A stretch of 51,563 nt of DNA. It comes from an uncultured Verrucomicrobiota bacterium (GTDB lineage: Bacteria > Verrucomicrobiota > Kiritimatiellia > CAYTQP01). The stretch covers positions 1 to 51,563 of the forward strand of contig CAYTQP010000002.1 of assembly GCA_964440175.1 (NCBI GenBank), in the 5' to 3' direction. Shown in pieces: positions 1 through 51,563 of this stretch. A program made the position numbers and the translations under genes. The notes beneath the pieces were generated by a model that was not told the origin of the DNA, made no database searches, and saw only the letters and a list, made by a program, of their open reading frames with translations. Positions within the stretch are counted from its first letter, which is position 1. Each line of letters begins with the position of its first letter.

Positions 1-224
1 GCTGAACAGGCTCACGTTTATTCACTGCTGGGGATCCAGTGGGAAAAAGCTTTTCTTCCCGTTCAAACGGAGGTGAAAAAGGGAACGACTTTGTAGTGCC
101 TTTTGAGATGCTGCCTTCGATTACCAATGACTTACGCATGCAAATGAGAAACTTGGGTTAAAAAGAATTTTTTCGTGTGTTTCGTGGTTCATTTATTTGG
201 AAGCGTCCAAAAAATTGTGAGAAA

Positions 225-1064
225 TCAGAGGATGGTGTTATCGATCAGTCTTGTTTTCCCGACAAATACCGCCAGTGCCACGAGGCAGGAGCTTTTGATA
301 TGTTTCACGGGCTGAAGAGTGTCGGTATTCATAATTTCGATATAGTCCACTTTTGCCAATGGATATTGCGCTATCACCTGACCCATTGCTTTTTTGACAA
401 TGTTCGCATCCTTTTCTGCACGCATGTATAGCTGTTCGGCGGTATTCAGTGCCTCCCGAAGGCAAAGTGCCTGCTTCCGCTCTTCTTCGTTTAAATATTT
501 GTTGCGAGAGCTTATGGCCAGTCCGTCGATTTCACGCACAATCGGTGCAGAAACAATTTCGACGGGGAAATTCAGATCGCGGGTCATCCGTTGCAAAATT
601 CTCAGTTGCTGGAAGTCTTTTTGACCAAATACCGAGAAGGTTGGCTGGACAATATTGAAGAGCTTGGCAACGATTGTGCAAACTCCGCGAAAATGGTCTG
701 GTCGCGACTTTCCACAAAGCATCGGTGAGAGAACTTCCTCATGGACATAGACACTGTAATCGGGTGCGTATATTTCGTCTGTCCTGGGATAAAAGAGGAT
801 ATCCACATTCTCTTTTTCGCAAATATCCGCATCTCTCTCAAAATCACGCGGGTATGTTTTGAGGTCTTCGCCGGGTCCAAACTGGGTTGGATTGACAAAT
901 ATGCTCACAACTGTTTTGTCTGCGTACATGTCGGCTATGCGCATCAGGGAAGTGTGACCCGAATGCAGGTAACCCATTGTGGGAACAAGCCCGACAGTCT
1001 TATTCTGAATCCGAAGTTGCAAGGACAGAGACTGCATTTTTTCTATTGAGCGAATTATTTTCAT
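225..1064 (-). CDS. panC: Pantoate--beta-alanine ligase (pantothenate synthetase)
   Basis: 279-aa ORF. N-terminal VGLVPTMGYLHSGHTSLM (HxGH nucleotidyltransferase motif) plus FVNPTQFGPGEDL and FGQKDFQQ, all typical of PanC. Confidence 0.93.
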   Translation of the reverse strand: MKIIRSIEKMQSLSLQLRIQNKTVGLVPTMGYLHSGHTSLMRIADMYADKTVVSIFVNPTQFGPGEDLKTYPRDFERDADICEKENVDILFYPRTDEIYAPDYSVYVHEEVLSPMLCGKSRPDHFRGVCTIVAKLFNIVQPTFSVFGQKDFQQLRILQRMTRDLNFPVEIVSAPIVREIDGLAISSRNKYLNEEERKQALCLREALNTAEQLYMRAEKDANIVKKAMGQVIAQYPLAKVDYIEIMNTDTLQPVKHIKSSCLVALAVFVGKTRLIDNTIL

Positions 1065-1110
1065 GCCTACGCTGGATGGTATTGACTTAGCGGAAAACGA
1101 TTTATTCGTT

Positions 1111-1635
1111 TCAGCTTTGCTGGTTTAACTTGACCGGAGCCAGTTTCAATCGGATTGGAATCTCGATTTTTTCACGTATATCTTCATTCTCATTTACTCC
1201 AACCGCCCATTGCACGGCATCATTCAGCGCATGATTATTTCTTTCAAGCCTTTTTGCCAGTTGCCGGGCGAGACCTCTGTAGAATTTTCTTCCCAGTTCA
1301 ATATCGGTCAGCAGAAGCGGTTCGATCTCATCCTTTTCAAATTCAAGCACTTCACAATTTTTGCCAGCGACAACACTGGCGATGCGTGCGGAAACCCCCA
1401 TAAAACAAACCTCTCCAAAAATATCACACACATTGAATTTATCCAGTTTTTTGAATTTGTTTTCAACAATCTCTTTGCTGATGAAGACATCGCCCGAAAG
1501 CACCATGAACAGAGAAGAACCGGGTTCGCCCTCACGAATAATAAACTCGCCCTCCTCAAATTTTTGAAGCACTCCAATTACCTCTAACTTCTTAATTTCT
1601 TCAGAATTCAGCTCTTCAAACAATGTTGGTATCAT
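1111..1635 (-). CDS. Stand-alone cyclic-nucleotide-binding domain protein
   Basis: 174-aa ORF with the cNMP-binding beta-barrel signature (FGEVCFMG...ARIASVVA). No HTH or other output domain is visible. It lies 46 nt upstream of panC on the same strand. Confidence 0.75.
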   Translation of the reverse strand: MIPTLFEELNSEEIKKLEVIGVLQKFEEGEFIIREGEPGSSLFMVLSGDVFISKEIVENKFKKLDKFNVCDIFGEVCFMGVSARIASVVAGKNCEVLEFEKDEIEPLLLTDIELGRKFYRGLARQLAKRLERNNHALNDAVQWAVGVNENEDIREKIEIPIRLKLAPVKLNQQS

Positions 1636-1882
1636 AATCTTAATTATCGCTTTCTACTATAATTTTTCAAAGTTAAACGATACATTTATGCACAACTACG
1701 CTTCAGATTCAAGCTGAAATTTTAAATAGTTCAAATTTGAAATATTGGTGACTGCTGTTGCGACAGCGAAAAATAGTCACAATTTTAACCTTGCTTATAT
1801 CGCAGAAAATGCGTATCTTCGTTGAAATGTGGTGTAGAGTGTCTTTTAAACAGAGTTATGTACGAGTGATGGAGAGCGGAAC

Positions 1883-2458
1883 ATGAGAACTTTTATGCGC
1901 AATGAAGCCTTTACAATGATAGAGCTTCTGATTGTGATGGGTATAATAGCTCTGCTGGCAACGATTATGTTACCCGTCATAGGGAAAGCGAAAGTGGCAG
2001 CCATGAAAAGAAAGACAGAAACGGATATACACATGTTGCACAGTGCCATTACGTCTTTTAAGAACGACTATAATCGGTATCCTCTTCACGGAACGCAATA
2101 CGGGGGGGGGATTGACATCGTCTACGATAACGCGGAACTCATTAAGACATTGCGTGCCAACAACGATGTCGACAATCCCCGCAAGGTTACATACATGAAA
2201 ATAGGACAGACAAGCCTTAATCCCAACACTGGCGAATTCGTTGACCCATGGAGAATACCGGGGACACGCTACGGTGTCCCGTACTACGCATGCGTAGACG
2301 CCGATTATGACAACATAATCACGATCGCTCATCTCGTTGTCAACGGAAATGCTATAGGGGCGGTTACGAACCATCCCGTTGCGGTGTGGTCAGAGGGTGA
2401 TCTCCGAAACAGTAAAATCGGGCCCTTTACTTCATGGGGCGCGGAGTACATTAAGTAA
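1883..2458 (+). CDS. GspG-like major pseudopilin (prepilin-type N-terminal cleavage/methylation domain)
   Basis: The N-terminus NEA|FTMIELLIVMGIIALLATIMLPV is a class III signal with Glu at +5. It is followed by a GspG-like helix (KAKVAAMKRKTETDIHMLHSAITSFKNDYNRYP). First gene of a five-gene pseudopilin array. Confidence 0.75.
   Translation: MRTFMRNEAFTMIELLIVMGIIALLATIMLPVIGKAKVAAMKRKTETDIHMLHSAITSFKNDYNRYPLHGTQYGGGIDIVYDNAELIKTLRANNDVDNPRKVTYMKIGQTSLNPNTGEFVDPWRIPGTRYGVPYYACVDADYDNIITIAHLVVNGNAIGAVTNHPVAVWSEGDLRNSKIGPFTSWGAEYIK
2102..2110 (+). repeat. Homopolymeric G9 tract inside the pseudopilin CDS
   Basis: Sequence c-ggggggggg-att read directly. It encodes GGG in frame (tac ggg ggg ggg att = YGGGI). 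It is the longest G/C homopolymer I saw in the window. Confidence 0.95.
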
Positions 2459-2477
2459 CAAAAACAGGGAATCAACC

Positions 2478-3074
2478 ATGAGAAAAGAGAAGAAAAACAA
2501 TACGGGATGCGAGGGCTTCACACTTATGGAGTTGCTTGTCACCATCGGCATCATGGCGGTGATCATAACGCTTACGCTTCCATCTTTCACTGGACTCGGA
2601 CGGGGCGCAAAGAAAAACTCTGCCATCAACAATCTTAAAAACACTCTCTCTCTGGCACGCCAATGGGCCATAACCCACCGCGACACCGTCTCTGTAGTTT
2701 TCCCTGACGACAACTGGACCGACACCACCAACCAAAGGACGGACGACAAAAGATATCAGTCTTTTGGTGTATATTCCGTCAATTCAACAAATATCATCAG
2801 CGAATGGGTCTATCTTCCCAAGGGCATCATCTTTGACAAAGACCGCATCGCCGCTCTGCGCAAAGTGACAATAAGGGGTCACAGCTCTGTCCCCGTCATA
2901 GAGTTCAAGCAGAGCGGTGGACTTGTGGGCAGTGGTGCCAAGACAGAGATAGTGTACATCATCGAAGGCACCTATAGCCGTCAGGACGGCATTATAAAGA
3001 CATTTAAGGGAGCGTTTGATGCAGTAAAGGTGAACGGGCTAACTGGATTGTCGTATGTAGAGCGTGATATCTAA
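2478..3074 (+). CDS. Minor pseudopilin, GspH position (prepilin-type N-terminal domain)
   Basis: The ATG at 2478 gives MRKEKKNNTGCEG|FTLMELLVTIGIMAVIITL, a canonical G|FTLxE motif. The longer track ORF from 2379 overlaps the previous gene, so I prefer the internal start. Confidence 0.65.
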   Translation: MRKEKKNNTGCEGFTLMELLVTIGIMAVIITLTLPSFTGLGRGAKKNSAINNLKNTLSLARQWAITHRDTVSVVFPDDNWTDTTNQRTDDKRYQSFGVYSVNSTNIISEWVYLPKGIIFDKDRIAALRKVTIRGHSSVPVIEFKQSGGLVGSGAKTEIVYIIEGTYSRQDGIIKTFKGAFDAVKVNGLTGLSYVERDI

Positions 3075-3109
3075 CTCAACAACCACAACAAATCCATAAC
3101 AAGAAGGAT

Positions 3110-3664
3110 ATGTTTGATATTATGAAAACGAGACACAAAGAGAACTCATCGGCTGGTTTTTCACTTGTTGAGATTACGCTGGCGTTGATGGTTGTCGGCA
3201 TCGGCGTTCTGGCAGTTTTCGGAATAATCAGTGATTCACTGCGATCCAACACACGCACTCTGGACGATACAATCGCGGCGACATTTGCTGAGAGCGTCTT
3301 CAACTCCATATATGCGGCGGACTGGAACGAGACGGTATACGAACCTATCATGGGAAACGTCTTCTGGGGGACGTCTCCACAGAACACGTCTTCGATAAAG
3401 CTGGGGCATACTGCGGGTCAGCCCGGCATCAGTTATAAGTATGAAGGCATCGAATACTACCCGCTCAAATATGATCTACGGATAACATCTCGAAAGAGGG
3501 TCAACGGCATCAAGGTGGGCACAAATAATGATGCCGTCTGGAGATCAATTGTTCTCAAGGTGTGGATTGGAAAATTTGCGAATACCGGAGCAACTTCAAA
3601 ACCCCATGTTTTCTACACCGAGCAATACCGGTTCGGACTGGACGCATTTAAAGGAAATAATTGA
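3110..3664 (+). CDS. Minor pseudopilin, GspI position (prepilin-type N-terminal domain)
   Basis: N-terminus ENSSAG|FSLVEITLALMVVGIGVLAVF. At 184 aa it fits the size of a small minor pseudopilin. Confidence 0.65.
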   Translation: MFDIMKTRHKENSSAGFSLVEITLALMVVGIGVLAVFGIISDSLRSNTRTLDDTIAATFAESVFNSIYAADWNETVYEPIMGNVFWGTSPQNTSSIKLGHTAGQPGISYKYEGIEYYPLKYDLRITSRKRVNGIKVGTNNDAVWRSIVLKVWIGKFANTGATSKPHVFYTEQYRFGLDAFKGNN

Positions 3665-3665
3665 T

Positions 3666-4448
3666 ATGAAAAATACACAGAAAACAATATTTTCGGCATC
3701 GGGTTCTATTCGTGGCATAACTGGCAGGCAAGCATTCACTCTGGTGGAGTTACTGGTGTCCATGGCGATACTCGGACTGATTGTCGTGCTGATGGGAAAT
3801 GTCTTCTCCAACAGCTCCAAGGCTTGTAAGAACGGATTTAAACACAGCGATCAGAACCTGAACGGGCGGGTTATTATCGACTATCTGGCCCGCGAACTAA
3901 AACAGTCGGTCGCGGACGGGAAACTGACGCTGACTATAAAACCGGGGGACGTTTCCCCATACAATACTACGGGTTTGTCCGATGATATAACTTTCGCCAC
4001 ATTCGGCGGGAATAGACGAGAGGTTAAGCTGGTCAGATATTATCTGAGAAAAGGCAGTAAACCCATTGGCGGGGTTCCGGTTGACAGCTACCAACTTATG
4101 AGGGTAGTCAACACAAACAGTGTCAACGACGCCTATAAAAACGGCATGGGAATCATTTCCGACGGACCCGCCCAAATTTCGCGCAACATGACTGGATTTG
4201 CCGTAGTTCTAGGGAAGAAAAATGCCGGAAAAATAGAGATGGTGCGCGGGTGGAATGAGGATGATCTTCCGCTCTTTGCGGATATCTATATGGGAATCAT
4301 GGGTGACAGCGACCTTGTCGAAGCGATGCTGACAAGTGGCGCGTCAACATCCGCGACAAATTTTATTCACTCCAGAGAGATGGTATTTATGAAGCGGGTC
4401 TATTTCAGAAATCGGCGCGGCTACAACGAAGACTATGGTAGATTTTAA
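3666..4448 (+). CDS. Minor pseudopilin, GspJ position (prepilin-type N-terminal domain)
   Basis: The ATG at 3666, 2 nt after the previous stop, gives MKNTQKTIFSASGSIRGITGRQA|FTLVELLVSMAILGLIVVLM. The track ORF from 3528 is a 5' extension overlapping the previous gene. Confidence 0.65.
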   Translation: MKNTQKTIFSASGSIRGITGRQAFTLVELLVSMAILGLIVVLMGNVFSNSSKACKNGFKHSDQNLNGRVIIDYLARELKQSVADGKLTLTIKPGDVSPYNTTGLSDDITFATFGGNRREVKLVRYYLRKGSKPIGGVPVDSYQLMRVVNTNSVNDAYKNGMGIISDGPAQISRNMTGFAVVLGKKNAGKIEMVRGWNEDDLPLFADIYMGIMGDSDLVEAMLTSGASTSATNFIHSREMVFMKRVYFRNRRGYNEDYGRF

Positions 4449-4504
4449 ACGGGGGAACGTGCAACTGCGCGGAAAAGAAGAAGTATGAAAGGCGGGACGG
4501 CAGA

Positions 4505-6718
4505 ATGAGAATATGTAAAATTGAGGGTGGACAGAGGATCCGAAACGCGACGTGCAAAACCGGTGATGAGCAACGTCAGGGCATAGCACTGATCATGGTA
4601 CTTGGATTTCTTACCGTATTGACCATTATGGCCATCGGTCTGGCAATATCCGTCCGCACTGAGCGTATGGCTTCCAACAGCTATCTCGACATGGTTCAAG
4701 CCAGGGGTTGTTGCGAGGCGGCGTTGGCAAATTCCATGCAGAAAATGGAGAATATATTGCTCGATAATAAAACACCCTGGCAGCATATAGTTGCGCCTAA
4801 CTACTCCTATTATTTCCCCTCTGGAATGGCAAGCCGGTTTTCAGTCTTCACATCAATGAGCACGACAAACGACTATCTTCAAGACTCACTCCTGAACGGG
4901 ACTGCAACAAATTTCATCCCTTACTACAGCGAAGACTTTAAAGGGGTGTTTAGACCTGGCGCGATTTCAGATCAGGCGCGATGGGTACATGTCTCGCTGA
5001 CCAATGCCACTGTCGTGACACACGGACGTTATGTGTATTTCGCGATTGATATCTCCGGGGAACTGGATGCTAATTATATTGGACACACCAATGAAACCCC
5101 TTACGAGATCGCGGTAAGTGCCTTAAATGAGTTTGGAGATATCAGCGCATATAACAAATTTAAGAATAAGAGAGACCATGACGACATTCGTTACGAGACC
5201 GTCAAAGACCTGCGTATCAACGGGGGACAGGCCAATCCCGACAGACCTTACGGATTGAGTACTTTCTCTCGTTTCCCGCCAATGAGACGTATAAATGTTG
5301 ATAAAAAAAACAAAAATATAACCTTCGGCAAACTTAATAGTGGCTGGCCAGTGCTACTCGCTGAAAATAGTGGCAACTGGGATATGCCAGCGATCACAAA
5401 CGCCTTTAATGCGGCAATCAGAAACTCTGCTTGGAGAGCTAACACGTTACCGTTGGAAACTTGCGATGGAACCGATCTGTACTACTTATTGAAAGACTAT
5501 GTCGATAATAACTGCGAACCGTACGATATTCTAGACAAACCAAATGTAGAACCGATACCGATGATCAATGAGATTGGGATTAACCCGGGAAGTAAGACTA
5601 TGCTCGTGGAAGTTTGGGAGCCGTTTATCGGCCCAAACCGGTATACAGGACCATTTGACATAATCTGCACGATTAACGGTATTCCTTGTCCGCCGATTCC
5701 TTCGCTTAATTTCGTATATGGTCTCGATCATACAGCACCGCCACCTATGGTTGTCGACATACCGATTGTCATAAGCAACAATACTCCGGTAAATATTAAA
5801 TTTGAGTTGCGTATAGATGGCGAAGGTACTGTGGACAGTGTTGATTTTCAAAATGCAAATCTACTTGATTTTAGTTATCAGTGTGATGATCCGCGCTTCA
5901 ACCACCTGCCATCACAATGGACCAACCTTCCTATTGCTGAGGCAACTCTAGGCGATATAAACGTTAATGTGGTAACTTATGATGACGAGGGTACAACGGC
6001 GGAATTCGGAGATAAAGACGGGGACTATCTAATGTACTGTGCAAACCAGGATTTGCGCTGTGTGGGGGAGCTGGGCTATCTGCCAGTGGCTCCGTGGAGA
6101 ACACTTAAACTGTATGAAGATCCAAGGGACGGAAACTACCACGATGATATGGATTTGGTGCTGGACTATTTCACGATGCAACGGACGAATGAGGTCAAAC
6201 GCGGTCTGATCAACCCCAACTCGCCGTTCCCCAATCCGCGCAAATGCGCCCTCGGTATCACAACCGAAAATTATCCACACAAGGGGCTTGGTTTCTATAT
6301 AGACCAAACAACAAGAGATGGAAGCGGGATTCTGTATAACTATTTATTAAACCAGTCAGGGGTGTTGAGCGGCCAATTCCGCACTGCATCAAACGTTGTA
6401 GTCAACTTGTCGGATGCTGGTAAAAAACTGTATGATGCGCATCTCCTGAGTACGAAGAACCGTGACCCGATTAACTTATCCGAATTGAAGTTAGAGGATC
6501 CAATGCGACGGGCATCGCAGCTTTTCAATATCCGCCAGAACGCCATGATCGTGTGTGTATGGGGGCAGGCGTTGAGTGATGAACGCGACACGAACGGGAA
6601 GTTTATTGTCAAGGCTGAGGCTCAGGCCGTGGCACTCGTCTGGCGCGATCCATATCCAGTCTCTGATAAGAACCAGCATCACAGAAAACTTGTACGCTAC
6701 ATGCGCTGGCTTGAATAG
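4505..6718 (+). CDS. Oversized GspK-like pseudopilin (737 aa)
   Basis: N-terminus QRQG|IALIMVLGFLTVLTIMAIGLAISVRTERMASNSY. The hydrophobic helix lacks Glu+5, as in GspK, and the gene sits fifth after the G/H/I/J-like genes. The remaining ~650 aa show no motif I recognise. Confidence 0.6.
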   Translation: MRICKIEGGQRIRNATCKTGDEQRQGIALIMVLGFLTVLTIMAIGLAISVRTERMASNSYLDMVQARGCCEAALANSMQKMENILLDNKTPWQHIVAPNYSYYFPSGMASRFSVFTSMSTTNDYLQDSLLNGTATNFIPYYSEDFKGVFRPGAISDQARWVHVSLTNATVVTHGRYVYFAIDISGELDANYIGHTNETPYEIAVSALNEFGDISAYNKFKNKRDHDDIRYETVKDLRINGGQANPDRPYGLSTFSRFPPMRRINVDKKNKNITFGKLNSGWPVLLAENSGNWDMPAITNAFNAAIRNSAWRANTLPLETCDGTDLYYLLKDYVDNNCEPYDILDKPNVEPIPMINEIGINPGSKTMLVEVWEPFIGPNRYTGPFDIICTINGIPCPPIPSLNFVYGLDHTAPPPMVVDIPIVISNNTPVNIKFELRIDGEGTVDSVDFQNANLLDFSYQCDDPRFNHLPSQWTNLPIAEATLGDINVNVVTYDDEGTTAEFGDKDGDYLMYCANQDLRCVGELGYLPVAPWRTLKLYEDPRDGNYHDDMDLVLDYFTMQRTNEVKRGLINPNSPFPNPRKCALGITTENYPHKGLGFYIDQTTRDGSGILYNYLLNQSGVLSGQFRTASNVVVNLSDAGKKLYDAHLLSTKNRDPINLSELKLEDPMRRASQLFNIRQNAMIVCVWGQALSDERDTNGKFIVKAEAQAVALVWRDPYPVSDKNQHHRKLVRYMRWLE

Positions 6719-6777
6719 TTGTGGACTTAATGGGCGTAATGACGGGGAAAATCAACAAATAACAGCGGAGATAACGG

Positions 6778-8289
6778 ATGAGGCGCAGGAATTTTTTAAC
6801 AGGTGTCACGATAGCGGGTATGGTTGCACTGGCGGGCATAAGCAGTTTCGCGAAACTAAGACAGAGTCCCAATATTGTCTGGATATTCTCAGACGACCAC
6901 TCGATTCAAACAATCGGTGCTTACGGAGGTCGTTTTAAAAAGCTAAATCCCACTCCCAATATTGACACCCTCGCCAGAGACGGGATGATCTTCAAGCGCT
7001 GTTATGTCGGCAACTCGATATGCGCCCCCAGCCGGGCAACACTACTCACTGGCAAACACAGCCATTTAAACGGAAAATATGACAACAGCGGCGGGTTTAA
7101 TCAGGGACAGCAGACCTTTCCAAAAATACTGAGAAAACACGGCTATCAGACCGCCATGATCGGGAAAATACATCTGCCCGGTAAAATGCAGGGGTTTGAC
7201 TACTGGGAGGTGCTCCCCGGACAGGGCCGCTACAACAACCCTAAATTTATCACCGAAGAAGGAACCACCGGGTATAAGGGATATGTGACAGACATAATTA
7301 CCGACAAGGCTCTTGAATGGCTCACCGAAAAGCGCGACAAGAGCAAACCTTTTATGCTGATGATACACCACAAGGCTCCGCACAGAAACTGGATTCCCGC
7401 CAAACGTGACATGGCGAGGTACGCGGATATTGATATGCCTGAACCCGACAACCTGTTTGACGACTATAAAACCCGAACAACCGCCGCGCATAAACAGGAT
7501 ATGAACATTAAAAAAACCATGCGGATGCAAGGCGACCTGAAAGTCAATCCGGGAAATCCGAGGGCAACGACAGGACAATACGCCAAACGGAACAAGTTTT
7601 TCAATGAGCACAAACTTGAAGGGAGAGATCTGGTTAAGTGGAAGTATCAGATATATCTTAAGGACTATCTCCGGTGCATATGGTCGGTTGATGAAAATAT
7701 CGGACGCGTTCTTAAATATCTGGAGGACAACGGACTGTCCGATAACACAATAGTTATGTACTCTTCTGATCAGGGATTCTATATGGGTGAGCACGGCTGG
7801 TTTGATAAGCGTTTCATGTATGAAGAATCGTTCCGCACTCCGCTACTTGTGCGCTGGCCCGGTGTCGTTAAAAAAGGCTCCATAAACAACGATCTAACCC
7901 AGAACATCGATTTCGCGGAGACATTCCTCGATTTGGCGGGAATTCCAATTCCCGATGATATGCAGGGTGTCAGCCTTGTCCCGCTTTTGAAGGGGGAAAC
8001 CCCGAAAGACTGGCGAAAATATCTGTATTATCACTACTATGAATACCCCGGATGTCACAAAGTGCGACGTCATGAGGGTATTGCGGGGAAGAGATATAAG
8101 CTGATACGCTTCTACGGTAAGCATGTTCCCGGTGGCGAGGAGTGGGAGCTGTACGACCTTGATAAAGACCCGAAAGAGATGAACAACATCTACAATAATC
8201 CAGAGTATGCGACCAAGATCAAAAAACTGAAGACGGAACTGTCAAAGTTGAAAACATACTACAAAGTACCTGACCACGATAACCGCTAG
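6778..8289 (+). CDS. Sulfatase (formylglycine-dependent, arylsulfatase family) with Tat-like leader
   Basis: MRRRNFLTGVTIAGMVALAG is a twin-arginine-like leader. NIVWIFSDDH and CAPSRATLLTGK (the C-x-P-x-R sulfatase signature) are present, as is the later YSSDQGFYMGEHGW motif. Confidence 0.92.
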   Translation: MRRRNFLTGVTIAGMVALAGISSFAKLRQSPNIVWIFSDDHSIQTIGAYGGRFKKLNPTPNIDTLARDGMIFKRCYVGNSICAPSRATLLTGKHSHLNGKYDNSGGFNQGQQTFPKILRKHGYQTAMIGKIHLPGKMQGFDYWEVLPGQGRYNNPKFITEEGTTGYKGYVTDIITDKALEWLTEKRDKSKPFMLMIHHKAPHRNWIPAKRDMARYADIDMPEPDNLFDDYKTRTTAAHKQDMNIKKTMRMQGDLKVNPGNPRATTGQYAKRNKFFNEHKLEGRDLVKWKYQIYLKDYLRCIWSVDENIGRVLKYLEDNGLSDNTIVMYSSDQGFYMGEHGWFDKRFMYEESFRTPLLVRWPGVVKKGSINNDLTQNIDFAETFLDLAGIPIPDDMQGVSLVPLLKGETPKDWRKYLYYHYYEYPGCHKVRRHEGIAGKRYKLIRFYGKHVPGGEEWELYDLDKDPKEMNNIYNNPEYATKIKKLKTELSKLKTYYKVPDHDNR

Positions 8290-8384
8290 AAAACAGAGAG
8301 GTGAGCGCGGAACACCTGCGCCTGCCGCGCCAGTACCGGTTTGAGGGGGAAACAAAAAAGGCACATACGCTCGGCGATATTACC

Positions 8385-8858
8385 ATGAGAAGTGAATGGA
8401 TAATTGTGGATGGATATAACTTGATCCACCAGCAGGATAACGGAAAGGAGTTGTTGCGGCGTGATCTATTTCTTGCCCGCCAGCGATTGATCCGCGATCT
8501 TGAGATCACAATCCCCTCTCTGGCTACGCGAATAACCGTCGTTTTTGACGGCACCGGGGAACACGGCGGTTTTGACAAATTTAAGACATCCCCGGTTGAG
8601 GTGATTTTTTCCGCACAGGGGAACACGGCGGACACTGTGATTGAACGTATGGCGGGAGAACACACCCGACCGCAGGATATTCTGGTGGTCACATCTGACC
8701 ACCTTGAAACCAATGCGGTTTTGGGGTCTGGTGCCAACACCATCTCCTGTTCCTCATTTCTAGCTAGGCTCAACGCCTCAAAAACCACGCTTTCCGAATC
8801 GAAATATATCTCCAAAAGCGAAAGAAAACTGGGTCGCCTGGGCGACAAATTCCCCTGA
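8385..8858 (+). CDS. NYN/YacP-like (PIN-related) predicted ribonuclease
   Basis: WIIVDGYNLIHQ...VVFDG...EVIFS...TADTVIER...VVTSD matches the YacP/Rae1-type NYN domain pattern. The track ORF starts at GTG 8301; ATG 8385 sits just before the conserved domain. Confidence 0.7.
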   Translation: MRSEWIIVDGYNLIHQQDNGKELLRRDLFLARQRLIRDLEITIPSLATRITVVFDGTGEHGGFDKFKTSPVEVIFSAQGNTADTVIERMAGEHTRPQDILVVTSDHLETNAVLGSGANTISCSSFLARLNASKTTLSESKYISKSERKLGRLGDKFP

Positions 8859-8943
8859 ACTGTTCACGAGAAATCCACATCAAACACGACGCAGTCTATG
8901 AATAAACCGACCGGGTTCACGACGGATGCACCAATTCATATTC

Positions 8944-10242
8944 TCAAGTTTTTCGCGCCTCTTTTTCTGATCTGAACAGCAAAAAGAGCAACGCAATGCC
9001 GAACAGCACAATTATGCCCGCTACGCTGAATGAGATTCTATAGGCAAAAGTCTGTAAGCAACCTATTGCAATCAGAAAATCCACGATTGGACCTGTTATG
9101 CAGGTCGCTCCAATCCCCCAGCTCAGAAAGAAAGTCGCGTTAAATACAGAAAAAAGTTTACCCCGTTTTTCGGGGGGAATATAAGATGATGCAATCTGAT
9201 AGGAAGACGCCATAATAACAACGTCTGAAATCCCAAGCAACAGGTTGCCCACACCCACATTAAACAACATATCCGCCGCGCCAAATAGAAAAAGCGAACT
9301 CGCCGCCGCGACAGATCCCCAAATCAGAAGATTTTCAGGTCCTGTCTTTTTCAATATCCATCCCGTAAGAAAGCCGGCGAATATGATTCCCAAAGATCGA
9401 GTGTTCGCAAAATAACTTAACGTCAGGGGCGACAGATTAAACCCTGACTCCAACGTCAGATACGGTGCCATAATGACGGCAATGGAGTTGCGCCCAAAGT
9501 TTATTAGAACCATCGATATAAGAAAAATCGCAAAACTTCGCCGGACACCCTCGCTCCTTTCCGTGTCTTCAACGACATCCCGCTCCTCACTTCTTATACC
9601 ACCTTCCGGCACTGTCAGCATGGGGAATACCGACAGGAACATTATCGCGCCGGAGATAAAAAATAAAGCCCCGTTGCGAAAACCCCATCCCGCGTATTCT
9701 GTTCCCATTTTATCGTAAAGCAAACCACCCGCGAGAATGCCTGCCATGCGACCGACACCCCCCAGGCTTTCCAGTTTCCCCATAATATGCCCGCGCTCTT
9801 TTTCATCGTATATATCGGAGATCAACGCGCTCCAGCCTATATTAGACATAGACCAAAACACCTCGATAACGGTCAGCCCAACAATAATGATCCAGCCGGA
9901 ATATATTTTATCGCGAGGAATTAAGTGGAGATACCATAGAATAATTGTTCCAATTCCTGCAAGCACCTCCCCCCAGATGACCATAGATCTTCTTCTTTGA
10001 TATTTATCGGAAAAAACACCCCACAAATAACGCTGGGAAAGAACATTCAGTATCATTGGCAGACTTGCAAACAGTGTGGTTTCAGTAACCGAGAGTCCTA
10101 GAAACTGTCGCAGGTAGATTGCCAGATAACTGTAGAAAAGTCCGCGCCTGAACATGGCGAGAATCTGGAACGATGACATCCCGACAAATATTTTCACAGT
10201 AACTGCTATACTCCGAAATACCGGGCGGCGTTGTCGTGACAA
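8944..10242 (-). CDS. MFS transporter
   Basis: 432-aa polytopic membrane protein with about 12 hydrophobic segments and an MFS-like loop (SDKYQRRRSM). The start may instead be the ATG at 10179, which would remove the 37-nt overlap with uxaC. Confidence 0.75.
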   Translation of the reverse strand: MSRQRRPVFRSIAVTVKIFVGMSSFQILAMFRRGLFYSYLAIYLRQFLGLSVTETTLFASLPMILNVLSQRYLWGVFSDKYQRRRSMVIWGEVLAGIGTIILWYLHLIPRDKIYSGWIIIVGLTVIEVFWSMSNIGWSALISDIYDEKERGHIMGKLESLGGVGRMAGILAGGLLYDKMGTEYAGWGFRNGALFFISGAIMFLSVFPMLTVPEGGIRSEERDVVEDTERSEGVRRSFAIFLISMVLINFGRNSIAVIMAPYLTLESGFNLSPLTLSYFANTRSLGIIFAGFLTGWILKKTGPENLLIWGSVAAASSLFLFGAADMLFNVGVGNLLLGISDVVIMASSYQIASSYIPPEKRGKLFSVFNATFFLSWGIGATCITGPIVDFLIAIGCLQTFAYRISFSVAGIIVLFGIALLFLLFRSEKEARKT

Positions 10243-11615
10243 ATATCACGCACCATCCCGCCGAGTAGCGCGAAATCGTTGGGAACAAGTCCCTCTTGTA
10301 TGTCACGTCCAAGGATATTACAGAGAATGCGGCGGAAATATTCGTGACGCGGAAATGACAGAAACGAGCGCGAATCGGTCAGCATCCCCACAAAACGGCT
10401 GAGCAGCCCCATGTTTGAGAGGTCGTCAATCTGGTGCTCCATTCCACTCTTATTGTCACAAAACCACCAGGCACTACCGTGCTGAATCTTGCCAGGTGTG
10501 CTTCCATCCTGGAAATTGCCGGCCATAGTGACCAGCAAGGCGTTGTCTGCGGGGTTAAGATTGTAGAGAATTGTGCGCGGAAGCCGCCCCTCACGATCGA
10601 GCCGGTCGAGCAAACGGGAAAGTCCGGGAACATAAGATGCGTCACCTATGGAGTCCGCCCCGGCATCGGGTCCGTGCGCCCGCATCAAGCGCGAACTGTT
10701 GTTGCGGAACGCACCAATATGATACTGCTGTACCCAACCTGCGTCGTAATCCATAACCCCCAGCTCATAGAGCATGATAGAGTTGAATTTCGCTATCTCG
10801 TTGTTGTCAAGTTCAACCCCGGCATGCAATTTTGTGAATATGGCACAAGCCTCCCCGTGTGTGCATTCATCGGCATGCACCAGTTCCAGACCGTGATCGG
10901 ATACGCAGCACCCAACTGCGGCAAAGTCCTCGTGACGACGTTTCAACGCGGCGAGAAAGGTGTCAAAATCGGATATATTCATGTCCGCAGTCCTAGCGAG
11001 CCGGGCGGTCCACTTTTTGAACGCATCAGCATTGCCAACCGCCCGGGCCTTATCAGGGCGGAAGGTGGGAAGAACGGTGATGGACGCAGCTGGATCGGTG
11101 CGAATGGTTTTGTGGTACTCCAGACTGTCTGCGGGGTCATCGGTTGTGCAAACGAATTCCACATTCATACTCTTCATAATCCCACGGCATGAGTATTCGG
11201 GCTGGCTTAGTTTGGCGTTGCACTCCTCCCATATTCCCTCCGCCGTCTCTGCGTTCAAAAGCCGGGTTATACCGAAAACGCGACTTAGTTCCATATGCGT
11301 CCAGTGGTAGAGTGGATTACGAAGTGTTTTGGGAACTGTTTCTGCCCATTTTTGAAATTTATCGCGGTCGCTTGCAACGCCGGTGCAGTATTTCTCTGAT
11401 ATGCCGTTAATGCGCATTGCACGCCATTTGTAGTGGTCGCCGGCCAGCCACGCCTGGGTTATATTTTCGAAACGCCGATCTGTAGCGATATCGGCGGGGG
11501 GCAGATGGGAGTGGAAATCGATAATAGGCGCGTCTTCAGCATATTCGTGATAGAGTCGAACCGCCTCTGCGGTTTGCAAAAGGAAATTATCGTGAATAAA
11601 GGTGTCGCCACTCAT
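10206..11615 (-). CDS. uxaC: Glucuronate isomerase
   Basis: N-terminus FIHDNFLLQTAEAVRLYHEYAEDAPIIDFHSHLPPADIA and length (~469 aa from ATG 11615) are typical of UxaC. The 11615 start abuts the upstream gene's stop at 11617. Confidence 0.92.
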   Translation of the reverse strand: MSGDTFIHDNFLLQTAEAVRLYHEYAEDAPIIDFHSHLPPADIATDRRFENITQAWLAGDHYKWRAMRINGISEKYCTGVASDRDKFQKWAETVPKTLRNPLYHWTHMELSRVFGITRLLNAETAEGIWEECNAKLSQPEYSCRGIMKSMNVEFVCTTDDPADSLEYHKTIRTDPAASITVLPTFRPDKARAVGNADAFKKWTARLARTADMNISDFDTFLAALKRRHEDFAAVGCCVSDHGLELVHADECTHGEACAIFTKLHAGVELDNNEIAKFNSIMLYELGVMDYDAGWVQQYHIGAFRNNSSRLMRAHGPDAGADSIGDASYVPGLSRLLDRLDREGRLPRTILYNLNPADNALLVTMAGNFQDGSTPGKIQHGSAWWFCDNKSGMEHQIDDLSNMGLLSRFVGMLTDSRSFLSFPRHEYFRRILCNILGRDIQEGLVPNDFALLGGMVRDICHDNAARYFGV

Positions 11616-11616
11616 A

Positions 11617-12507
11617 TCAGGCCCTTTCAGGTTTATTTCTGTCCTCGTGATTCTCCACATAGGATTTTAGAACAGGATTTATGGTGTTGTTCATAAACGC
11701 CGCCCATGCCGCCCGCAGTTCCGTCCACGGGTCAAGCTGTTCTTCAGCTCTGCAACACAGCTCCGCAATATATTCAACCGTTCGCTGAATATTTGAATCT
11801 GAGGCAGTGGCGGCGGTGATCTTGCCCCGGCGGCGGTCACTGCCAAGCGATTTCCCTGCTTGATCCGCATCTCCACCCGCATCGAGAATGTCGTCTCCGA
11901 GCTGATAAGCGGTTCCTATCAGATAGCCAGCCTCTTTCAGTGCCGCCCGCATATCATCGGTTGTGGCGGCGGCGCTGGCACTAAACGCGAAGAGAGAACC
12001 GGTTTTCCGGCGGGCGAGACTCACACTTGTCTCCCAATCGCCGGTCTGTCCGCGCAAGACCAGCTCCTGCTCGACCTCCGCAATACAGACATTGCCCGTC
12101 ATATCTATCAAGACATCCAGTATCTCACTGTCGCTGAGTTCACGAATCAGCTGAATGGCCTTGAACATGAGCATGTCACCCATAAGAATTGCGCCCTGAA
12201 CACCATGCTCGACCCAGAACGCCGGAACGCCACGCCGCAGTGAGCCGCCATCAATGACATCATCGTGCAGAAGACTGGCGGCGTGAATCATCTCCACCGC
12301 CGCGCCGGCGTGATTCAACCGGCGGTTCTCCGCGCCTGTGGCATCACCGAGCTGGAGGATCATCCGCGCCCGCAACATTTTACCGGAGACGATAAAACGC
12401 ATATACTCCGATGCCGCATCAGCCAGTGGAGATGAAGTGAGGCATCTCTCAATCAATGCCGCGACCGTAGCGCGACCTTTCCCAGTTTCGTTTATCACAA
12501 CGCTCAT
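11617..12507 (-). CDS. Polyprenyl diphosphate synthase (trans-isoprenyl diphosphate synthase family)
   Basis: Two DDxxD motifs (LLHDDVIDG and QLGDDILD) with spacing typical of FPP/GGPP/long-chain prenyl synthases. Confidence 0.85.
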   Translation of the reverse strand: MSVVINETGKGRATVAALIERCLTSSPLADAASEYMRFIVSGKMLRARMILQLGDATGAENRRLNHAGAAVEMIHAASLLHDDVIDGGSLRRGVPAFWVEHGVQGAILMGDMLMFKAIQLIRELSDSEILDVLIDMTGNVCIAEVEQELVLRGQTGDWETSVSLARRKTGSLFAFSASAAATTDDMRAALKEAGYLIGTAYQLGDDILDAGGDADQAGKSLGSDRRRGKITAATASDSNIQRTVEYIAELCCRAEEQLDPWTELRAAWAAFMNNTINPVLKSYVENHEDRNKPERA

Positions 12508-12517
12508 TTTCGCAGTC

Positions 12518-13921
12518 TCACTCCGTAGCTTTGGTTTTCGCCGTACGCAGCGGAATCTTAAGATCGCCTTTGTAGCGCACCTTTATCACCGAGACATAGG
12601 GTGAGGGGGCCACCGTCGGCAGATGGATTTTCGGGGGAAACGCTTTGTACTCCTCCACCTTCAACTCTGAATCCGGTGTGGCGAGCAGAGTGGCGGAGAC
12701 GATAGGGTTCGCCATACCCGGAAGCTCCAGCACTCCGGTTGAGGGCCAGGTGAAAACGTGCAGGTAGAGTGTCTTCTCATCAAGTTTCGCGGTTATGCGC
12801 CCAAAGGGAACTTTGCCAAACGGGTTGGCGGTTGTGCCGTAAACCGCTTCGCCATTCTCATCCATCCACACACCAATCTCTTTCAAGCGCTTTATGGCCT
12901 CGGCAGGGAATGTTCCGTCGGCTTTGGGCCCTATATTCAGGAGGTAGTTACCGCCTTTACTGGCGATATCAACAACTTTTTTCACAAGGCTTTCAGTGCT
13001 TTTCCAGCGGTGATCGTTCTTATTCCATCCCCAGTGCCTGTTCATAGTCATGCATGACTCCCAGTCCACGCCCGGCAGACCATTGGCGGGAATCTTCTGT
13101 TCAGGAGTGCCAAAATCACCAGCATAGTTCCCATCGCCGTCTTTTCCTCTTCTAGCCTTGTCAACACGGTTGTTGATGATGATGTCTGGTTGCAGACCGC
13201 GCACATATTCGTAGAGATCCAGCCCCATTTTGTGATTCCATGCGTTTTCCCATTCGCCATCAAACCACATCACTCCGGGATGATAGTTCGTGATAATCTC
13301 TTTCAGCTGGGCTTTCATATATTTTATATAGCGGTCGAAATCACGCGGTTTTTTTGCACGCTCCTTCTCCCATTTGCGGGCAGGATAGTCGGGGTGATGC
13401 CAGTCCATAATTGAGTGATATGTGCAGAAAACTATTCCCTCCTTATCGCAGGCCGCCTTCAACTCAGCGAGAATATCGCGTTTAAACGGGGTGGATGCCA
13501 CATCAAACTCGGTCTGCTCACTCGGCCACAAGCAGAACCCGTCGTGATGCTTTGAGGTGATAACGATATACTTCATTCCTGCCGCTTTTGCCATTTTTAC
13601 CCAGGCATCTGCGTCAAAATTGACGGGATTAAACTGCTCTACAAATTTATCGTACACGTCCAGAGGGATCTTCGCCGTTGTGCGAATCCACTCGGCATGC
13701 CCGGTTTTCCCTTCCCATTCTCCAGCGGGAACCGCGTAAAGACCCCAGTGAATAAACATGCCGAAACGGGCATCCCGCCACCATTTCATGCGCTGATCTG
13801 TCACTTCTCTGCTCTCATCCTTAAAGGAACTCTTCTCGGCGTAAAGCGTGGAATCGGTTAGAAGCAGTATCGCAACCGCACTCAGAAGAAATTTAGCTCC
13901 TGTCATTCCTGATTTAATCAT
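12518..13921 (-). CDS. Alpha-L-fucosidase, GH29 family, secreted
   Basis: RFGMFIHWGLYAVPAGEW, KYIVITSKHHDGFCLWPS and MWFDGEW are GH29 hallmarks. The ATG at 13921 is preceded by AAGGA and gives a signal peptide (MIKSGMTGAKFLLSAVAILLL). The track ORF extends to 13963. Confidence 0.88.
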   Translation of the reverse strand: MIKSGMTGAKFLLSAVAILLLTDSTLYAEKSSFKDESREVTDQRMKWWRDARFGMFIHWGLYAVPAGEWEGKTGHAEWIRTTAKIPLDVYDKFVEQFNPVNFDADAWVKMAKAAGMKYIVITSKHHDGFCLWPSEQTEFDVASTPFKRDILAELKAACDKEGIVFCTYHSIMDWHHPDYPARKWEKERAKKPRDFDRYIKYMKAQLKEIITNYHPGVMWFDGEWENAWNHKMGLDLYEYVRGLQPDIIINNRVDKARRGKDGDGNYAGDFGTPEQKIPANGLPGVDWESCMTMNRHWGWNKNDHRWKSTESLVKKVVDIASKGGNYLLNIGPKADGTFPAEAIKRLKEIGVWMDENGEAVYGTTANPFGKVPFGRITAKLDEKTLYLHVFTWPSTGVLELPGMANPIVSATLLATPDSELKVEEYKAFPPKIHLPTVAPSPYVSVIKVRYKGDLKIPLRTAKTKATE

Positions 13922-13997
13922 GGCATTATCCTTTCTAAACATATTCAGAACCAAAACAAACATTAAGATGCATTACTAATAACTCTCCCTGTAAAGG

Positions 13998-14732
13998 TCA
14001 ACCAACATTGAACTCGAAGATGAGGGGGAGGTGATCCGAGAGCATTATTTCAGGGGTATCGAATTTTTCCGGGTGAATATCGGAACTGTGCAGAATAAAA
14101 TCAAGATGACGTTTTGGTGCCCAGCTTGGAAAAGACGGAACACTAGCGGTGTTGGCGTTTATCAATCCTGTCGCCGCGAGGAAGAGATTGATCTCCTGCT
14201 CCCCCCAGATGGCGTTGAAGTCACCCGCCACGATGAGGGGACCCTTGGTCTCTTTCACAAGCGTATAGAGTTCAGCCAGCTGAAAGTGGCGCACACGTGA
14301 GCCAAGTGCCAGATGAACAAGGAATATGGTAAGATTTTCAAGTTCCAGTTCAATAACCAGCCGTTTCATTCCCTTATTGAAGTAGTGGAATTTTTGATTG
14401 GTGAAGGAGTCTTTGGAGAGGAAAGCGTTGCCGAGTTTGTTGAATATGGGAACAAGGTTCCAATTTGAACTCACACCGTACTTTGATCGGAACGCATGGT
14501 AGTGCCCGAGCTTGTCAGAGATTGTCTGCACCTGGTTTTTTTTCCCGGTTCGATATGAACCCAAATCAACCTCCAGCAACCCCAGCACATCCGGATTGCG
14601 CTGATCTATGAACTTTATAATCTCCTGAAGATGGTCATCTGTTTTATGCAGATAGCCACTGACAAACGAGAGCGGTCCTCGTTTAGCACGTGCGCCAGTT
14701 CCATACCTTATGTTGTACATCATAAATTTCAT
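13998..14732 (-). CDS. Endonuclease/exonuclease/phosphatase (EEP) family protein
   Basis: MKFMMYNIRYGTG...DVLGLLEV...VAGDFN...SDHLPL is the EEP motif series. The 5' end is uncertain; the track ORF runs to 14873. Confidence 0.7.
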   Translation of the reverse strand: MKFMMYNIRYGTGARAKRGPLSFVSGYLHKTDDHLQEIIKFIDQRNPDVLGLLEVDLGSYRTGKKNQVQTISDKLGHYHAFRSKYGVSSNWNLVPIFNKLGNAFLSKDSFTNQKFHYFNKGMKRLVIELELENLTIFLVHLALGSRVRHFQLAELYTLVKETKGPLIVAGDFNAIWGEQEINLFLAATGLINANTASVPSFPSWAPKRHLDFILHSSDIHPEKFDTPEIMLSDHLPLIFEFNVG

Positions 14733-14898
14733 GCCGGTATTTATACACAAAAACAGCGATGAATAACAGTATGAATATTGATAATTGATGGGGGCGCATT
14801 TCGAATCGCGGAGACCTCGGCGGTATCCCATGATTCCACCGCTTTCAACCAGATTCAGAGCTAAATCCATCATTTGCGCTTAATTCCGCTCAGCGCGT

Positions 14899-14955
14899 GA
14901 CCGCCAAAAGCCATGCGCTGGAGAGCAAAACACACGACCTTTGGCGGTCTTTTTT
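14899..14955 (+). terminator. Terminator-like inverted repeat (GACCGCCAAA ... TTTGGCGGTC followed by T6 on the plus strand)
   Basis: 10-bp perfect arms at 14899-14908 and 14940-14949 with a 31-nt loop, then tttttt at 14950-14955. It lies just downstream of the minus-strand hsp20 stop, so it may act bidirectionally. The large loop weakens the call. Confidence 0.3.
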
Positions 14956-14964
14956 AGTCTCTTT

Positions 14965-15402
14965 TCACTTAATCTTAATCTCAATCTGCTTTGGTTTCAA
15001 CTCGTCTGATTTCGGTATAGTCAAATTGAGAATGCCGTTCTTGTACACCGCTTTTATCTCTCCTGCTTTTACCGCCCTGGGCAGAGTAAAACTCCTTATA
15101 AAAGAGCCATAAGAGCATTCCGTGCGATGTCTTTTATTATCCTTATTTTCTGTTCTTTTTTGACCTTTAATAGTCAAGACCCCATTATCAATATTGACAC
15201 TGACATCATCCTTCTCAACGCCAGGCAATTCAGCCTTCACAGTGAAAACGTCTTCCTCTTCCTCAATATCAACAACGGGCATCCAATCACCAACCTCAAA
15301 GGCCGAATCGTCTCTTTTGGTCAATGACTTTCGCGATGATCGACCGTATCTGTCGAGCAGTTCTTCCATTTCAAGGAAAGGATCCCAAATAGATAAGTTC
15401 AT
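14965..15402 (-). CDS. Small heat-shock protein (Hsp20/alpha-crystallin family)
   Basis: Alpha-crystallin core (VDIEEEEDVFTVKAELPGVEKDDVSVNIDNGVLTIKGQ...FIRSFTLP...A.YKNGIL.L.IPK). ATG 15402 (MNLSIWDPF) is preceded by GAGGAG. The track start at 15417 lies inside that RBS. Confidence 0.92.
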   Translation of the reverse strand: MNLSIWDPFLEMEELLDRYGRSSRKSLTKRDDSAFEVGDWMPVVDIEEEEDVFTVKAELPGVEKDDVSVNIDNGVLTIKGQKRTENKDNKRHRTECSYGSFIRSFTLPRAVKAGEIKAVYKNGILNLTIPKSDELKPKQIEIKIK

Positions 15403-15635
15403 AACACTTCTCCTCATATTTATGTGTTTCTAATCTTAACACATCAAATTCCGCATGAAACACGTATACGGAATTCAATCCCGCAACCGTTCTGTCCACA
15501 ATTTCGATCTTTCAGAACCCAAATTTCGGTTTTTTGACAACCCGGAATTATTTTTGTTCAAATCTGAAACACTTCCGTTCTTTTTTTACGCCCGATTCGA
15601 TTTTTCTGTCCATCTATTTTCAGATCAATTCGTGC

Positions 15636-15664
15636 TTGACCTTATGCTCATCTGTCTCTATTGT
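15636..15664 (+). promoter_or_regulatory. Candidate sigma70-type promoter upstream of nusA
   Basis: TTGACC (15636-15641), a 17-nt spacer, then TATTGT (15659-15664), about 115 nt before the nusA ATG. This is a consensus match only. Confidence 0.3.
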
Positions 15665-15779
15665 GGCGGTTGTTTTTTTGTAACATTGGGAAAAATATTT
15701 TGCGAACAGTGTGAAGAGTGGGTTTTTCCCGCTCTTTTGCGTATCTGGTTCGCGTTGAAATTTTAAATAGGGAATTATT

Positions 15780-17051
15780 ATGAATCATCAGTTGAAGGCT
15801 TTAGTTGATTATTATTATGCTGAGCGAAAGATTGATAGTGAGACAATTTTCGTGGCACTGGAGGGGGCGATTTCCAATGCCGCAAAGAAGTGGAAGGAAG
15901 CTCCGGAGATGCTTGCGGTGCATATAGACCGGGACACTTACGATATCCACGCCTGCGCTAAACTCACAGTGGTGGAGGGAACTACACCGGACAACAATGA
16001 GATCGCGCTGTTCAAGGCGCGGGAAGTGATGCCCGAAGCGCACCCCGGCGATCAGGTTGAGGTCGATGTGCCTCCCCCCGATTTCGGGAGAATTGGTGCA
16101 CAGACCGCCAAGCAGTTCATTCTGGAGGCGATACGCCAGGCCGAAAACAAGAACGTATATGAGTCATTCAAGGATCGGGTCGGAACAATTGTCGATGGCT
16201 CTGTGGAACATTTTAAACGTAGTGATGTTTACATAAACATAGATAACGCCCAAGCTGTTCTGCCAGCAAAAGAGCGGGTGTCAACCGAGGAATATCAAAT
16301 TGGTGAGCGTATAACAGGACTAATCATATCGGTGGACAATAAACCCGGTAATTCGGAAATAATAATTTCACGAAGCCATCCAAATTTTGTGAGAAGGCTA
16401 TTTGAGCGCGAAGTTTCAGAGATTGCCGACGGGACAGTGGAGATCAAAGCCATTGCTCGTGAGGCAGGATATCGCACAAAAATTGCTGTTTTTTCGAACG
16501 ATAACAAAGTGGATCCTGTCGGAGCCTGCGTCGGAATGCGCGGAATGCGCGTTAAAACTATCGTGCAGGAGCTTTCGGGCGAGAAGATCGATATTGTTCG
16601 ATGGGATGAGAATATGCGCAACTACATTGCGAATGCCCTGGCACCCGCCAAACTGTCAAAGATTGATATCGATGAAGAGACCCGCACCGCCACGGTTATG
16701 GTTGACCCCGAACAGATGTCGCTCGCAATTGGTAAACGCGGTCAAAATGCGCGACTCACCGCCAGATTGACCGGTTGGAGAATAGATATCGGCAAACCGG
16801 AAGAGTTCCTCGATTTCGAGGAGAAAGTGGCGCACGCCATCGCACGCCTGGCAGAGATTGAAGATGTCGGAAATGAGAGGGCATCTAAACTTATAGAATC
16901 TGGATTCCTTACGATCGAAGGCATACTGGCCGCCAGCCCGGAAGATCTTAAAGAAGTTGAAGGATTCAACGAAGAGATTGTGGAAAGCGTTCACCGCGCA
17001 GTTGAAAAAGAATACGAAAAGGAACACGGACAAATTCTGGAACCATCATGA
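15780..17051 (+). CDS. nusA: Transcription termination/antitermination factor NusA
   Basis: N-terminal domain, then S1 (GDQVEV...), then KH domains (PVGACVGMRGMRVKTIVQELSGEKIDIV; LAIGKRGQNARLTARLTGWRIDI), then one HhH-like C-terminal repeat. Confidence 0.95.
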   Translation: MNHQLKALVDYYYAERKIDSETIFVALEGAISNAAKKWKEAPEMLAVHIDRDTYDIHACAKLTVVEGTTPDNNEIALFKAREVMPEAHPGDQVEVDVPPPDFGRIGAQTAKQFILEAIRQAENKNVYESFKDRVGTIVDGSVEHFKRSDVYINIDNAQAVLPAKERVSTEEYQIGERITGLIISVDNKPGNSEIIISRSHPNFVRRLFEREVSEIADGTVEIKAIAREAGYRTKIAVFSNDNKVDPVGACVGMRGMRVKTIVQELSGEKIDIVRWDENMRNYIANALAPAKLSKIDIDEETRTATVMVDPEQMSLAIGKRGQNARLTARLTGWRIDIGKPEEFLDFEEKVAHAIARLAEIEDVGNERASKLIESGFLTIEGILAASPEDLKEVEGFNEEIVESVHRAVEKEYEKEHGQILEPS

Positions 17052-19177
17052 GATTACATCAATTAGCAAAAGAGATGAATATTGACGGGGCTAAGCTCCT
17101 TCAATTCCTTAACGAGAACGGTGGCGCTATTGGTAGCCAGCACTCAGGCGTAACGGAAGAACAGGCAGAACTTGCACGTGCCAATTTTTCGGGATCAACC
17201 GCCGGAGACACCAGCTCCGCACCCACCGCAACAAACGCGGTAATAAGCGCAAAAGTCCCACCGCTGTCGAAACCGAAAAAAGAAGACGGGAAGACCCCGA
17301 CGGCGACAGAGCCCGCCACGCCAACGCCAATACCCGCGACAGCAGAAAAAAATGAAAGTGTCGAGGTGCATGAGACTGAAACCGGAGAGGTTGTGGTTGA
17401 CGGTAAATTGACGGTGAAGAGTTTTGCCGAAATTCTCGAAATGAAACCGAATAAAATCATTTCAGAACTGATGAAGGAGAACGTCTTCGCCTCTATCAAT
17501 GCGGAACTGAAATTCGGGGTGGCAAAAAAAATCGCCGAAAAACACGGCATTGTTCTCGTAAGGAAAAAGACCCCCGCTCCATCCCCGAAAACCCCTGTTG
17601 AACCAGGGAAAGATCCGGGTGTGAGCAGTGCGCCTGATGCGCCCGACAACCCGGAAACACTGTGCTTGCGAGCTCCGGTAGTCTCGTTTCTCGGTCATGT
17701 CGATCACGGGAAAACATCCCTGCTGGATAAGATCCGCAAGGCATCCGTGGCCGAGGGTGAGTCTGGTGGAATCACTCAGCACATCGGTGCTTACTCTGTT
17801 GAGGTGAATGATCATCCGATCACTTTTCTGGACACTCCCGGACATGCGGCTTTCACCGCCATGCGTGCACGCGGTGCGAATCTGACAGATATTGTTGTTC
17901 TGATTATCGCCGCAGATGACGGCGTTATGCCGCAAACTAAAGAGGCTATTCAGCACGCCAAGGCGGCCGGAGTCTGTATCATCGTGGCCGCCAACAAGAT
18001 GGATCTGCCGGGGGCCAACCTCGACAAGCTTTATCAGGGTCTGATGGAAGCCGAACTGTTGCCCGAAGCACTTGGTGGCGATATCGGCGTGTTCCCCGTG
18101 AGTGCTGTGACGGGTGAGGGCATTCATGAACTCCTGGAACATATAAATCTGGAGGCTGAAATGCTGGAGCTGACAGCCAATCCCAAGCGTGCTGCCGATG
18201 GTTATGTCATTGAGGCGAAACTGGAGCCGGGAATGGGTCCAACAGCCACCCTGCTCATCAAACGCGGAACGCTGAAAGTTGGTGATTCTTTCATAAGCGG
18301 TTCATGCTGGGGCAAGATTAAGGCACTGATAAACGATAAAGGACATAAAATCCGCACCGCCAAACCCTCCATGGCGGTGAAATGTATGGGGCTGAACAGT
18401 GTGCCCGAGGCGGGCGCGGCTTTCGAGATTATTAAAGACAACCGTCAGGCGAAAAAGATAGCCAAAGAGCGTGTTGAAGCTGAACGGCAGGAGTCGTTAA
18501 AGCAAACCAAACCCGAAGAGATTACACTCGAAAACATCTTCGAACAAATCGACAGCGAAAAGAAAAAAGAGCTGTCCGTACTACTGAAGTGCGATGTTCA
18601 AGGCTCCCTCGAAGCCGTGGAACAACTGCTGGGAGAGATAGAGAGCGACAAAGTGTCGCTGAAAATACTCCTGAGTGCTGTTGGCAATATTAACGAAAAC
18701 GATATACTGCTGGCAAAGGCCTCCCATGCCGTGATATTGGGATTCCACGTCAGTAAAGAGAGTGGCGTGACAGCCATAATAAAACGCGAAGGTGTCGAGG
18801 TTCGTCTCTACAGCGTTATTTATGAGATGGCCGATGATGTGAAACGCGCCATGACGGGACTGATTGATCCAGAATACCGTGAAAAAATTATCGGTCAGGC
18901 GGAGATACGCCAAATATTTGAGATCGGGAAACGCAGCAAAATCGCCGGGTGCATGGTGATTGACGGAGTCATAAGGGCGACCGGCAAGGCCAGAGTCAAA
19001 CGTAATGATGACATCATCTATGAAGGGAATCTCTCATCACTGAAACGTTTTCAGAACGATGCCAGAGAGGTTCGCGATGGACAGGAATGCGGAATATCGC
19101 TTGATAATTTCATAGATTTCGATACCGGGGATATTATTGAATGCTACCTGATGGAGAAACTGGAACGCGAGCTGTAA
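17048..19177 (+). CDS. infB: Translation initiation factor IF-2
   Basis: GTPase motifs [17 protein letters not shown] and NKMD, plus the C-terminal IF-2 beta-barrels. ATGA start/stop overlap with nusA. Confidence 0.96.
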
Positions 19178-19251
19178 GCACCAGCGACGACACACCTCAC
19201 TCCGTGTCGGCTATAATAAAACTAAAAAGCAAAAACTATCAGAGGTAATCC

Positions 19252-19659
19252 ATGTCCATTAACCGAATTGTGAGAGTCAATGAGTTGCTTAGACGCGAAA
19301 TTGCAAGCAATCTCCTTACTATGCTGGACAACAAAAACGTGAACGCTGCCACAGTGATGATTTCACGTGTTGAGACCAGCCCGGACATCAAACATGCGCA
19401 TGTTTTTGTCTCCATCATCGGTGACAGTGAATATCAGCGCAAGACATTGAGAATTGTAAAAAAACTACGCCAGGCGCTACAGGGGAAAATCGGAAAAGTT
19501 GTCAGCTTTAAATTCACACCAAAACTCTCGTTTTTTCTCGATAATTCCATAGAAAAAGGAGATCACGTTCTAGAAATGATTGCGGATATGGAAGAGAATC
19601 ATCCCGAATGGGCGGATAACAACAAATTCGGGGAATGGGTAAATGACGATGAAGAATAA
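19252..19659 (+). CDS. rbfA: Ribosome-binding factor A
   Basis: RVNELLRREIASNLL...V.ISRVETSPDIKHAHVFVS is typical of RbfA, and it sits in the conserved position after infB. Confidence 0.9.
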   Translation: MSINRIVRVNELLRREIASNLLTMLDNKNVNAATVMISRVETSPDIKHAHVFVSIIGDSEYQRKTLRIVKKLRQALQGKIGKVVSFKFTPKLSFFLDNSIEKGDHVLEMIADMEENHPEWADNNKFGEWVNDDEE

Positions 19660-20413
19660 ACCAAAAACACAAGTGCATAAAGAGGTGCGACGGGGAGCAA
19701 GCCGTGAAGACCATTTTCACGGCATACTGCTTGTGGATAAACCTCCACACATGACCTCGCACGACGTGGTCGCCCGCATCCGGCATCAGTTCAACTTCAA
19801 AAAAGTCGGTCACGGCGGCACTCTGGATCCAATGGCCACCGGGCTGCTCATAATCCTGCTCGGTCGCCAGGGCACTAGACTCTCCCAGTGGATTATGGGT
19901 GGAGACAAGACGTATGCTGGAATTATGCACCTGGGCATAGCAACCGACACTCAGGATATCGAGGGTCGCATTCTTGCGGAAGTAAATCCCGCCTCCATCA
20001 CTCAAGAGCAACTCGAAAACGAAATAGCCAGATGGCGCGGCGATATTCAGCAAATACCCCCAATGGTGTCAGCCATCAAGAAAAACGGCGTACCCCTCTA
20101 CAAACTGGCACGCCAGGGTAAAGAGGTTGAGCGTGAACCGCGCCTGCGTCACGTCTACTCGTTTAAATTGCTCGATTTCAATTCGCCGTTTGCCAGATTT
20201 CGGCTTGAATGCACCAAGGGCACCTATGTCAGAACGTTGTGCGCCGATATTGGTGATGGTCTCGGATGCGGGGCGCATCTGCGCGAACTCCAACGCATAC
20301 AATCAGGCAATTTTAAGCTCGAAAACGCCTATACGCTGGATCGTGTGCTCGATATGAATGTAAATGAACTCGAAAAAATCGCCCTTCCGACCAGTGCCGT
20401 CAAAGTGAAATGA
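19643..20413 (+). CDS. truB: tRNA pseudouridine(55) synthase
   Basis: GILLVDKPPHMTSHDVV...KVGHGGTLDPMATGLLIILLG contains the catalytic Asp motif. 17-nt overlap with rbfA. Confidence 0.93.
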   Translation: MTMKNKPKTQVHKEVRRGASREDHFHGILLVDKPPHMTSHDVVARIRHQFNFKKVGHGGTLDPMATGLLIILLGRQGTRLSQWIMGGDKTYAGIMHLGIATDTQDIEGRILAEVNPASITQEQLENEIARWRGDIQQIPPMVSAIKKNGVPLYKLARQGKEVEREPRLRHVYSFKLLDFNSPFARFRLECTKGTYVRTLCADIGDGLGCGAHLRELQRIQSGNFKLENAYTLDRVLDMNVNELEKIALPTSAVKVK

Positions 20414-20499
20414 GCAAGAGCGACCTAAACACTATATTCATTTGCAAGACAATATCTTGCTCAGAACAACGAAAATGATGCTGGCATTGCGGTGAAAAT

Positions 20500-21447
20500 A
20501 TGAAAATAATCCGTAAAATTGAAAAACTTAAAACGGTCGAAAAGCCTATTGTTATGGCAGCCGGAACTTTGGATGGGATCCATATCGGACATAGATCGGT
20601 GATCGAAACCGCCGTTACCCACGCTCGCAAAACCAATTCCAGTGCCTGGGTGCTGACCTTTGAACCACATCCCAAAAAAGCACTCCGGGACGACAATTCT
20701 CCGATTCTGCTCACCTCTCTCTCACATAAACTGCGACTGATAGAGGAGCTGGATATTGATGGATGCCTTCTAATGCCGTTCGATCGCGAACTGCGCCACC
20801 TGTCTCCGCCAGAGTTTGCAGCGCGGCTTTCGGAGTCGATTCCAACCCTCTCCGAAATCGTAGCTGGGCGAAACTGGAAATTTGGATATGATGCCAACGG
20901 AACAATCGATCTTCTCAGAGAGCTTGGCGGTAAGTATAAATTTGCCGTAACGACCGTTGAACCCGTACTCTTTGAGCAACGCCCCGTATCAAGCACCCGT
21001 ATCAGAGATGCGGTGATAAATGGACGGCTCAATGAGGCGCAAAGTATGCTCGGTCGCCCTTTTAGTATCCTTGGCACTGTCGTTGAAGGACGCAAAGTCG
21101 GACGCGAACTCGGCTATCCCACCGCCAATATCGTGTCGGATGGAGAGATAACACCGCCGCCCGGCATCTATGCCGTCAGCACCATCGTCAACGGTCGGCG
21201 GCACGACGGTGTCGCCTACTATGGATCACGCCCAACATTCGACGACGAAACCCACGACCTCACCCTCGAAGTCCATCTTTTTGACGGTTTTTTCGATCTC
21301 TACTCCCACGAAATGGAGATATTTTTTGTCAGCTTCATGCGGTCCGACCAGCAGTTTGATTCCATCGATCAACTCGTTGCCGCCATCAGTACCGATTGCC
21401 AAAAGGCTCGTGAAATACTCTCTGAATACGTGCAAGATTCAATATAA
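20500..21447 (+). CDS. ribF: Bifunctional riboflavin kinase / FMN adenylyltransferase
   Basis: GTLDGIHIGHRSVI (FAD synthetase HxGH-like motif) and a C-terminal riboflavin kinase module (GRKVGRELGYPTANI...GIYAV...YYGSRPTF...LEVHLFDF). Confidence 0.93.
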   Translation: MKIIRKIEKLKTVEKPIVMAAGTLDGIHIGHRSVIETAVTHARKTNSSAWVLTFEPHPKKALRDDNSPILLTSLSHKLRLIEELDIDGCLLMPFDRELRHLSPPEFAARLSESIPTLSEIVAGRNWKFGYDANGTIDLLRELGGKYKFAVTTVEPVLFEQRPVSSTRIRDAVINGRLNEAQSMLGRPFSILGTVVEGRKVGRELGYPTANIVSDGEITPPPGIYAVSTIVNGRRHDGVAYYGSRPTFDDETHDLTLEVHLFDGFFDLYSHEMEIFFVSFMRSDQQFDSIDQLVAAISTDCQKAREILSEYVQDSI

Positions 21448-21464
21448 CCCGCACGTACCATTCG

Positions 21465-23315
21465 TCACGCAGCCGCACTATGCGGACACTCATTCGCTGA
21501 AATCTTCTGACATCTCACACTGTTTTCATCTTTATGAGCGCGACCCAAATCGGCAACCACTCGTCGCGCCTCATCGCAAGATACAAACAACGGCAATGCC
21601 TCACCAAACCGAAGTGTCACCGGGTACGGAAACCGGCGAAGACGTTTCAATCCCGGCTTACCATTGTAATAACTGAAGATGCTACCCCAGAGATTACCGA
21701 GGTGAGCCGGAATAATCGGACATCCCGTTCCCTTAATCATCTTTTGAAAGCCCTTATGAAAATTGCGCATATCACCGTTCTTACTCAATTCACCCTCAGG
21801 AAACACACACACAACACAACCATCTTTTATGCCTTGACGCACAGTCTCAATGGAACGCTTCAGTTGATGAGGCCCGTCTTTTGTGTGGATTGGAATAATA
21901 TTGATCAATTTAAAAATGAAACGCAACTTTTTCCGCCGCCTGAATGTCTCTCTGGACATGACAAACCGAATTCTGCGCTGGGTTGCTGACTGTAGAAGCA
22001 ACGCATCGGCATAAGACGTGTGATTGCAGATAATCAATGCCCCGCCATCACGTGGCAGATTTGCAATTCCGCTAACCTTCACCTGGTAAAAAATCTTGGT
22101 AATACGGGATATCCAGAAGCGAACCGTGAATTCTGAAAGTTTGACACTGGCGATAACCGCGAGCACTGCGCTTAAAACCCCGGCTCCAAACATGCAACCG
22201 CGAGCACTGAGATGCAACCCATTGTGCGCTCCGTAAAACAATATCGACGACGCAACCATAGCTGAAAAGCTGAAAAATCCTATCGCCCCGAAAATCTCAC
22301 CGCGCCGCTCAACCGAAGTCCGTTGCTGAATGAAAGCGTTTAACGGAACAACATACATTCCGATTGAAACTCCCGCTACAAGCAACCAGAATGCCGAAGC
22401 CATATAACTACCCGCCATGCTCAGCCCAAATATGGATATCGTTAAACTCGTGGCACCAATAGATATCAGCCCCTTCTCAATGGTGTGGGGAGAGAGACGT
22501 GCAGTAAGCAACGCACCACCCGCAATTCCAATTGCGGCAAACGGGAAAAGAAAACCGCTGGCTTCAACCTCCATCTGCAACACATCACGCGCAAAAACAA
22601 CCAACGTCTGTTGCATCAGCGCGGTAATGCCACCAAAGAGTATAGTCCCGTAAACCGCCAGCCGCAACCATCCACCCCTCTCTATCGACCCAATAGCCCG
22701 AATCGCATCGGGAAGTATCCATATCGATGACTTCCGTCTCCGGTTTGCAGCCGGGGTCCTGCCAATCCGATAAGAACAGAGTAATCCGGCAATGGAGACC
22801 GCTATACAAAGCGTCAGAACTTTGATATAATTGATTCCCAGCCATGTCGTCGCCAGAGACGGCATAAACAAGCCAATGATAATCGCCATGTAAGTTGCTC
22901 CCGTCATAAACCCGTTGGCACGTGGCAATTCGTCAAGCCCAACCAGTTCGGGAACTATTCCACGCTTGGACGGTCCGAAAAATGCGCTCTGCGCGGACAG
23001 CAGAAAGATTATTCCAAAAACAGGCCACACCCTGCCGGAAAGCAACGCGGGATACCCAAGCAAAACTATACCCAGCTCCACCCACTTGGCAATAATAACA
23101 ATATCCCGTTTGCTGTATCTGTCAGCCAGCGCACCCGCTATATTAGAAAAGAGCAAAAAGGGAATAACCAGAAGCGCAGATGTCACCGCCAATGTCGAAG
23201 CTAAATTGCAACCCACCCCGCCAACCAGATATATTACAGCCAGCATCTTAAACATATTGTCGTTCAACGCCCCGCCAAACTGTGCCAAATTAAGCCATTT
23301 AAATGTTTTTTTCAC
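21465..23315 (-). CDS. LplT-like MFS transporter fused to a PlsC-type lysophospholipid acyltransferase domain
   Basis: The N-terminal ~400 aa form a 12-TM MFS with LplT-like motifs (FGGALNDNMFK; ALADRYSKR). The C-terminal ~200 aa carry the acyltransferase HX4D motif (ICNHTSYADALLL) and VFPEGELS. Confidence 0.75.
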   Translation of the reverse strand: MKKTFKWLNLAQFGGALNDNMFKMLAVIYLVGGVGCNLASTLAVTSALLVIPFLLFSNIAGALADRYSKRDIVIIAKWVELGIVLLGYPALLSGRVWPVFGIIFLLSAQSAFFGPSKRGIVPELVGLDELPRANGFMTGATYMAIIIGLFMPSLATTWLGINYIKVLTLCIAVSIAGLLCSYRIGRTPAANRRRKSSIWILPDAIRAIGSIERGGWLRLAVYGTILFGGITALMQQTLVVFARDVLQMEVEASGFLFPFAAIGIAGGALLTARLSPHTIEKGLISIGATSLTISIFGLSMAGSYMASAFWLLVAGVSIGMYVVPLNAFIQQRTSVERRGEIFGAIGFFSFSAMVASSILFYGAHNGLHLSARGCMFGAGVLSAVLAVIASVKLSEFTVRFWISRITKIFYQVKVSGIANLPRDGGALIICNHTSYADALLLQSATQRRIRFVMSRETFRRRKKLRFIFKLINIIPIHTKDGPHQLKRSIETVRQGIKDGCVVCVFPEGELSKNGDMRNFHKGFQKMIKGTGCPIIPAHLGNLWGSIFSYYNGKPGLKRLRRFPYPVTLRFGEALPLFVSCDEARRVVADLGRAHKDENSVRCQKISANECPHSAAA

Positions 23316-23578
23316 ACCGCATCACCTTTCTCCGTCATATTTAACTCCTTATATCGCAAGTATCATGCCATATCCCCTTGGATTATATATATCTTATTGC
23401 CCACCAACAAAATACAATATCTGTTAGAATTATTGGCAGCCCGTTGCTAAACATTATATGTATATTACTATACAAAATATGTATATCATTGCAGACTTAT
23501 TCTGCGGGGTTATTGCCGTTCTCTTTCAGCATGGACTCGGCAGTGTGGATACAGATGTGCTATACTTTCGTTCACAAC

Positions 23579-23634
23579 GGGTTACGCATGGGCGAAGATG
23601 CACCCATTAGTGCATAGAGGTCCATGCGCAACCC
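23579..23634. other. Nested imperfect hairpin in a 535-bp intergenic region
   Basis: GGGTTACGCATGG (23579-23591) pairs with CCATGCGCAACCC (23622-23634): 12 bp plus one A/C mismatch. It encloses a perfect 6-bp hairpin, ATGCAC-ccatta-GTGCAT (23598-23615). A competing 5-bp hairpin CGCAA-cccg-TTGCG (23627-23640) overlaps the 3' arm. Confidence 0.4.
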
Positions 23635-23851
23635 GTTGCGGGCAAAATGATTGTGCATATGCGCTGGATTTAGCTGCTGAATTGGGGTTCCATGGGGTTT
23701 TTATATAAAAATGATGGACAGTATGACGAGGCGTGTGTGACAATGCGGGTCGATAAAGAGAGATGTGATGCGTCTGAAGTGTGCGATTTATTAACATTTA
23801 TCCGGACGGTCATAAAATAAGTATAATAATCAAACGATAAAGAAAATTTCG

Positions 23852-25714
23852 ATGGCATTAATCAGTTTATCTGGAATCACAGTCAAGTTCGGGGGTCCCG
23901 CGCTTCTCGACGGCGTGGATTTTCATCTGGAGGCTGGTGACCGAGTTTGCCTGGTGGGGCGAAATGGAGAGGGAAAATCCACGCTTCTCCGCCTGTTGAA
24001 CGGCGAAATTGAGCCGGATGAAGGGAAAATCACCGTTGCCGCAGGTGTTACAACGGCCTATCTGCCTCAAACCGTTCCGCAAAACATGACGGGAACAATT
24101 CGCGAGATTATCTCTGGCAACCGCCATAAATCTGAGGAGATAGACCGGGTGCTGTCTTTCGTCAAACTGGATGCTGCCGCCACCTTTGAATCGCTCTCGG
24201 GCGGCCTCAAACGTCGCGTTCTGCTCGCGAAGGCACTCATAGCCTCCCCGCAAGTGTTGCTGCTTGATGAACCCACAAATCATCTGGATATTAAATCGAT
24301 TCTCTGGCTTGAAGGCGTCCTTAAACGTTACCCGGGGACGATTTTCTTCGTGACTCACGATCGAATGTTTCTGCGCCGTCTTGCAACGCGTATTGTAGAT
24401 CTCGATCGCGGACAACTTAACGCCTGGAACTGCGACTACGACACATTTCTGAGACATAAAGAGGAACTTCTTAACGACGAGGCAGTTCATCAGCGACGTC
24501 AGGATCGAAAACTCTCCAAAGAGGAGTCCTGGATTCGGCAGGGAATAAAAGCGCGACGCACACGCAATGAGGGTCGTGTCCGGGCATTGGAGAAAATGAG
24601 GCGGCAACGGCAGGCCCGCAGGAATACTGTCGGCATTGCGAATATTCAGCTCCAGCAGGCCGATCTCTCTGGACGACTTGTCATCAACGCCAAGAATGTC
24701 AGCTTTGGCTACGAGGCCGATCAACCAATTGTCAAAAATCTTTCCATACGCATAATGCGCGGCGACAAGATTGGCATCATCGGCCCCAACGGTTGCGGGA
24801 AAACCACGCTTCTGCGCCTGCTACTGGGCCCGTACGCAGCCACAGAAGAGGAAAAACTCTCTGCTCGAAAACAAAGCATACTGGATCACCGCGTTTTGGC
24901 ACTTGCGGTCGCCCCCGAAGATACTCCCGGACTAACCGCTGATTCCGGGACTATTGAACAGGGGACGCGACTGGAAGTGGCGTATTTCGATCAACATCGA
25001 AATGTACTGAACGAGGATAGGTCTGTATTCGAAAACATCGCCGGCGGGAGAGACACAGTGGTACTAAACGGACAGCCACGCAACGTTTTCGGATACCTTC
25101 AGGATTTTCTTTTTTCAGCGGATCGCGCCCGCACACCAGTGCGCATTCTTTCGGGCGGGGAACGCAACCGCCTGCTATTGGCAAAACTTTTCGCGCAACC
25201 CGCAAATCTGCTTGTGATGGATGAGCCGACCAACGACCTTGATGCCGAGACTCTGGCATTGCTGGAGGAAAAACTTGTCGAATACACTGGAACCCTCATG
25301 CTCGTCAGTCATGACCGTGAATTTCTGAATAATGTTGCCTCCTCCACACTTGTTTTCGAAAGTCCGGGAATTGTCCGCGAATATATCGGCGGTTACGACG
25401 ATTGGTTACGGCAACGACCTAACCCAAAGGTCAAAGACATGTCACGGGAAAAGACCCCGTCATCTCAAGGGCGCGAACCCCGCCAGAAGCGGAAAAAACG
25501 ATCCTACAAACAGAATCGTGAATTGCAGGAGCTACCCGCCGTGATTGAGGTTCTCGAAGCGGAACAATCCCGACTTCACGATCTTCTCGCCGCTCCCTCC
25601 ACCTATCGCGACGGCGAAACCGATGTTGCCTCGCTCATTGAGAAGGAGCGGAAGCTGTCAGAAGAACTTGTCGCCGCCTATGCACGCTGGGAAGAGCTGG
25701 AAGACATCGAATAA
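23852..25714 (+). CDS. ABC-F family ATPase (Uup-like)
   Basis: Two NBDs without TM domains: Walker A GRNGEGKST / GPNGCGKTT, signatures LSGGLKRR / LSGGERNR, Walker B LLLDEPTNHLD / LVMDEPTNDLD, plus a basic coiled-coil C-terminal tail. Confidence 0.9.
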   Translation: MALISLSGITVKFGGPALLDGVDFHLEAGDRVCLVGRNGEGKSTLLRLLNGEIEPDEGKITVAAGVTTAYLPQTVPQNMTGTIREIISGNRHKSEEIDRVLSFVKLDAAATFESLSGGLKRRVLLAKALIASPQVLLLDEPTNHLDIKSILWLEGVLKRYPGTIFFVTHDRMFLRRLATRIVDLDRGQLNAWNCDYDTFLRHKEELLNDEAVHQRRQDRKLSKEESWIRQGIKARRTRNEGRVRALEKMRRQRQARRNTVGIANIQLQQADLSGRLVINAKNVSFGYEADQPIVKNLSIRIMRGDKIGIIGPNGCGKTTLLRLLLGPYAATEEEKLSARKQSILDHRVLALAVAPEDTPGLTADSGTIEQGTRLEVAYFDQHRNVLNEDRSVFENIAGGRDTVVLNGQPRNVFGYLQDFLFSADRARTPVRILSGGERNRLLLAKLFAQPANLLVMDEPTNDLDAETLALLEEKLVEYTGTLMLVSHDREFLNNVASSTLVFESPGIVREYIGGYDDWLRQRPNPKVKDMSREKTPSSQGREPRQKRKKRSYKQNRELQELPAVIEVLEAEQSRLHDLLAAPSTYRDGETDVASLIEKERKLSEELVAAYARWEELEDIE

Positions 25715-25794
25715 CCTTTTTAAATCTTTCATCGCCAGTGAATTTATGGTAGATGCTTCATTAAAAATAATCTAACCATGGAACGGAGAGAGCG

Positions 25795-27963
25795 ATGAAA
25801 AAATGTTTTTTAACGGCGGTTATTTACCTTCTGGCGGCTTTCAGCGTGATTGCGGGCGAAAACATTATTCGTCTCGATAAACCCGCCAGGACGTGGCAGA
25901 GCGAAGCATTTCCCATTGGTAACGGACGCTTGGGGTGCATGATATTCGGCGGTATCAATAGAGAGCATATTCAGTTCAATGAGGATACTCTTTGGATCGG
26001 AGATGAGGGTAATACTGGCTCCTATCAGTCATTCGGAGATCTATATATTAATCTGAAGAACCCGTCCTCAAAATCCGCAGCTGCGACATACATGCGTGAA
26101 CTGAATATTGATGACTCACTCCACTCTATCTACTATGAAAAAGGAGGAGTGAATTTCCGTCGCGAATACTTTGCAAGCCATCCGGCAAATATTATGGTTT
26201 TTCGGCTCACTGCGGACAAAAAAGGCGCATATACCGGCAGCATCTCCCTCAGTGATGCCCACGGTAGCTCCGTTAAAGCTGAAGGCAATAAGATTATGTT
26301 CTCCGGCACACTTAGCGGAAAATACAAAAAACCCAAAGAAAATTATGCCATAAGGTTGCAATATGAGGCACAGATCATTGTTTTGAACAAAGGTGGCTCA
26401 CTAAATGCCGCGAACGGTAAAATCTCTTTCAAAAACTGCGACAGTCTGACAATAATGCTTGACGCGGGCACCGACTACATCAATCAGCGTGGAAAAGGTT
26501 GGAAAGGGGAGCATCCCCACAACCTCATCACCTCCAGGCTGGCAAAAGCTTCCAAACGGTCATTTGACAATCTTCTCGCAGAACACGTGAAGGACTATCA
26601 GCGATTGTACAACCGCGTGACGCTGGATCTGGGAGAAACACCTGAAGCGATACGGAAGTTGCCAACCTCTAAACGCTTGGCGGCATACAAACAGAAAAAG
26701 TCGGATCCCCATCTCGAAGAGTTGCTGTTTCAGTACGCGCGCTACCTTATGATCAGCTCCTCGCGCCCCGGTTGCCTGCCCGCCAACCTTCAGGGACTCT
26801 GGAACAACAGTAATAATCCCCCCTGGCGTTGCGATTATCACACGGATGTGAATATCCAAATGAATTACTGGTTTGTTGATCAGGCAAATTTATCAGAATG
26901 CTTTACCCCCCTTTCCGAGTGGGTTTACTCCGTTGTCCCCGTTAAACGTGAGGCCACAAAAACGAAGTTTGGGGTAAGAGGCTGGATGAATCGCTCAGAA
27001 AACGGCATTTTCGGCGGAGCTTCATACAAGTGGATTCCCGGTGATGCCGCCTGGGTTATGCAGAACATCTGGGATCATTACGCCTTTACAATGGATGAGC
27101 AGTACCTGAAAACAAGGGCCTATCCCCTGCTCAAAGAGTTATGTGAGTTCTGGGAAGACTTTCTTAAAGAGAGACCTGACGGTAAACTGGTCAGCCCCAA
27201 AAGCGTGTCGCCAGAACACGGTCGCGCCGCCGAAGGAAACTCGTATGAGCAACAACTGGTTTACGATCTCTTCACAAACTATATCGAAGCATCCAAAATA
27301 CTTGGCGTGGATGCTGAATTTCGTGGAAAGGTGGAATCCATGCGTGGACGTCTGCTCGGCCCTCAAATCGGGAAATGGGGGCAACTTCAGGAGTGGGCGA
27401 AAGATATCGACAACCCTAAAGACCACCACAGACACCTCTCTCACCTGATAGCCGTTCATCCCGGTCGCCAGATATCCCCCCTCACAACCCCGAAGCTGGC
27501 GGAGGCAGCAAAGGTGTCAATGAATGCACGCGGCGACGGAGCCACCGGCTGGAGCAAGGCGTGGAAGATAAACGTCTGGGCGAGGTTGCATGATGGAAAC
27601 CGGGCGTATAAACTACTCAGCGAACAGATAAGGGGTAACTACTATAACAACCTTTTCGGTTTTCATCCGCCATTTCAAATTGATGGAAACTTCGGATACG
27701 CTTCGGGTGTGTGTGAGATGCTTCTTCAATCTCACATGGGCATAGTCCACCTGCTTCCGTCTCTGCCGGATGCATGGTCGACCGGAAAGGTCACGGGACT
27801 CCGTGCACGTGGCGACTTTATTCTGAATATTTCATGGAAAGACGGCAAACTGCTGGAGGTGCAAATAAAATCTCTCGCTGGCAACCCGCTTGCACTCAAA
27901 TACGACGATAAAACTAAGGTTATTAAAACCCAGAAAGGGAAGACCTACACCTGGAGGGGATGA
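25795..27963 (+). CDS. Glycoside hydrolase family 95 (alpha-L-fucosidase-like), secreted
   Basis: Signal peptide, an N-terminal W..EA.PIGNGRLG...NEDTLW motif and a central LQGLWN...PW..DYH.DVN.QMNYW motif are characteristic of GH95. Confidence 0.85.
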   Translation: MKKCFLTAVIYLLAAFSVIAGENIIRLDKPARTWQSEAFPIGNGRLGCMIFGGINREHIQFNEDTLWIGDEGNTGSYQSFGDLYINLKNPSSKSAAATYMRELNIDDSLHSIYYEKGGVNFRREYFASHPANIMVFRLTADKKGAYTGSISLSDAHGSSVKAEGNKIMFSGTLSGKYKKPKENYAIRLQYEAQIIVLNKGGSLNAANGKISFKNCDSLTIMLDAGTDYINQRGKGWKGEHPHNLITSRLAKASKRSFDNLLAEHVKDYQRLYNRVTLDLGETPEAIRKLPTSKRLAAYKQKKSDPHLEELLFQYARYLMISSSRPGCLPANLQGLWNNSNNPPWRCDYHTDVNIQMNYWFVDQANLSECFTPLSEWVYSVVPVKREATKTKFGVRGWMNRSENGIFGGASYKWIPGDAAWVMQNIWDHYAFTMDEQYLKTRAYPLLKELCEFWEDFLKERPDGKLVSPKSVSPEHGRAAEGNSYEQQLVYDLFTNYIEASKILGVDAEFRGKVESMRGRLLGPQIGKWGQLQEWAKDIDNPKDHHRHLSHLIAVHPGRQISPLTTPKLAEAAKVSMNARGDGATGWSKAWKINVWARLHDGNRAYKLLSEQIRGNYYNNLFGFHPPFQIDGNFGYASGVCEMLLQSHMGIVHLLPSLPDAWSTGKVTGLRARGDFILNISWKDGKLLEVQIKSLAGNPLALKYDDKTKVIKTQKGKTYTWRG

Positions 27964-27981
27964 AATTAACAGGCGAAACGA

Positions 27982-29229
27982 CTACATCCCGTACATCTCT
28001 ATAATTTCCTGCCGGGTCTTACCGGAGATGTTATATTTCATGCCCACCTTTCTGAAGGCGGCAAGAGCCTTGTCGAGATGATGTGTCTCATGTCCTGCCG
28101 ACACCTGTGTTCTAATTCGGGCTTCTCCGTTTGGAACAACAGGAAAGAAAAATCCGATTGCGTAGACTCCTTCATCGTAGAGATCTCTGGATATGTCTTG
28201 AGAAAGCTTGGCGTTGAAGAGCATAACCGGGACGATAGGTGTGTTGCCGGGCTGAAGAATGAATCCGGCATCAAGCAACCCTTTCCTCCAGTATTCGGTG
28301 TTGGCTTCCAACTTGTCCCGTCTCTCCGTATTTGCAGAGAGAATGTCTAAAACTTTCAAGACCCCAGCCACAATTACCGGGGGCATAGCATTCGAAAAGA
28401 GATACGGTCTGGCCTTTTGACGGCACATCTCGATGAGTTCTTTTCTGCCGGAGACACAACCACCGGACGCGCCGCCAAGTGCCTTTCCAAAGGTGGTGGT
28501 TATTATATCGATCTTGCCAACAACACCATATTGCTCATGGGTTCCGCGTCCCGTCTTGCCAATAAACCCGGTTGAATGCGAATCGTCCACAAAGAGCATC
28601 GCATCATATTTCTCGCAAAGCTCAACCATCTCGTCAAGCTTGGCTGTGTCACCGTCCATACTGAAAACTCCGTCTGTAATAACAAGCCTGAAACGCTTGT
28701 CGGCGTGAAGAATGAGTTTCTCCTTGAGATGCCGCATGTCGGAGTGATCGAAAATGTCACACCCTGTACCGCAAAGCCGAATCCCATCAATGATGGAGGC
28801 GTGAACAAGGCGATCCGAAATCATTATGTCCTCTTTTCCAAGTATCGCTTTAAAAACCCCTTCGTTGGCATCCATGCAGGATGAGAACAGGATGGTATCT
28901 TCGGTTCCAAGGAACCTGGAGATCCTATTCTCAAGTTCGCGATGGATATCTTGAGTTCCGCAGATGAATCGCACCGACGACATTCCATATCCTCGTGAGT
29001 CGAGTCCCGCATGGGCGGCCTGGATAACATCAGGATGACTGGAAAGTCCCAGATAGTTGTTCGCGCACATGTTTATCACATTACTGATGCCGGTGCCCAC
29101 CGGAAATTCAACCTCAATGTCCGCCGCCTGTGACGAGTGTATAAACCGCTCCTGCTTGAAGATGCCAGCATTCTTTATCTCGTCAATCTTCGATTGATAT
29201 ACATCCCTTACCCTATCACTGTAACTCAT
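27982..29229 (-). CDS. kbl: Glycine C-acetyltransferase (2-amino-3-ketobutyrate CoA ligase)
   Basis: NMCANNYLGLSSHPDVI...SVRFICGTQDIHRELE...DDSHSTGF...TFGKALGG (PLP lysine) matches the Kbl branch of alpha-oxoamine synthases better than BioF. Confidence 0.88.
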   Translation of the reverse strand: MSYSDRVRDVYQSKIDEIKNAGIFKQERFIHSSQAADIEVEFPVGTGISNVINMCANNYLGLSSHPDVIQAAHAGLDSRGYGMSSVRFICGTQDIHRELENRISRFLGTEDTILFSSCMDANEGVFKAILGKEDIMISDRLVHASIIDGIRLCGTGCDIFDHSDMRHLKEKLILHADKRFRLVITDGVFSMDGDTAKLDEMVELCEKYDAMLFVDDSHSTGFIGKTGRGTHEQYGVVGKIDIITTTFGKALGGASGGCVSGRKELIEMCRQKARPYLFSNAMPPVIVAGVLKVLDILSANTERRDKLEANTEYWRKGLLDAGFILQPGNTPIVPVMLFNAKLSQDISRDLYDEGVYAIGFFFPVVPNGEARIRTQVSAGHETHHLDKALAAFRKVGMKYNISGKTRQEIIEMYGM

Positions 29230-29332
29230 GCTTTCTCCTCTTCTTCATCTGTCGAAACATCTAAATCAAAATTCTTTATTCTCTCACCGTACAAAACGAT
29301 ATCACTCATTATGTTTGTCTCCCGCATAAAGT

Positions 29333-29707
29333 TTACTGCTCAATGGTAACAAATGCCGTGGCGTATTCTTTGATATGCGATATTGAAACCTGTATATTCT
29401 TTAAGTTGTTCTGTTTATAAAACTCTTCAGTTTTGCCGCTCAAAGAAATCTCCGGGTTCCCCAGCGCATTGCCCAGTATCTCGATATCCCGAAAGGTCTG
29501 CCCGTTGCGCCAGCCAGTTCCCAGTGCTTTGAAGAGTGCCTCCTTAGCGGCAAATCGAGCAGCGTAATTTTGAGCGGGAAACCGCTTAGACTCACAATAC
29601 TCAATTTCGCGGACGGAGAATATCTTCTCCTTAAATCCGATGCCCCGCATAAGCTCTCTCTCAATCCTGACCACCTCTATAATATCTGTTCCAATCCCAA
29701 AAACCAT
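29333..29707 (-). CDS. acpS: Holo-[acyl-carrier-protein] synthase
   Basis: MVFGIGTDIIEVVRIE...FAAKEALFKALG...SISH pattern in a 124-aa protein. Confidence 0.9.
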   Translation of the reverse strand: MVFGIGTDIIEVVRIERELMRGIGFKEKIFSVREIEYCESKRFPAQNYAARFAAKEALFKALGTGWRNGQTFRDIEILGNALGNPEISLSGKTEEFYKQNNLKNIQVSISHIKEYATAFVTIEQ

Positions 29708-29749
29708 GCCTGCCCTTTCACTGAGGCAACGTTTAAAATATTCGCGTTG

Positions 29750-32700
29750 TCATGTCAACGATAAAGCCTCTTTCACGTCTTCAACAATAAGGTAGAGCGA
29801 AGGCACAAGTACAAGGGTTATAAGCGTTGAGAAAAGAATGCCAAATCCGAGCGAAATTGCCATAGGTATCATGAAACGGGCCTGGACAGAGGTCTCAAAT
29901 ATCATCGGTGCCAACCCCAGAAATGTGGTCAACGATGTGAGGAGCACGGGACGGAAACGGCGTGTGGGCGCATTTGCCGCCGCTGCGACGGTTGCCATTC
30001 CGCCACGCCTGTACTCGTTGGCGGTGTCGATCAGCAGGATATTGTCATTTATGACCACACCAGCCAGCGCGACGAGTCCCATCATGCTCACAAAGCTCAT
30101 ACTGAAGCCCATAATGATGTGTCCAATTATTGCCCCGATTATACCGAACGGGATCGCAATCAAGATAATCAACGCCTGGCTGTAGCTCTTAAACACAATG
30201 GCAAGCACCGCGAACAAGGCGATCAATGCCACGGCAAATCCGCGCATCATACCCCCCATCGACTCTCGTTTCTCACGCTGTTCTCCCTCAAGAGAATAGC
30301 TTAGCTGAGGATAATCAGCCCGGATGCCCGGTAACACATTCGCCTTAATGTCTGCCAGTATCTTTTCTGGCGAGTACTCTTTGGAAACGACATCAGCGGT
30401 GACATTGATCGTTCGCCGGGAACCGCTACGCTTGATCTTCTGATACGCCCGGGTGCGCGTGATCTCCGCCGCCTCCTCAAGCGTAATCTCCACTCCGCCT
30501 GATGAACGAATGATCAACCGCGTAATATCGCCCTCAAACCGCCGTTCGCTTTTCGGTAGACGCACATACACCTTCACCTCGTCGTGTCCACGTTGCTGTC
30601 TATACGCCTCAGCTCCAAAAAATGCGTTGCGTACTGCGGCAGCAAGATCCATCGAAGTTATGCCAAGACTACGCGCCGCAGGCTTAAGTTTGAAACTGAA
30701 CTGTTCCTTCCCACGCTCAACCCCGTCGTCAATCTCCACCACCCCGGCATACTCCCGCAACTTGTCCGCAATTTTCCCGGCTATCTCTTCCAGCGTCTTA
30801 TTGTCGGGGTGACTCAACTCAATGTCGATTGGGCTACCCATCGACGGACCAATACTGAACTTGAAAGAGAGCGATTCCAGTCCGGGAATGGGCCCCACCT
30901 CTTTTCTCCACAGCTTTGTGAATTTCTCCGCAGTAAGCGTACGGTTATCCAGAGAGACCAGATTCACCTCCACCCCCACGAGATGCCCCCCACGAGCACC
31001 GCCTTTGGCGGCTGGTCCAAATCCGCCCAGCACACTACCCACGCTTGAGTATACCCCCTCAACAATATTGGTGCCGCCATGCTCGTTCAAAACCCGCCAG
31101 GCACTCTCGCGCAACCGTTTCTCCACTTGGCAGGTGTTCTCGAATGCCGCCCCGTACGGCAGTGCCGCCGATGCCTGAACACTGTCGCTTTCAACCTTGG
31201 GGAAGAAGCGGTAGTTGATCCGCCCGCCCTTCCACCAGCCAATCACCAGAATAAAGAGAGCAAACCCGATTATAACTGTTGTGTAACGATACCTCAACGT
31301 CATCTTCACAAACGGATTATACTTCTTCTCAACAAAATCGTTCAGCTTTTTGCCAAAAAACCGTTGCGGAGCCTCGACAATCTTCCAGAACGAACCCTGC
31401 GAGCGAACCCGCTGATGAGCCAGATGCGATGGAAGTATGAATAGTGCTTCAATCAGCGATATGGAAAAGACCACAATTATCACCGTCGGAATATTGCGCC
31501 ACAACTGTCCCATTGCACCCGGAACAAAGAGCAACGGCATAAAAGCGATGATGTTGGTTAAAATCGCAAACACCACTGGTATTGCAACACTTCTTGTTCC
31601 ACGCACCGCTCCGGGAAGATACCCGTCCCCGCGCTGACGCTCATAATAAATACTTTCCCCCACCACAATGGCATCATCCACAACAATACCAACCGCAATA
31701 ATGAAGGCAAAGAGCGATATCATGTTGATGGAGACATTCAGATAAGGCAAAAACAATAGACACCCGATAAACGAAATCGGTATGCCAAGCGTCACCCAAA
31801 ATGCCAGTCGCACCTCAAGAAACATGCCAAGTATGATCATAACCAGACACAACCCAATTATAGCATTGCGCACCAGCAACCCAATCCTGTCACTGTATAT
31901 CTCCGAACGGTCATGAACAACATCCACTTTCACTGTTTCCGGCAACCGTTCGCGCAATTCGCGGACAAATTTGTTCGCCGCCTTCGATACGCTGATCGGG
32001 TCTTCTTCCCCCACGCGGTATACGGTCACGCTCGCCGCCGGCTTGCCGTTATACAATGTCTTCTGATCCACGTCAGCGAAGCCGTCTCTTATCTCCGCAA
32101 TATCCTCCAGTCGCACTTTCGCGCCGTCGGGCGCGGTGATGACAGGAATATCTGCATACTCCCCACCGTAATCGCGACGCTCATCCACCCGCACAAGCAT
32201 CTCGCCACCCGGGGTCTTCACCCCGCCACCACCCATCTCAATCGATGTCCGCCGTATCTGCCGGGCTATCCCGCCAAGTGTTAATCCGTGCTCGCGCAAC
32301 TTTGAAAGAGGAACCTCCACACTGATCTCAAGCGGACGGGTGCCGGAGACAGTTGCCAGCGTGATGTGTGGATCATGTGCGATATCAATCTTAACATCCT
32401 CCGCCAAACCACGCAACACCTGCTCGCTGACATCACCGTAGAGGATAACAGACAAAACCGGGCGATGTATAGAAATAAGACTCACCGTCGGCTCTTCAAT
32501 CTCTTCGGGGAAAGAGGTTACACGATCTATCTCGTTCTTTATATCCTGCAAAACTTTATTCCCGCTCGCCCCGTCGAGCAACTCCACCGACACCGTTCCC
32601 ACACCCTCCACCGCAGATGACGTTACTCTTTTGACACCATCAAGACCGCGTACCGATTCCTCAACCACCAGAAGTATGCCCTGCTCGATATCCGCCGGAG

Positions 32701-32893
32701 TCGCACCCGGATACGGCACGGAAATATTAACCATATCAACCTCAAACGCAGGGAATACCTCCTGACGGATACGCGACATCGACATAATCCCGCCCACCAA
32801 AAACAGGAGCATTAGCAGATTGGCGGCAACACTGTTTTTCGCCATCCAAGCTATCGGTCCCTTATCGGTCGCCTCAGGATTCATCCGAAACAT
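29750..32893 (-). CDS. RND efflux transporter permease subunit (AcrB/CzcA superfamily)
   Basis: 1047 aa with a 12-TM two-fold repeat architecture. The N-terminus (IAWMAKNSVAANLLMLLFLVGG...) and conserved TM4 region (VGIVVDDAIVVGE) are typical. Confidence 0.93.
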   Translation of the reverse strand: MFRMNPEATDKGPIAWMAKNSVAANLLMLLFLVGGIMSMSRIRQEVFPAFEVDMVNISVPYPGATPADIEQGILLVVEESVRGLDGVKRVTSSAVEGVGTVSVELLDGASGNKVLQDIKNEIDRVTSFPEEIEEPTVSLISIHRPVLSVILYGDVSEQVLRGLAEDVKIDIAHDPHITLATVSGTRPLEISVEVPLSKLREHGLTLGGIARQIRRTSIEMGGGGVKTPGGEMLVRVDERRDYGGEYADIPVITAPDGAKVRLEDIAEIRDGFADVDQKTLYNGKPAASVTVYRVGEEDPISVSKAANKFVRELRERLPETVKVDVVHDRSEIYSDRIGLLVRNAIIGLCLVMIILGMFLEVRLAFWVTLGIPISFIGCLLFLPYLNVSINMISLFAFIIAVGIVVDDAIVVGESIYYERQRGDGYLPGAVRGTRSVAIPVVFAILTNIIAFMPLLFVPGAMGQLWRNIPTVIIVVFSISLIEALFILPSHLAHQRVRSQGSFWKIVEAPQRFFGKKLNDFVEKKYNPFVKMTLRYRYTTVIIGFALFILVIGWWKGGRINYRFFPKVESDSVQASAALPYGAAFENTCQVEKRLRESAWRVLNEHGGTNIVEGVYSSVGSVLGGFGPAAKGGARGGHLVGVEVNLVSLDNRTLTAEKFTKLWRKEVGPIPGLESLSFKFSIGPSMGSPIDIELSHPDNKTLEEIAGKIADKLREYAGVVEIDDGVERGKEQFSFKLKPAARSLGITSMDLAAAVRNAFFGAEAYRQQRGHDEVKVYVRLPKSERRFEGDITRLIIRSSGGVEITLEEAAEITRTRAYQKIKRSGSRRTINVTADVVSKEYSPEKILADIKANVLPGIRADYPQLSYSLEGEQREKRESMGGMMRGFAVALIALFAVLAIVFKSYSQALIILIAIPFGIIGAIIGHIIMGFSMSFVSMMGLVALAGVVINDNILLIDTANEYRRGGMATVAAAANAPTRRFRPVLLTSLTTFLGLAPMIFETSVQARFMIPMAISLGFGILFSTLITLVLVPSLYLIVEDVKEALSLT

Positions 32894-34118
32894 CCTTTCT
32901 CATTCCAGGTTTCCCGGGTTTAGAATTCTTTTTCCCCACAGGAGAACCCTTTTCGCGCAACGTCATCCCCGGCACAGGCACAGCTATGTGCGAAGAGACC
33001 ACACGCTCACCGTCATTCAAACCGCCACCTATCAACACCCTTCCCGAAGAACGCCGCAAAATATCGACATCCCTGAAACGCAGTTTTTTCTCTTCATCCA
33101 TCACCCACACCCGCTTCCCCTCGCGCACCAGCGTACCGGGCAACTCAATTGTGTCATCTACCGTCACACCCTCAATCAGGCAGTGAACATACGACCCTGC
33201 AAAGAGACGTTTTTTCCTGTCATCCCCCCGTAAACTCAGTGGGTCCTCCACACGCACCAGTACGCGTGCCATACGCCCGACCTTTCCCAATCCGCCCAGT
33301 ACACGAATCACTTTCCCTTTAAATTCAGTGGTTTCCCCACCGCCAAGATCGTGAAAAACCCGAACCGTAGCACCGCCAGCACCGTTCCGATCGGGCCAAT
33401 GCATATTGCGCAATTCCGCCACAGGCATAGATAGCTCCACGCGAAACGAATCTGTGCCCGCCAGTGCCGCCAACCGCGCCTGTGGCGAAACCAGTTGCCC
33501 GCAATCAACATATTCATCGAGAACAACCGCATTAAACGGAGCCTTAATCTCGGTGCGCTCCATATCGAGTCGCGCCCGCTCAAGAGCATTACTCGCCGCA
33601 TAAACCTTTGTCATTGCCGCCTTCAGTTGCGGTCCGCGCAACGCTAATGCTTTAGCGCGGCTATCCTCCACCATCCCCACATCAAGCATGCTCCACTCCT
33701 CCCGCGCAATATCCCTGCGCGAAAGTTCAATCTGATACAACACTCCCGCCTGCTCCAACGCAGATTCACCCTGTTTGACGGCAACCAAATAGTTGCGCTT
33801 GTCAATACGCAACAAAACCTCGCCCTCATCCACAATCCCACCGGGAATCAGATTGGGGTTCTTCCAGACAATTAATCCGCTCACCTCTGGCTTCAACTCC
33901 ACATTCTTTTCCGGCATGACATTTCCATCGGCATCGATAATTATCCGATGGCTCCCCTTTTTAACCGTCACCGTCTCCACCACCAACACAAGCTTCGGCT
34001 GTTTCTTCTTTCTGGGAGAAGTTTTAGTCTTCACCAGCCACACAGCCAGCACCACTGTTAATACGAGAACCATTATCGGTGTCAGCACCTGTAAAAAATT
34101 TAGTTTTTTCCCACTCAT
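32874..34118 (-). CDS. RND efflux periplasmic adaptor (membrane fusion protein)
   Basis: N-terminal anchor, a coiled-coil hairpin region and beta-barrel segments. It is sandwiched between the OMF and RND genes, with a 1-nt TAATG overlap with the OMF gene. Confidence 0.85.
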   Translation of the reverse strand: MSGKKLNFLQVLTPIMVLVLTVVLAVWLVKTKTSPRKKKQPKLVLVVETVTVKKGSHRIIIDADGNVMPEKNVELKPEVSGLIVWKNPNLIPGGIVDEGEVLLRIDKRNYLVAVKQGESALEQAGVLYQIELSRRDIAREEWSMLDVGMVEDSRAKALALRGPQLKAAMTKVYAASNALERARLDMERTEIKAPFNAVVLDEYVDCGQLVSPQARLAALAGTDSFRVELSMPVAELRNMHWPDRNGAGGATVRVFHDLGGGETTEFKGKVIRVLGGLGKVGRMARVLVRVEDPLSLRGDDRKKRLFAGSYVHCLIEGVTVDDTIELPGTLVREGKRVWVMDEEKKLRFRDVDILRRSSGRVLIGGGLNDGERVVSSHIAVPVPGMTLREKGSPVGKKNSKPGKPGMRKDVSDES

Positions 34119-35554
34119 TATCTCTCTCCGTTATTTAGCTCCGCACGCTCATCCAGACCCGGAAAATTACCGCCCAGCGCACGATGAAGCTGGATGCGAA
34201 AACTCACAAGCTTTCGCCGCGCATCCACAAGTGCGCGTGCCGTCGCCTGCTTCGACTCAAGGGCAGTCAACACCGAAAGATAATCGCTCAGCCCACGCCT
34301 GTAACGCGAACCCGCCTGTTTCAAAGTTTGCTCTGCTATCTCGTACTGGCGCGTCTTGCGACGGATCAGCTCCACCTGCTGTTGCTCCTCAACAAGTGCG
34401 TCCTCTACCTCCCGCATCGCGTTCAAAAGCACCTCTCCGCATCGACTCAGCCTCTCCGCCACCACCGCCTGTGCGCGATCGGCTTCCGCCCGCCTTCGCC
34501 CGCCGTCAATAATCGGTGCCAGCAAATTTCCCGCCACATTCCAAAGCCAGTCGTCCAACAGATCGGCTGCGTCGCTGGCAGAGTAACCCGCAGATGCAGT
34601 AAGTCGCAACGAAGGCAATCGGTCGGCAATAGCGGCTGCGACACGTTCATCCGCCGCCCTGACACGCTCAATCGCGGAGCGCACATCCGGACGATTTTCC
34701 AGTAGATCAGCCGGCACCCCCATCTCCGGCTTCGGCGGCAGATCAGGAATGCTTGCTGGTTTTAAATCGGCAACATTTTGCGGGTTACGCCCCAGCAACA
34801 CCGCCAATTGATGACGTTTTGTGACCAGCATAGACTCAATGCCAGGTTGAAATGTCTGCAATGCAGCCAGTTGTCCGCGCTGTTGCCACACATCCAAAGC
34901 CGTCGCCTGCCCGGTCTTAAAACGCAGTTCTATCAAGTGGACAACTTTCTCGTTACTCCCAATCTGGGCCTCCAGTAACTCAAGTTGCTCATTCAACGAT
35001 GCCAGATAATACCACGTCTCCACCACCCGTGCCACCAGCGTCATTGCCGCCGTCTCCAAATCGTCCATTGATGCCTGCGCATCAATTGCCGCCGCCCGCT
35101 CAATCGCGCCAACCCGCCCCCACAAATCAATCTCGTATGATGCTGCTAGATTCAAACCGAATCTGTTGCTTGTCCGGCTGACCTTATTCCCCCGCATATC
35201 AAAAGCCGTTGCACGCCCGCGGGCGGCGGATCCTCCTGCGTTCACTTGCGGAATGCGTGCCGCGCCTGCTTTCCGCGCCAAAGCCTCGGCCTGCTCCAAA
35301 CGCGCCGCCGCCTGTTTCAATCCTGGATTTCCTGCCAGTGCTTCCTCAATAATCGCGTTAAGCCCCGTGTCCCCAAATGAAGTCCACCAATAATTGGTAC
35401 TCGCCCGTCCCTCAACCCGCATCTCATACGCCTCAGGAATCACAGCCGGGGGCAACCGTGCCTCTTTTGGAATATGTGCGCAGGAGCAGAACACCATCAA
35501 TCCGACAGCCCCCGCTAAAAACGATCTAATAACTCTCTCACCCATCTCCGCCAC
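34118..35554 (-). CDS. Outer-membrane efflux lipoprotein (NodT/TolC family)
   Basis: Lipobox-like LMVFCSC followed by two TolC-type repeats (e.g. LQTFQPGIESMLV...RPDVRSAIERVRAADERV). First gene of the efflux operon. Starts at GTG 35554 or ATG 35545. Confidence 0.85.
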   Translation of the reverse strand: MAEMGERVIRSFLAGAVGLMVFCSCAHIPKEARLPPAVIPEAYEMRVEGRASTNYWWTSFGDTGLNAIIEEALAGNPGLKQAAARLEQAEALARKAGAARIPQVNAGGSAARGRATAFDMRGNKVSRTSNRFGLNLAASYEIDLWGRVGAIERAAAIDAQASMDDLETAAMTLVARVVETWYYLASLNEQLELLEAQIGSNEKVVHLIELRFKTGQATALDVWQQRGQLAALQTFQPGIESMLVTKRHQLAVLLGRNPQNVADLKPASIPDLPPKPEMGVPADLLENRPDVRSAIERVRAADERVAAAIADRLPSLRLTASAGYSASDAADLLDDWLWNVAGNLLAPIIDGGRRRAEADRAQAVVAERLSRCGEVLLNAMREVEDALVEEQQQVELIRRKTRQYEIAEQTLKQAGSRYRRGLSDYLSVLTALESKQATARALVDARRKLVSFRIQLHRALGGNFPGLDERAELNNGER

Positions 35555-35578
35555 CGGTCTTTACAGTTTAAAACCGTG

Positions 35579-35607
35579 AATGTAGCATAAATTCAAGAGC
35601 GGTTCAA
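35579..35607 (-). promoter_or_regulatory. Candidate sigma70-type promoter of the efflux operon
   Basis: On the minus strand: TTGAAC (35607-35602), a 17-nt spacer, then TACATT (35584-35579), about 25 nt upstream of the OMF start. This is a consensus match only. Confidence 0.3.
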
Positions 35608-35640
35608 GATTCAGAGTCCCGGAAGTTTACCGCTTCATGC

Positions 35641-35668
35641 AAAAAACACTTGTCCCAAGCCTGGACAA
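35641..35668 (-). terminator. Candidate intrinsic terminator after the MoxR-cluster operon
   Basis: On the minus strand: TTGTCC-aggcttg-GGACAA, then gtg, then TTTTTT (plus-strand A6 at 35641-35646). The stem is short (6 bp), so the call is weak. Confidence 0.35.
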
Positions 35669-35700
35669 TCTTTTCAGACGTTTGTCCTAATGTTGGACAA
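35650..35700. repeat. Two tandem copies of the palindrome TTGTCC-N7-GGACAA
   Basis: Half-sites at 35650-35655 / 35663-35668 and 35682-35687 / 35695-35700. The copies are 32 nt apart, between the RDD gene stop (35714) and the efflux operon promoter region. Confidence 0.6.
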
Positions 35701-35713
35701 CTGCTGCCCCATG

Positions 35714-36445
35714 TCAAAACGACGTTCCTTCGTTCCGCCGCTCACCGCGCTTATAGACACTGCTGACCACATTGCGGACAAACTGTTCGTCGGAGATGTT
35801 TTCGGACACTTCGGGCGGGAAGCACACCATGCTCTGAAAATGTGCCGCCAGGGCATGAAACACCTCAAGACGTGCGCGATCCTCGAAATCGGAACAGCGC
35901 AGCAACGCGGAGACAGCAATTGAAACCTCACGCGGAGAGATGAGTGAGCAGAGACGCGCCTCCAGGGATGGATAACTGCGGAATGAGTTGTATTTCCCGC
36001 CGATAAGTCCCTCCACGTCCGGCAGGCGGGCACGGGGCTGTCGCACAACCAGTGTTCCGGCGGCGATATCCCCCAGCCGTTGTGTACGCGGACTGAGCAG
36101 AACCGTGATGCCGCCCACGAAATAGAAGATCGGGAATGAGTCCACAAAACGGAGAAGGTTGCGTATGACAATCTGGCTGAAGCGGAGACGATAGCCACTC
36201 TCCTCAACCACCCGCAGACGCATGATGCGTTTCCCGAGTGTCTGCCCGTTCCACATCCACTCCAGATAGATGCTGTATCCAATCGATATTGCGAAATAGA
36301 TCAGTGCCGAAAGTGCCATCGCGACATTTAAATCAAAGACAGCAACCAGACCGAGCAAAAAACTCACCCCCATAGTTAATATACTGACCACCGCAAGATC
36401 GAGTAGCCATGCCAACATGCGGGAGGCTGGACTGGCAAGCATCAT
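35714..36445 (-). CDS. RDD family membrane protein
   Basis: SRMLAWLLDLAVV...GQTLGKRIMRLRVV...RNLLRFVDSFP is the RDD-domain pattern, with 3 TM segments and a ~110-aa cytoplasmic tail. Confidence 0.7.
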   Translation of the reverse strand: MMLASPASRMLAWLLDLAVVSILTMGVSFLLGLVAVFDLNVAMALSALIYFAISIGYSIYLEWMWNGQTLGKRIMRLRVVEESGYRLRFSQIVIRNLLRFVDSFPIFYFVGGITVLLSPRTQRLGDIAAGTLVVRQPRARLPDVEGLIGGKYNSFRSYPSLEARLCSLISPREVSIAVSALLRCSDFEDRARLEVFHALAAHFQSMVCFPPEVSENISDEQFVRNVVSSVYKRGERRNEGTSF

Positions 36446-36497
36446 AGAGAAGACAAGCCCCTCCGGCGTGCGAATATTGTGTGTGTGAAACTTTGTG

Positions 36498-37508
36498 TTA
36501 ATCGTCTGCGCCCTCCACGTTTCCCGCCTTACGCCCGCTGAACATCAGAAACGCCGACAGCAAAAGCAACTCCATTATGCCAACAGCTATCTTGATCGTG
36601 TAAGGAAGAACCGGTTCATGATTCTGCGAGAAATATGCTTCAACAATCCCCGCCCACACCAACAGGCACGCCACTCCTCCAATCAACGTCACAAGATCGG
36701 GCATGACAGCACGCAAACGCATTCTCATGGAGAGCCGATCGCCCCATCCTATCATCGCTCCAGCGAGTAGCAGTCCCGCCTGCCCGGCAATCAGTATGGC
36801 TGGTATCTCCACGCTTCCGTGCGGTAGCAACCAGCCCGTTAAAAACACGCCCTCACCGGCCATAACATAGTCGGCAATCACCGCCCCCATAATAACACCA
36901 TTGTAAAAGAGCAGTATGACAGAACCCACACCCCATGAAATCCCCAACGCCAGAATAAGAATGGAAACCTTTGTGTTGTGGGTCATCAGCGTTGTCGAAA
37001 AATAACCATGCCCCTGCGACGAAAAATTACCCTCTCTCTCCTCTTCATCAACACGTTCCGACGGACTTCCCTGAAGATGAGAGAACGGCATCAGCACAGC
37101 CTTGGCTTCGGAATCGGCAATCAGCGCGGCTCCGCCGAAAAACATACCGACCAAAGTGACCACGACGGAGAGCGAAAAACAACGGATGTTGTGACGAAAA
37201 ACACGCGGAAATGTTTTAAAAAACCAGTGAAACGGACGAAAACGTGTGCTACCAGACTGTCTCTCATGAATCTCACTGAATGATCTGGAGACAAGCGATT
37301 CGAGATAGACGCGCAACTCATCCTGCCCGATAAATTCACGTATATGCGCGAGATCGGCGGAGACGCGCTCAATCAGATAGTGAAAACGCTTGAGTTCATC
37401 GAGAGTGAATCTCCCAAACGGGTCACGTTTGATGCGGAGCAACAATGCCTCCAGCTCATCCCACACCGGTCGCTCTTTTTCAATAAACCGCTGGAGATCA
37501 ATAATCAT
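36498..37508 (-). CDS. SpoIIM-like (DUF95) membrane protein
   Basis: N-terminal soluble helix bundle (FIEKERPVWDELEALLLRI...RFHYLIERVSADLAHIR), then 5-6 TM segments with LLPHGSVEIPAILIAG, resembling the stage II sporulation protein M family. Confidence 0.6.
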   Translation of the reverse strand: MIIDLQRFIEKERPVWDELEALLLRIKRDPFGRFTLDELKRFHYLIERVSADLAHIREFIGQDELRVYLESLVSRSFSEIHERQSGSTRFRPFHWFFKTFPRVFRHNIRCFSLSVVVTLVGMFFGGAALIADSEAKAVLMPFSHLQGSPSERVDEEEREGNFSSQGHGYFSTTLMTHNTKVSILILALGISWGVGSVILLFYNGVIMGAVIADYVMAGEGVFLTGWLLPHGSVEIPAILIAGQAGLLLAGAMIGWGDRLSMRMRLRAVMPDLVTLIGGVACLLVWAGIVEAYFSQNHEPVLPYTIKIAVGIMELLLLSAFLMFSGRKAGNVEGADD

Positions 37509-38845
37509 ATCATCTGCCTCTGTTTAATCCGCATATACTGCGTAATAAGTTCAGTGCTAAGCTGTTCGTTATCAAGCAAATTGAACTGCACTCCGATAAC
37601 TTTGAGATGCACTCCAAGCTCGCGCAACTTGCGCCAGGCGATGTGTCCGCCGAGTCGCTCGTACAAATCGGAGACAGACTTTGCAGCCTCTCCGCTAAAT
37701 AGCGGTTGCGCTCCTTCAGGACTGATCATGTTCACCACCACCAGATGGTGACGGCTGAGCATGGCGATGCTCTCCCTAAAATGTTCTGCCTCATAGGCAT
37801 CATCAAGACTGGTCAGAAACACAAGGAGCGCACGCTTGCGCAGACGGGTGCGGATGAATGAGACAACCTCCGCGAAATCGGGTAAGGCATCTTCTGGAAG
37901 GAGTCTGTAGATGGCGTTGCGACACGTATCGAAATGCTGCTTCCCGCGTGCCGCTTTCAAAAAGATATGTGGCTTGGAGCCAAACTCTATCAAACCAAAC
38001 ATATCTCCCTGCGACTCCGCCGCCACGGCGAGCATCAACGTCGAACTGATGTAACGCTCCAGTAACGTCACGGTTTCATCGCTGTCCGGCACTTTCATCT
38101 GACGACTGCTGAGCCGCGAGGAATCAAGAATCACATAAACCTCCTGCGTCCGCTCAATCTGATAAACCTTTGTGACGGGATGCTGGCGTTTGGCAGTGGT
38201 TTTCCAGTGGATATCCTGATAGGTGTCGCCTGGAATATATTCACGCAACTTCTCAAATTCGCGCCCTTTGCTCACCTGTCGCCAGAGATGTCCGCCAAAA
38301 TCTCCACGGTTGAGAAAGAGCGCGGCCGCGCCACGTCGCTCACACCGCAAATTCGGATAGACGCGCAACTCTGTCTCCAGCGCAATCACCCGGCGCACAC
38401 TCCAAAACCCCAGCACCGATGCGACCTCCAGGCAACATGCACGCAGAAAAAACCTTCCGCACTCCACCGGCTCCACCGTCCAGCTCAAACCATACCATCT
38501 CTCCGCCTCAGGAATCGGCATCACAAAACTCTCCGCCACCGTATGTATCTTCTCCGGTAGCTGAAGGCCAAAACGCACAGCATTGAAAGTCCGCCCCGAA
38601 CTCTTGACCCGCAACTCGATGCGTCCCTCAACCCGCCTGGAAAGTCGCGCCATCTCAGATGCCTCCACCTCCAGCGGGAAGAGCCGCCGAAAACTGAGCG
38701 CGGCATCCAGCAAGATCGCAAGAAGAAGAAGAGTCGCCACCGCGATGGCGGCAGGAAAAGCGGCGGAGATAAACACCGTCACGAATGCGGCGGGCAGCAA
38801 CACCCAGCCCGTACTGAACAATAGTCTGTTTGCGGGAACAATCAA
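37505..38845 (-). CDS. DUF58 (vWA-fold) protein with N-terminal TM pair
   Basis: GREFEKLREYIPGDTYQDIHWKTTAKRQHPVTKVYQIERTQEVYVILDSSR is the DUF58 signature. It has 4-nt overlaps with both neighbours and follows MoxR, the usual partner arrangement. Confidence 0.78.
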   Translation of the reverse strand: MIVPANRLLFSTGWVLLPAAFVTVFISAAFPAAIAVATLLLLAILLDAALSFRRLFPLEVEASEMARLSRRVEGRIELRVKSSGRTFNAVRFGLQLPEKIHTVAESFVMPIPEAERWYGLSWTVEPVECGRFFLRACCLEVASVLGFWSVRRVIALETELRVYPNLRCERRGAAALFLNRGDFGGHLWRQVSKGREFEKLREYIPGDTYQDIHWKTTAKRQHPVTKVYQIERTQEVYVILDSSRLSSRQMKVPDSDETVTLLERYISSTLMLAVAAESQGDMFGLIEFGSKPHIFLKAARGKQHFDTCRNAIYRLLPEDALPDFAEVVSFIRTRLRKRALLVFLTSLDDAYEAEHFRESIAMLSRHHLVVVNMISPEGAQPLFSGEAAKSVSDLYERLGGHIAWRKLRELGVHLKVIGVQFNLLDNEQLSTELITQYMRIKQRQMI

Positions 38846-39807
38846 CGCGGCACCGATATTCCTTGTAAAATACGGGTGACAACCTCAGAGACCGACAATC
38901 CTTCAATCTCATACTCTGGACGCAGAATCACGCGCAGACACAAAACTGGTTCAGCCATCAGCTTGATGTCGTCCGGGCTGACAAAATCGCGTGCCTGAAT
39001 CGCCGCGTACGCCCGTGCGGCAAGTATGAGTGCCTGAGTGGCGCGGGGTCCCGCTCCAACGAGCGTGCTGTCGTCAGAACGTGTGGTGCGGATAATCTTC
39101 ACTGCGTACTCTATCAATTCATCACGTACAACGATTCCTCTCAGTGCCCCCCGCAATCCTGCGAGTTCAGCGGACGAGATAACAGCCTTAACCGCACCCG
39201 CATCCAACACACTTTCCGGCGCATCCGCGCCCAGTGTTCGGTGAGCAAGTAGCACCTCTTCCTCCTTATCCAGGCAACTCATTGTTATCTTCAGCATAAA
39301 TCTGTCTTTTTGCGCCTCTGGTAACGGATAAGTTCCCTCATACTCCAAAGGGTTCTGGGTGGCGAACACAGTGAAATTATCCGGCAACTGATGAGTCTCA
39401 CAATCAATTGTCACACAACGCTCCTGCATGGCCTGCAGCAGAGCCGACTGGGTTTTCGCCGGAGCCCGGTTGATCTCGTCCGCCAGCAAAAAAGTTGTGA
39501 AAACAGGACCCTTGATCAAGTTGAATTCGTTGTTTTTCATATTGAAAATATTAGTTCCTATAATGTCAGCCGGCATAAGATCGGGGGTAAACTGAATACG
39601 CCCGAAGTCACATCCAAGCACGCGGGCAAGCGTCCGCACCAGCAACGTCTTCGCCACACCGGGAACACCCTCAATCAGCGCATGATTGCGGGTTATGACC
39701 GCCACCAGTGCCTTATCCACCGTATCCCCCTGTCCGATAATAACCTTGCTTATTTCCGCCTTGGCGGTCACCAGAATCTGCTGGAGTTTTTCAATTGTGT
39801 ATTCCAT
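38842..39807 (-). CDS. MoxR-family AAA+ ATPase
   Basis: IIGQGDTVDKALVAVITRNHALIEGVPGVAKTLLVRTLARVLGCDFGRIQFTPDLMPADIIGT (Walker A), LLADEINRAPAKTQSALLQAMQE (Walker B), and a length of 321 aa. Confidence 0.92.
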   Translation of the reverse strand: MEYTIEKLQQILVTAKAEISKVIIGQGDTVDKALVAVITRNHALIEGVPGVAKTLLVRTLARVLGCDFGRIQFTPDLMPADIIGTNIFNMKNNEFNLIKGPVFTTFLLADEINRAPAKTQSALLQAMQERCVTIDCETHQLPDNFTVFATQNPLEYEGTYPLPEAQKDRFMLKITMSCLDKEEEVLLAHRTLGADAPESVLDAGAVKAVISSAELAGLRGALRGIVVRDELIEYAVKIIRTTRSDDSTLVGAGPRATQALILAARAYAAIQARDFVSPDDIKLMAEPVLCLRVILRPEYEIEGLSVSEVVTRILQGISVPR

Positions 39808-39810
39808 TAA

Positions 39811-41049
39811 TCACTTCCTTTCACTCAAGATTTCGGTAAGTCTGTTATAAAAATCGACAATCGGGAGTTTTGACTGCTCATCTTTCAGCACCTGCAACTC
39901 ATCGTTAAGTTTTTTCATCTTTCCCTGCATCGACGGTTGCTTCAAAAAAGTCGCCTTCCATTCATCAACCATTATCTCTTGCAATCTATTTCGCAGAATA
40001 TGATGCTTCAGAAGATTCGCAAAACCCTGCATAGAGCCAACCACCGCACACCGCTCATCAGAAGCAGAGGGTTCTGAATATTCAGGAATAAACCCGTACG
40101 AGTTTTTCCAGACAAACAATACTGCCAGCAGAAGTAGAGTGTACAACACCCACTGTAAACGATAACGCTTTATCAGCATCATAATCCCCTCCTTCGAGGC
40201 AACACCCAGATGAAATTCATCAAAGATAACATGCTTGGCTCCAGCTAACAAATATATAAGAAATCTGGTGTTCCGCTCAACAACCAGAGCCTCATTGCTG
40301 AAGCAATAACTGTCCGTCATAAGCACCAATGAACCCGCCCCCCAGTCACGCCTGATGATCACCGGGCAATTCTGGTAACGGTAAAGTACCGTCCACTCCG
40401 CGCTCAAATCTTTAAAATAGCGTGGCGACCTCCACCTGAGTGGTGCGAATTCGGTCATCAGCGACTCCGGCTGAGCATGAGTTTGCGACACACTGTCATT
40501 AATTTTCGCATAGCTGAATCTTTCGGTTCTCACACCCCAGTTTTTCGCCAAACCACGCCACTCACTCAACGCGCTGTGCGGTGCTGAATCAGACCGACTC
40601 TCCTCTTTTTTGACATTACCAGCCTTCTCCTCTTCGATTTCCGGCTCCTTAACCTCGGCATCACCCCTGCGTTCTAACTCATCTCTGAGCGAAGTTTTCG
40701 GTGAAAATGCCACAACCGCGTGACCTCCGGAAGTTAGATAACCGCGTAGCGTGTCACCAATATTTCCAGTCAAAAGATGCTGCTTAGCACCCAGATAAAA
40801 AACAACTGTGTCACTCCCGTCCATCTCCCCCAACGGCTCAAGCCAACGTTCCGTGGTCACACCGGGAAGCTCTTTGAGCGACTCGAACAATATTTTCGTA
40901 CCCCGTGGATCAGCGCGATATGTGGAGTAGGTCGGGAAGATGTCGCCAGAACGGAAACGCAACTCAAACAGGCGGTAAAAACCGATCAATGCAAGTGCCA
41001 CAAGCAACAGAAAAACGGTTGTAACCGAATATTTACTCTTCAAGATCAC
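39811..41049 (-). CDS. DUF4350-like membrane-anchored protein
   Basis: N-terminal TM, then RADPRGTKILFESLKELPGV and a second TM near residue 300. The family name is recalled from similar MoxR neighbourhoods and was not verified. Confidence 0.45.
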   Translation of the reverse strand: MILKSKYSVTTVFLLLVALALIGFYRLFELRFRSGDIFPTYSTYRADPRGTKILFESLKELPGVTTERWLEPLGEMDGSDTVVFYLGAKQHLLTGNIGDTLRGYLTSGGHAVVAFSPKTSLRDELERRGDAEVKEPEIEEEKAGNVKKEESRSDSAPHSALSEWRGLAKNWGVRTERFSYAKINDSVSQTHAQPESLMTEFAPLRWRSPRYFKDLSAEWTVLYRYQNCPVIIRRDWGAGSLVLMTDSYCFSNEALVVERNTRFLIYLLAGAKHVIFDEFHLGVASKEGIMMLIKRYRLQWVLYTLLLLAVLFVWKNSYGFIPEYSEPSASDERCAVVGSMQGFANLLKHHILRNRLQEIMVDEWKATFLKQPSMQGKMKKLNDELQVLKDEQSKLPIVDFYNRLTEILSERK

Positions 41050-42703
41050 GCCGCATCCTCTCTATATTTCTCTCCAACGTCTCAATATCATCAGTTGTCA
41101 CTGCGTGCAACCCGTACCACGCACGCTCAAAGAGTTTTGTGTTCTCTCCAAAAAGCGGAACCACAGCGGGTGTCCGCCGGGCGCGGCGGGCAAGCTCCCG
41201 GCTGTATTCGAGATTCGATTTTGAGTGCAAAATCGACAAAAGATCCGTTCGCTCCAAAAACGCTAAACCCGCGAGAAACCAGGCACGCATGGATTTCCGC
41301 AACTCACCGACTGCAGCCAATTTTCGGGCAAGCTCAATCCACTCGTCCTCCTCCAGCATCGTCGCGACAACATTCTCATCATCTATGTCGATACTGACGG
41401 AGACCGGCATCGCCTCCACAGTTTTTGACTGTGGCTTACGGTGGGAGAGAAGAATCTTCACCAGATATGCCACCAGAACTAAAATCATCACGCACAGCAA
41501 AACTTTAGACACCCACTTCAAAAAGGAGAAATCCCTGCCGCCAATATTAGTTTTTTTCATACCGGGTGGGTGGATGTGCTCCAATATCCACTTCAAAACG
41601 CCTCCAAAAAAAACGCCAACACCCTGTATTACACGTTCCATCCAGTTTACAATAGAATCGATGAATGTCCCAAAAAAGCCGTGCTTCTCCTCCCCGGCAG
41701 CAAACTCACGCGGCATACGCCAGGTGTATTCTGAGCGTCTCATAACCCGATCAACCGACGCATCCAGTTCCGCCTGTTCTATTACCGGCTCAGACACTGC
41801 AACATCCCCCTCCTGTCCAGTGGCAACCGCGATGACACTCATAAACAGCAACACCGTCACGACTCCCGTTCGAGCCCTACCCGCAATACCTCGTTTTGGC
41901 GGAATACTCCGGAGATCGGCAAGCAGATCCTCGCCAGTATAGATCGACTCACCAGCGTGAAAACGCAATACATAAAACGCCTTAAATAGAGGATCCACGG
42001 CAAGATAGGTCAAGCCAGACAGAACGCCCCAAAAGGTTGTGCTTAACAACCAGTAATGACTCCGAGAGAACACTGTCTCCATGCCCAGCAACGATTTCAG
42101 TAAATTCGGAGTCAACGCTATTACCATGCCGATATTGAGGAAAACAAAGAGAGCAAAGAGGGTCAATATGCAAACAGCGAAACCGTTCTGACGCGGCCAA
42201 ATTGTGGCCAAAGCGCGAGCCTTAACGGCGGCCTCCCCGAAAGTGCCTTCAAAAACATTCACTATGCACAGGTTGTTGAAATATGCGAACACCCACGCAA
42301 AAGGAAGAATTGTAAGTGCCGCTACCGGCATTATTAGCAAACCCCATGATGAATAGACTATATGAAAATATATCAAGCGCATTATCCGCCGCGCCGTCAG
42401 CGGCGCGGGATTTCCTAAAATAAAAGCCTCCCCCAGCCGCTGACAGAAAAGCGACTGCCAGACTCTCATCCAGATGTAAAGTAGTGCCATTCCAAGAGAT
42501 GTGGCGACGCAACGGGCGGACGCAAACGGATTCGAGGACATGTCCGTTAGAAAAAACAGTAGCCCCAACACAAACGGCGCGGCACCGAGATAGTATAGAG
42601 CAAACGTCGAAACCGATGCCTGACGAAGCAGATGAAACGCTCGTTCGACTATATCAAGACCACGCTCTCCTCTCCCCGCTTCCTTTCCCCTCATAACCAC
42701 CAC
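41033..42703 (-). CDS. Polytopic membrane protein with DUF4129-like C-terminal domain
   Basis: About 7 TM segments. The C-terminal LEEDEWIELARKLAAVGELRKSMRAWFLAGLAFLERTDLL......EYSRELARR....VPLFGENTKLFERAWYG resembles DUF4129. Confidence 0.55.
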   Translation of the reverse strand: MVVMRGKEAGRGERGLDIVERAFHLLRQASVSTFALYYLGAAPFVLGLLFFLTDMSSNPFASARCVATSLGMALLYIWMRVWQSLFCQRLGEAFILGNPAPLTARRIMRLIYFHIVYSSWGLLIMPVAALTILPFAWVFAYFNNLCIVNVFEGTFGEAAVKARALATIWPRQNGFAVCILTLFALFVFLNIGMVIALTPNLLKSLLGMETVFSRSHYWLLSTTFWGVLSGLTYLAVDPLFKAFYVLRFHAGESIYTGEDLLADLRSIPPKRGIAGRARTGVVTVLLFMSVIAVATGQEGDVAVSEPVIEQAELDASVDRVMRRSEYTWRMPREFAAGEEKHGFFGTFIDSIVNWMERVIQGVGVFFGGVLKWILEHIHPPGMKKTNIGGRDFSFLKWVSKVLLCVMILVLVAYLVKILLSHRKPQSKTVEAMPVSVSIDIDDENVVATMLEEDEWIELARKLAAVGELRKSMRAWFLAGLAFLERTDLLSILHSKSNLEYSRELARRARRTPAVVPLFGENTKLFERAWYGLHAVTTDDIETLERNIERMRRDLEE

Positions 42704-43032
42704 CCGCCAATGTTCTCAGGATGAAAAGAGTCCGGGATTAAAAGCAGAAGTCTCCCAAGCGCATAGAAAAACATCCAGATCACAAACAGATTCAAAACTG
42801 CAACGACCAGCCTTTTCACCACGCTAAAACCAATGAAAAACAAACCGTGACTCTTCTCTTCCCCGGAGATATTGAAACGCACGATACACGCCGCGCACAT
42901 CAGATGTCCCGCATGTTCGGTGACACACTCGCGGCAGAAGAAATTTTCACACCCGGAACAGCGTGCTACTGCTTCACGAGTGGCATGATTGAGACACCGA
43001 GCCTGATGCAAACGGAACATAAACGTTACCAA
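42691..43032 (-). CDS. B-box-like zinc-finger protein with C-terminal TM anchor
   Basis: 113 aa. Ligand pattern C13-x2-H-x8-C-x2-C-x4-C-x2-C-x9-C-x2-C49, then one or two hydrophobic helices. Its ends overlap both neighbouring genes. Confidence 0.6.
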   Translation of the reverse strand: MVTFMFRLHQARCLNHATREAVARCSGCENFFCRECVTEHAGHLMCAACIVRFNISGEEKSHGLFFIGFSVVKRLVVAVLNLFVIWMFFYALGRLLLLIPDSFHPENIGGWWL

Positions 43033-43571
43033 TCCTCCTTGTGGGATTCATTTGCGGATAACGCCGGGGCGGGCGTGGAAAAAATAACCTTCGAAGGTTC
43101 CTCTTTCATCTCTTCCAACGAAAACGCACCTTGCGCATCACGAATACGAGGCTCAATCCGCGCCATGAACTTCTCCACCTGTTTCACGCGGCCAAACATA
43201 TTCAACCTCTGTTTATTAACGTCGGTCTCTATCCAGCACTTGCATGTGCCTCCACGCACAAGGTGAATAATCAGGATGATAACCAAAATGATGAATGCAA
43301 CCGCGCTAAACCACCGCCCCCCGGTGAGATATGCCACACCCGTGAACAATGTCAAAAGTGACAAAATAATCATCCAGGCAACATAGTCGGCAGAAAGAAC
43401 CGTAACCACAGAATGGATATCACCGTAATAAAAACGCTTATGCTTCTCTAACCACCCAACGCTCGTCACAAATAAAAGGTGATCCTCCTCCTCACTCAAG
43501 CGCGAGAACGATATCCATGACTTACCCTTCCCCAGAAGTTTTTTATGTTTTGATCTATCCAACACTGGCAA
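43026..43571 (-). CDS. Hypothetical two-TM membrane protein
   Basis: 181-aa ORF overlapping both neighbours (7 nt and 17 nt). It has a central TM pair (YVAWMIILSLLTLFTGVAYL / WFSAVAFIILVIILIIHLV). No domain recognised. Confidence 0.5.
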   Translation of the reverse strand: MPVLDRSKHKKLLGKGKSWISFSRLSEEEDHLLFVTSVGWLEKHKRFYYGDIHSVVTVLSADYVAWMIILSLLTLFTGVAYLTGGRWFSAVAFIILVIILIIHLVRGGTCKCWIETDVNKQRLNMFGRVKQVEKFMARIEPRIRDAQGAFSLEEMKEEPSKVIFSTPAPALSANESHKEDW

Positions 43572-44136
43572 TCCACCTGATTAAAATGACAAGAGCAATA
43601 ATCCATCCGACAATCTCAAATAGCGCGAAAATAAAGGCCGCCGACATGCGTGCGCGTGCCGAAGGCTTGATCTTCTCGTGATAACGCACAACAACAAAGA
43701 TGGTTGCCGGCGCAGTAAAGACAGTGAAAGGGAAAGACAACAATGGCAACACCGCCAAATAAAACGCTATCTTATCATAACGCATAACACTCGAAACAAA
43801 CGCGTCTTCGCCGGGTTGGCGACGGCGTGCCTCCAAACATGGCGCACACAGCGACTCCCCGCCCAGCGGCAACTCACACAACGCGCAAAGAAACCGACCG
43901 CACTCATCACAAACAATCTCCGCCTTCTTGTCGGCATGATAGTAACAGACAGCGTCATCCATATCCGCCTTCACCGCCAGACGCGATTCCGGCGCATTCC
44001 GGTAAAGCGCGGGAAACGCATACACCCGCACCCTGGCCAAACAAACCCCGCACACCTCATATTTCGCCGAAGTGTTGTACTGCTCCGCGTTCAGCGGATA
44101 ATCACATTTCGGACATTTGACGTAAGAGACACTCAT
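43555..44136 (-). CDS. Zinc-ribbon plus B-box-like zinc-finger membrane protein
   Basis: C8-x2-C-x17-C-x2-C32 ribbon, then C64-x2-H-x8-C-x2-C-x4-C-x2-C-x9-C-x2-C100, with spacing identical to the 113-aa protein, then 3 TM segments. Confidence 0.62.
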   Translation of the reverse strand: MSVSYVKCPKCDYPLNAEQYNTSAKYEVCGVCLARVRVYAFPALYRNAPESRLAVKADMDDAVCYYHADKKAEIVCDECGRFLCALCELPLGGESLCAPCLEARRRQPGEDAFVSSVMRYDKIAFYLAVLPLLSFPFTVFTAPATIFVVVRYHEKIKPSARARMSAAFIFALFEIVGWIIALVILIRWIASVG

Positions 44137-44140
44137 AAAC

Positions 44141-44887
44141 CTACTTGTAAATCACACGGGTGTTGCAAATGTGATCGTGTAATGCCCGCTTCTCATCATC
44201 AAACGCTACGATTATATAGCCAATATACAAAATTATTCCACTCAGAAATGTCGCAAAATACCGCCCCGTAGCGCAACCGTAAGAGATAGGAGTTCCATCC
44301 GACATCACAACCTTAATGCCCACCGCCTTTTTGCCCAGCGTGGCTCCGTATTTCCCCAGCATTAGAATGGAATAGAGTGCGGGAACCAGAAAGGCAACAA
44401 TAAAATACAACGCCGTAGAGAAAACCGTAAGTGCCATGTTCTCAGATGTGTTGCCCAGCGTCATCAGAATCCGGAATGGAATAACAATAATATTCATGAA
44501 AATGCCGTCAATGAAAACCGCCACAAACCGTATCCAAAAGCCCGCGTAGCGAAACGAAACCATTTGCGGTATTTCAGAGTTCTCCTTAATCCGTTGAATA
44601 AACCCCGGCTTGCATTCCGCGCAGACACGCGAACCCTCAAAAACGATCATCTCGTTAACATGAAAATTTCTCCCGCATATTGAACAAACCGACCCTCCCT
44701 CCGCTACGTCAAATCCGCTGGACTGTTCACGCAGATGCGGAATGTCCGCGTAACGTGCCCAGTCAGACATCCCCTCCTTCCAAACCAGCGTCTCGCTGTC
44801 AATCTCTCCCGAAGCGAATAGAGAAACCAAATCCGGCTCATTAACCGGCTCCCTCTGTTGCCCGTTAACCGTATAAAACCACATCAT
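44141..44887 (-). CDS. GYF_2 (DUF4339) - zinc ribbon - RDD domain fusion protein
   Basis: From ATG 44887 (RBS GAGGGA upstream): WFYTVNGQQREPVNEPDLVSLFASGEIDSETLVWKEGMSDWARYADIP (GYF_2 pattern), CSIC-x17-CAEC ribbon, then the RDD pattern (YAGFWIRFVAVFIDG...GATLGKKAVGIKVV...ALHD). The track ORF start at 44989 would include the candidate promoter. Confidence 0.65.
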   Translation of the reverse strand: MMWFYTVNGQQREPVNEPDLVSLFASGEIDSETLVWKEGMSDWARYADIPHLREQSSGFDVAEGGSVCSICGRNFHVNEMIVFEGSRVCAECKPGFIQRIKENSEIPQMVSFRYAGFWIRFVAVFIDGIFMNIIVIPFRILMTLGNTSENMALTVFSTALYFIVAFLVPALYSILMLGKYGATLGKKAVGIKVVMSDGTPISYGCATGRYFATFLSGIILYIGYIIVAFDDEKRALHDHICNTRVIYK

Positions 44888-44937
44888 AAAACTATCCCTC
44901 TCAATGCAAAAGTCCATCCGCGCCCAATGTCGACCAA

Positions 44938-44964
44938 AATATAGAACACCAGGACTTCCGTCAA
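44938..44964 (-). promoter_or_regulatory. Candidate promoter of the ten-gene MoxR-cluster operon
   Basis: On the minus strand: TTGACG (44964-44959), a 15-nt spacer, then TATATT (44943-44938), about 50 nt upstream of ATG 44887. This is a consensus match only and the spacer is short. Confidence 0.3.
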
Positions 44965-45292
44965 GATATTTCGGAATCATTCCACGCAAAAAATGTCAAA
45001 CCTCTATCCGCGTCACAGAACCTGCATCCTGAATACAGTCTACTTTTAAAACACCGCTGGAAGGCTTCATTGGGCACACACTCGACCAGCATTTTAGAAC
45101 TGGATCGTTAGTCGTTTCATCCTTATATTCACAGGCTGTTTAACCAACGCGCCGCATAAGCAATTCCCGGAGTTTGAGTCTATAATTTGCTTTTTCCGGA
45201 AGCGGCGGTCTATCAAAAAATATGCGTTATCCGTTTTACCATCATAAAACACATCTTTTTGCTTGCATGGCGTTTTGGGGAAAGGCTCTAAA

Positions 45293-48193
45293 CTACGGTA
45301 GTTTCACCTTTATTCTGTAGAACTCCAGCGGCAGATTGTTGGTGACAATCACGAAGTCCGCGCCGCCTTTCCCCATCCTCGGAGGAACCCCCGGAACGTT
45401 TGTCCAAACGCCGGAAATGAGGTTTGTGCATCCATACAAGGTATAAAGACGATTGCTTGATGAGATAAAATCAATTTTTGCGGGAACCTCACTCATGAGG
45501 GTCGTTCGAAAGTACTCATTAGAGTCTACCGGATTGGTGTCGGCAATATATTCCTCTCGCGTTGTGAATGGATCGTGATCGGGGTTGCCGCCGGGAGGCT
45601 CTGACGGAGAAAGGCCGAATCTGGCGAGCCATGAGGCAGGAATCATCCCGGATGTGTTAATATATTCATACGCCCCCATGTCCACAACACCTTCAGTTAT
45701 TCTCGGATTCCCGGGCAAGTCCACAGCACCTTTCGTCATCCACGAAACAGTAAGCCCAGCATTCACACAAATAGAGTTCGATTGCAACGAATAGTCCCCG
45801 CCACCCACAAAACCAGAATTGGCTACGAGATTGCTGGTTCCCGGTCCGGAAAAAGATTCTCCTAGGCAGGAGTAACTAATGCGGGTTTGATTAGTCTCAC
45901 CGTTCCAGTCAATATCATCGTCGCCATTGCCATAAATAATGCAGTTTAACATATCTATATCTGATCCTATGTAGAGACCATCGGCATGACCATCACTTGT
46001 GTTGGCGGTGATGGTCAGGTTGGTGAGACCAGCCCTGATCAAATAGCCGTCGGCATAAACGCCGCCACCATTGCCTGTGGCATGATTGCCAGCAACCAGC
46101 ACACTTATAGCGGTTCCCCTCGGAGCGTAAAGACCTCCGCCATTCCCCCCGCTTTGATTGTTTTTGACAACACAGTTAAGAACACGTGTGTCCGTATCAA
46201 CCATATAGAGACCTCCGCCATTCCCGCCCGCTGTGTTATCGGTAAAAACGCAACGTTCATAACGTCCTCCATCTGTGGTGATTCCGCCACCACCGCCATC
46301 ACCGGCAATGTTATTGGAAATCACAGAATCACTGATAACCACTCTGCTGTCATAAGAGATAAACCCGCCTCCACTGCCAGTCGCCGTATTGGCGGAAATC
46401 AGACAATTCTCCACGCACGTAGCACCGTCCAGATAAAGACCACCGCCCACTGATGCCGTGTTGCTCACCACAACACAGTTGCGGAGTGTCCCCCCTTTGA
46501 GCCGGGCGGCCCCGCCATATCCCGGTGAGTTGATACCGCCCCATTCGCTGTTCCCGCCAGTTAGCGTCAAATTCTCTATCACCGAGTTCACGTCTCTGTA
46601 AACCTGAACGCAACGATCACGTGGAGAGATCGTTGACCCATCCAATATTACCTCTGTGTTCAATGCTGTCCCAATTAGCTTAAGCTCCTTTGAAGCGTCC
46701 ATAATCAACGTGCCGGAGAGCTGATAACGTCCAGCTGCAATCTTAATGATATCGCCGGTACCAGCAACATCAAAGGCATCATTAACGCTTCGTGCCGCCG
46801 TGGCCTCTGTTGTGTAAGGGGATATGTCGCTTCCAGATTTTGACACGTAACGGATAATCGGTGTGCGTAGCGTGAGACAGGCATCACCATCAATACGCAT
46901 TCCGTTGAACCAGAGCGGTGTACGCCAATATTTCTCATAGTAAATTTTATCCACTTTGACACACGAGTTGTACCAAAGTCTGAATGCCTCACCAACACAC
47001 TTTCCTGAACTCAACGCATTGTAAAAAACTGAGGCGCGGTAATTATTGAAAGAGATCATTCCTCCGGTTCCTGAATGTGACCACGAAACGAGTCCTCCCG
47101 CCTGTGGATTCATAACCGTTATGCGGTTGAAACAGTTGGCTACGGTAAAATTGGCACTGGAACACCCATAAATATTGTAAAATACCGCACGGGGATCCCT
47201 GGAAAGATAGTCCGTTGGTCTCACAGTGACTCCATCATCCCACTGATGAGTTGTGGCCGTGCCATGACAACGCACCTGAATCAGTTCATAATCAGCGTTG
47301 AGATAGTTGTCGCGATAGTCAACTCCGCCCGTGCCGAAGTCTCTGCCAACCACTCTGGATGTAACAGACGGGAAAACAGCCTGCAACTCGTGGACATCAT
47401 TATCCGCGTTAGCGGCCCAATCGGTATCCGTGTAATGCAACGCCGCCTTGCTCACCGAAACACTTCCGCTGCGGTAGGCGTGATTTCTCGAAAAATAATT
47501 ATTCAACAAATCAACCGTCGAATAAGTGCCGATTGCGAGATTGTCGGCGGCAATGCGTGCCACCCAGATTTCACAGTAGAGATCACCAGCGCGAGCATCG
47601 TAACATCCGGCAGCAAAAGGCGCATTTGTATTGGCATCCATCCAGACTCCATCCAAATCCATAAAATAAAAATCACAAATTTCGGCTTCGTAAAACCCAT
47701 GCCCGGACTCAAACTCTTTGATCATCTCCCAAATGACATAAGGAAGATTTCCCACCAAAACCACGCCACTGAGTGAATCCTGTTCCGCATAATAACCCTG
47801 AAGCAATGTTCTCAGCTGCAAAGCATCACCTGAAAAAGTGATGACAAAGGGATCAAATCCCTGCGTGACAAGATCGGCGACATAACTGCTGACACCTGTG
47901 GCGATAGACGGATAGAGCGCGGTCTCAACTACCACCGCGACGCGACCGCCCGCAACCAGTCCCGGATCAAAACTCCTTGTCCCCAATGGACGCGGAATCG
48001 GAATCTTCTCCACAGCCAGAGGGGCGGCGGTATAATCTGGCGGTGGCGGCGATGCCCGACCGTCAGCACGCCTTGTCGGAAGAGGATCGCCCCAAACAGA
48101 GGCGGACACGGCAAAAATTGACAAGATAAGTATTATACTGTTTTTTTTAATTTTCATCTTTCTGTCCATCTCCAAAATATGCTGTCTAATCAT
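45293..48193 (-). CDS. Large secreted protein: gingipain-like (clan CD, C25-like) domain + parallel beta-helix repeats + C-terminal FYR module
   Basis: Signal peptide MKIKKNSIILILSIFAVSASVWG (likely true start 48157). Candidate His-Gly/Cys dyad (VRCHGTATTHQW at 47264-47266; IYGCSSANF at 47162-47164). At least six N-x-[AS]-x-G-x-GGG[LFV][YI] beta-helix/Pmp-like repeats. A TSP3-like NPDHDPFTTREEYIADTNPVDSNEYF segment. Confidence 0.6.
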   Translation of the reverse strand: MIRQHILEMDRKMKIKKNSIILILSIFAVSASVWGDPLPTRRADGRASPPPPDYTAAPLAVEKIPIPRPLGTRSFDPGLVAGGRVAVVVETALYPSIATGVSSYVADLVTQGFDPFVITFSGDALQLRTLLQGYYAEQDSLSGVVLVGNLPYVIWEMIKEFESGHGFYEAEICDFYFMDLDGVWMDANTNAPFAAGCYDARAGDLYCEIWVARIAADNLAIGTYSTVDLLNNYFSRNHAYRSGSVSVSKAALHYTDTDWAANADNDVHELQAVFPSVTSRVVGRDFGTGGVDYRDNYLNADYELIQVRCHGTATTHQWDDGVTVRPTDYLSRDPRAVFYNIYGCSSANFTVANCFNRITVMNPQAGGLVSWSHSGTGGMISFNNYRASVFYNALSSGKCVGEAFRLWYNSCVKVDKIYYEKYWRTPLWFNGMRIDGDACLTLRTPIIRYVSKSGSDISPYTTEATAARSVNDAFDVAGTGDIIKIAAGRYQLSGTLIMDASKELKLIGTALNTEVILDGSTISPRDRCVQVYRDVNSVIENLTLTGGNSEWGGINSPGYGGAARLKGGTLRNCVVVSNTASVGGGLYLDGATCVENCLISANTATGSGGGFISYDSRVVISDSVISNNIAGDGGGGGITTDGGRYERCVFTDNTAGGNGGGLYMVDTDTRVLNCVVKNNQSGGNGGGLYAPRGTAISVLVAGNHATGNGGGVYADGYLIRAGLTNLTITANTSDGHADGLYIGSDIDMLNCIIYGNGDDDIDWNGETNQTRISYSCLGESFSGPGTSNLVANSGFVGGGDYSLQSNSICVNAGLTVSWMTKGAVDLPGNPRITEGVVDMGAYEYINTSGMIPASWLARFGLSPSEPPGGNPDHDPFTTREEYIADTNPVDSNEYFRTTLMSEVPAKIDFISSSNRLYTLYGCTNLISGVWTNVPGVPPRMGKGGADFVIVTNNLPLEFYRIKVKLP

Positions 48194-48209
48194 TCGAACT
48201 TCATCTAAC

Positions 48210-49694
48210 CTACGGTCTTACCGCACGAACACGATAAAAACGCTTCTCCCCCGCCGGCTCTTGATAGCTTCCCGTCGCCAGCGCGGGAGGTCCATTGGTG
48301 AAAACCGGGTGCCACACACCATTATCCAATGCCACCCTTGACTCCAGAATCTGCATGAGATTTGTCCCCCCGATCCAAGAGATATGCACATTTTTATTTT
48401 TGAAAACTGGAGCGTGCATAATAATCGTTTTTTCAGTATCCACAGCGTAAAGCCGAACCGCCCCGGCGTTCACTCCCGCATTCTCGCAACCGGGAACCCC
48501 AAAAGATAACTCTGAATCCTCCAACGCCACCGACGCGCCCGCATGTTCCCCCTCCACCGGCGGAGCGGGAATAATCCGCAACGGTGTGCCCCACTCTTCA
48601 TTCTCAGCGGGAACATCAAAGGTCAAAACCGTCCCGGCAGCAGCAACCCCGTTGACAACCGCCTCGGGCGCACCCACAACCAGCAGTTCAGCGTTTATGG
48701 CGACAGACGAACCGAACGCGGCTGTGATTGAGATCGGCAACGGCAACAATTTCTTCACCTGTCCCCAATGATTGGAACCGCCGTCATTCCGCCCGAAAAT
48801 ATATACCGCTCCCACACCGCTACCGGATTCGCCAGCGTTTGGCGCGCCAACTGCGGCGATACCGTCGCAAAGCGCAACCGAAGAACCCAACATATCAAAA
48901 GCCGCACCGTCATCAGCCGTCAAAACACGTTTCTGCGTCCAGGAGGTTCCATGAGAATAATCACGGATGAAAATGCGGGCGGAGCCGGATTTGGAGCCAT
49001 GTGGATCACTGTTGTCAGCCCCCACAAGCAATTCATCACCATCAATCGACACCGCACATCCAAAATAATCATAGGCCGCAGCAACCGTTGACACCCCCCT
49101 CCAGCTTTGAGTCCAAACTCCCCCCGCACCGCGCTCAAAAACAAACACCGCTCCCGCCGCTTTCGATCCCGAAACCGATTCCTTGCGCGATCCCACCGCG
49201 AGCCGGCTCCCATCCAGTGACACCGAACATCCAAACAAATACCCCGCGCCGGGATCCCGCGCCATAAGCTTCTGACGCTGAATCCAATTAGTCCCGTCCG
49301 TGGTGAAAATATACACCGCACCGGCATCCACACCAGCTTGATCATCACTGGCAACTCCTATCGCCAGCGTGTTGCTGTCCGCCGCAAGCACCCGCCCAAA
49401 ATAATCGTATTCCGCGCCGGCGGAAGCAACCAGAGATGTCGCATAAAGCCAGCTCCCACTATCTTGAACGTTATAGATGTGTGTGACACCTTGATTGGTG
49501 CTTACGCCAACATTTGAAAGCGGGGCCCCCACCGCCAGCCAGCCCGAACCAAACACCACCGCGCTCCCCGCTTCACCTCCCGCCACAGGAGGGGAAAGTT
49601 CAACTCCCCCGGAAACCTGAAACGCCATCACAGAAAAAACGGATATACCAAACACCAAAACCGTCGCAATTGATCTGACACGCAAATATACCAT
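48210..49694 (-). CDS. Secreted FG-GAP repeat (integrin-alpha-like beta-propeller) protein
   Basis: Signal peptide. Repeated YDYFG..(V/L)..DG..L.VGA units (YDYFGRVLAADSNTLAIG, YLFGCSVSLDGSRLAVG, YDYFGCAVSIDGDELLVGA, FDMLGSSVALCDGIAAVGAP, AAFGSSVAINAELLVVGAP). Confidence 0.7.
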   Translation of the reverse strand: MVYLRVRSIATVLVFGISVFSVMAFQVSGGVELSPPVAGGEAGSAVVFGSGWLAVGAPLSNVGVSTNQGVTHIYNVQDSGSWLYATSLVASAGAEYDYFGRVLAADSNTLAIGVASDDQAGVDAGAVYIFTTDGTNWIQRQKLMARDPGAGYLFGCSVSLDGSRLAVGSRKESVSGSKAAGAVFVFERGAGGVWTQSWRGVSTVAAAYDYFGCAVSIDGDELLVGADNSDPHGSKSGSARIFIRDYSHGTSWTQKRVLTADDGAAFDMLGSSVALCDGIAAVGAPNAGESGSGVGAVYIFGRNDGGSNHWGQVKKLLPLPISITAAFGSSVAINAELLVVGAPEAVVNGVAAAGTVLTFDVPAENEEWGTPLRIIPAPPVEGEHAGASVALEDSELSFGVPGCENAGVNAGAVRLYAVDTEKTIIMHAPVFKNKNVHISWIGGTNLMQILESRVALDNGVWHPVFTNGPPALATGSYQEPAGEKRFYRVRAVRP

Positions 49695-50506
49695 AACTAA
49701 CCCTCTTCCAAAAAAACACCGAAGCCCCGGCGCATATCACGCCCGCACGCCGTTGCCTTCAGCTCCCCCGCCGATTTTTTATTCCATCACGCTCCAAACA
49801 GCGCAAACCTCAATTTTTAAAATAACCCGAAGTGTAACTTTTCATCGAATATCCATCAACAACAACCTGTCTGTTTTTCTGGAGCTCCCTCCCCCATTGT
49901 CATCTCGCTGAAATTAGTGTCACTCTTCATATTAAATTCATAACATAACCACTGCGACAAACTGGTGGCGTTGTAGAGGAAAATAACCACCACCACAAAA
50001 ACTCATTCCTCGTTTGTCCTGACGTTTGACAACACCGTACCCCAAACCCCAATGGGCTTCCCTCATTGCTGAAAGAGATCGAAACAAATAAAACTCCGTT
50101 CAAAAATTCCCAGCCCGCTAATTAAACGTTTTCACCCTCAATTCTTTTAAGCGTTGATGAAGAGATGAAAATAATATTCGTGTTTATTCGCACCTGCCAG
50201 CCAAAATCCGGCGCAGACGAACCCATTTGCGCTTCCTGATTCTCAGTGGGTGTATCACTGAAAATCCAGCGGATAAAAACCTTTCTTTCAAAGGAATTTT
50301 TGATAAATTGAAGAACTATGAAGCATTTAACACGCTCACGAATCAGTCGATTCACTTTACGGTGTTCAACGCACGAATTTAAAAGACCCCGTCATGCGAA
50401 ATGTGAGCTTTAACCGTTCGGTCTGAAAAATTTGTGGAGGGTTCTTGGCTATTGATGCTTTGATTGCCGCTAGCACAATGCCGCCCTGCGTGCTGTACGC
50501 CTCACG

Positions 50507-50546
50507 ATTCGGGTGAAATAAAAATATTGTAAATCATCACCCGAAT
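50507..50546. repeat. Perfect 10-bp inverted repeat ATTCGGGTGA ... TCACCCGAAT with 20-nt AT-rich loop
   Basis: Arms at 50507-50516 and 50537-50546, read directly. No flanking T-tract on either strand. About 170 nt upstream of the lipoprotein gene. Confidence 0.6.
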
Positions 50547-50715
50547 ATAGTGAAGAATATGAAATAAACCATTGAAGCATTGCGACAATCGTGCAAAGAG
50601 AGTATGAAAAGTGAAGATTACGGAAAGATCAAATCAGACATTGCTCTCAACAGCAATAGTCGCACAGCAACCATCGCTTACGAGTAAGTTTAATCGTTAA
50701 AATAAGGAAAAAACA

Positions 50716-51321
50716 ATGAAGATGCTGATTCTACCGCCCATACTTTTCACGTTGCTCTGCGGATGCGCAAACACATCAGAGTTAACACTTTCTCGATCAG
50801 ACACAAAGATTGTCGCAATATTCTGGAATTCTGAAACCGCTCAAGTTATCCAAATCGGCTCTGTGGATAATCCATATAGAGGAGATCCTAAGATTATTAT
50901 AAAAGCTGACGATGAAATCATATTTGACAGCCACCTTTGTTCTCCCGATGCCGTCTCTAATTACATTGCCGGGAATGATCACTATAATATTGGTAGCGGT
51001 ATTTGGGAACATCCCGATGCCAGAAGTTTGAGGTCAGACAAAACATGGGGCAAAGGTGCTCAATGTGTAGATATTCTTAAACCAGCAAGTCGAAAGACCA
51101 ATTTAACGTATGACGAAGCTCGGCGGCAGGGCGTTAAGGTGGTTGCCCAAGATAGCAAGATTCGCGCAATCCGCATTGCCGATTTCAGATGCGATCCAAA
51201 AGAACATATGATTAAGATCAAAGTGGATGATTCTTCATGGATGAATTCTCGGTTGACCCGTGAACAATGCATTGAGCTATTCAGGGGTTCCGTTAATGAA
51301 ATGAGATATTTTACCGAATAA
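50716..51321 (+). CDS. Hypothetical lipoprotein
   Basis: MKMLILPPILFTLLCGCANT contains a lipobox (LLCG|C). AAGGAAAA lies upstream of the ATG. GC is lower than in the rest of the window. No domain recognised. Confidence 0.55.
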   Translation: MKMLILPPILFTLLCGCANTSELTLSRSDTKIVAIFWNSETAQVIQIGSVDNPYRGDPKIIIKADDEIIFDSHLCSPDAVSNYIAGNDHYNIGSGIWEHPDARSLRSDKTWGKGAQCVDILKPASRKTNLTYDEARRQGVKVVAQDSKIRAIRIADFRCDPKEHMIKIKVDDSSWMNSRLTREQCIELFRGSVNEMRYFTE

Positions 51322-51563
51322 TACATATCCCTTCTAAACCGGAGAGGTGTCCTTGTGGATTATTTGAGCCACTGAACACCCCGAATATACGGAACGCCAA
51401 CTTGCTCTATTCATAAATATCTCATATCCCGCAATACTATCAACTCAACACCTCAAAAGAAGTCGAAAAGTGGCAAAACGAATTCTTTTTAGCAGTCTGA
51501 AAAATGTGCCCCTGTAGAATTCCTGTGGCTTACTCCGTACATTTCACCTGTCCCCAACCATTT

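Follow-up and report, generated by a model that had tools for sequence, protein, structure and literature searches.

Working with vWA partners, MoxR ATPases act in pairs such as CbbQ/CbbO, NorQ/NorD and RavA/ViaA. Such pairs are best known for maturing other enzymes, as with NorQ/NorD, CoxD/CoxE and MoxR/methanol dehydrogenase. In a computational study, DUF4350 proteins combined with MoxR and vWA proteins were predicted to form a secretion or membrane-remodelling complex, with DUF4350 described as a GldG-like or flavodoxin-like extracytoplasmic domain and with bacterial SpoIIM homologues adjoining genes for vWA proteins and COG0714 ATPases (Makarova, Galperin and Koonin 2015, PMC5898192). In mycobacteria, a related set of genes (Rv3689-Rv3695 in M. 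tuberculosis, MAB_0386c-0392c in M. chelonae) is co-regulated (PMC8191103).

The window analysed here, a 51,563-nucleotide stretch of a contig from an uncultured Verrucomicrobiota bacterium, carries a ten-gene block (g1-g10; Table 1) that resembles each of these systems in part. As in the MoxR/vWA pairs, including BchI/BchD, the Bacteroides Bat operon and Rhizobium cmdA-D, an AAA_3-type MoxR lies beside a vWA-like partner, through which, by analogy, it probably works. Unlike in those pairs, the partner is a membrane-anchored DUF58 protein with a non-canonical MIDAS motif, and there is no client enzyme; by Pfam, the BatA/BatB-type vWA-TM and TPR proteins of Bat-type pairs are absent, with eight other dedicated membrane proteins present. 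The archaeal arCOG01314 (DUF4350) neighbourhoods likewise link a membrane-anchored DUF4350 protein, a MoxR ATPase and a vWA-type protein (PMC5898192), but they include Ig-like and S-layer-type proteins and lack B-box, GYF, PH-like, RDD and DUF4129 proteins. The mycobacterial set, as judged from its published annotation, and copies on Rhizobium and Paracoccus plasmids share the families and order of g6-g10, directly preceded by a DUF4129-type protein.

Organization of the ten-gene block

The earlier note described ten minus-strand genes, and all of their ORFs were found. Its junction list is exact with the longest starts: from g1 to g10, a 4-nt gap, overlaps of 17, 7, 13 and 17 nt, a 3-nt gap, two 4-nt overlaps and a 52-nt gap. 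Three junctions move by a few bases with alternative in-frame starts, and g5 read from its own ATG has an ATGA 4-nt overlap with g4. In a distant copy of the block (L168), most junctions are 4-nt overlaps. The genes are thus operon-like and tightly coupled, both in the window and in this distant copy. The longest g1 ORF reaches 44989, but its true start is most likely the ATG at 44887, giving 248 aa, the length in public gene calls; the M.WYY N-terminus is kept in 66 homologues, as are the ribbon cysteines. For g8, public calls start 21 codons later (425 aa, leaving a 59-nt gap). The N-terminus MIVP..RLL is conserved across 64 homologues, however, which supports initiation at the TTG and, with it, the 4-nt moxR overlap given in the earlier note.

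Table 1. Features of the block in the window
Feature	Coordinates	Strand	Description and evidence
Ten-gene block	35714-44887	minus	all ten ORFs present
Promoter candidate	44936..44964	minus	sigma-70-like, TTGACG-17-TATTTT; consensus scan, 9/12 matches; 49 nt upstream of g1 ATG
g1	44141..44887	minus	GYF_2, CxxC...CxxC zinc ribbon and three-TM RDD; Pfam GYF_2 59.1 bits, RDD 91.2 bits
g2	43555..44136	minus	N-terminal zinc ribbon, B-box-type zinc finger, two C-terminal TM helices; 193 aa; zf-B_box
g3	43026..43571	minus	two-TM "orphan", predicted PH-like beta-sandwich with TM hairpin insertion; 179-181 aa; AF2 model
g4	42691..43032	minus	B-box zinc finger, hydrophobic C-terminal membrane segment; 109-113 aa; ANCHR-like_BBOX
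g5	41033..42703	minus	long polytopic membrane protein, C-terminal DUF4129 helical bundle; DUF4129 27.2 bits, residues 502-546
g6	39811..41049	minus	DUF4350 protein; DUF4350 54.1 bits (Pfam)
g7	38842..39807	minus	MoxR-family AAA+ ATPase; 321 aa; AAA_3 210.6 bits, AAA_lid_2 68.2 bits
g8	37505..38845	minus	DUF58 (vWA-like), N-terminal hydrophobic TM region; 446 aa from TTG; DUF58 64.3 bits
g9	36498..37508	minus	SpoIIM-family polytopic membrane protein, ~105-aa N-terminal cytoplasmic domain DUF8413; SpoIIM 111.7 bits
g10	35714..36445	minus	RDD membrane protein, conserved ~125-aa C-terminal domain; RDD 83.4 bits
Terminator-like hairpin	35640..35668	minus	hairpin and T-run; consensus scan; 46 nt past g10 stop

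The promoter and terminator proposed earlier are both present as sites, but they are weak evidence: promoter-like sites are common in the region (18 found, 8.6 +/- 2.9 expected), and terminator-like sites show no enrichment over shuffled sequence (17 found, 13.3 +/- 3.6 expected). The hairpin 3' of g10 has a 6-bp stem with 3 GC pairs and the tail GTGTTTTTTG. By hydropathy scan, from which the membrane layouts given here derive, every product has hydrophobic segments except MoxR, the sole soluble product, in agreement with the earlier claim. The earlier domain assignments hold, and a membrane-associated MoxR AAA+/DUF58 system describes the block fairly.

Domains of the front-end proteins

A Pfam profile search recovered the domains that had been named from the sequence, save that zf-B_box in g2 scores 22.6 bits, slightly below the 24.1 cut-off; its ligand pattern, C-x2-H-x7-C-x2-C-x4-C-x2-C, is kept in the family alignment. 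The g4 protein scores 27.6 bits for ANCHR-like_BBOX, against a cut-off of 27.0, and 22.5 bits for zf-B_box, and its zinc ligands are kept in 101 sequences. Both B-boxes and the ribbons keep every one of their ligands, which favours a cytoplasmic location. Two loci (L164 and L166) encode GYF_2 with Yip1 in place of GYF_2 with RDD, so that a GYF-bearing membrane protein is retained even where the membrane module is exchanged.

The orphan status assigned to g3 holds, since no Pfam or NCBIfam family matched it. It is the short form of a family with 1,730 representative homologues, some of ~320-390 aa. Its AF2 model (pLDDT 88.4) has strands at residues 19-57, a TM hairpin at 59-104, further strands at 107-121 and a helix at 127-145. 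The best Foldseek matches in the PDB are PH domains, none at E<1e-3, and we predict from the model that g3 is a PH-like domain interrupted by the TM hairpin.

Domains of the core proteins

The g5 protein comprises a ~270-aa N-terminal helical membrane domain, a middle region that carries the conserved motif EYTWRMPRE, and the DUF4129 C-terminus. It has 108 homologues, the closest named relative being that of Pontiella desulfatans (51% identity). Its AF2 model is all-helical (pLDDT 81.9) and matched no PDB fold at E<0.1; PDB fold searches with the membrane subunits found no solved relative. By hydropathy, g6 has an N-terminal signal-anchor TM, a ~260-aa globular domain, a second TM and a ~100-aa C-terminal tail.

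Across 71 homologues of the MoxR protein, g7, conservation reaches 90% or more in the motifs GVPGVAKT (Walker A) and LLADEINR (Walker B), and the solved MoxR 2r44 is matched at E 2.9e-74; both the conserved catalytic motifs and the closeness to 2r44 count for reading it as a motor. Besides DUF58, g8 has a weak VWA_2 match in Pfam. Its MIDAS-like motif, D-x-S-R-L, departs from the canonical DxSxS, so the metal-mediated ligand capture usual for vWA domains may not apply. The DUF8413 domain of g9 comes from precomputed annotation; assignment of g9 to the sporulation equivalog was rejected (TIGR02831, 13.4 against a cut-off of 100.2). The C-terminal domain of g10 is strongly conserved in 57 homologues.

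Conservation of the front end with the core

A genome scan with the g5 alignment found relatives in 288 species genomes, and we counted synteny over the 43 g5-anchored loci with complete flanks. There, g3, g6 and at least one B-box gene occur in 43/43, and a g1-like gene and g7-g10 in 42/43, so that the same colinear ten genes, alike in order and strand, are found in 42-43 of the 43. Carriers are mostly Verrucomicrobiota, with others in Kiritimatiellota, Desulfobacterota, Acidobacteriota, Nitrospirota and Myxococcota, all diderm phyla. Independent metagenome loci anchored on g3 have the same gene order. Scored only where the contig is long enough, g2 (52/53) and g1 (34/34) lie upstream, and g5 (30/35), g6 (13/15), g7 (10/13), g8 (10/12), g9 (8/10) and g10 (7/9) downstream. 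The earlier note had proposed that the front end, g1-g4, was acquired here, and had asked whether it ever accompanies the core elsewhere. The opposite of a local acquisition was seen: across many bacterial phyla g1-g4 are part of the operon, and the window appears to hold one copy of this widely conserved, self-contained set of ten genes. A conserved flanking gene was sought around the 43 loci and none was found, the commonest flanking family occurring at 6/43. To judge from these comparisons, the distribution of the block looks vertically conserved.

The claim that the six downstream genes form a recurrent neighbourhood is borne out by the table in PMC8191103, by PMC5898192 and by the plasmid copies. 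The two plasmid clusters read DUF805, a short DUF4129-like protein, DUF4350, MoxR, DUF58, SpoIIM and RDD. Profiles of g2, g3, g4 and g5 found no match in either, and their DUF4129 protein is ~250 aa, without the polytopic N-domain. The core, DUF4129-DUF4350-MoxR-DUF58-SpoIIM-RDD, is widespread and occurs also without the front end, on these plasmids and, by published annotation, in mycobacterial Rv3689-95. The front end is missing from the two plasmid clusters, where the DUF4129 protein is short, and so accompanies the long polytopic g5; within this line of the system, g1-g4 and the g5 N-terminal membrane domain form a module that travels together with the core. At about 5 of 35 g3-anchored metagenome loci, the genes after g1-g3 are unrelated ones (URO-D, or FHA and an ECF sigma factor), so front end and core can be physically separate. 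For this form of g5, the association of the front end with the core is close to obligate.

Possible functions of the system

We lean towards a multi-subunit inner-membrane complex built around the MoxR ATPase and its DUF58 partner, which would remodel or assemble envelope or membrane complexes and would not serve defence. A more specific version, following the archaeal DUF4350 proposal, is an apparatus for secretion or surface-structure assembly, in which DUF4350 and the extracytoplasmic parts form a platform powered or matured by MoxR/DUF58. DUF4350 resembles GldG by HHpred and a secretion or remodelling complex has been proposed (PMC5898192), g6 has a large domain between a signal-anchor and a second TM, and the sampled carriers are diderm. 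We nevertheless hold it unlikely: the 43 loci show no linkage of the block to a conserved substrate, to an S-layer or Ig-like protein, or to a secretin or outer-membrane component, the archaeal Ig-like partner families are absent from the ten genes by Pfam, and most conserved soluble domains (zinc fingers, GYF, MoxR) seem cytoplasmic. The block might instead be a maturation chaperone for metal or cofactor insertion into a membrane enzyme encoded elsewhere, its membrane subunits serving as scaffold. That would fit the best-known MoxR/vWA roles, the housekeeping-like conservation and a block with no enzyme of its own. Known maturation pairs usually adjoin their client, though, and no enzyme gene is conserved near the 43 loci; with the non-canonical g8 motif and more dedicated membrane partners (eight) than known maturation systems use, the idea strikes us as rather doubtful.

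Two further readings are improbable. B-box domains of prokaryotes are reportedly partners of membrane peptidases, and two conserved B-box membrane proteins beside an AAA+ motor could suggest regulated membrane proteolysis or quality control, in which B-box, GYF and PH-like adaptors would supply a peptidase encoded elsewhere with membrane proteins. Against this, no peptidase lies within or beside the block at any locus examined, and no MoxR ATPase is known to serve a protease as its unfoldase; we regard such a role as very unlikely. Least probable of all is an anti-phage or conflict system with zinc-finger and GYF sensors and membrane-protein effectors. MoxR-vWA ternary conflict systems do exist, and they share with the window a MoxR ATPase, a vWA-like protein and, in some, membrane-proximal components (Kaur, Burroughs, Iyer and Aravind 2020, PMC7159879). 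There is also a weak bpMoxR match (47 bits), and the RDD regions weakly resemble the PADLOC PD-T4-6 C-terminus (19.6 and 15.6 bits). Beyond that, however, none of the ten proteins is hit by a PADLOC model, and none of the models matches the set as a whole. The make-up of the block is constant, without a variable effector or sensor and without a third component of VMAP, iSTAND or beta-propeller type. Order and sequences are kept across phyla, with many MoxR columns at 90% or more, and the flanks are neither defence islands nor conserved.

For the remodelling complex that we favour, subunit contacts, stoichiometry and topology are inferred. A cytoplasmic MoxR hexamer would hydrolyse ATP and act via the membrane-anchored DUF58 protein, in the way of MoxR/vWA pairs elsewhere (CbbQ/O, NorQ/D, RavA/ViaA), driving assembly or a conformational switch of the membrane subunits g5, g6, g9 and g10. 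The zinc-ribbon and B-box domains of g2 and g4, the GYF and ribbon of g1 and the split PH-like domain of g3 would all sit on the cytoplasmic face, with the polytopic N-domain of g5 as their probable docking site. As adaptors that bind peptides or proteins, they may bring in a client or regulate the motor. In g6, the DUF4350 domain would lie beyond the membrane, making the output envelope-facing. Since a client, an enzyme, a protease and a secreted substrate are all absent from the block, naming that output is a guess; most likely it is the assembly or remodelling of the envelope or of membrane complexes, not defence.

Conservation of the ten-gene order

The ten minus-strand genes, numbered g1 to g10 in the direction of transcription, form a conserved, self-contained unit that encodes a MoxR ATPase (g7), its DUF58 partner (g8) and eight other membrane proteins. 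The earlier note had read the first four (g1–g4, the front end) as having been acquired here, ahead of a core of DUF4129, DUF4350, MoxR, DUF58, SpoIIM and RDD families (g5–g10). Scanning an alignment of homologues of g5, the long DUF4129 protein (A1), against one genome per species, we found a relative in 288 species genomes. The best 80 of the g5 loci were examined with 10-kb flanks, and their six-frame ORFs were screened with profiles built from the ten proteins of the window. As labelled, these loci comprise 48 Verrucomicrobiota, 3 Kiritimatiellota, 9 Desulfobacterota-type, 4 Acidobacteriota, 3 Nitrospirota, 3 unspecified Proteobacteria or Pseudomonadota, one each of Haliangiales, FCPU426, Moduliflexus and "uncultured bacterium", and 6 with implausible labels. 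The carriers include MAGs labelled Bifidobacterium or Bifidobacteriaceae, Klebsiella or Saccharimonadales (L008, L024, L034, L041, L068, L072); their g5 groups with verrucomicrobial g5, at 33–37% identity to that of the window, and these labels seem to be errors of binning or naming.

Nearly every g5 locus with enough sequence has the genes in the order 1-2-3-4-5-6-7-8-9-10, all on one strand. Among the 43 complete loci, those that reach at least 3 kb upstream and at least 6 kb downstream of g5, 42–43 are colinear with the window, which upholds the linkage of front end and core that the earlier note had proposed to check by genome neighbourhood. Genes g3 and g6 and at least one B-box gene occur in all 43, and a g1-like gene, g7, g8, g9 and g10 in 42 each; two B-box ORFs were detected in at least 35, an undercount owing to a position filter. 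The most divergent g5 relatives (L168, L169) still lie within a full block. No conserved gene was found outside the block in the complete loci, the most frequent flanking family occurring in 6 of 43, and the block, set in differing genomic surroundings, behaves as a unit of its own. Two contigs of one verrucomicrobial MAG (cluster1_bin.665; L025 and L029) each bear a copy, which suggests two paralogous copies or strain mixing.

As a second, independent anchor we used an alignment of g3 (A2) against metagenome contigs, with neighbours scored where the contig was long enough. This returned at least 466 relatives. Upstream of g3 we found g2 (52/53) and g1 (34/34), and downstream g5 (30/35), g6 (13/15), g7 (10/13), g8 (10/12), g9 (8/10) and g10 (7/9). 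The ten-gene order is thus conserved in g5-anchored loci of several phyla and in g3-anchored metagenome loci, contrary to a front end acquired in this genome. The most divergent g3 relatives sit in the block, but with g1 replaced (L164, L166): a divergently transcribed GYF_2–Yip1 membrane protein and a DUF2752 protein stand in its place. A GYF-bearing membrane protein has therefore been kept though its membrane part has been exchanged. The 3′-terminal SpoIIM and RDD genes are also missing from L164. Genes g1–g3, in L118 also g4, occur without an adjoining core at a few loci, where the next genes are URO-D-like (L110, L159), FHA, ECF sigma factor and DUF1573 (L146, L132) or NMT1_3 and AAA_21 (L118).

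A core-only form and the long DUF4129 protein

A tblastn search of plasmids with g9, the SpoIIM-family protein, gave 55 records (Rhizobium 52, Paracoccus 2, Nonomuraea 1), and the same search with g6, the DUF4350 protein, gave no match. Two plasmid clusters, from Rhizobium and Paracoccus, were examined. They encode DUF805, a short DUF4129-like protein (244–251 aa), DUF4350-like, MoxR, DUF58, SpoIIM and RDD proteins, and the g2, g3, g4 and g5 profiles had no match in either. The DUF805 membrane proteins lie upstream of the short DUF4129 protein and may constitute an alternative front end. Mycobacteria have the same six families (Rv3689–Rv3695, MAB_0386c–0392c), and their expression changes together (PMC8191103). 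This six-gene core is a known neighbourhood, although unstudied.

Judged from gene content, then, the system takes two forms: core-only with a short DUF4129 protein, and extended, in which g1–g4 accompany a long g5 whose N-terminal part is an additional polytopic domain of ~270 residues. Because g1–g4 co-vary with the long g5, in a small sample of two plasmid clusters and a mycobacterial set taken from published annotation alone, we infer that the products of g1–g4 act on, or together with, the N-domain of g5.

Gene calls, signals and surroundings in the window

The junctions given in the earlier note agree exactly with the ORF list of the window: from the 5′ end, a gap of 4 nt, overlaps of 17, 7, 13 and 17 nt, a gap of 3 nt, two overlaps of 4 nt and a gap of 52 nt. 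Some of them move by a few bases with alternative in-frame starts; from its ATG, for example, g5 has an ATGA overlap with g4. The ATG that gives a 248-aa g1 is most likely its start, since the N-terminal M.WYY is conserved and public gene calls use it. For g8, the vWA/DUF58 partner gene adjoining moxR, public calls begin at an internal GTG 21 codons later (425 aa), which truncates the N-terminal hydrophobic region. Conservation of the N-terminal MIVP..RLL extends over 64 homologues, and the upstream TTG (446 aa) with its 4-nt moxR overlap, as first read, is therefore the better reading.

The promoter-like and terminator-like sites noted at the block are both present and have little weight as evidence. 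Promoter-like sites are frequent in the region (18 found versus 8.6 ± 2.9 expected), and terminator-like sites occur at chance level (17 versus 13.3 ± 3.6). An Rfam scan of the 405-nt spacer upstream of the block found no riboswitch or regulatory RNA leader.

On the 5′ side lie genes for a 966-aa protein with a Peptidase_C25 (gingipain-like) domain and Chlamydia-PMP-type repeats and for a 494-aa FG-GAP repeat protein; both are also on the same organism's Logan contig, and elsewhere they are not conserved with the block. An efflux trio of OEP, membrane fusion protein (HlyD) and AcrB (RND) directly adjoins the 3′ end. The trio likewise lies beside a distant copy of the block whose g5 is only 32% identical (L168) and is absent at most other loci; its adjacency may reflect lineage synteny or some loose tie in function. 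Four metagenome contigs encode the same MoxR protein, and all ten genes are present on one of them. The closest named relatives of g5 are in Pontiella desulfatans (51% identity) and Tichowtungia aerotolerans (46%), and others occur in Pontiellaceae MAGs, which places the source of the window within the Kiritimatiellota.

Coordinates of the block, its parts and its neighbours; L-numbers are loci from other genomes, metagenomes or plasmids
Feature	Sequence	Coordinates	Strand
Ten consecutive ORFs, g1–g10	window	35714–44989	−
Most likely ATG start of g1	window	44887	−
g3, short form	window	43026–43571	−
g5 TM2–TM3 loop, candidate GYF ligand	window	42380–42430	−
g8 from the upstream TTG	window	37505–38845	−
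Peptidase_C25/PMP-repeat and FG-GAP genes	window	45293–49694	−
OEP–HlyD–AcrB trio	window	29750–35554	−
OEP–HlyD–AcrB trio	L168	17095–21653	
GYF_2–Yip1 and DUF2752 genes in place of g1	L164	7851–9266	
GYF_2–Yip1 and DUF2752 genes in place of g1	L166	7848–9270	
DUF805 upstream of short DUF4129 gene (plasmid)	L170	4548–5631	
DUF805 upstream of short DUF4129 gene (plasmid)	L171	5239–5679	

Domain families of the products

Pfam profile search matched every domain name that had been proposed from the sequence, with varying strength; by hydropathy, MoxR is the one product that has no hydrophobic segment. The MoxR protein scores 210.6 bits for AAA_3 (cut-off 27) and 68.2 bits for AAA_lid_2 (cut-off 22.7) and matches the solved Cytophaga MoxR 2r44 (E 2.9e-74). 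Its Walker A (GVPGVAKT) and Walker B (LLADEINR) motifs are at least 90% conserved in 71 homologues and many other columns are invariant; the ATPase is apparently active. The partner g8 scores 64.3 bits for DUF58 (cut-off 23.4) and 17.2 bits for VWA_2, under the cut-off of 27, and has a conserved hydrophobic N-terminal region. The canonical MIDAS motif DxSxS is absent from the g8 family, which has D-x-S-R-L, the second serine being replaced by a conserved leucine. Classical metal-dependent ligand capture by g8 is uncertain because of this motif.

The front end has putative zinc sites. The match of g4 to ANCHR-like_BBOX is just over the cut-off (27.6 versus 27.0 bits), and those of g4 and g2 to zf-B_box, at 22.5 and 22.6 bits, are under the cut-off of 24.1. 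The B-box ligand spacing C-x2-H-x7-C-x2-C-x4-C-x2-C... is kept in 85 (g2) and 101 (g4) aligned sequences, and the g1, g2 and g4 families retain their B-box and ribbon ligands throughout. Cysteine-rich zinc fingers of bacteria are normally cytoplasmic. Protein g1 also matches GYF_2 (59.1 bits, cut-off 25.8) and, like g10, RDD (91.2 and 83.4 bits, respectively; cut-off 24.1).

Of the core membrane proteins, g9 matches SpoIIM (PF01944) at 111.7 bits (cut-off 26.9). It is a family member only: with 13.4 bits against a cut-off of 100.2 for the TIGR02831 equivalog, sporulation SpoIIM proper was rejected. The DUF4129 match of g5 (27.2 bits, cut-off 24.8) is confined to the C-terminal 45 residues. Protein g6 scores 54.1 bits for DUF4350 (cut-off 30.4), and in the hydropathy scan comprises a signal-anchor, a ~260-aa domain, a TM segment and a tail, a layout that agrees with the description of DUF4350 as an extracytoplasmic GldG/flavodoxin-like domain (Makarova et al. 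2015, PMC5898192). Extra-membrane domains are also conserved at the N-terminus of g9 (DUF8413) and the C-terminus of g10 (~125 aa). PDB sequence searches found no homologue of known structure for g6 or g8, and a gene-fusion search found no fusion between any of the ten families.

Models of g3 and g5

Protein g3, called an orphan in the earlier note, had no Pfam match, and precomputed annotation shows no Pfam domain in any of its 94 listed homologues. A full HMMER scan of 1.84 billion clusters gave 1,730 representatives of the family at E ≤ 1e-3. The AF2 model of g3 is confident (pLDDT 88.4); in it, four strands are followed by a TM hairpin, two more strands and a helix. Foldseek ranks PH domains highest, namely bacterial 3dcx (probability 0.99, E 0.036), Sin1, Lam6, SSRP1 and USP37, none at E < 1e-3 and with TM-scores of 0.3–0.6. 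A firm PH assignment would require a seven-strand sandwich with a C-terminal helix cap and a significant structural match; with moderate confidence, we read g3 as a putative PH-like domain into which a membrane hairpin is inserted. The family falls into two length classes: a long one (~320–390 aa), whose additional C-terminal half has four TM segments and which is common in Verrucomicrobiota and Desulfobacterota (e.g. L008, L017, L021, L048, L054, L063, L064), and a short one (~180 aa), in the window and other Kiritimatiellota.

The AF2 model of g5 is confident and all-helical (pLDDT 81.9). Against the PDB, Foldseek returned nothing at E < 0.1; weak CysZ-like and four-helix-bundle or HEPN-like resemblances were set aside. 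The loop between TM2 and TM3 (residues ~92–108) contains a proline-rich candidate ligand for the GYF domain, PPP[L/W]..RR; of 82 homologues, 15 have PPP and a further 26 have PP or PxP, and the window has NPAPL. In g3, 19% of homologues have PPP in the last 40 aa, versus 0% in the other nine families. The g5 loop and the g3 tails are weak leads to GYF ligands.

Comparison with known systems and possible roles

The Bat aerotolerance operon of Bacteroides type has BatA/BatB vWA-TM proteins and TPR proteins (BatC/BatE) beside MoxR and DUF58. Its vWA-TM and TPR domains are absent from all ten products. The MoxR–vWA ternary conflict systems also have a MoxR ATPase, but their variable vWA effector domains and third component (VMAP, iSTAND or beta-propeller) are absent from the block, and the match to bpMoxR is weak (47 bits). 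An anti-phage defence role is unlikely. The composition of the block is invariant and its sequences are well conserved, and PADLOC-DB 2.0 gave no system match, only two weak RDD-region likenesses to PD-T4-6 (19.6 and 15.6 bits) and nothing for the other eight proteins. Neither Pfam, the flank comparison nor PADLOC turned up an enzyme, a protease, a substrate or a component of a known defence system. Cofactor insertion is possible, though the block has no linked client, and a role as a proteolysis adaptor is also conceivable, though no peptidase is linked.

In other MoxR/vWA pairs, MoxR acts through its vWA partner. By analogy, the MoxR of the block would act via DUF58 upon the membrane subunits; the zinc-finger, GYF and PH-like domains would serve as cytoplasmic adaptors on g5, the DUF4350 domain of g6 would be the envelope-facing part, and the output would be an envelope-related complex that is assembled, gated or remodelled. 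In the searchable literature, the extended ten-gene form and its B-box/GYF/PH-like module did not turn up, Burroughs et al. 2011, reportedly on prokaryotic B-boxes, lying outside that scope; on combinations of the DUF families, that literature yielded expression tables and Makarova et al. 2015 alone. The latter authors arrived computationally at a comparable proposal, "secretion or membrane remodelling", for the archaeal DUF4350–MoxR–vWA neighbourhood (PMC5898192). We speculate further, as a tentative and rather doubtful extension, that the block is an unrecognised, phylum-spanning inner-membrane machine in which a novel polytopic DUF4129 protein serves as the dock for four dedicated cytoplasmic adaptors that gate a MoxR/DUF58 motor; the adaptors would be two prokaryotic B-box proteins, a GYF-ribbon-RDD protein and a membrane-split PH-like protein. 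Such a machine would perform some new task in the envelope, for example export, remodelling of membranes or signalling across the envelope, with the mycobacterial and rhizobial six-gene core as a stripped-down relative.

Clusters that combine MoxR/DUF58 with DUF4129, DUF4350, SpoIIM and RDD genes are common, Mycobacterium tuberculosis being one carrier, and their roles are unassigned. The extended form is a fixed unit, present in at least 288 species genomes, in Verrucomicrobiota, Kiritimatiellota, Desulfobacterota, Acidobacteriota, Nitrospirota and Myxococcota, and the window is an ordinary member of this widespread, well-defined ten-gene family. Its parts list is now defined and includes B-box, GYF and zinc-ribbon domains and a PH-like fold with a TM-hairpin insert, for which there is no Pfam model, as likely cytoplasmic adaptors; that these are tied to the long DUF4129 form is a testable link, and Pontiella desulfatans, with its copy near PDESU_02890, and Tichowtungia aerotolerans are cultured carriers suited to genetics. 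Should a function be found, thousands of "hypothetical" membrane proteins would be annotated at once, and the mycobacterial core would probably be informed too.
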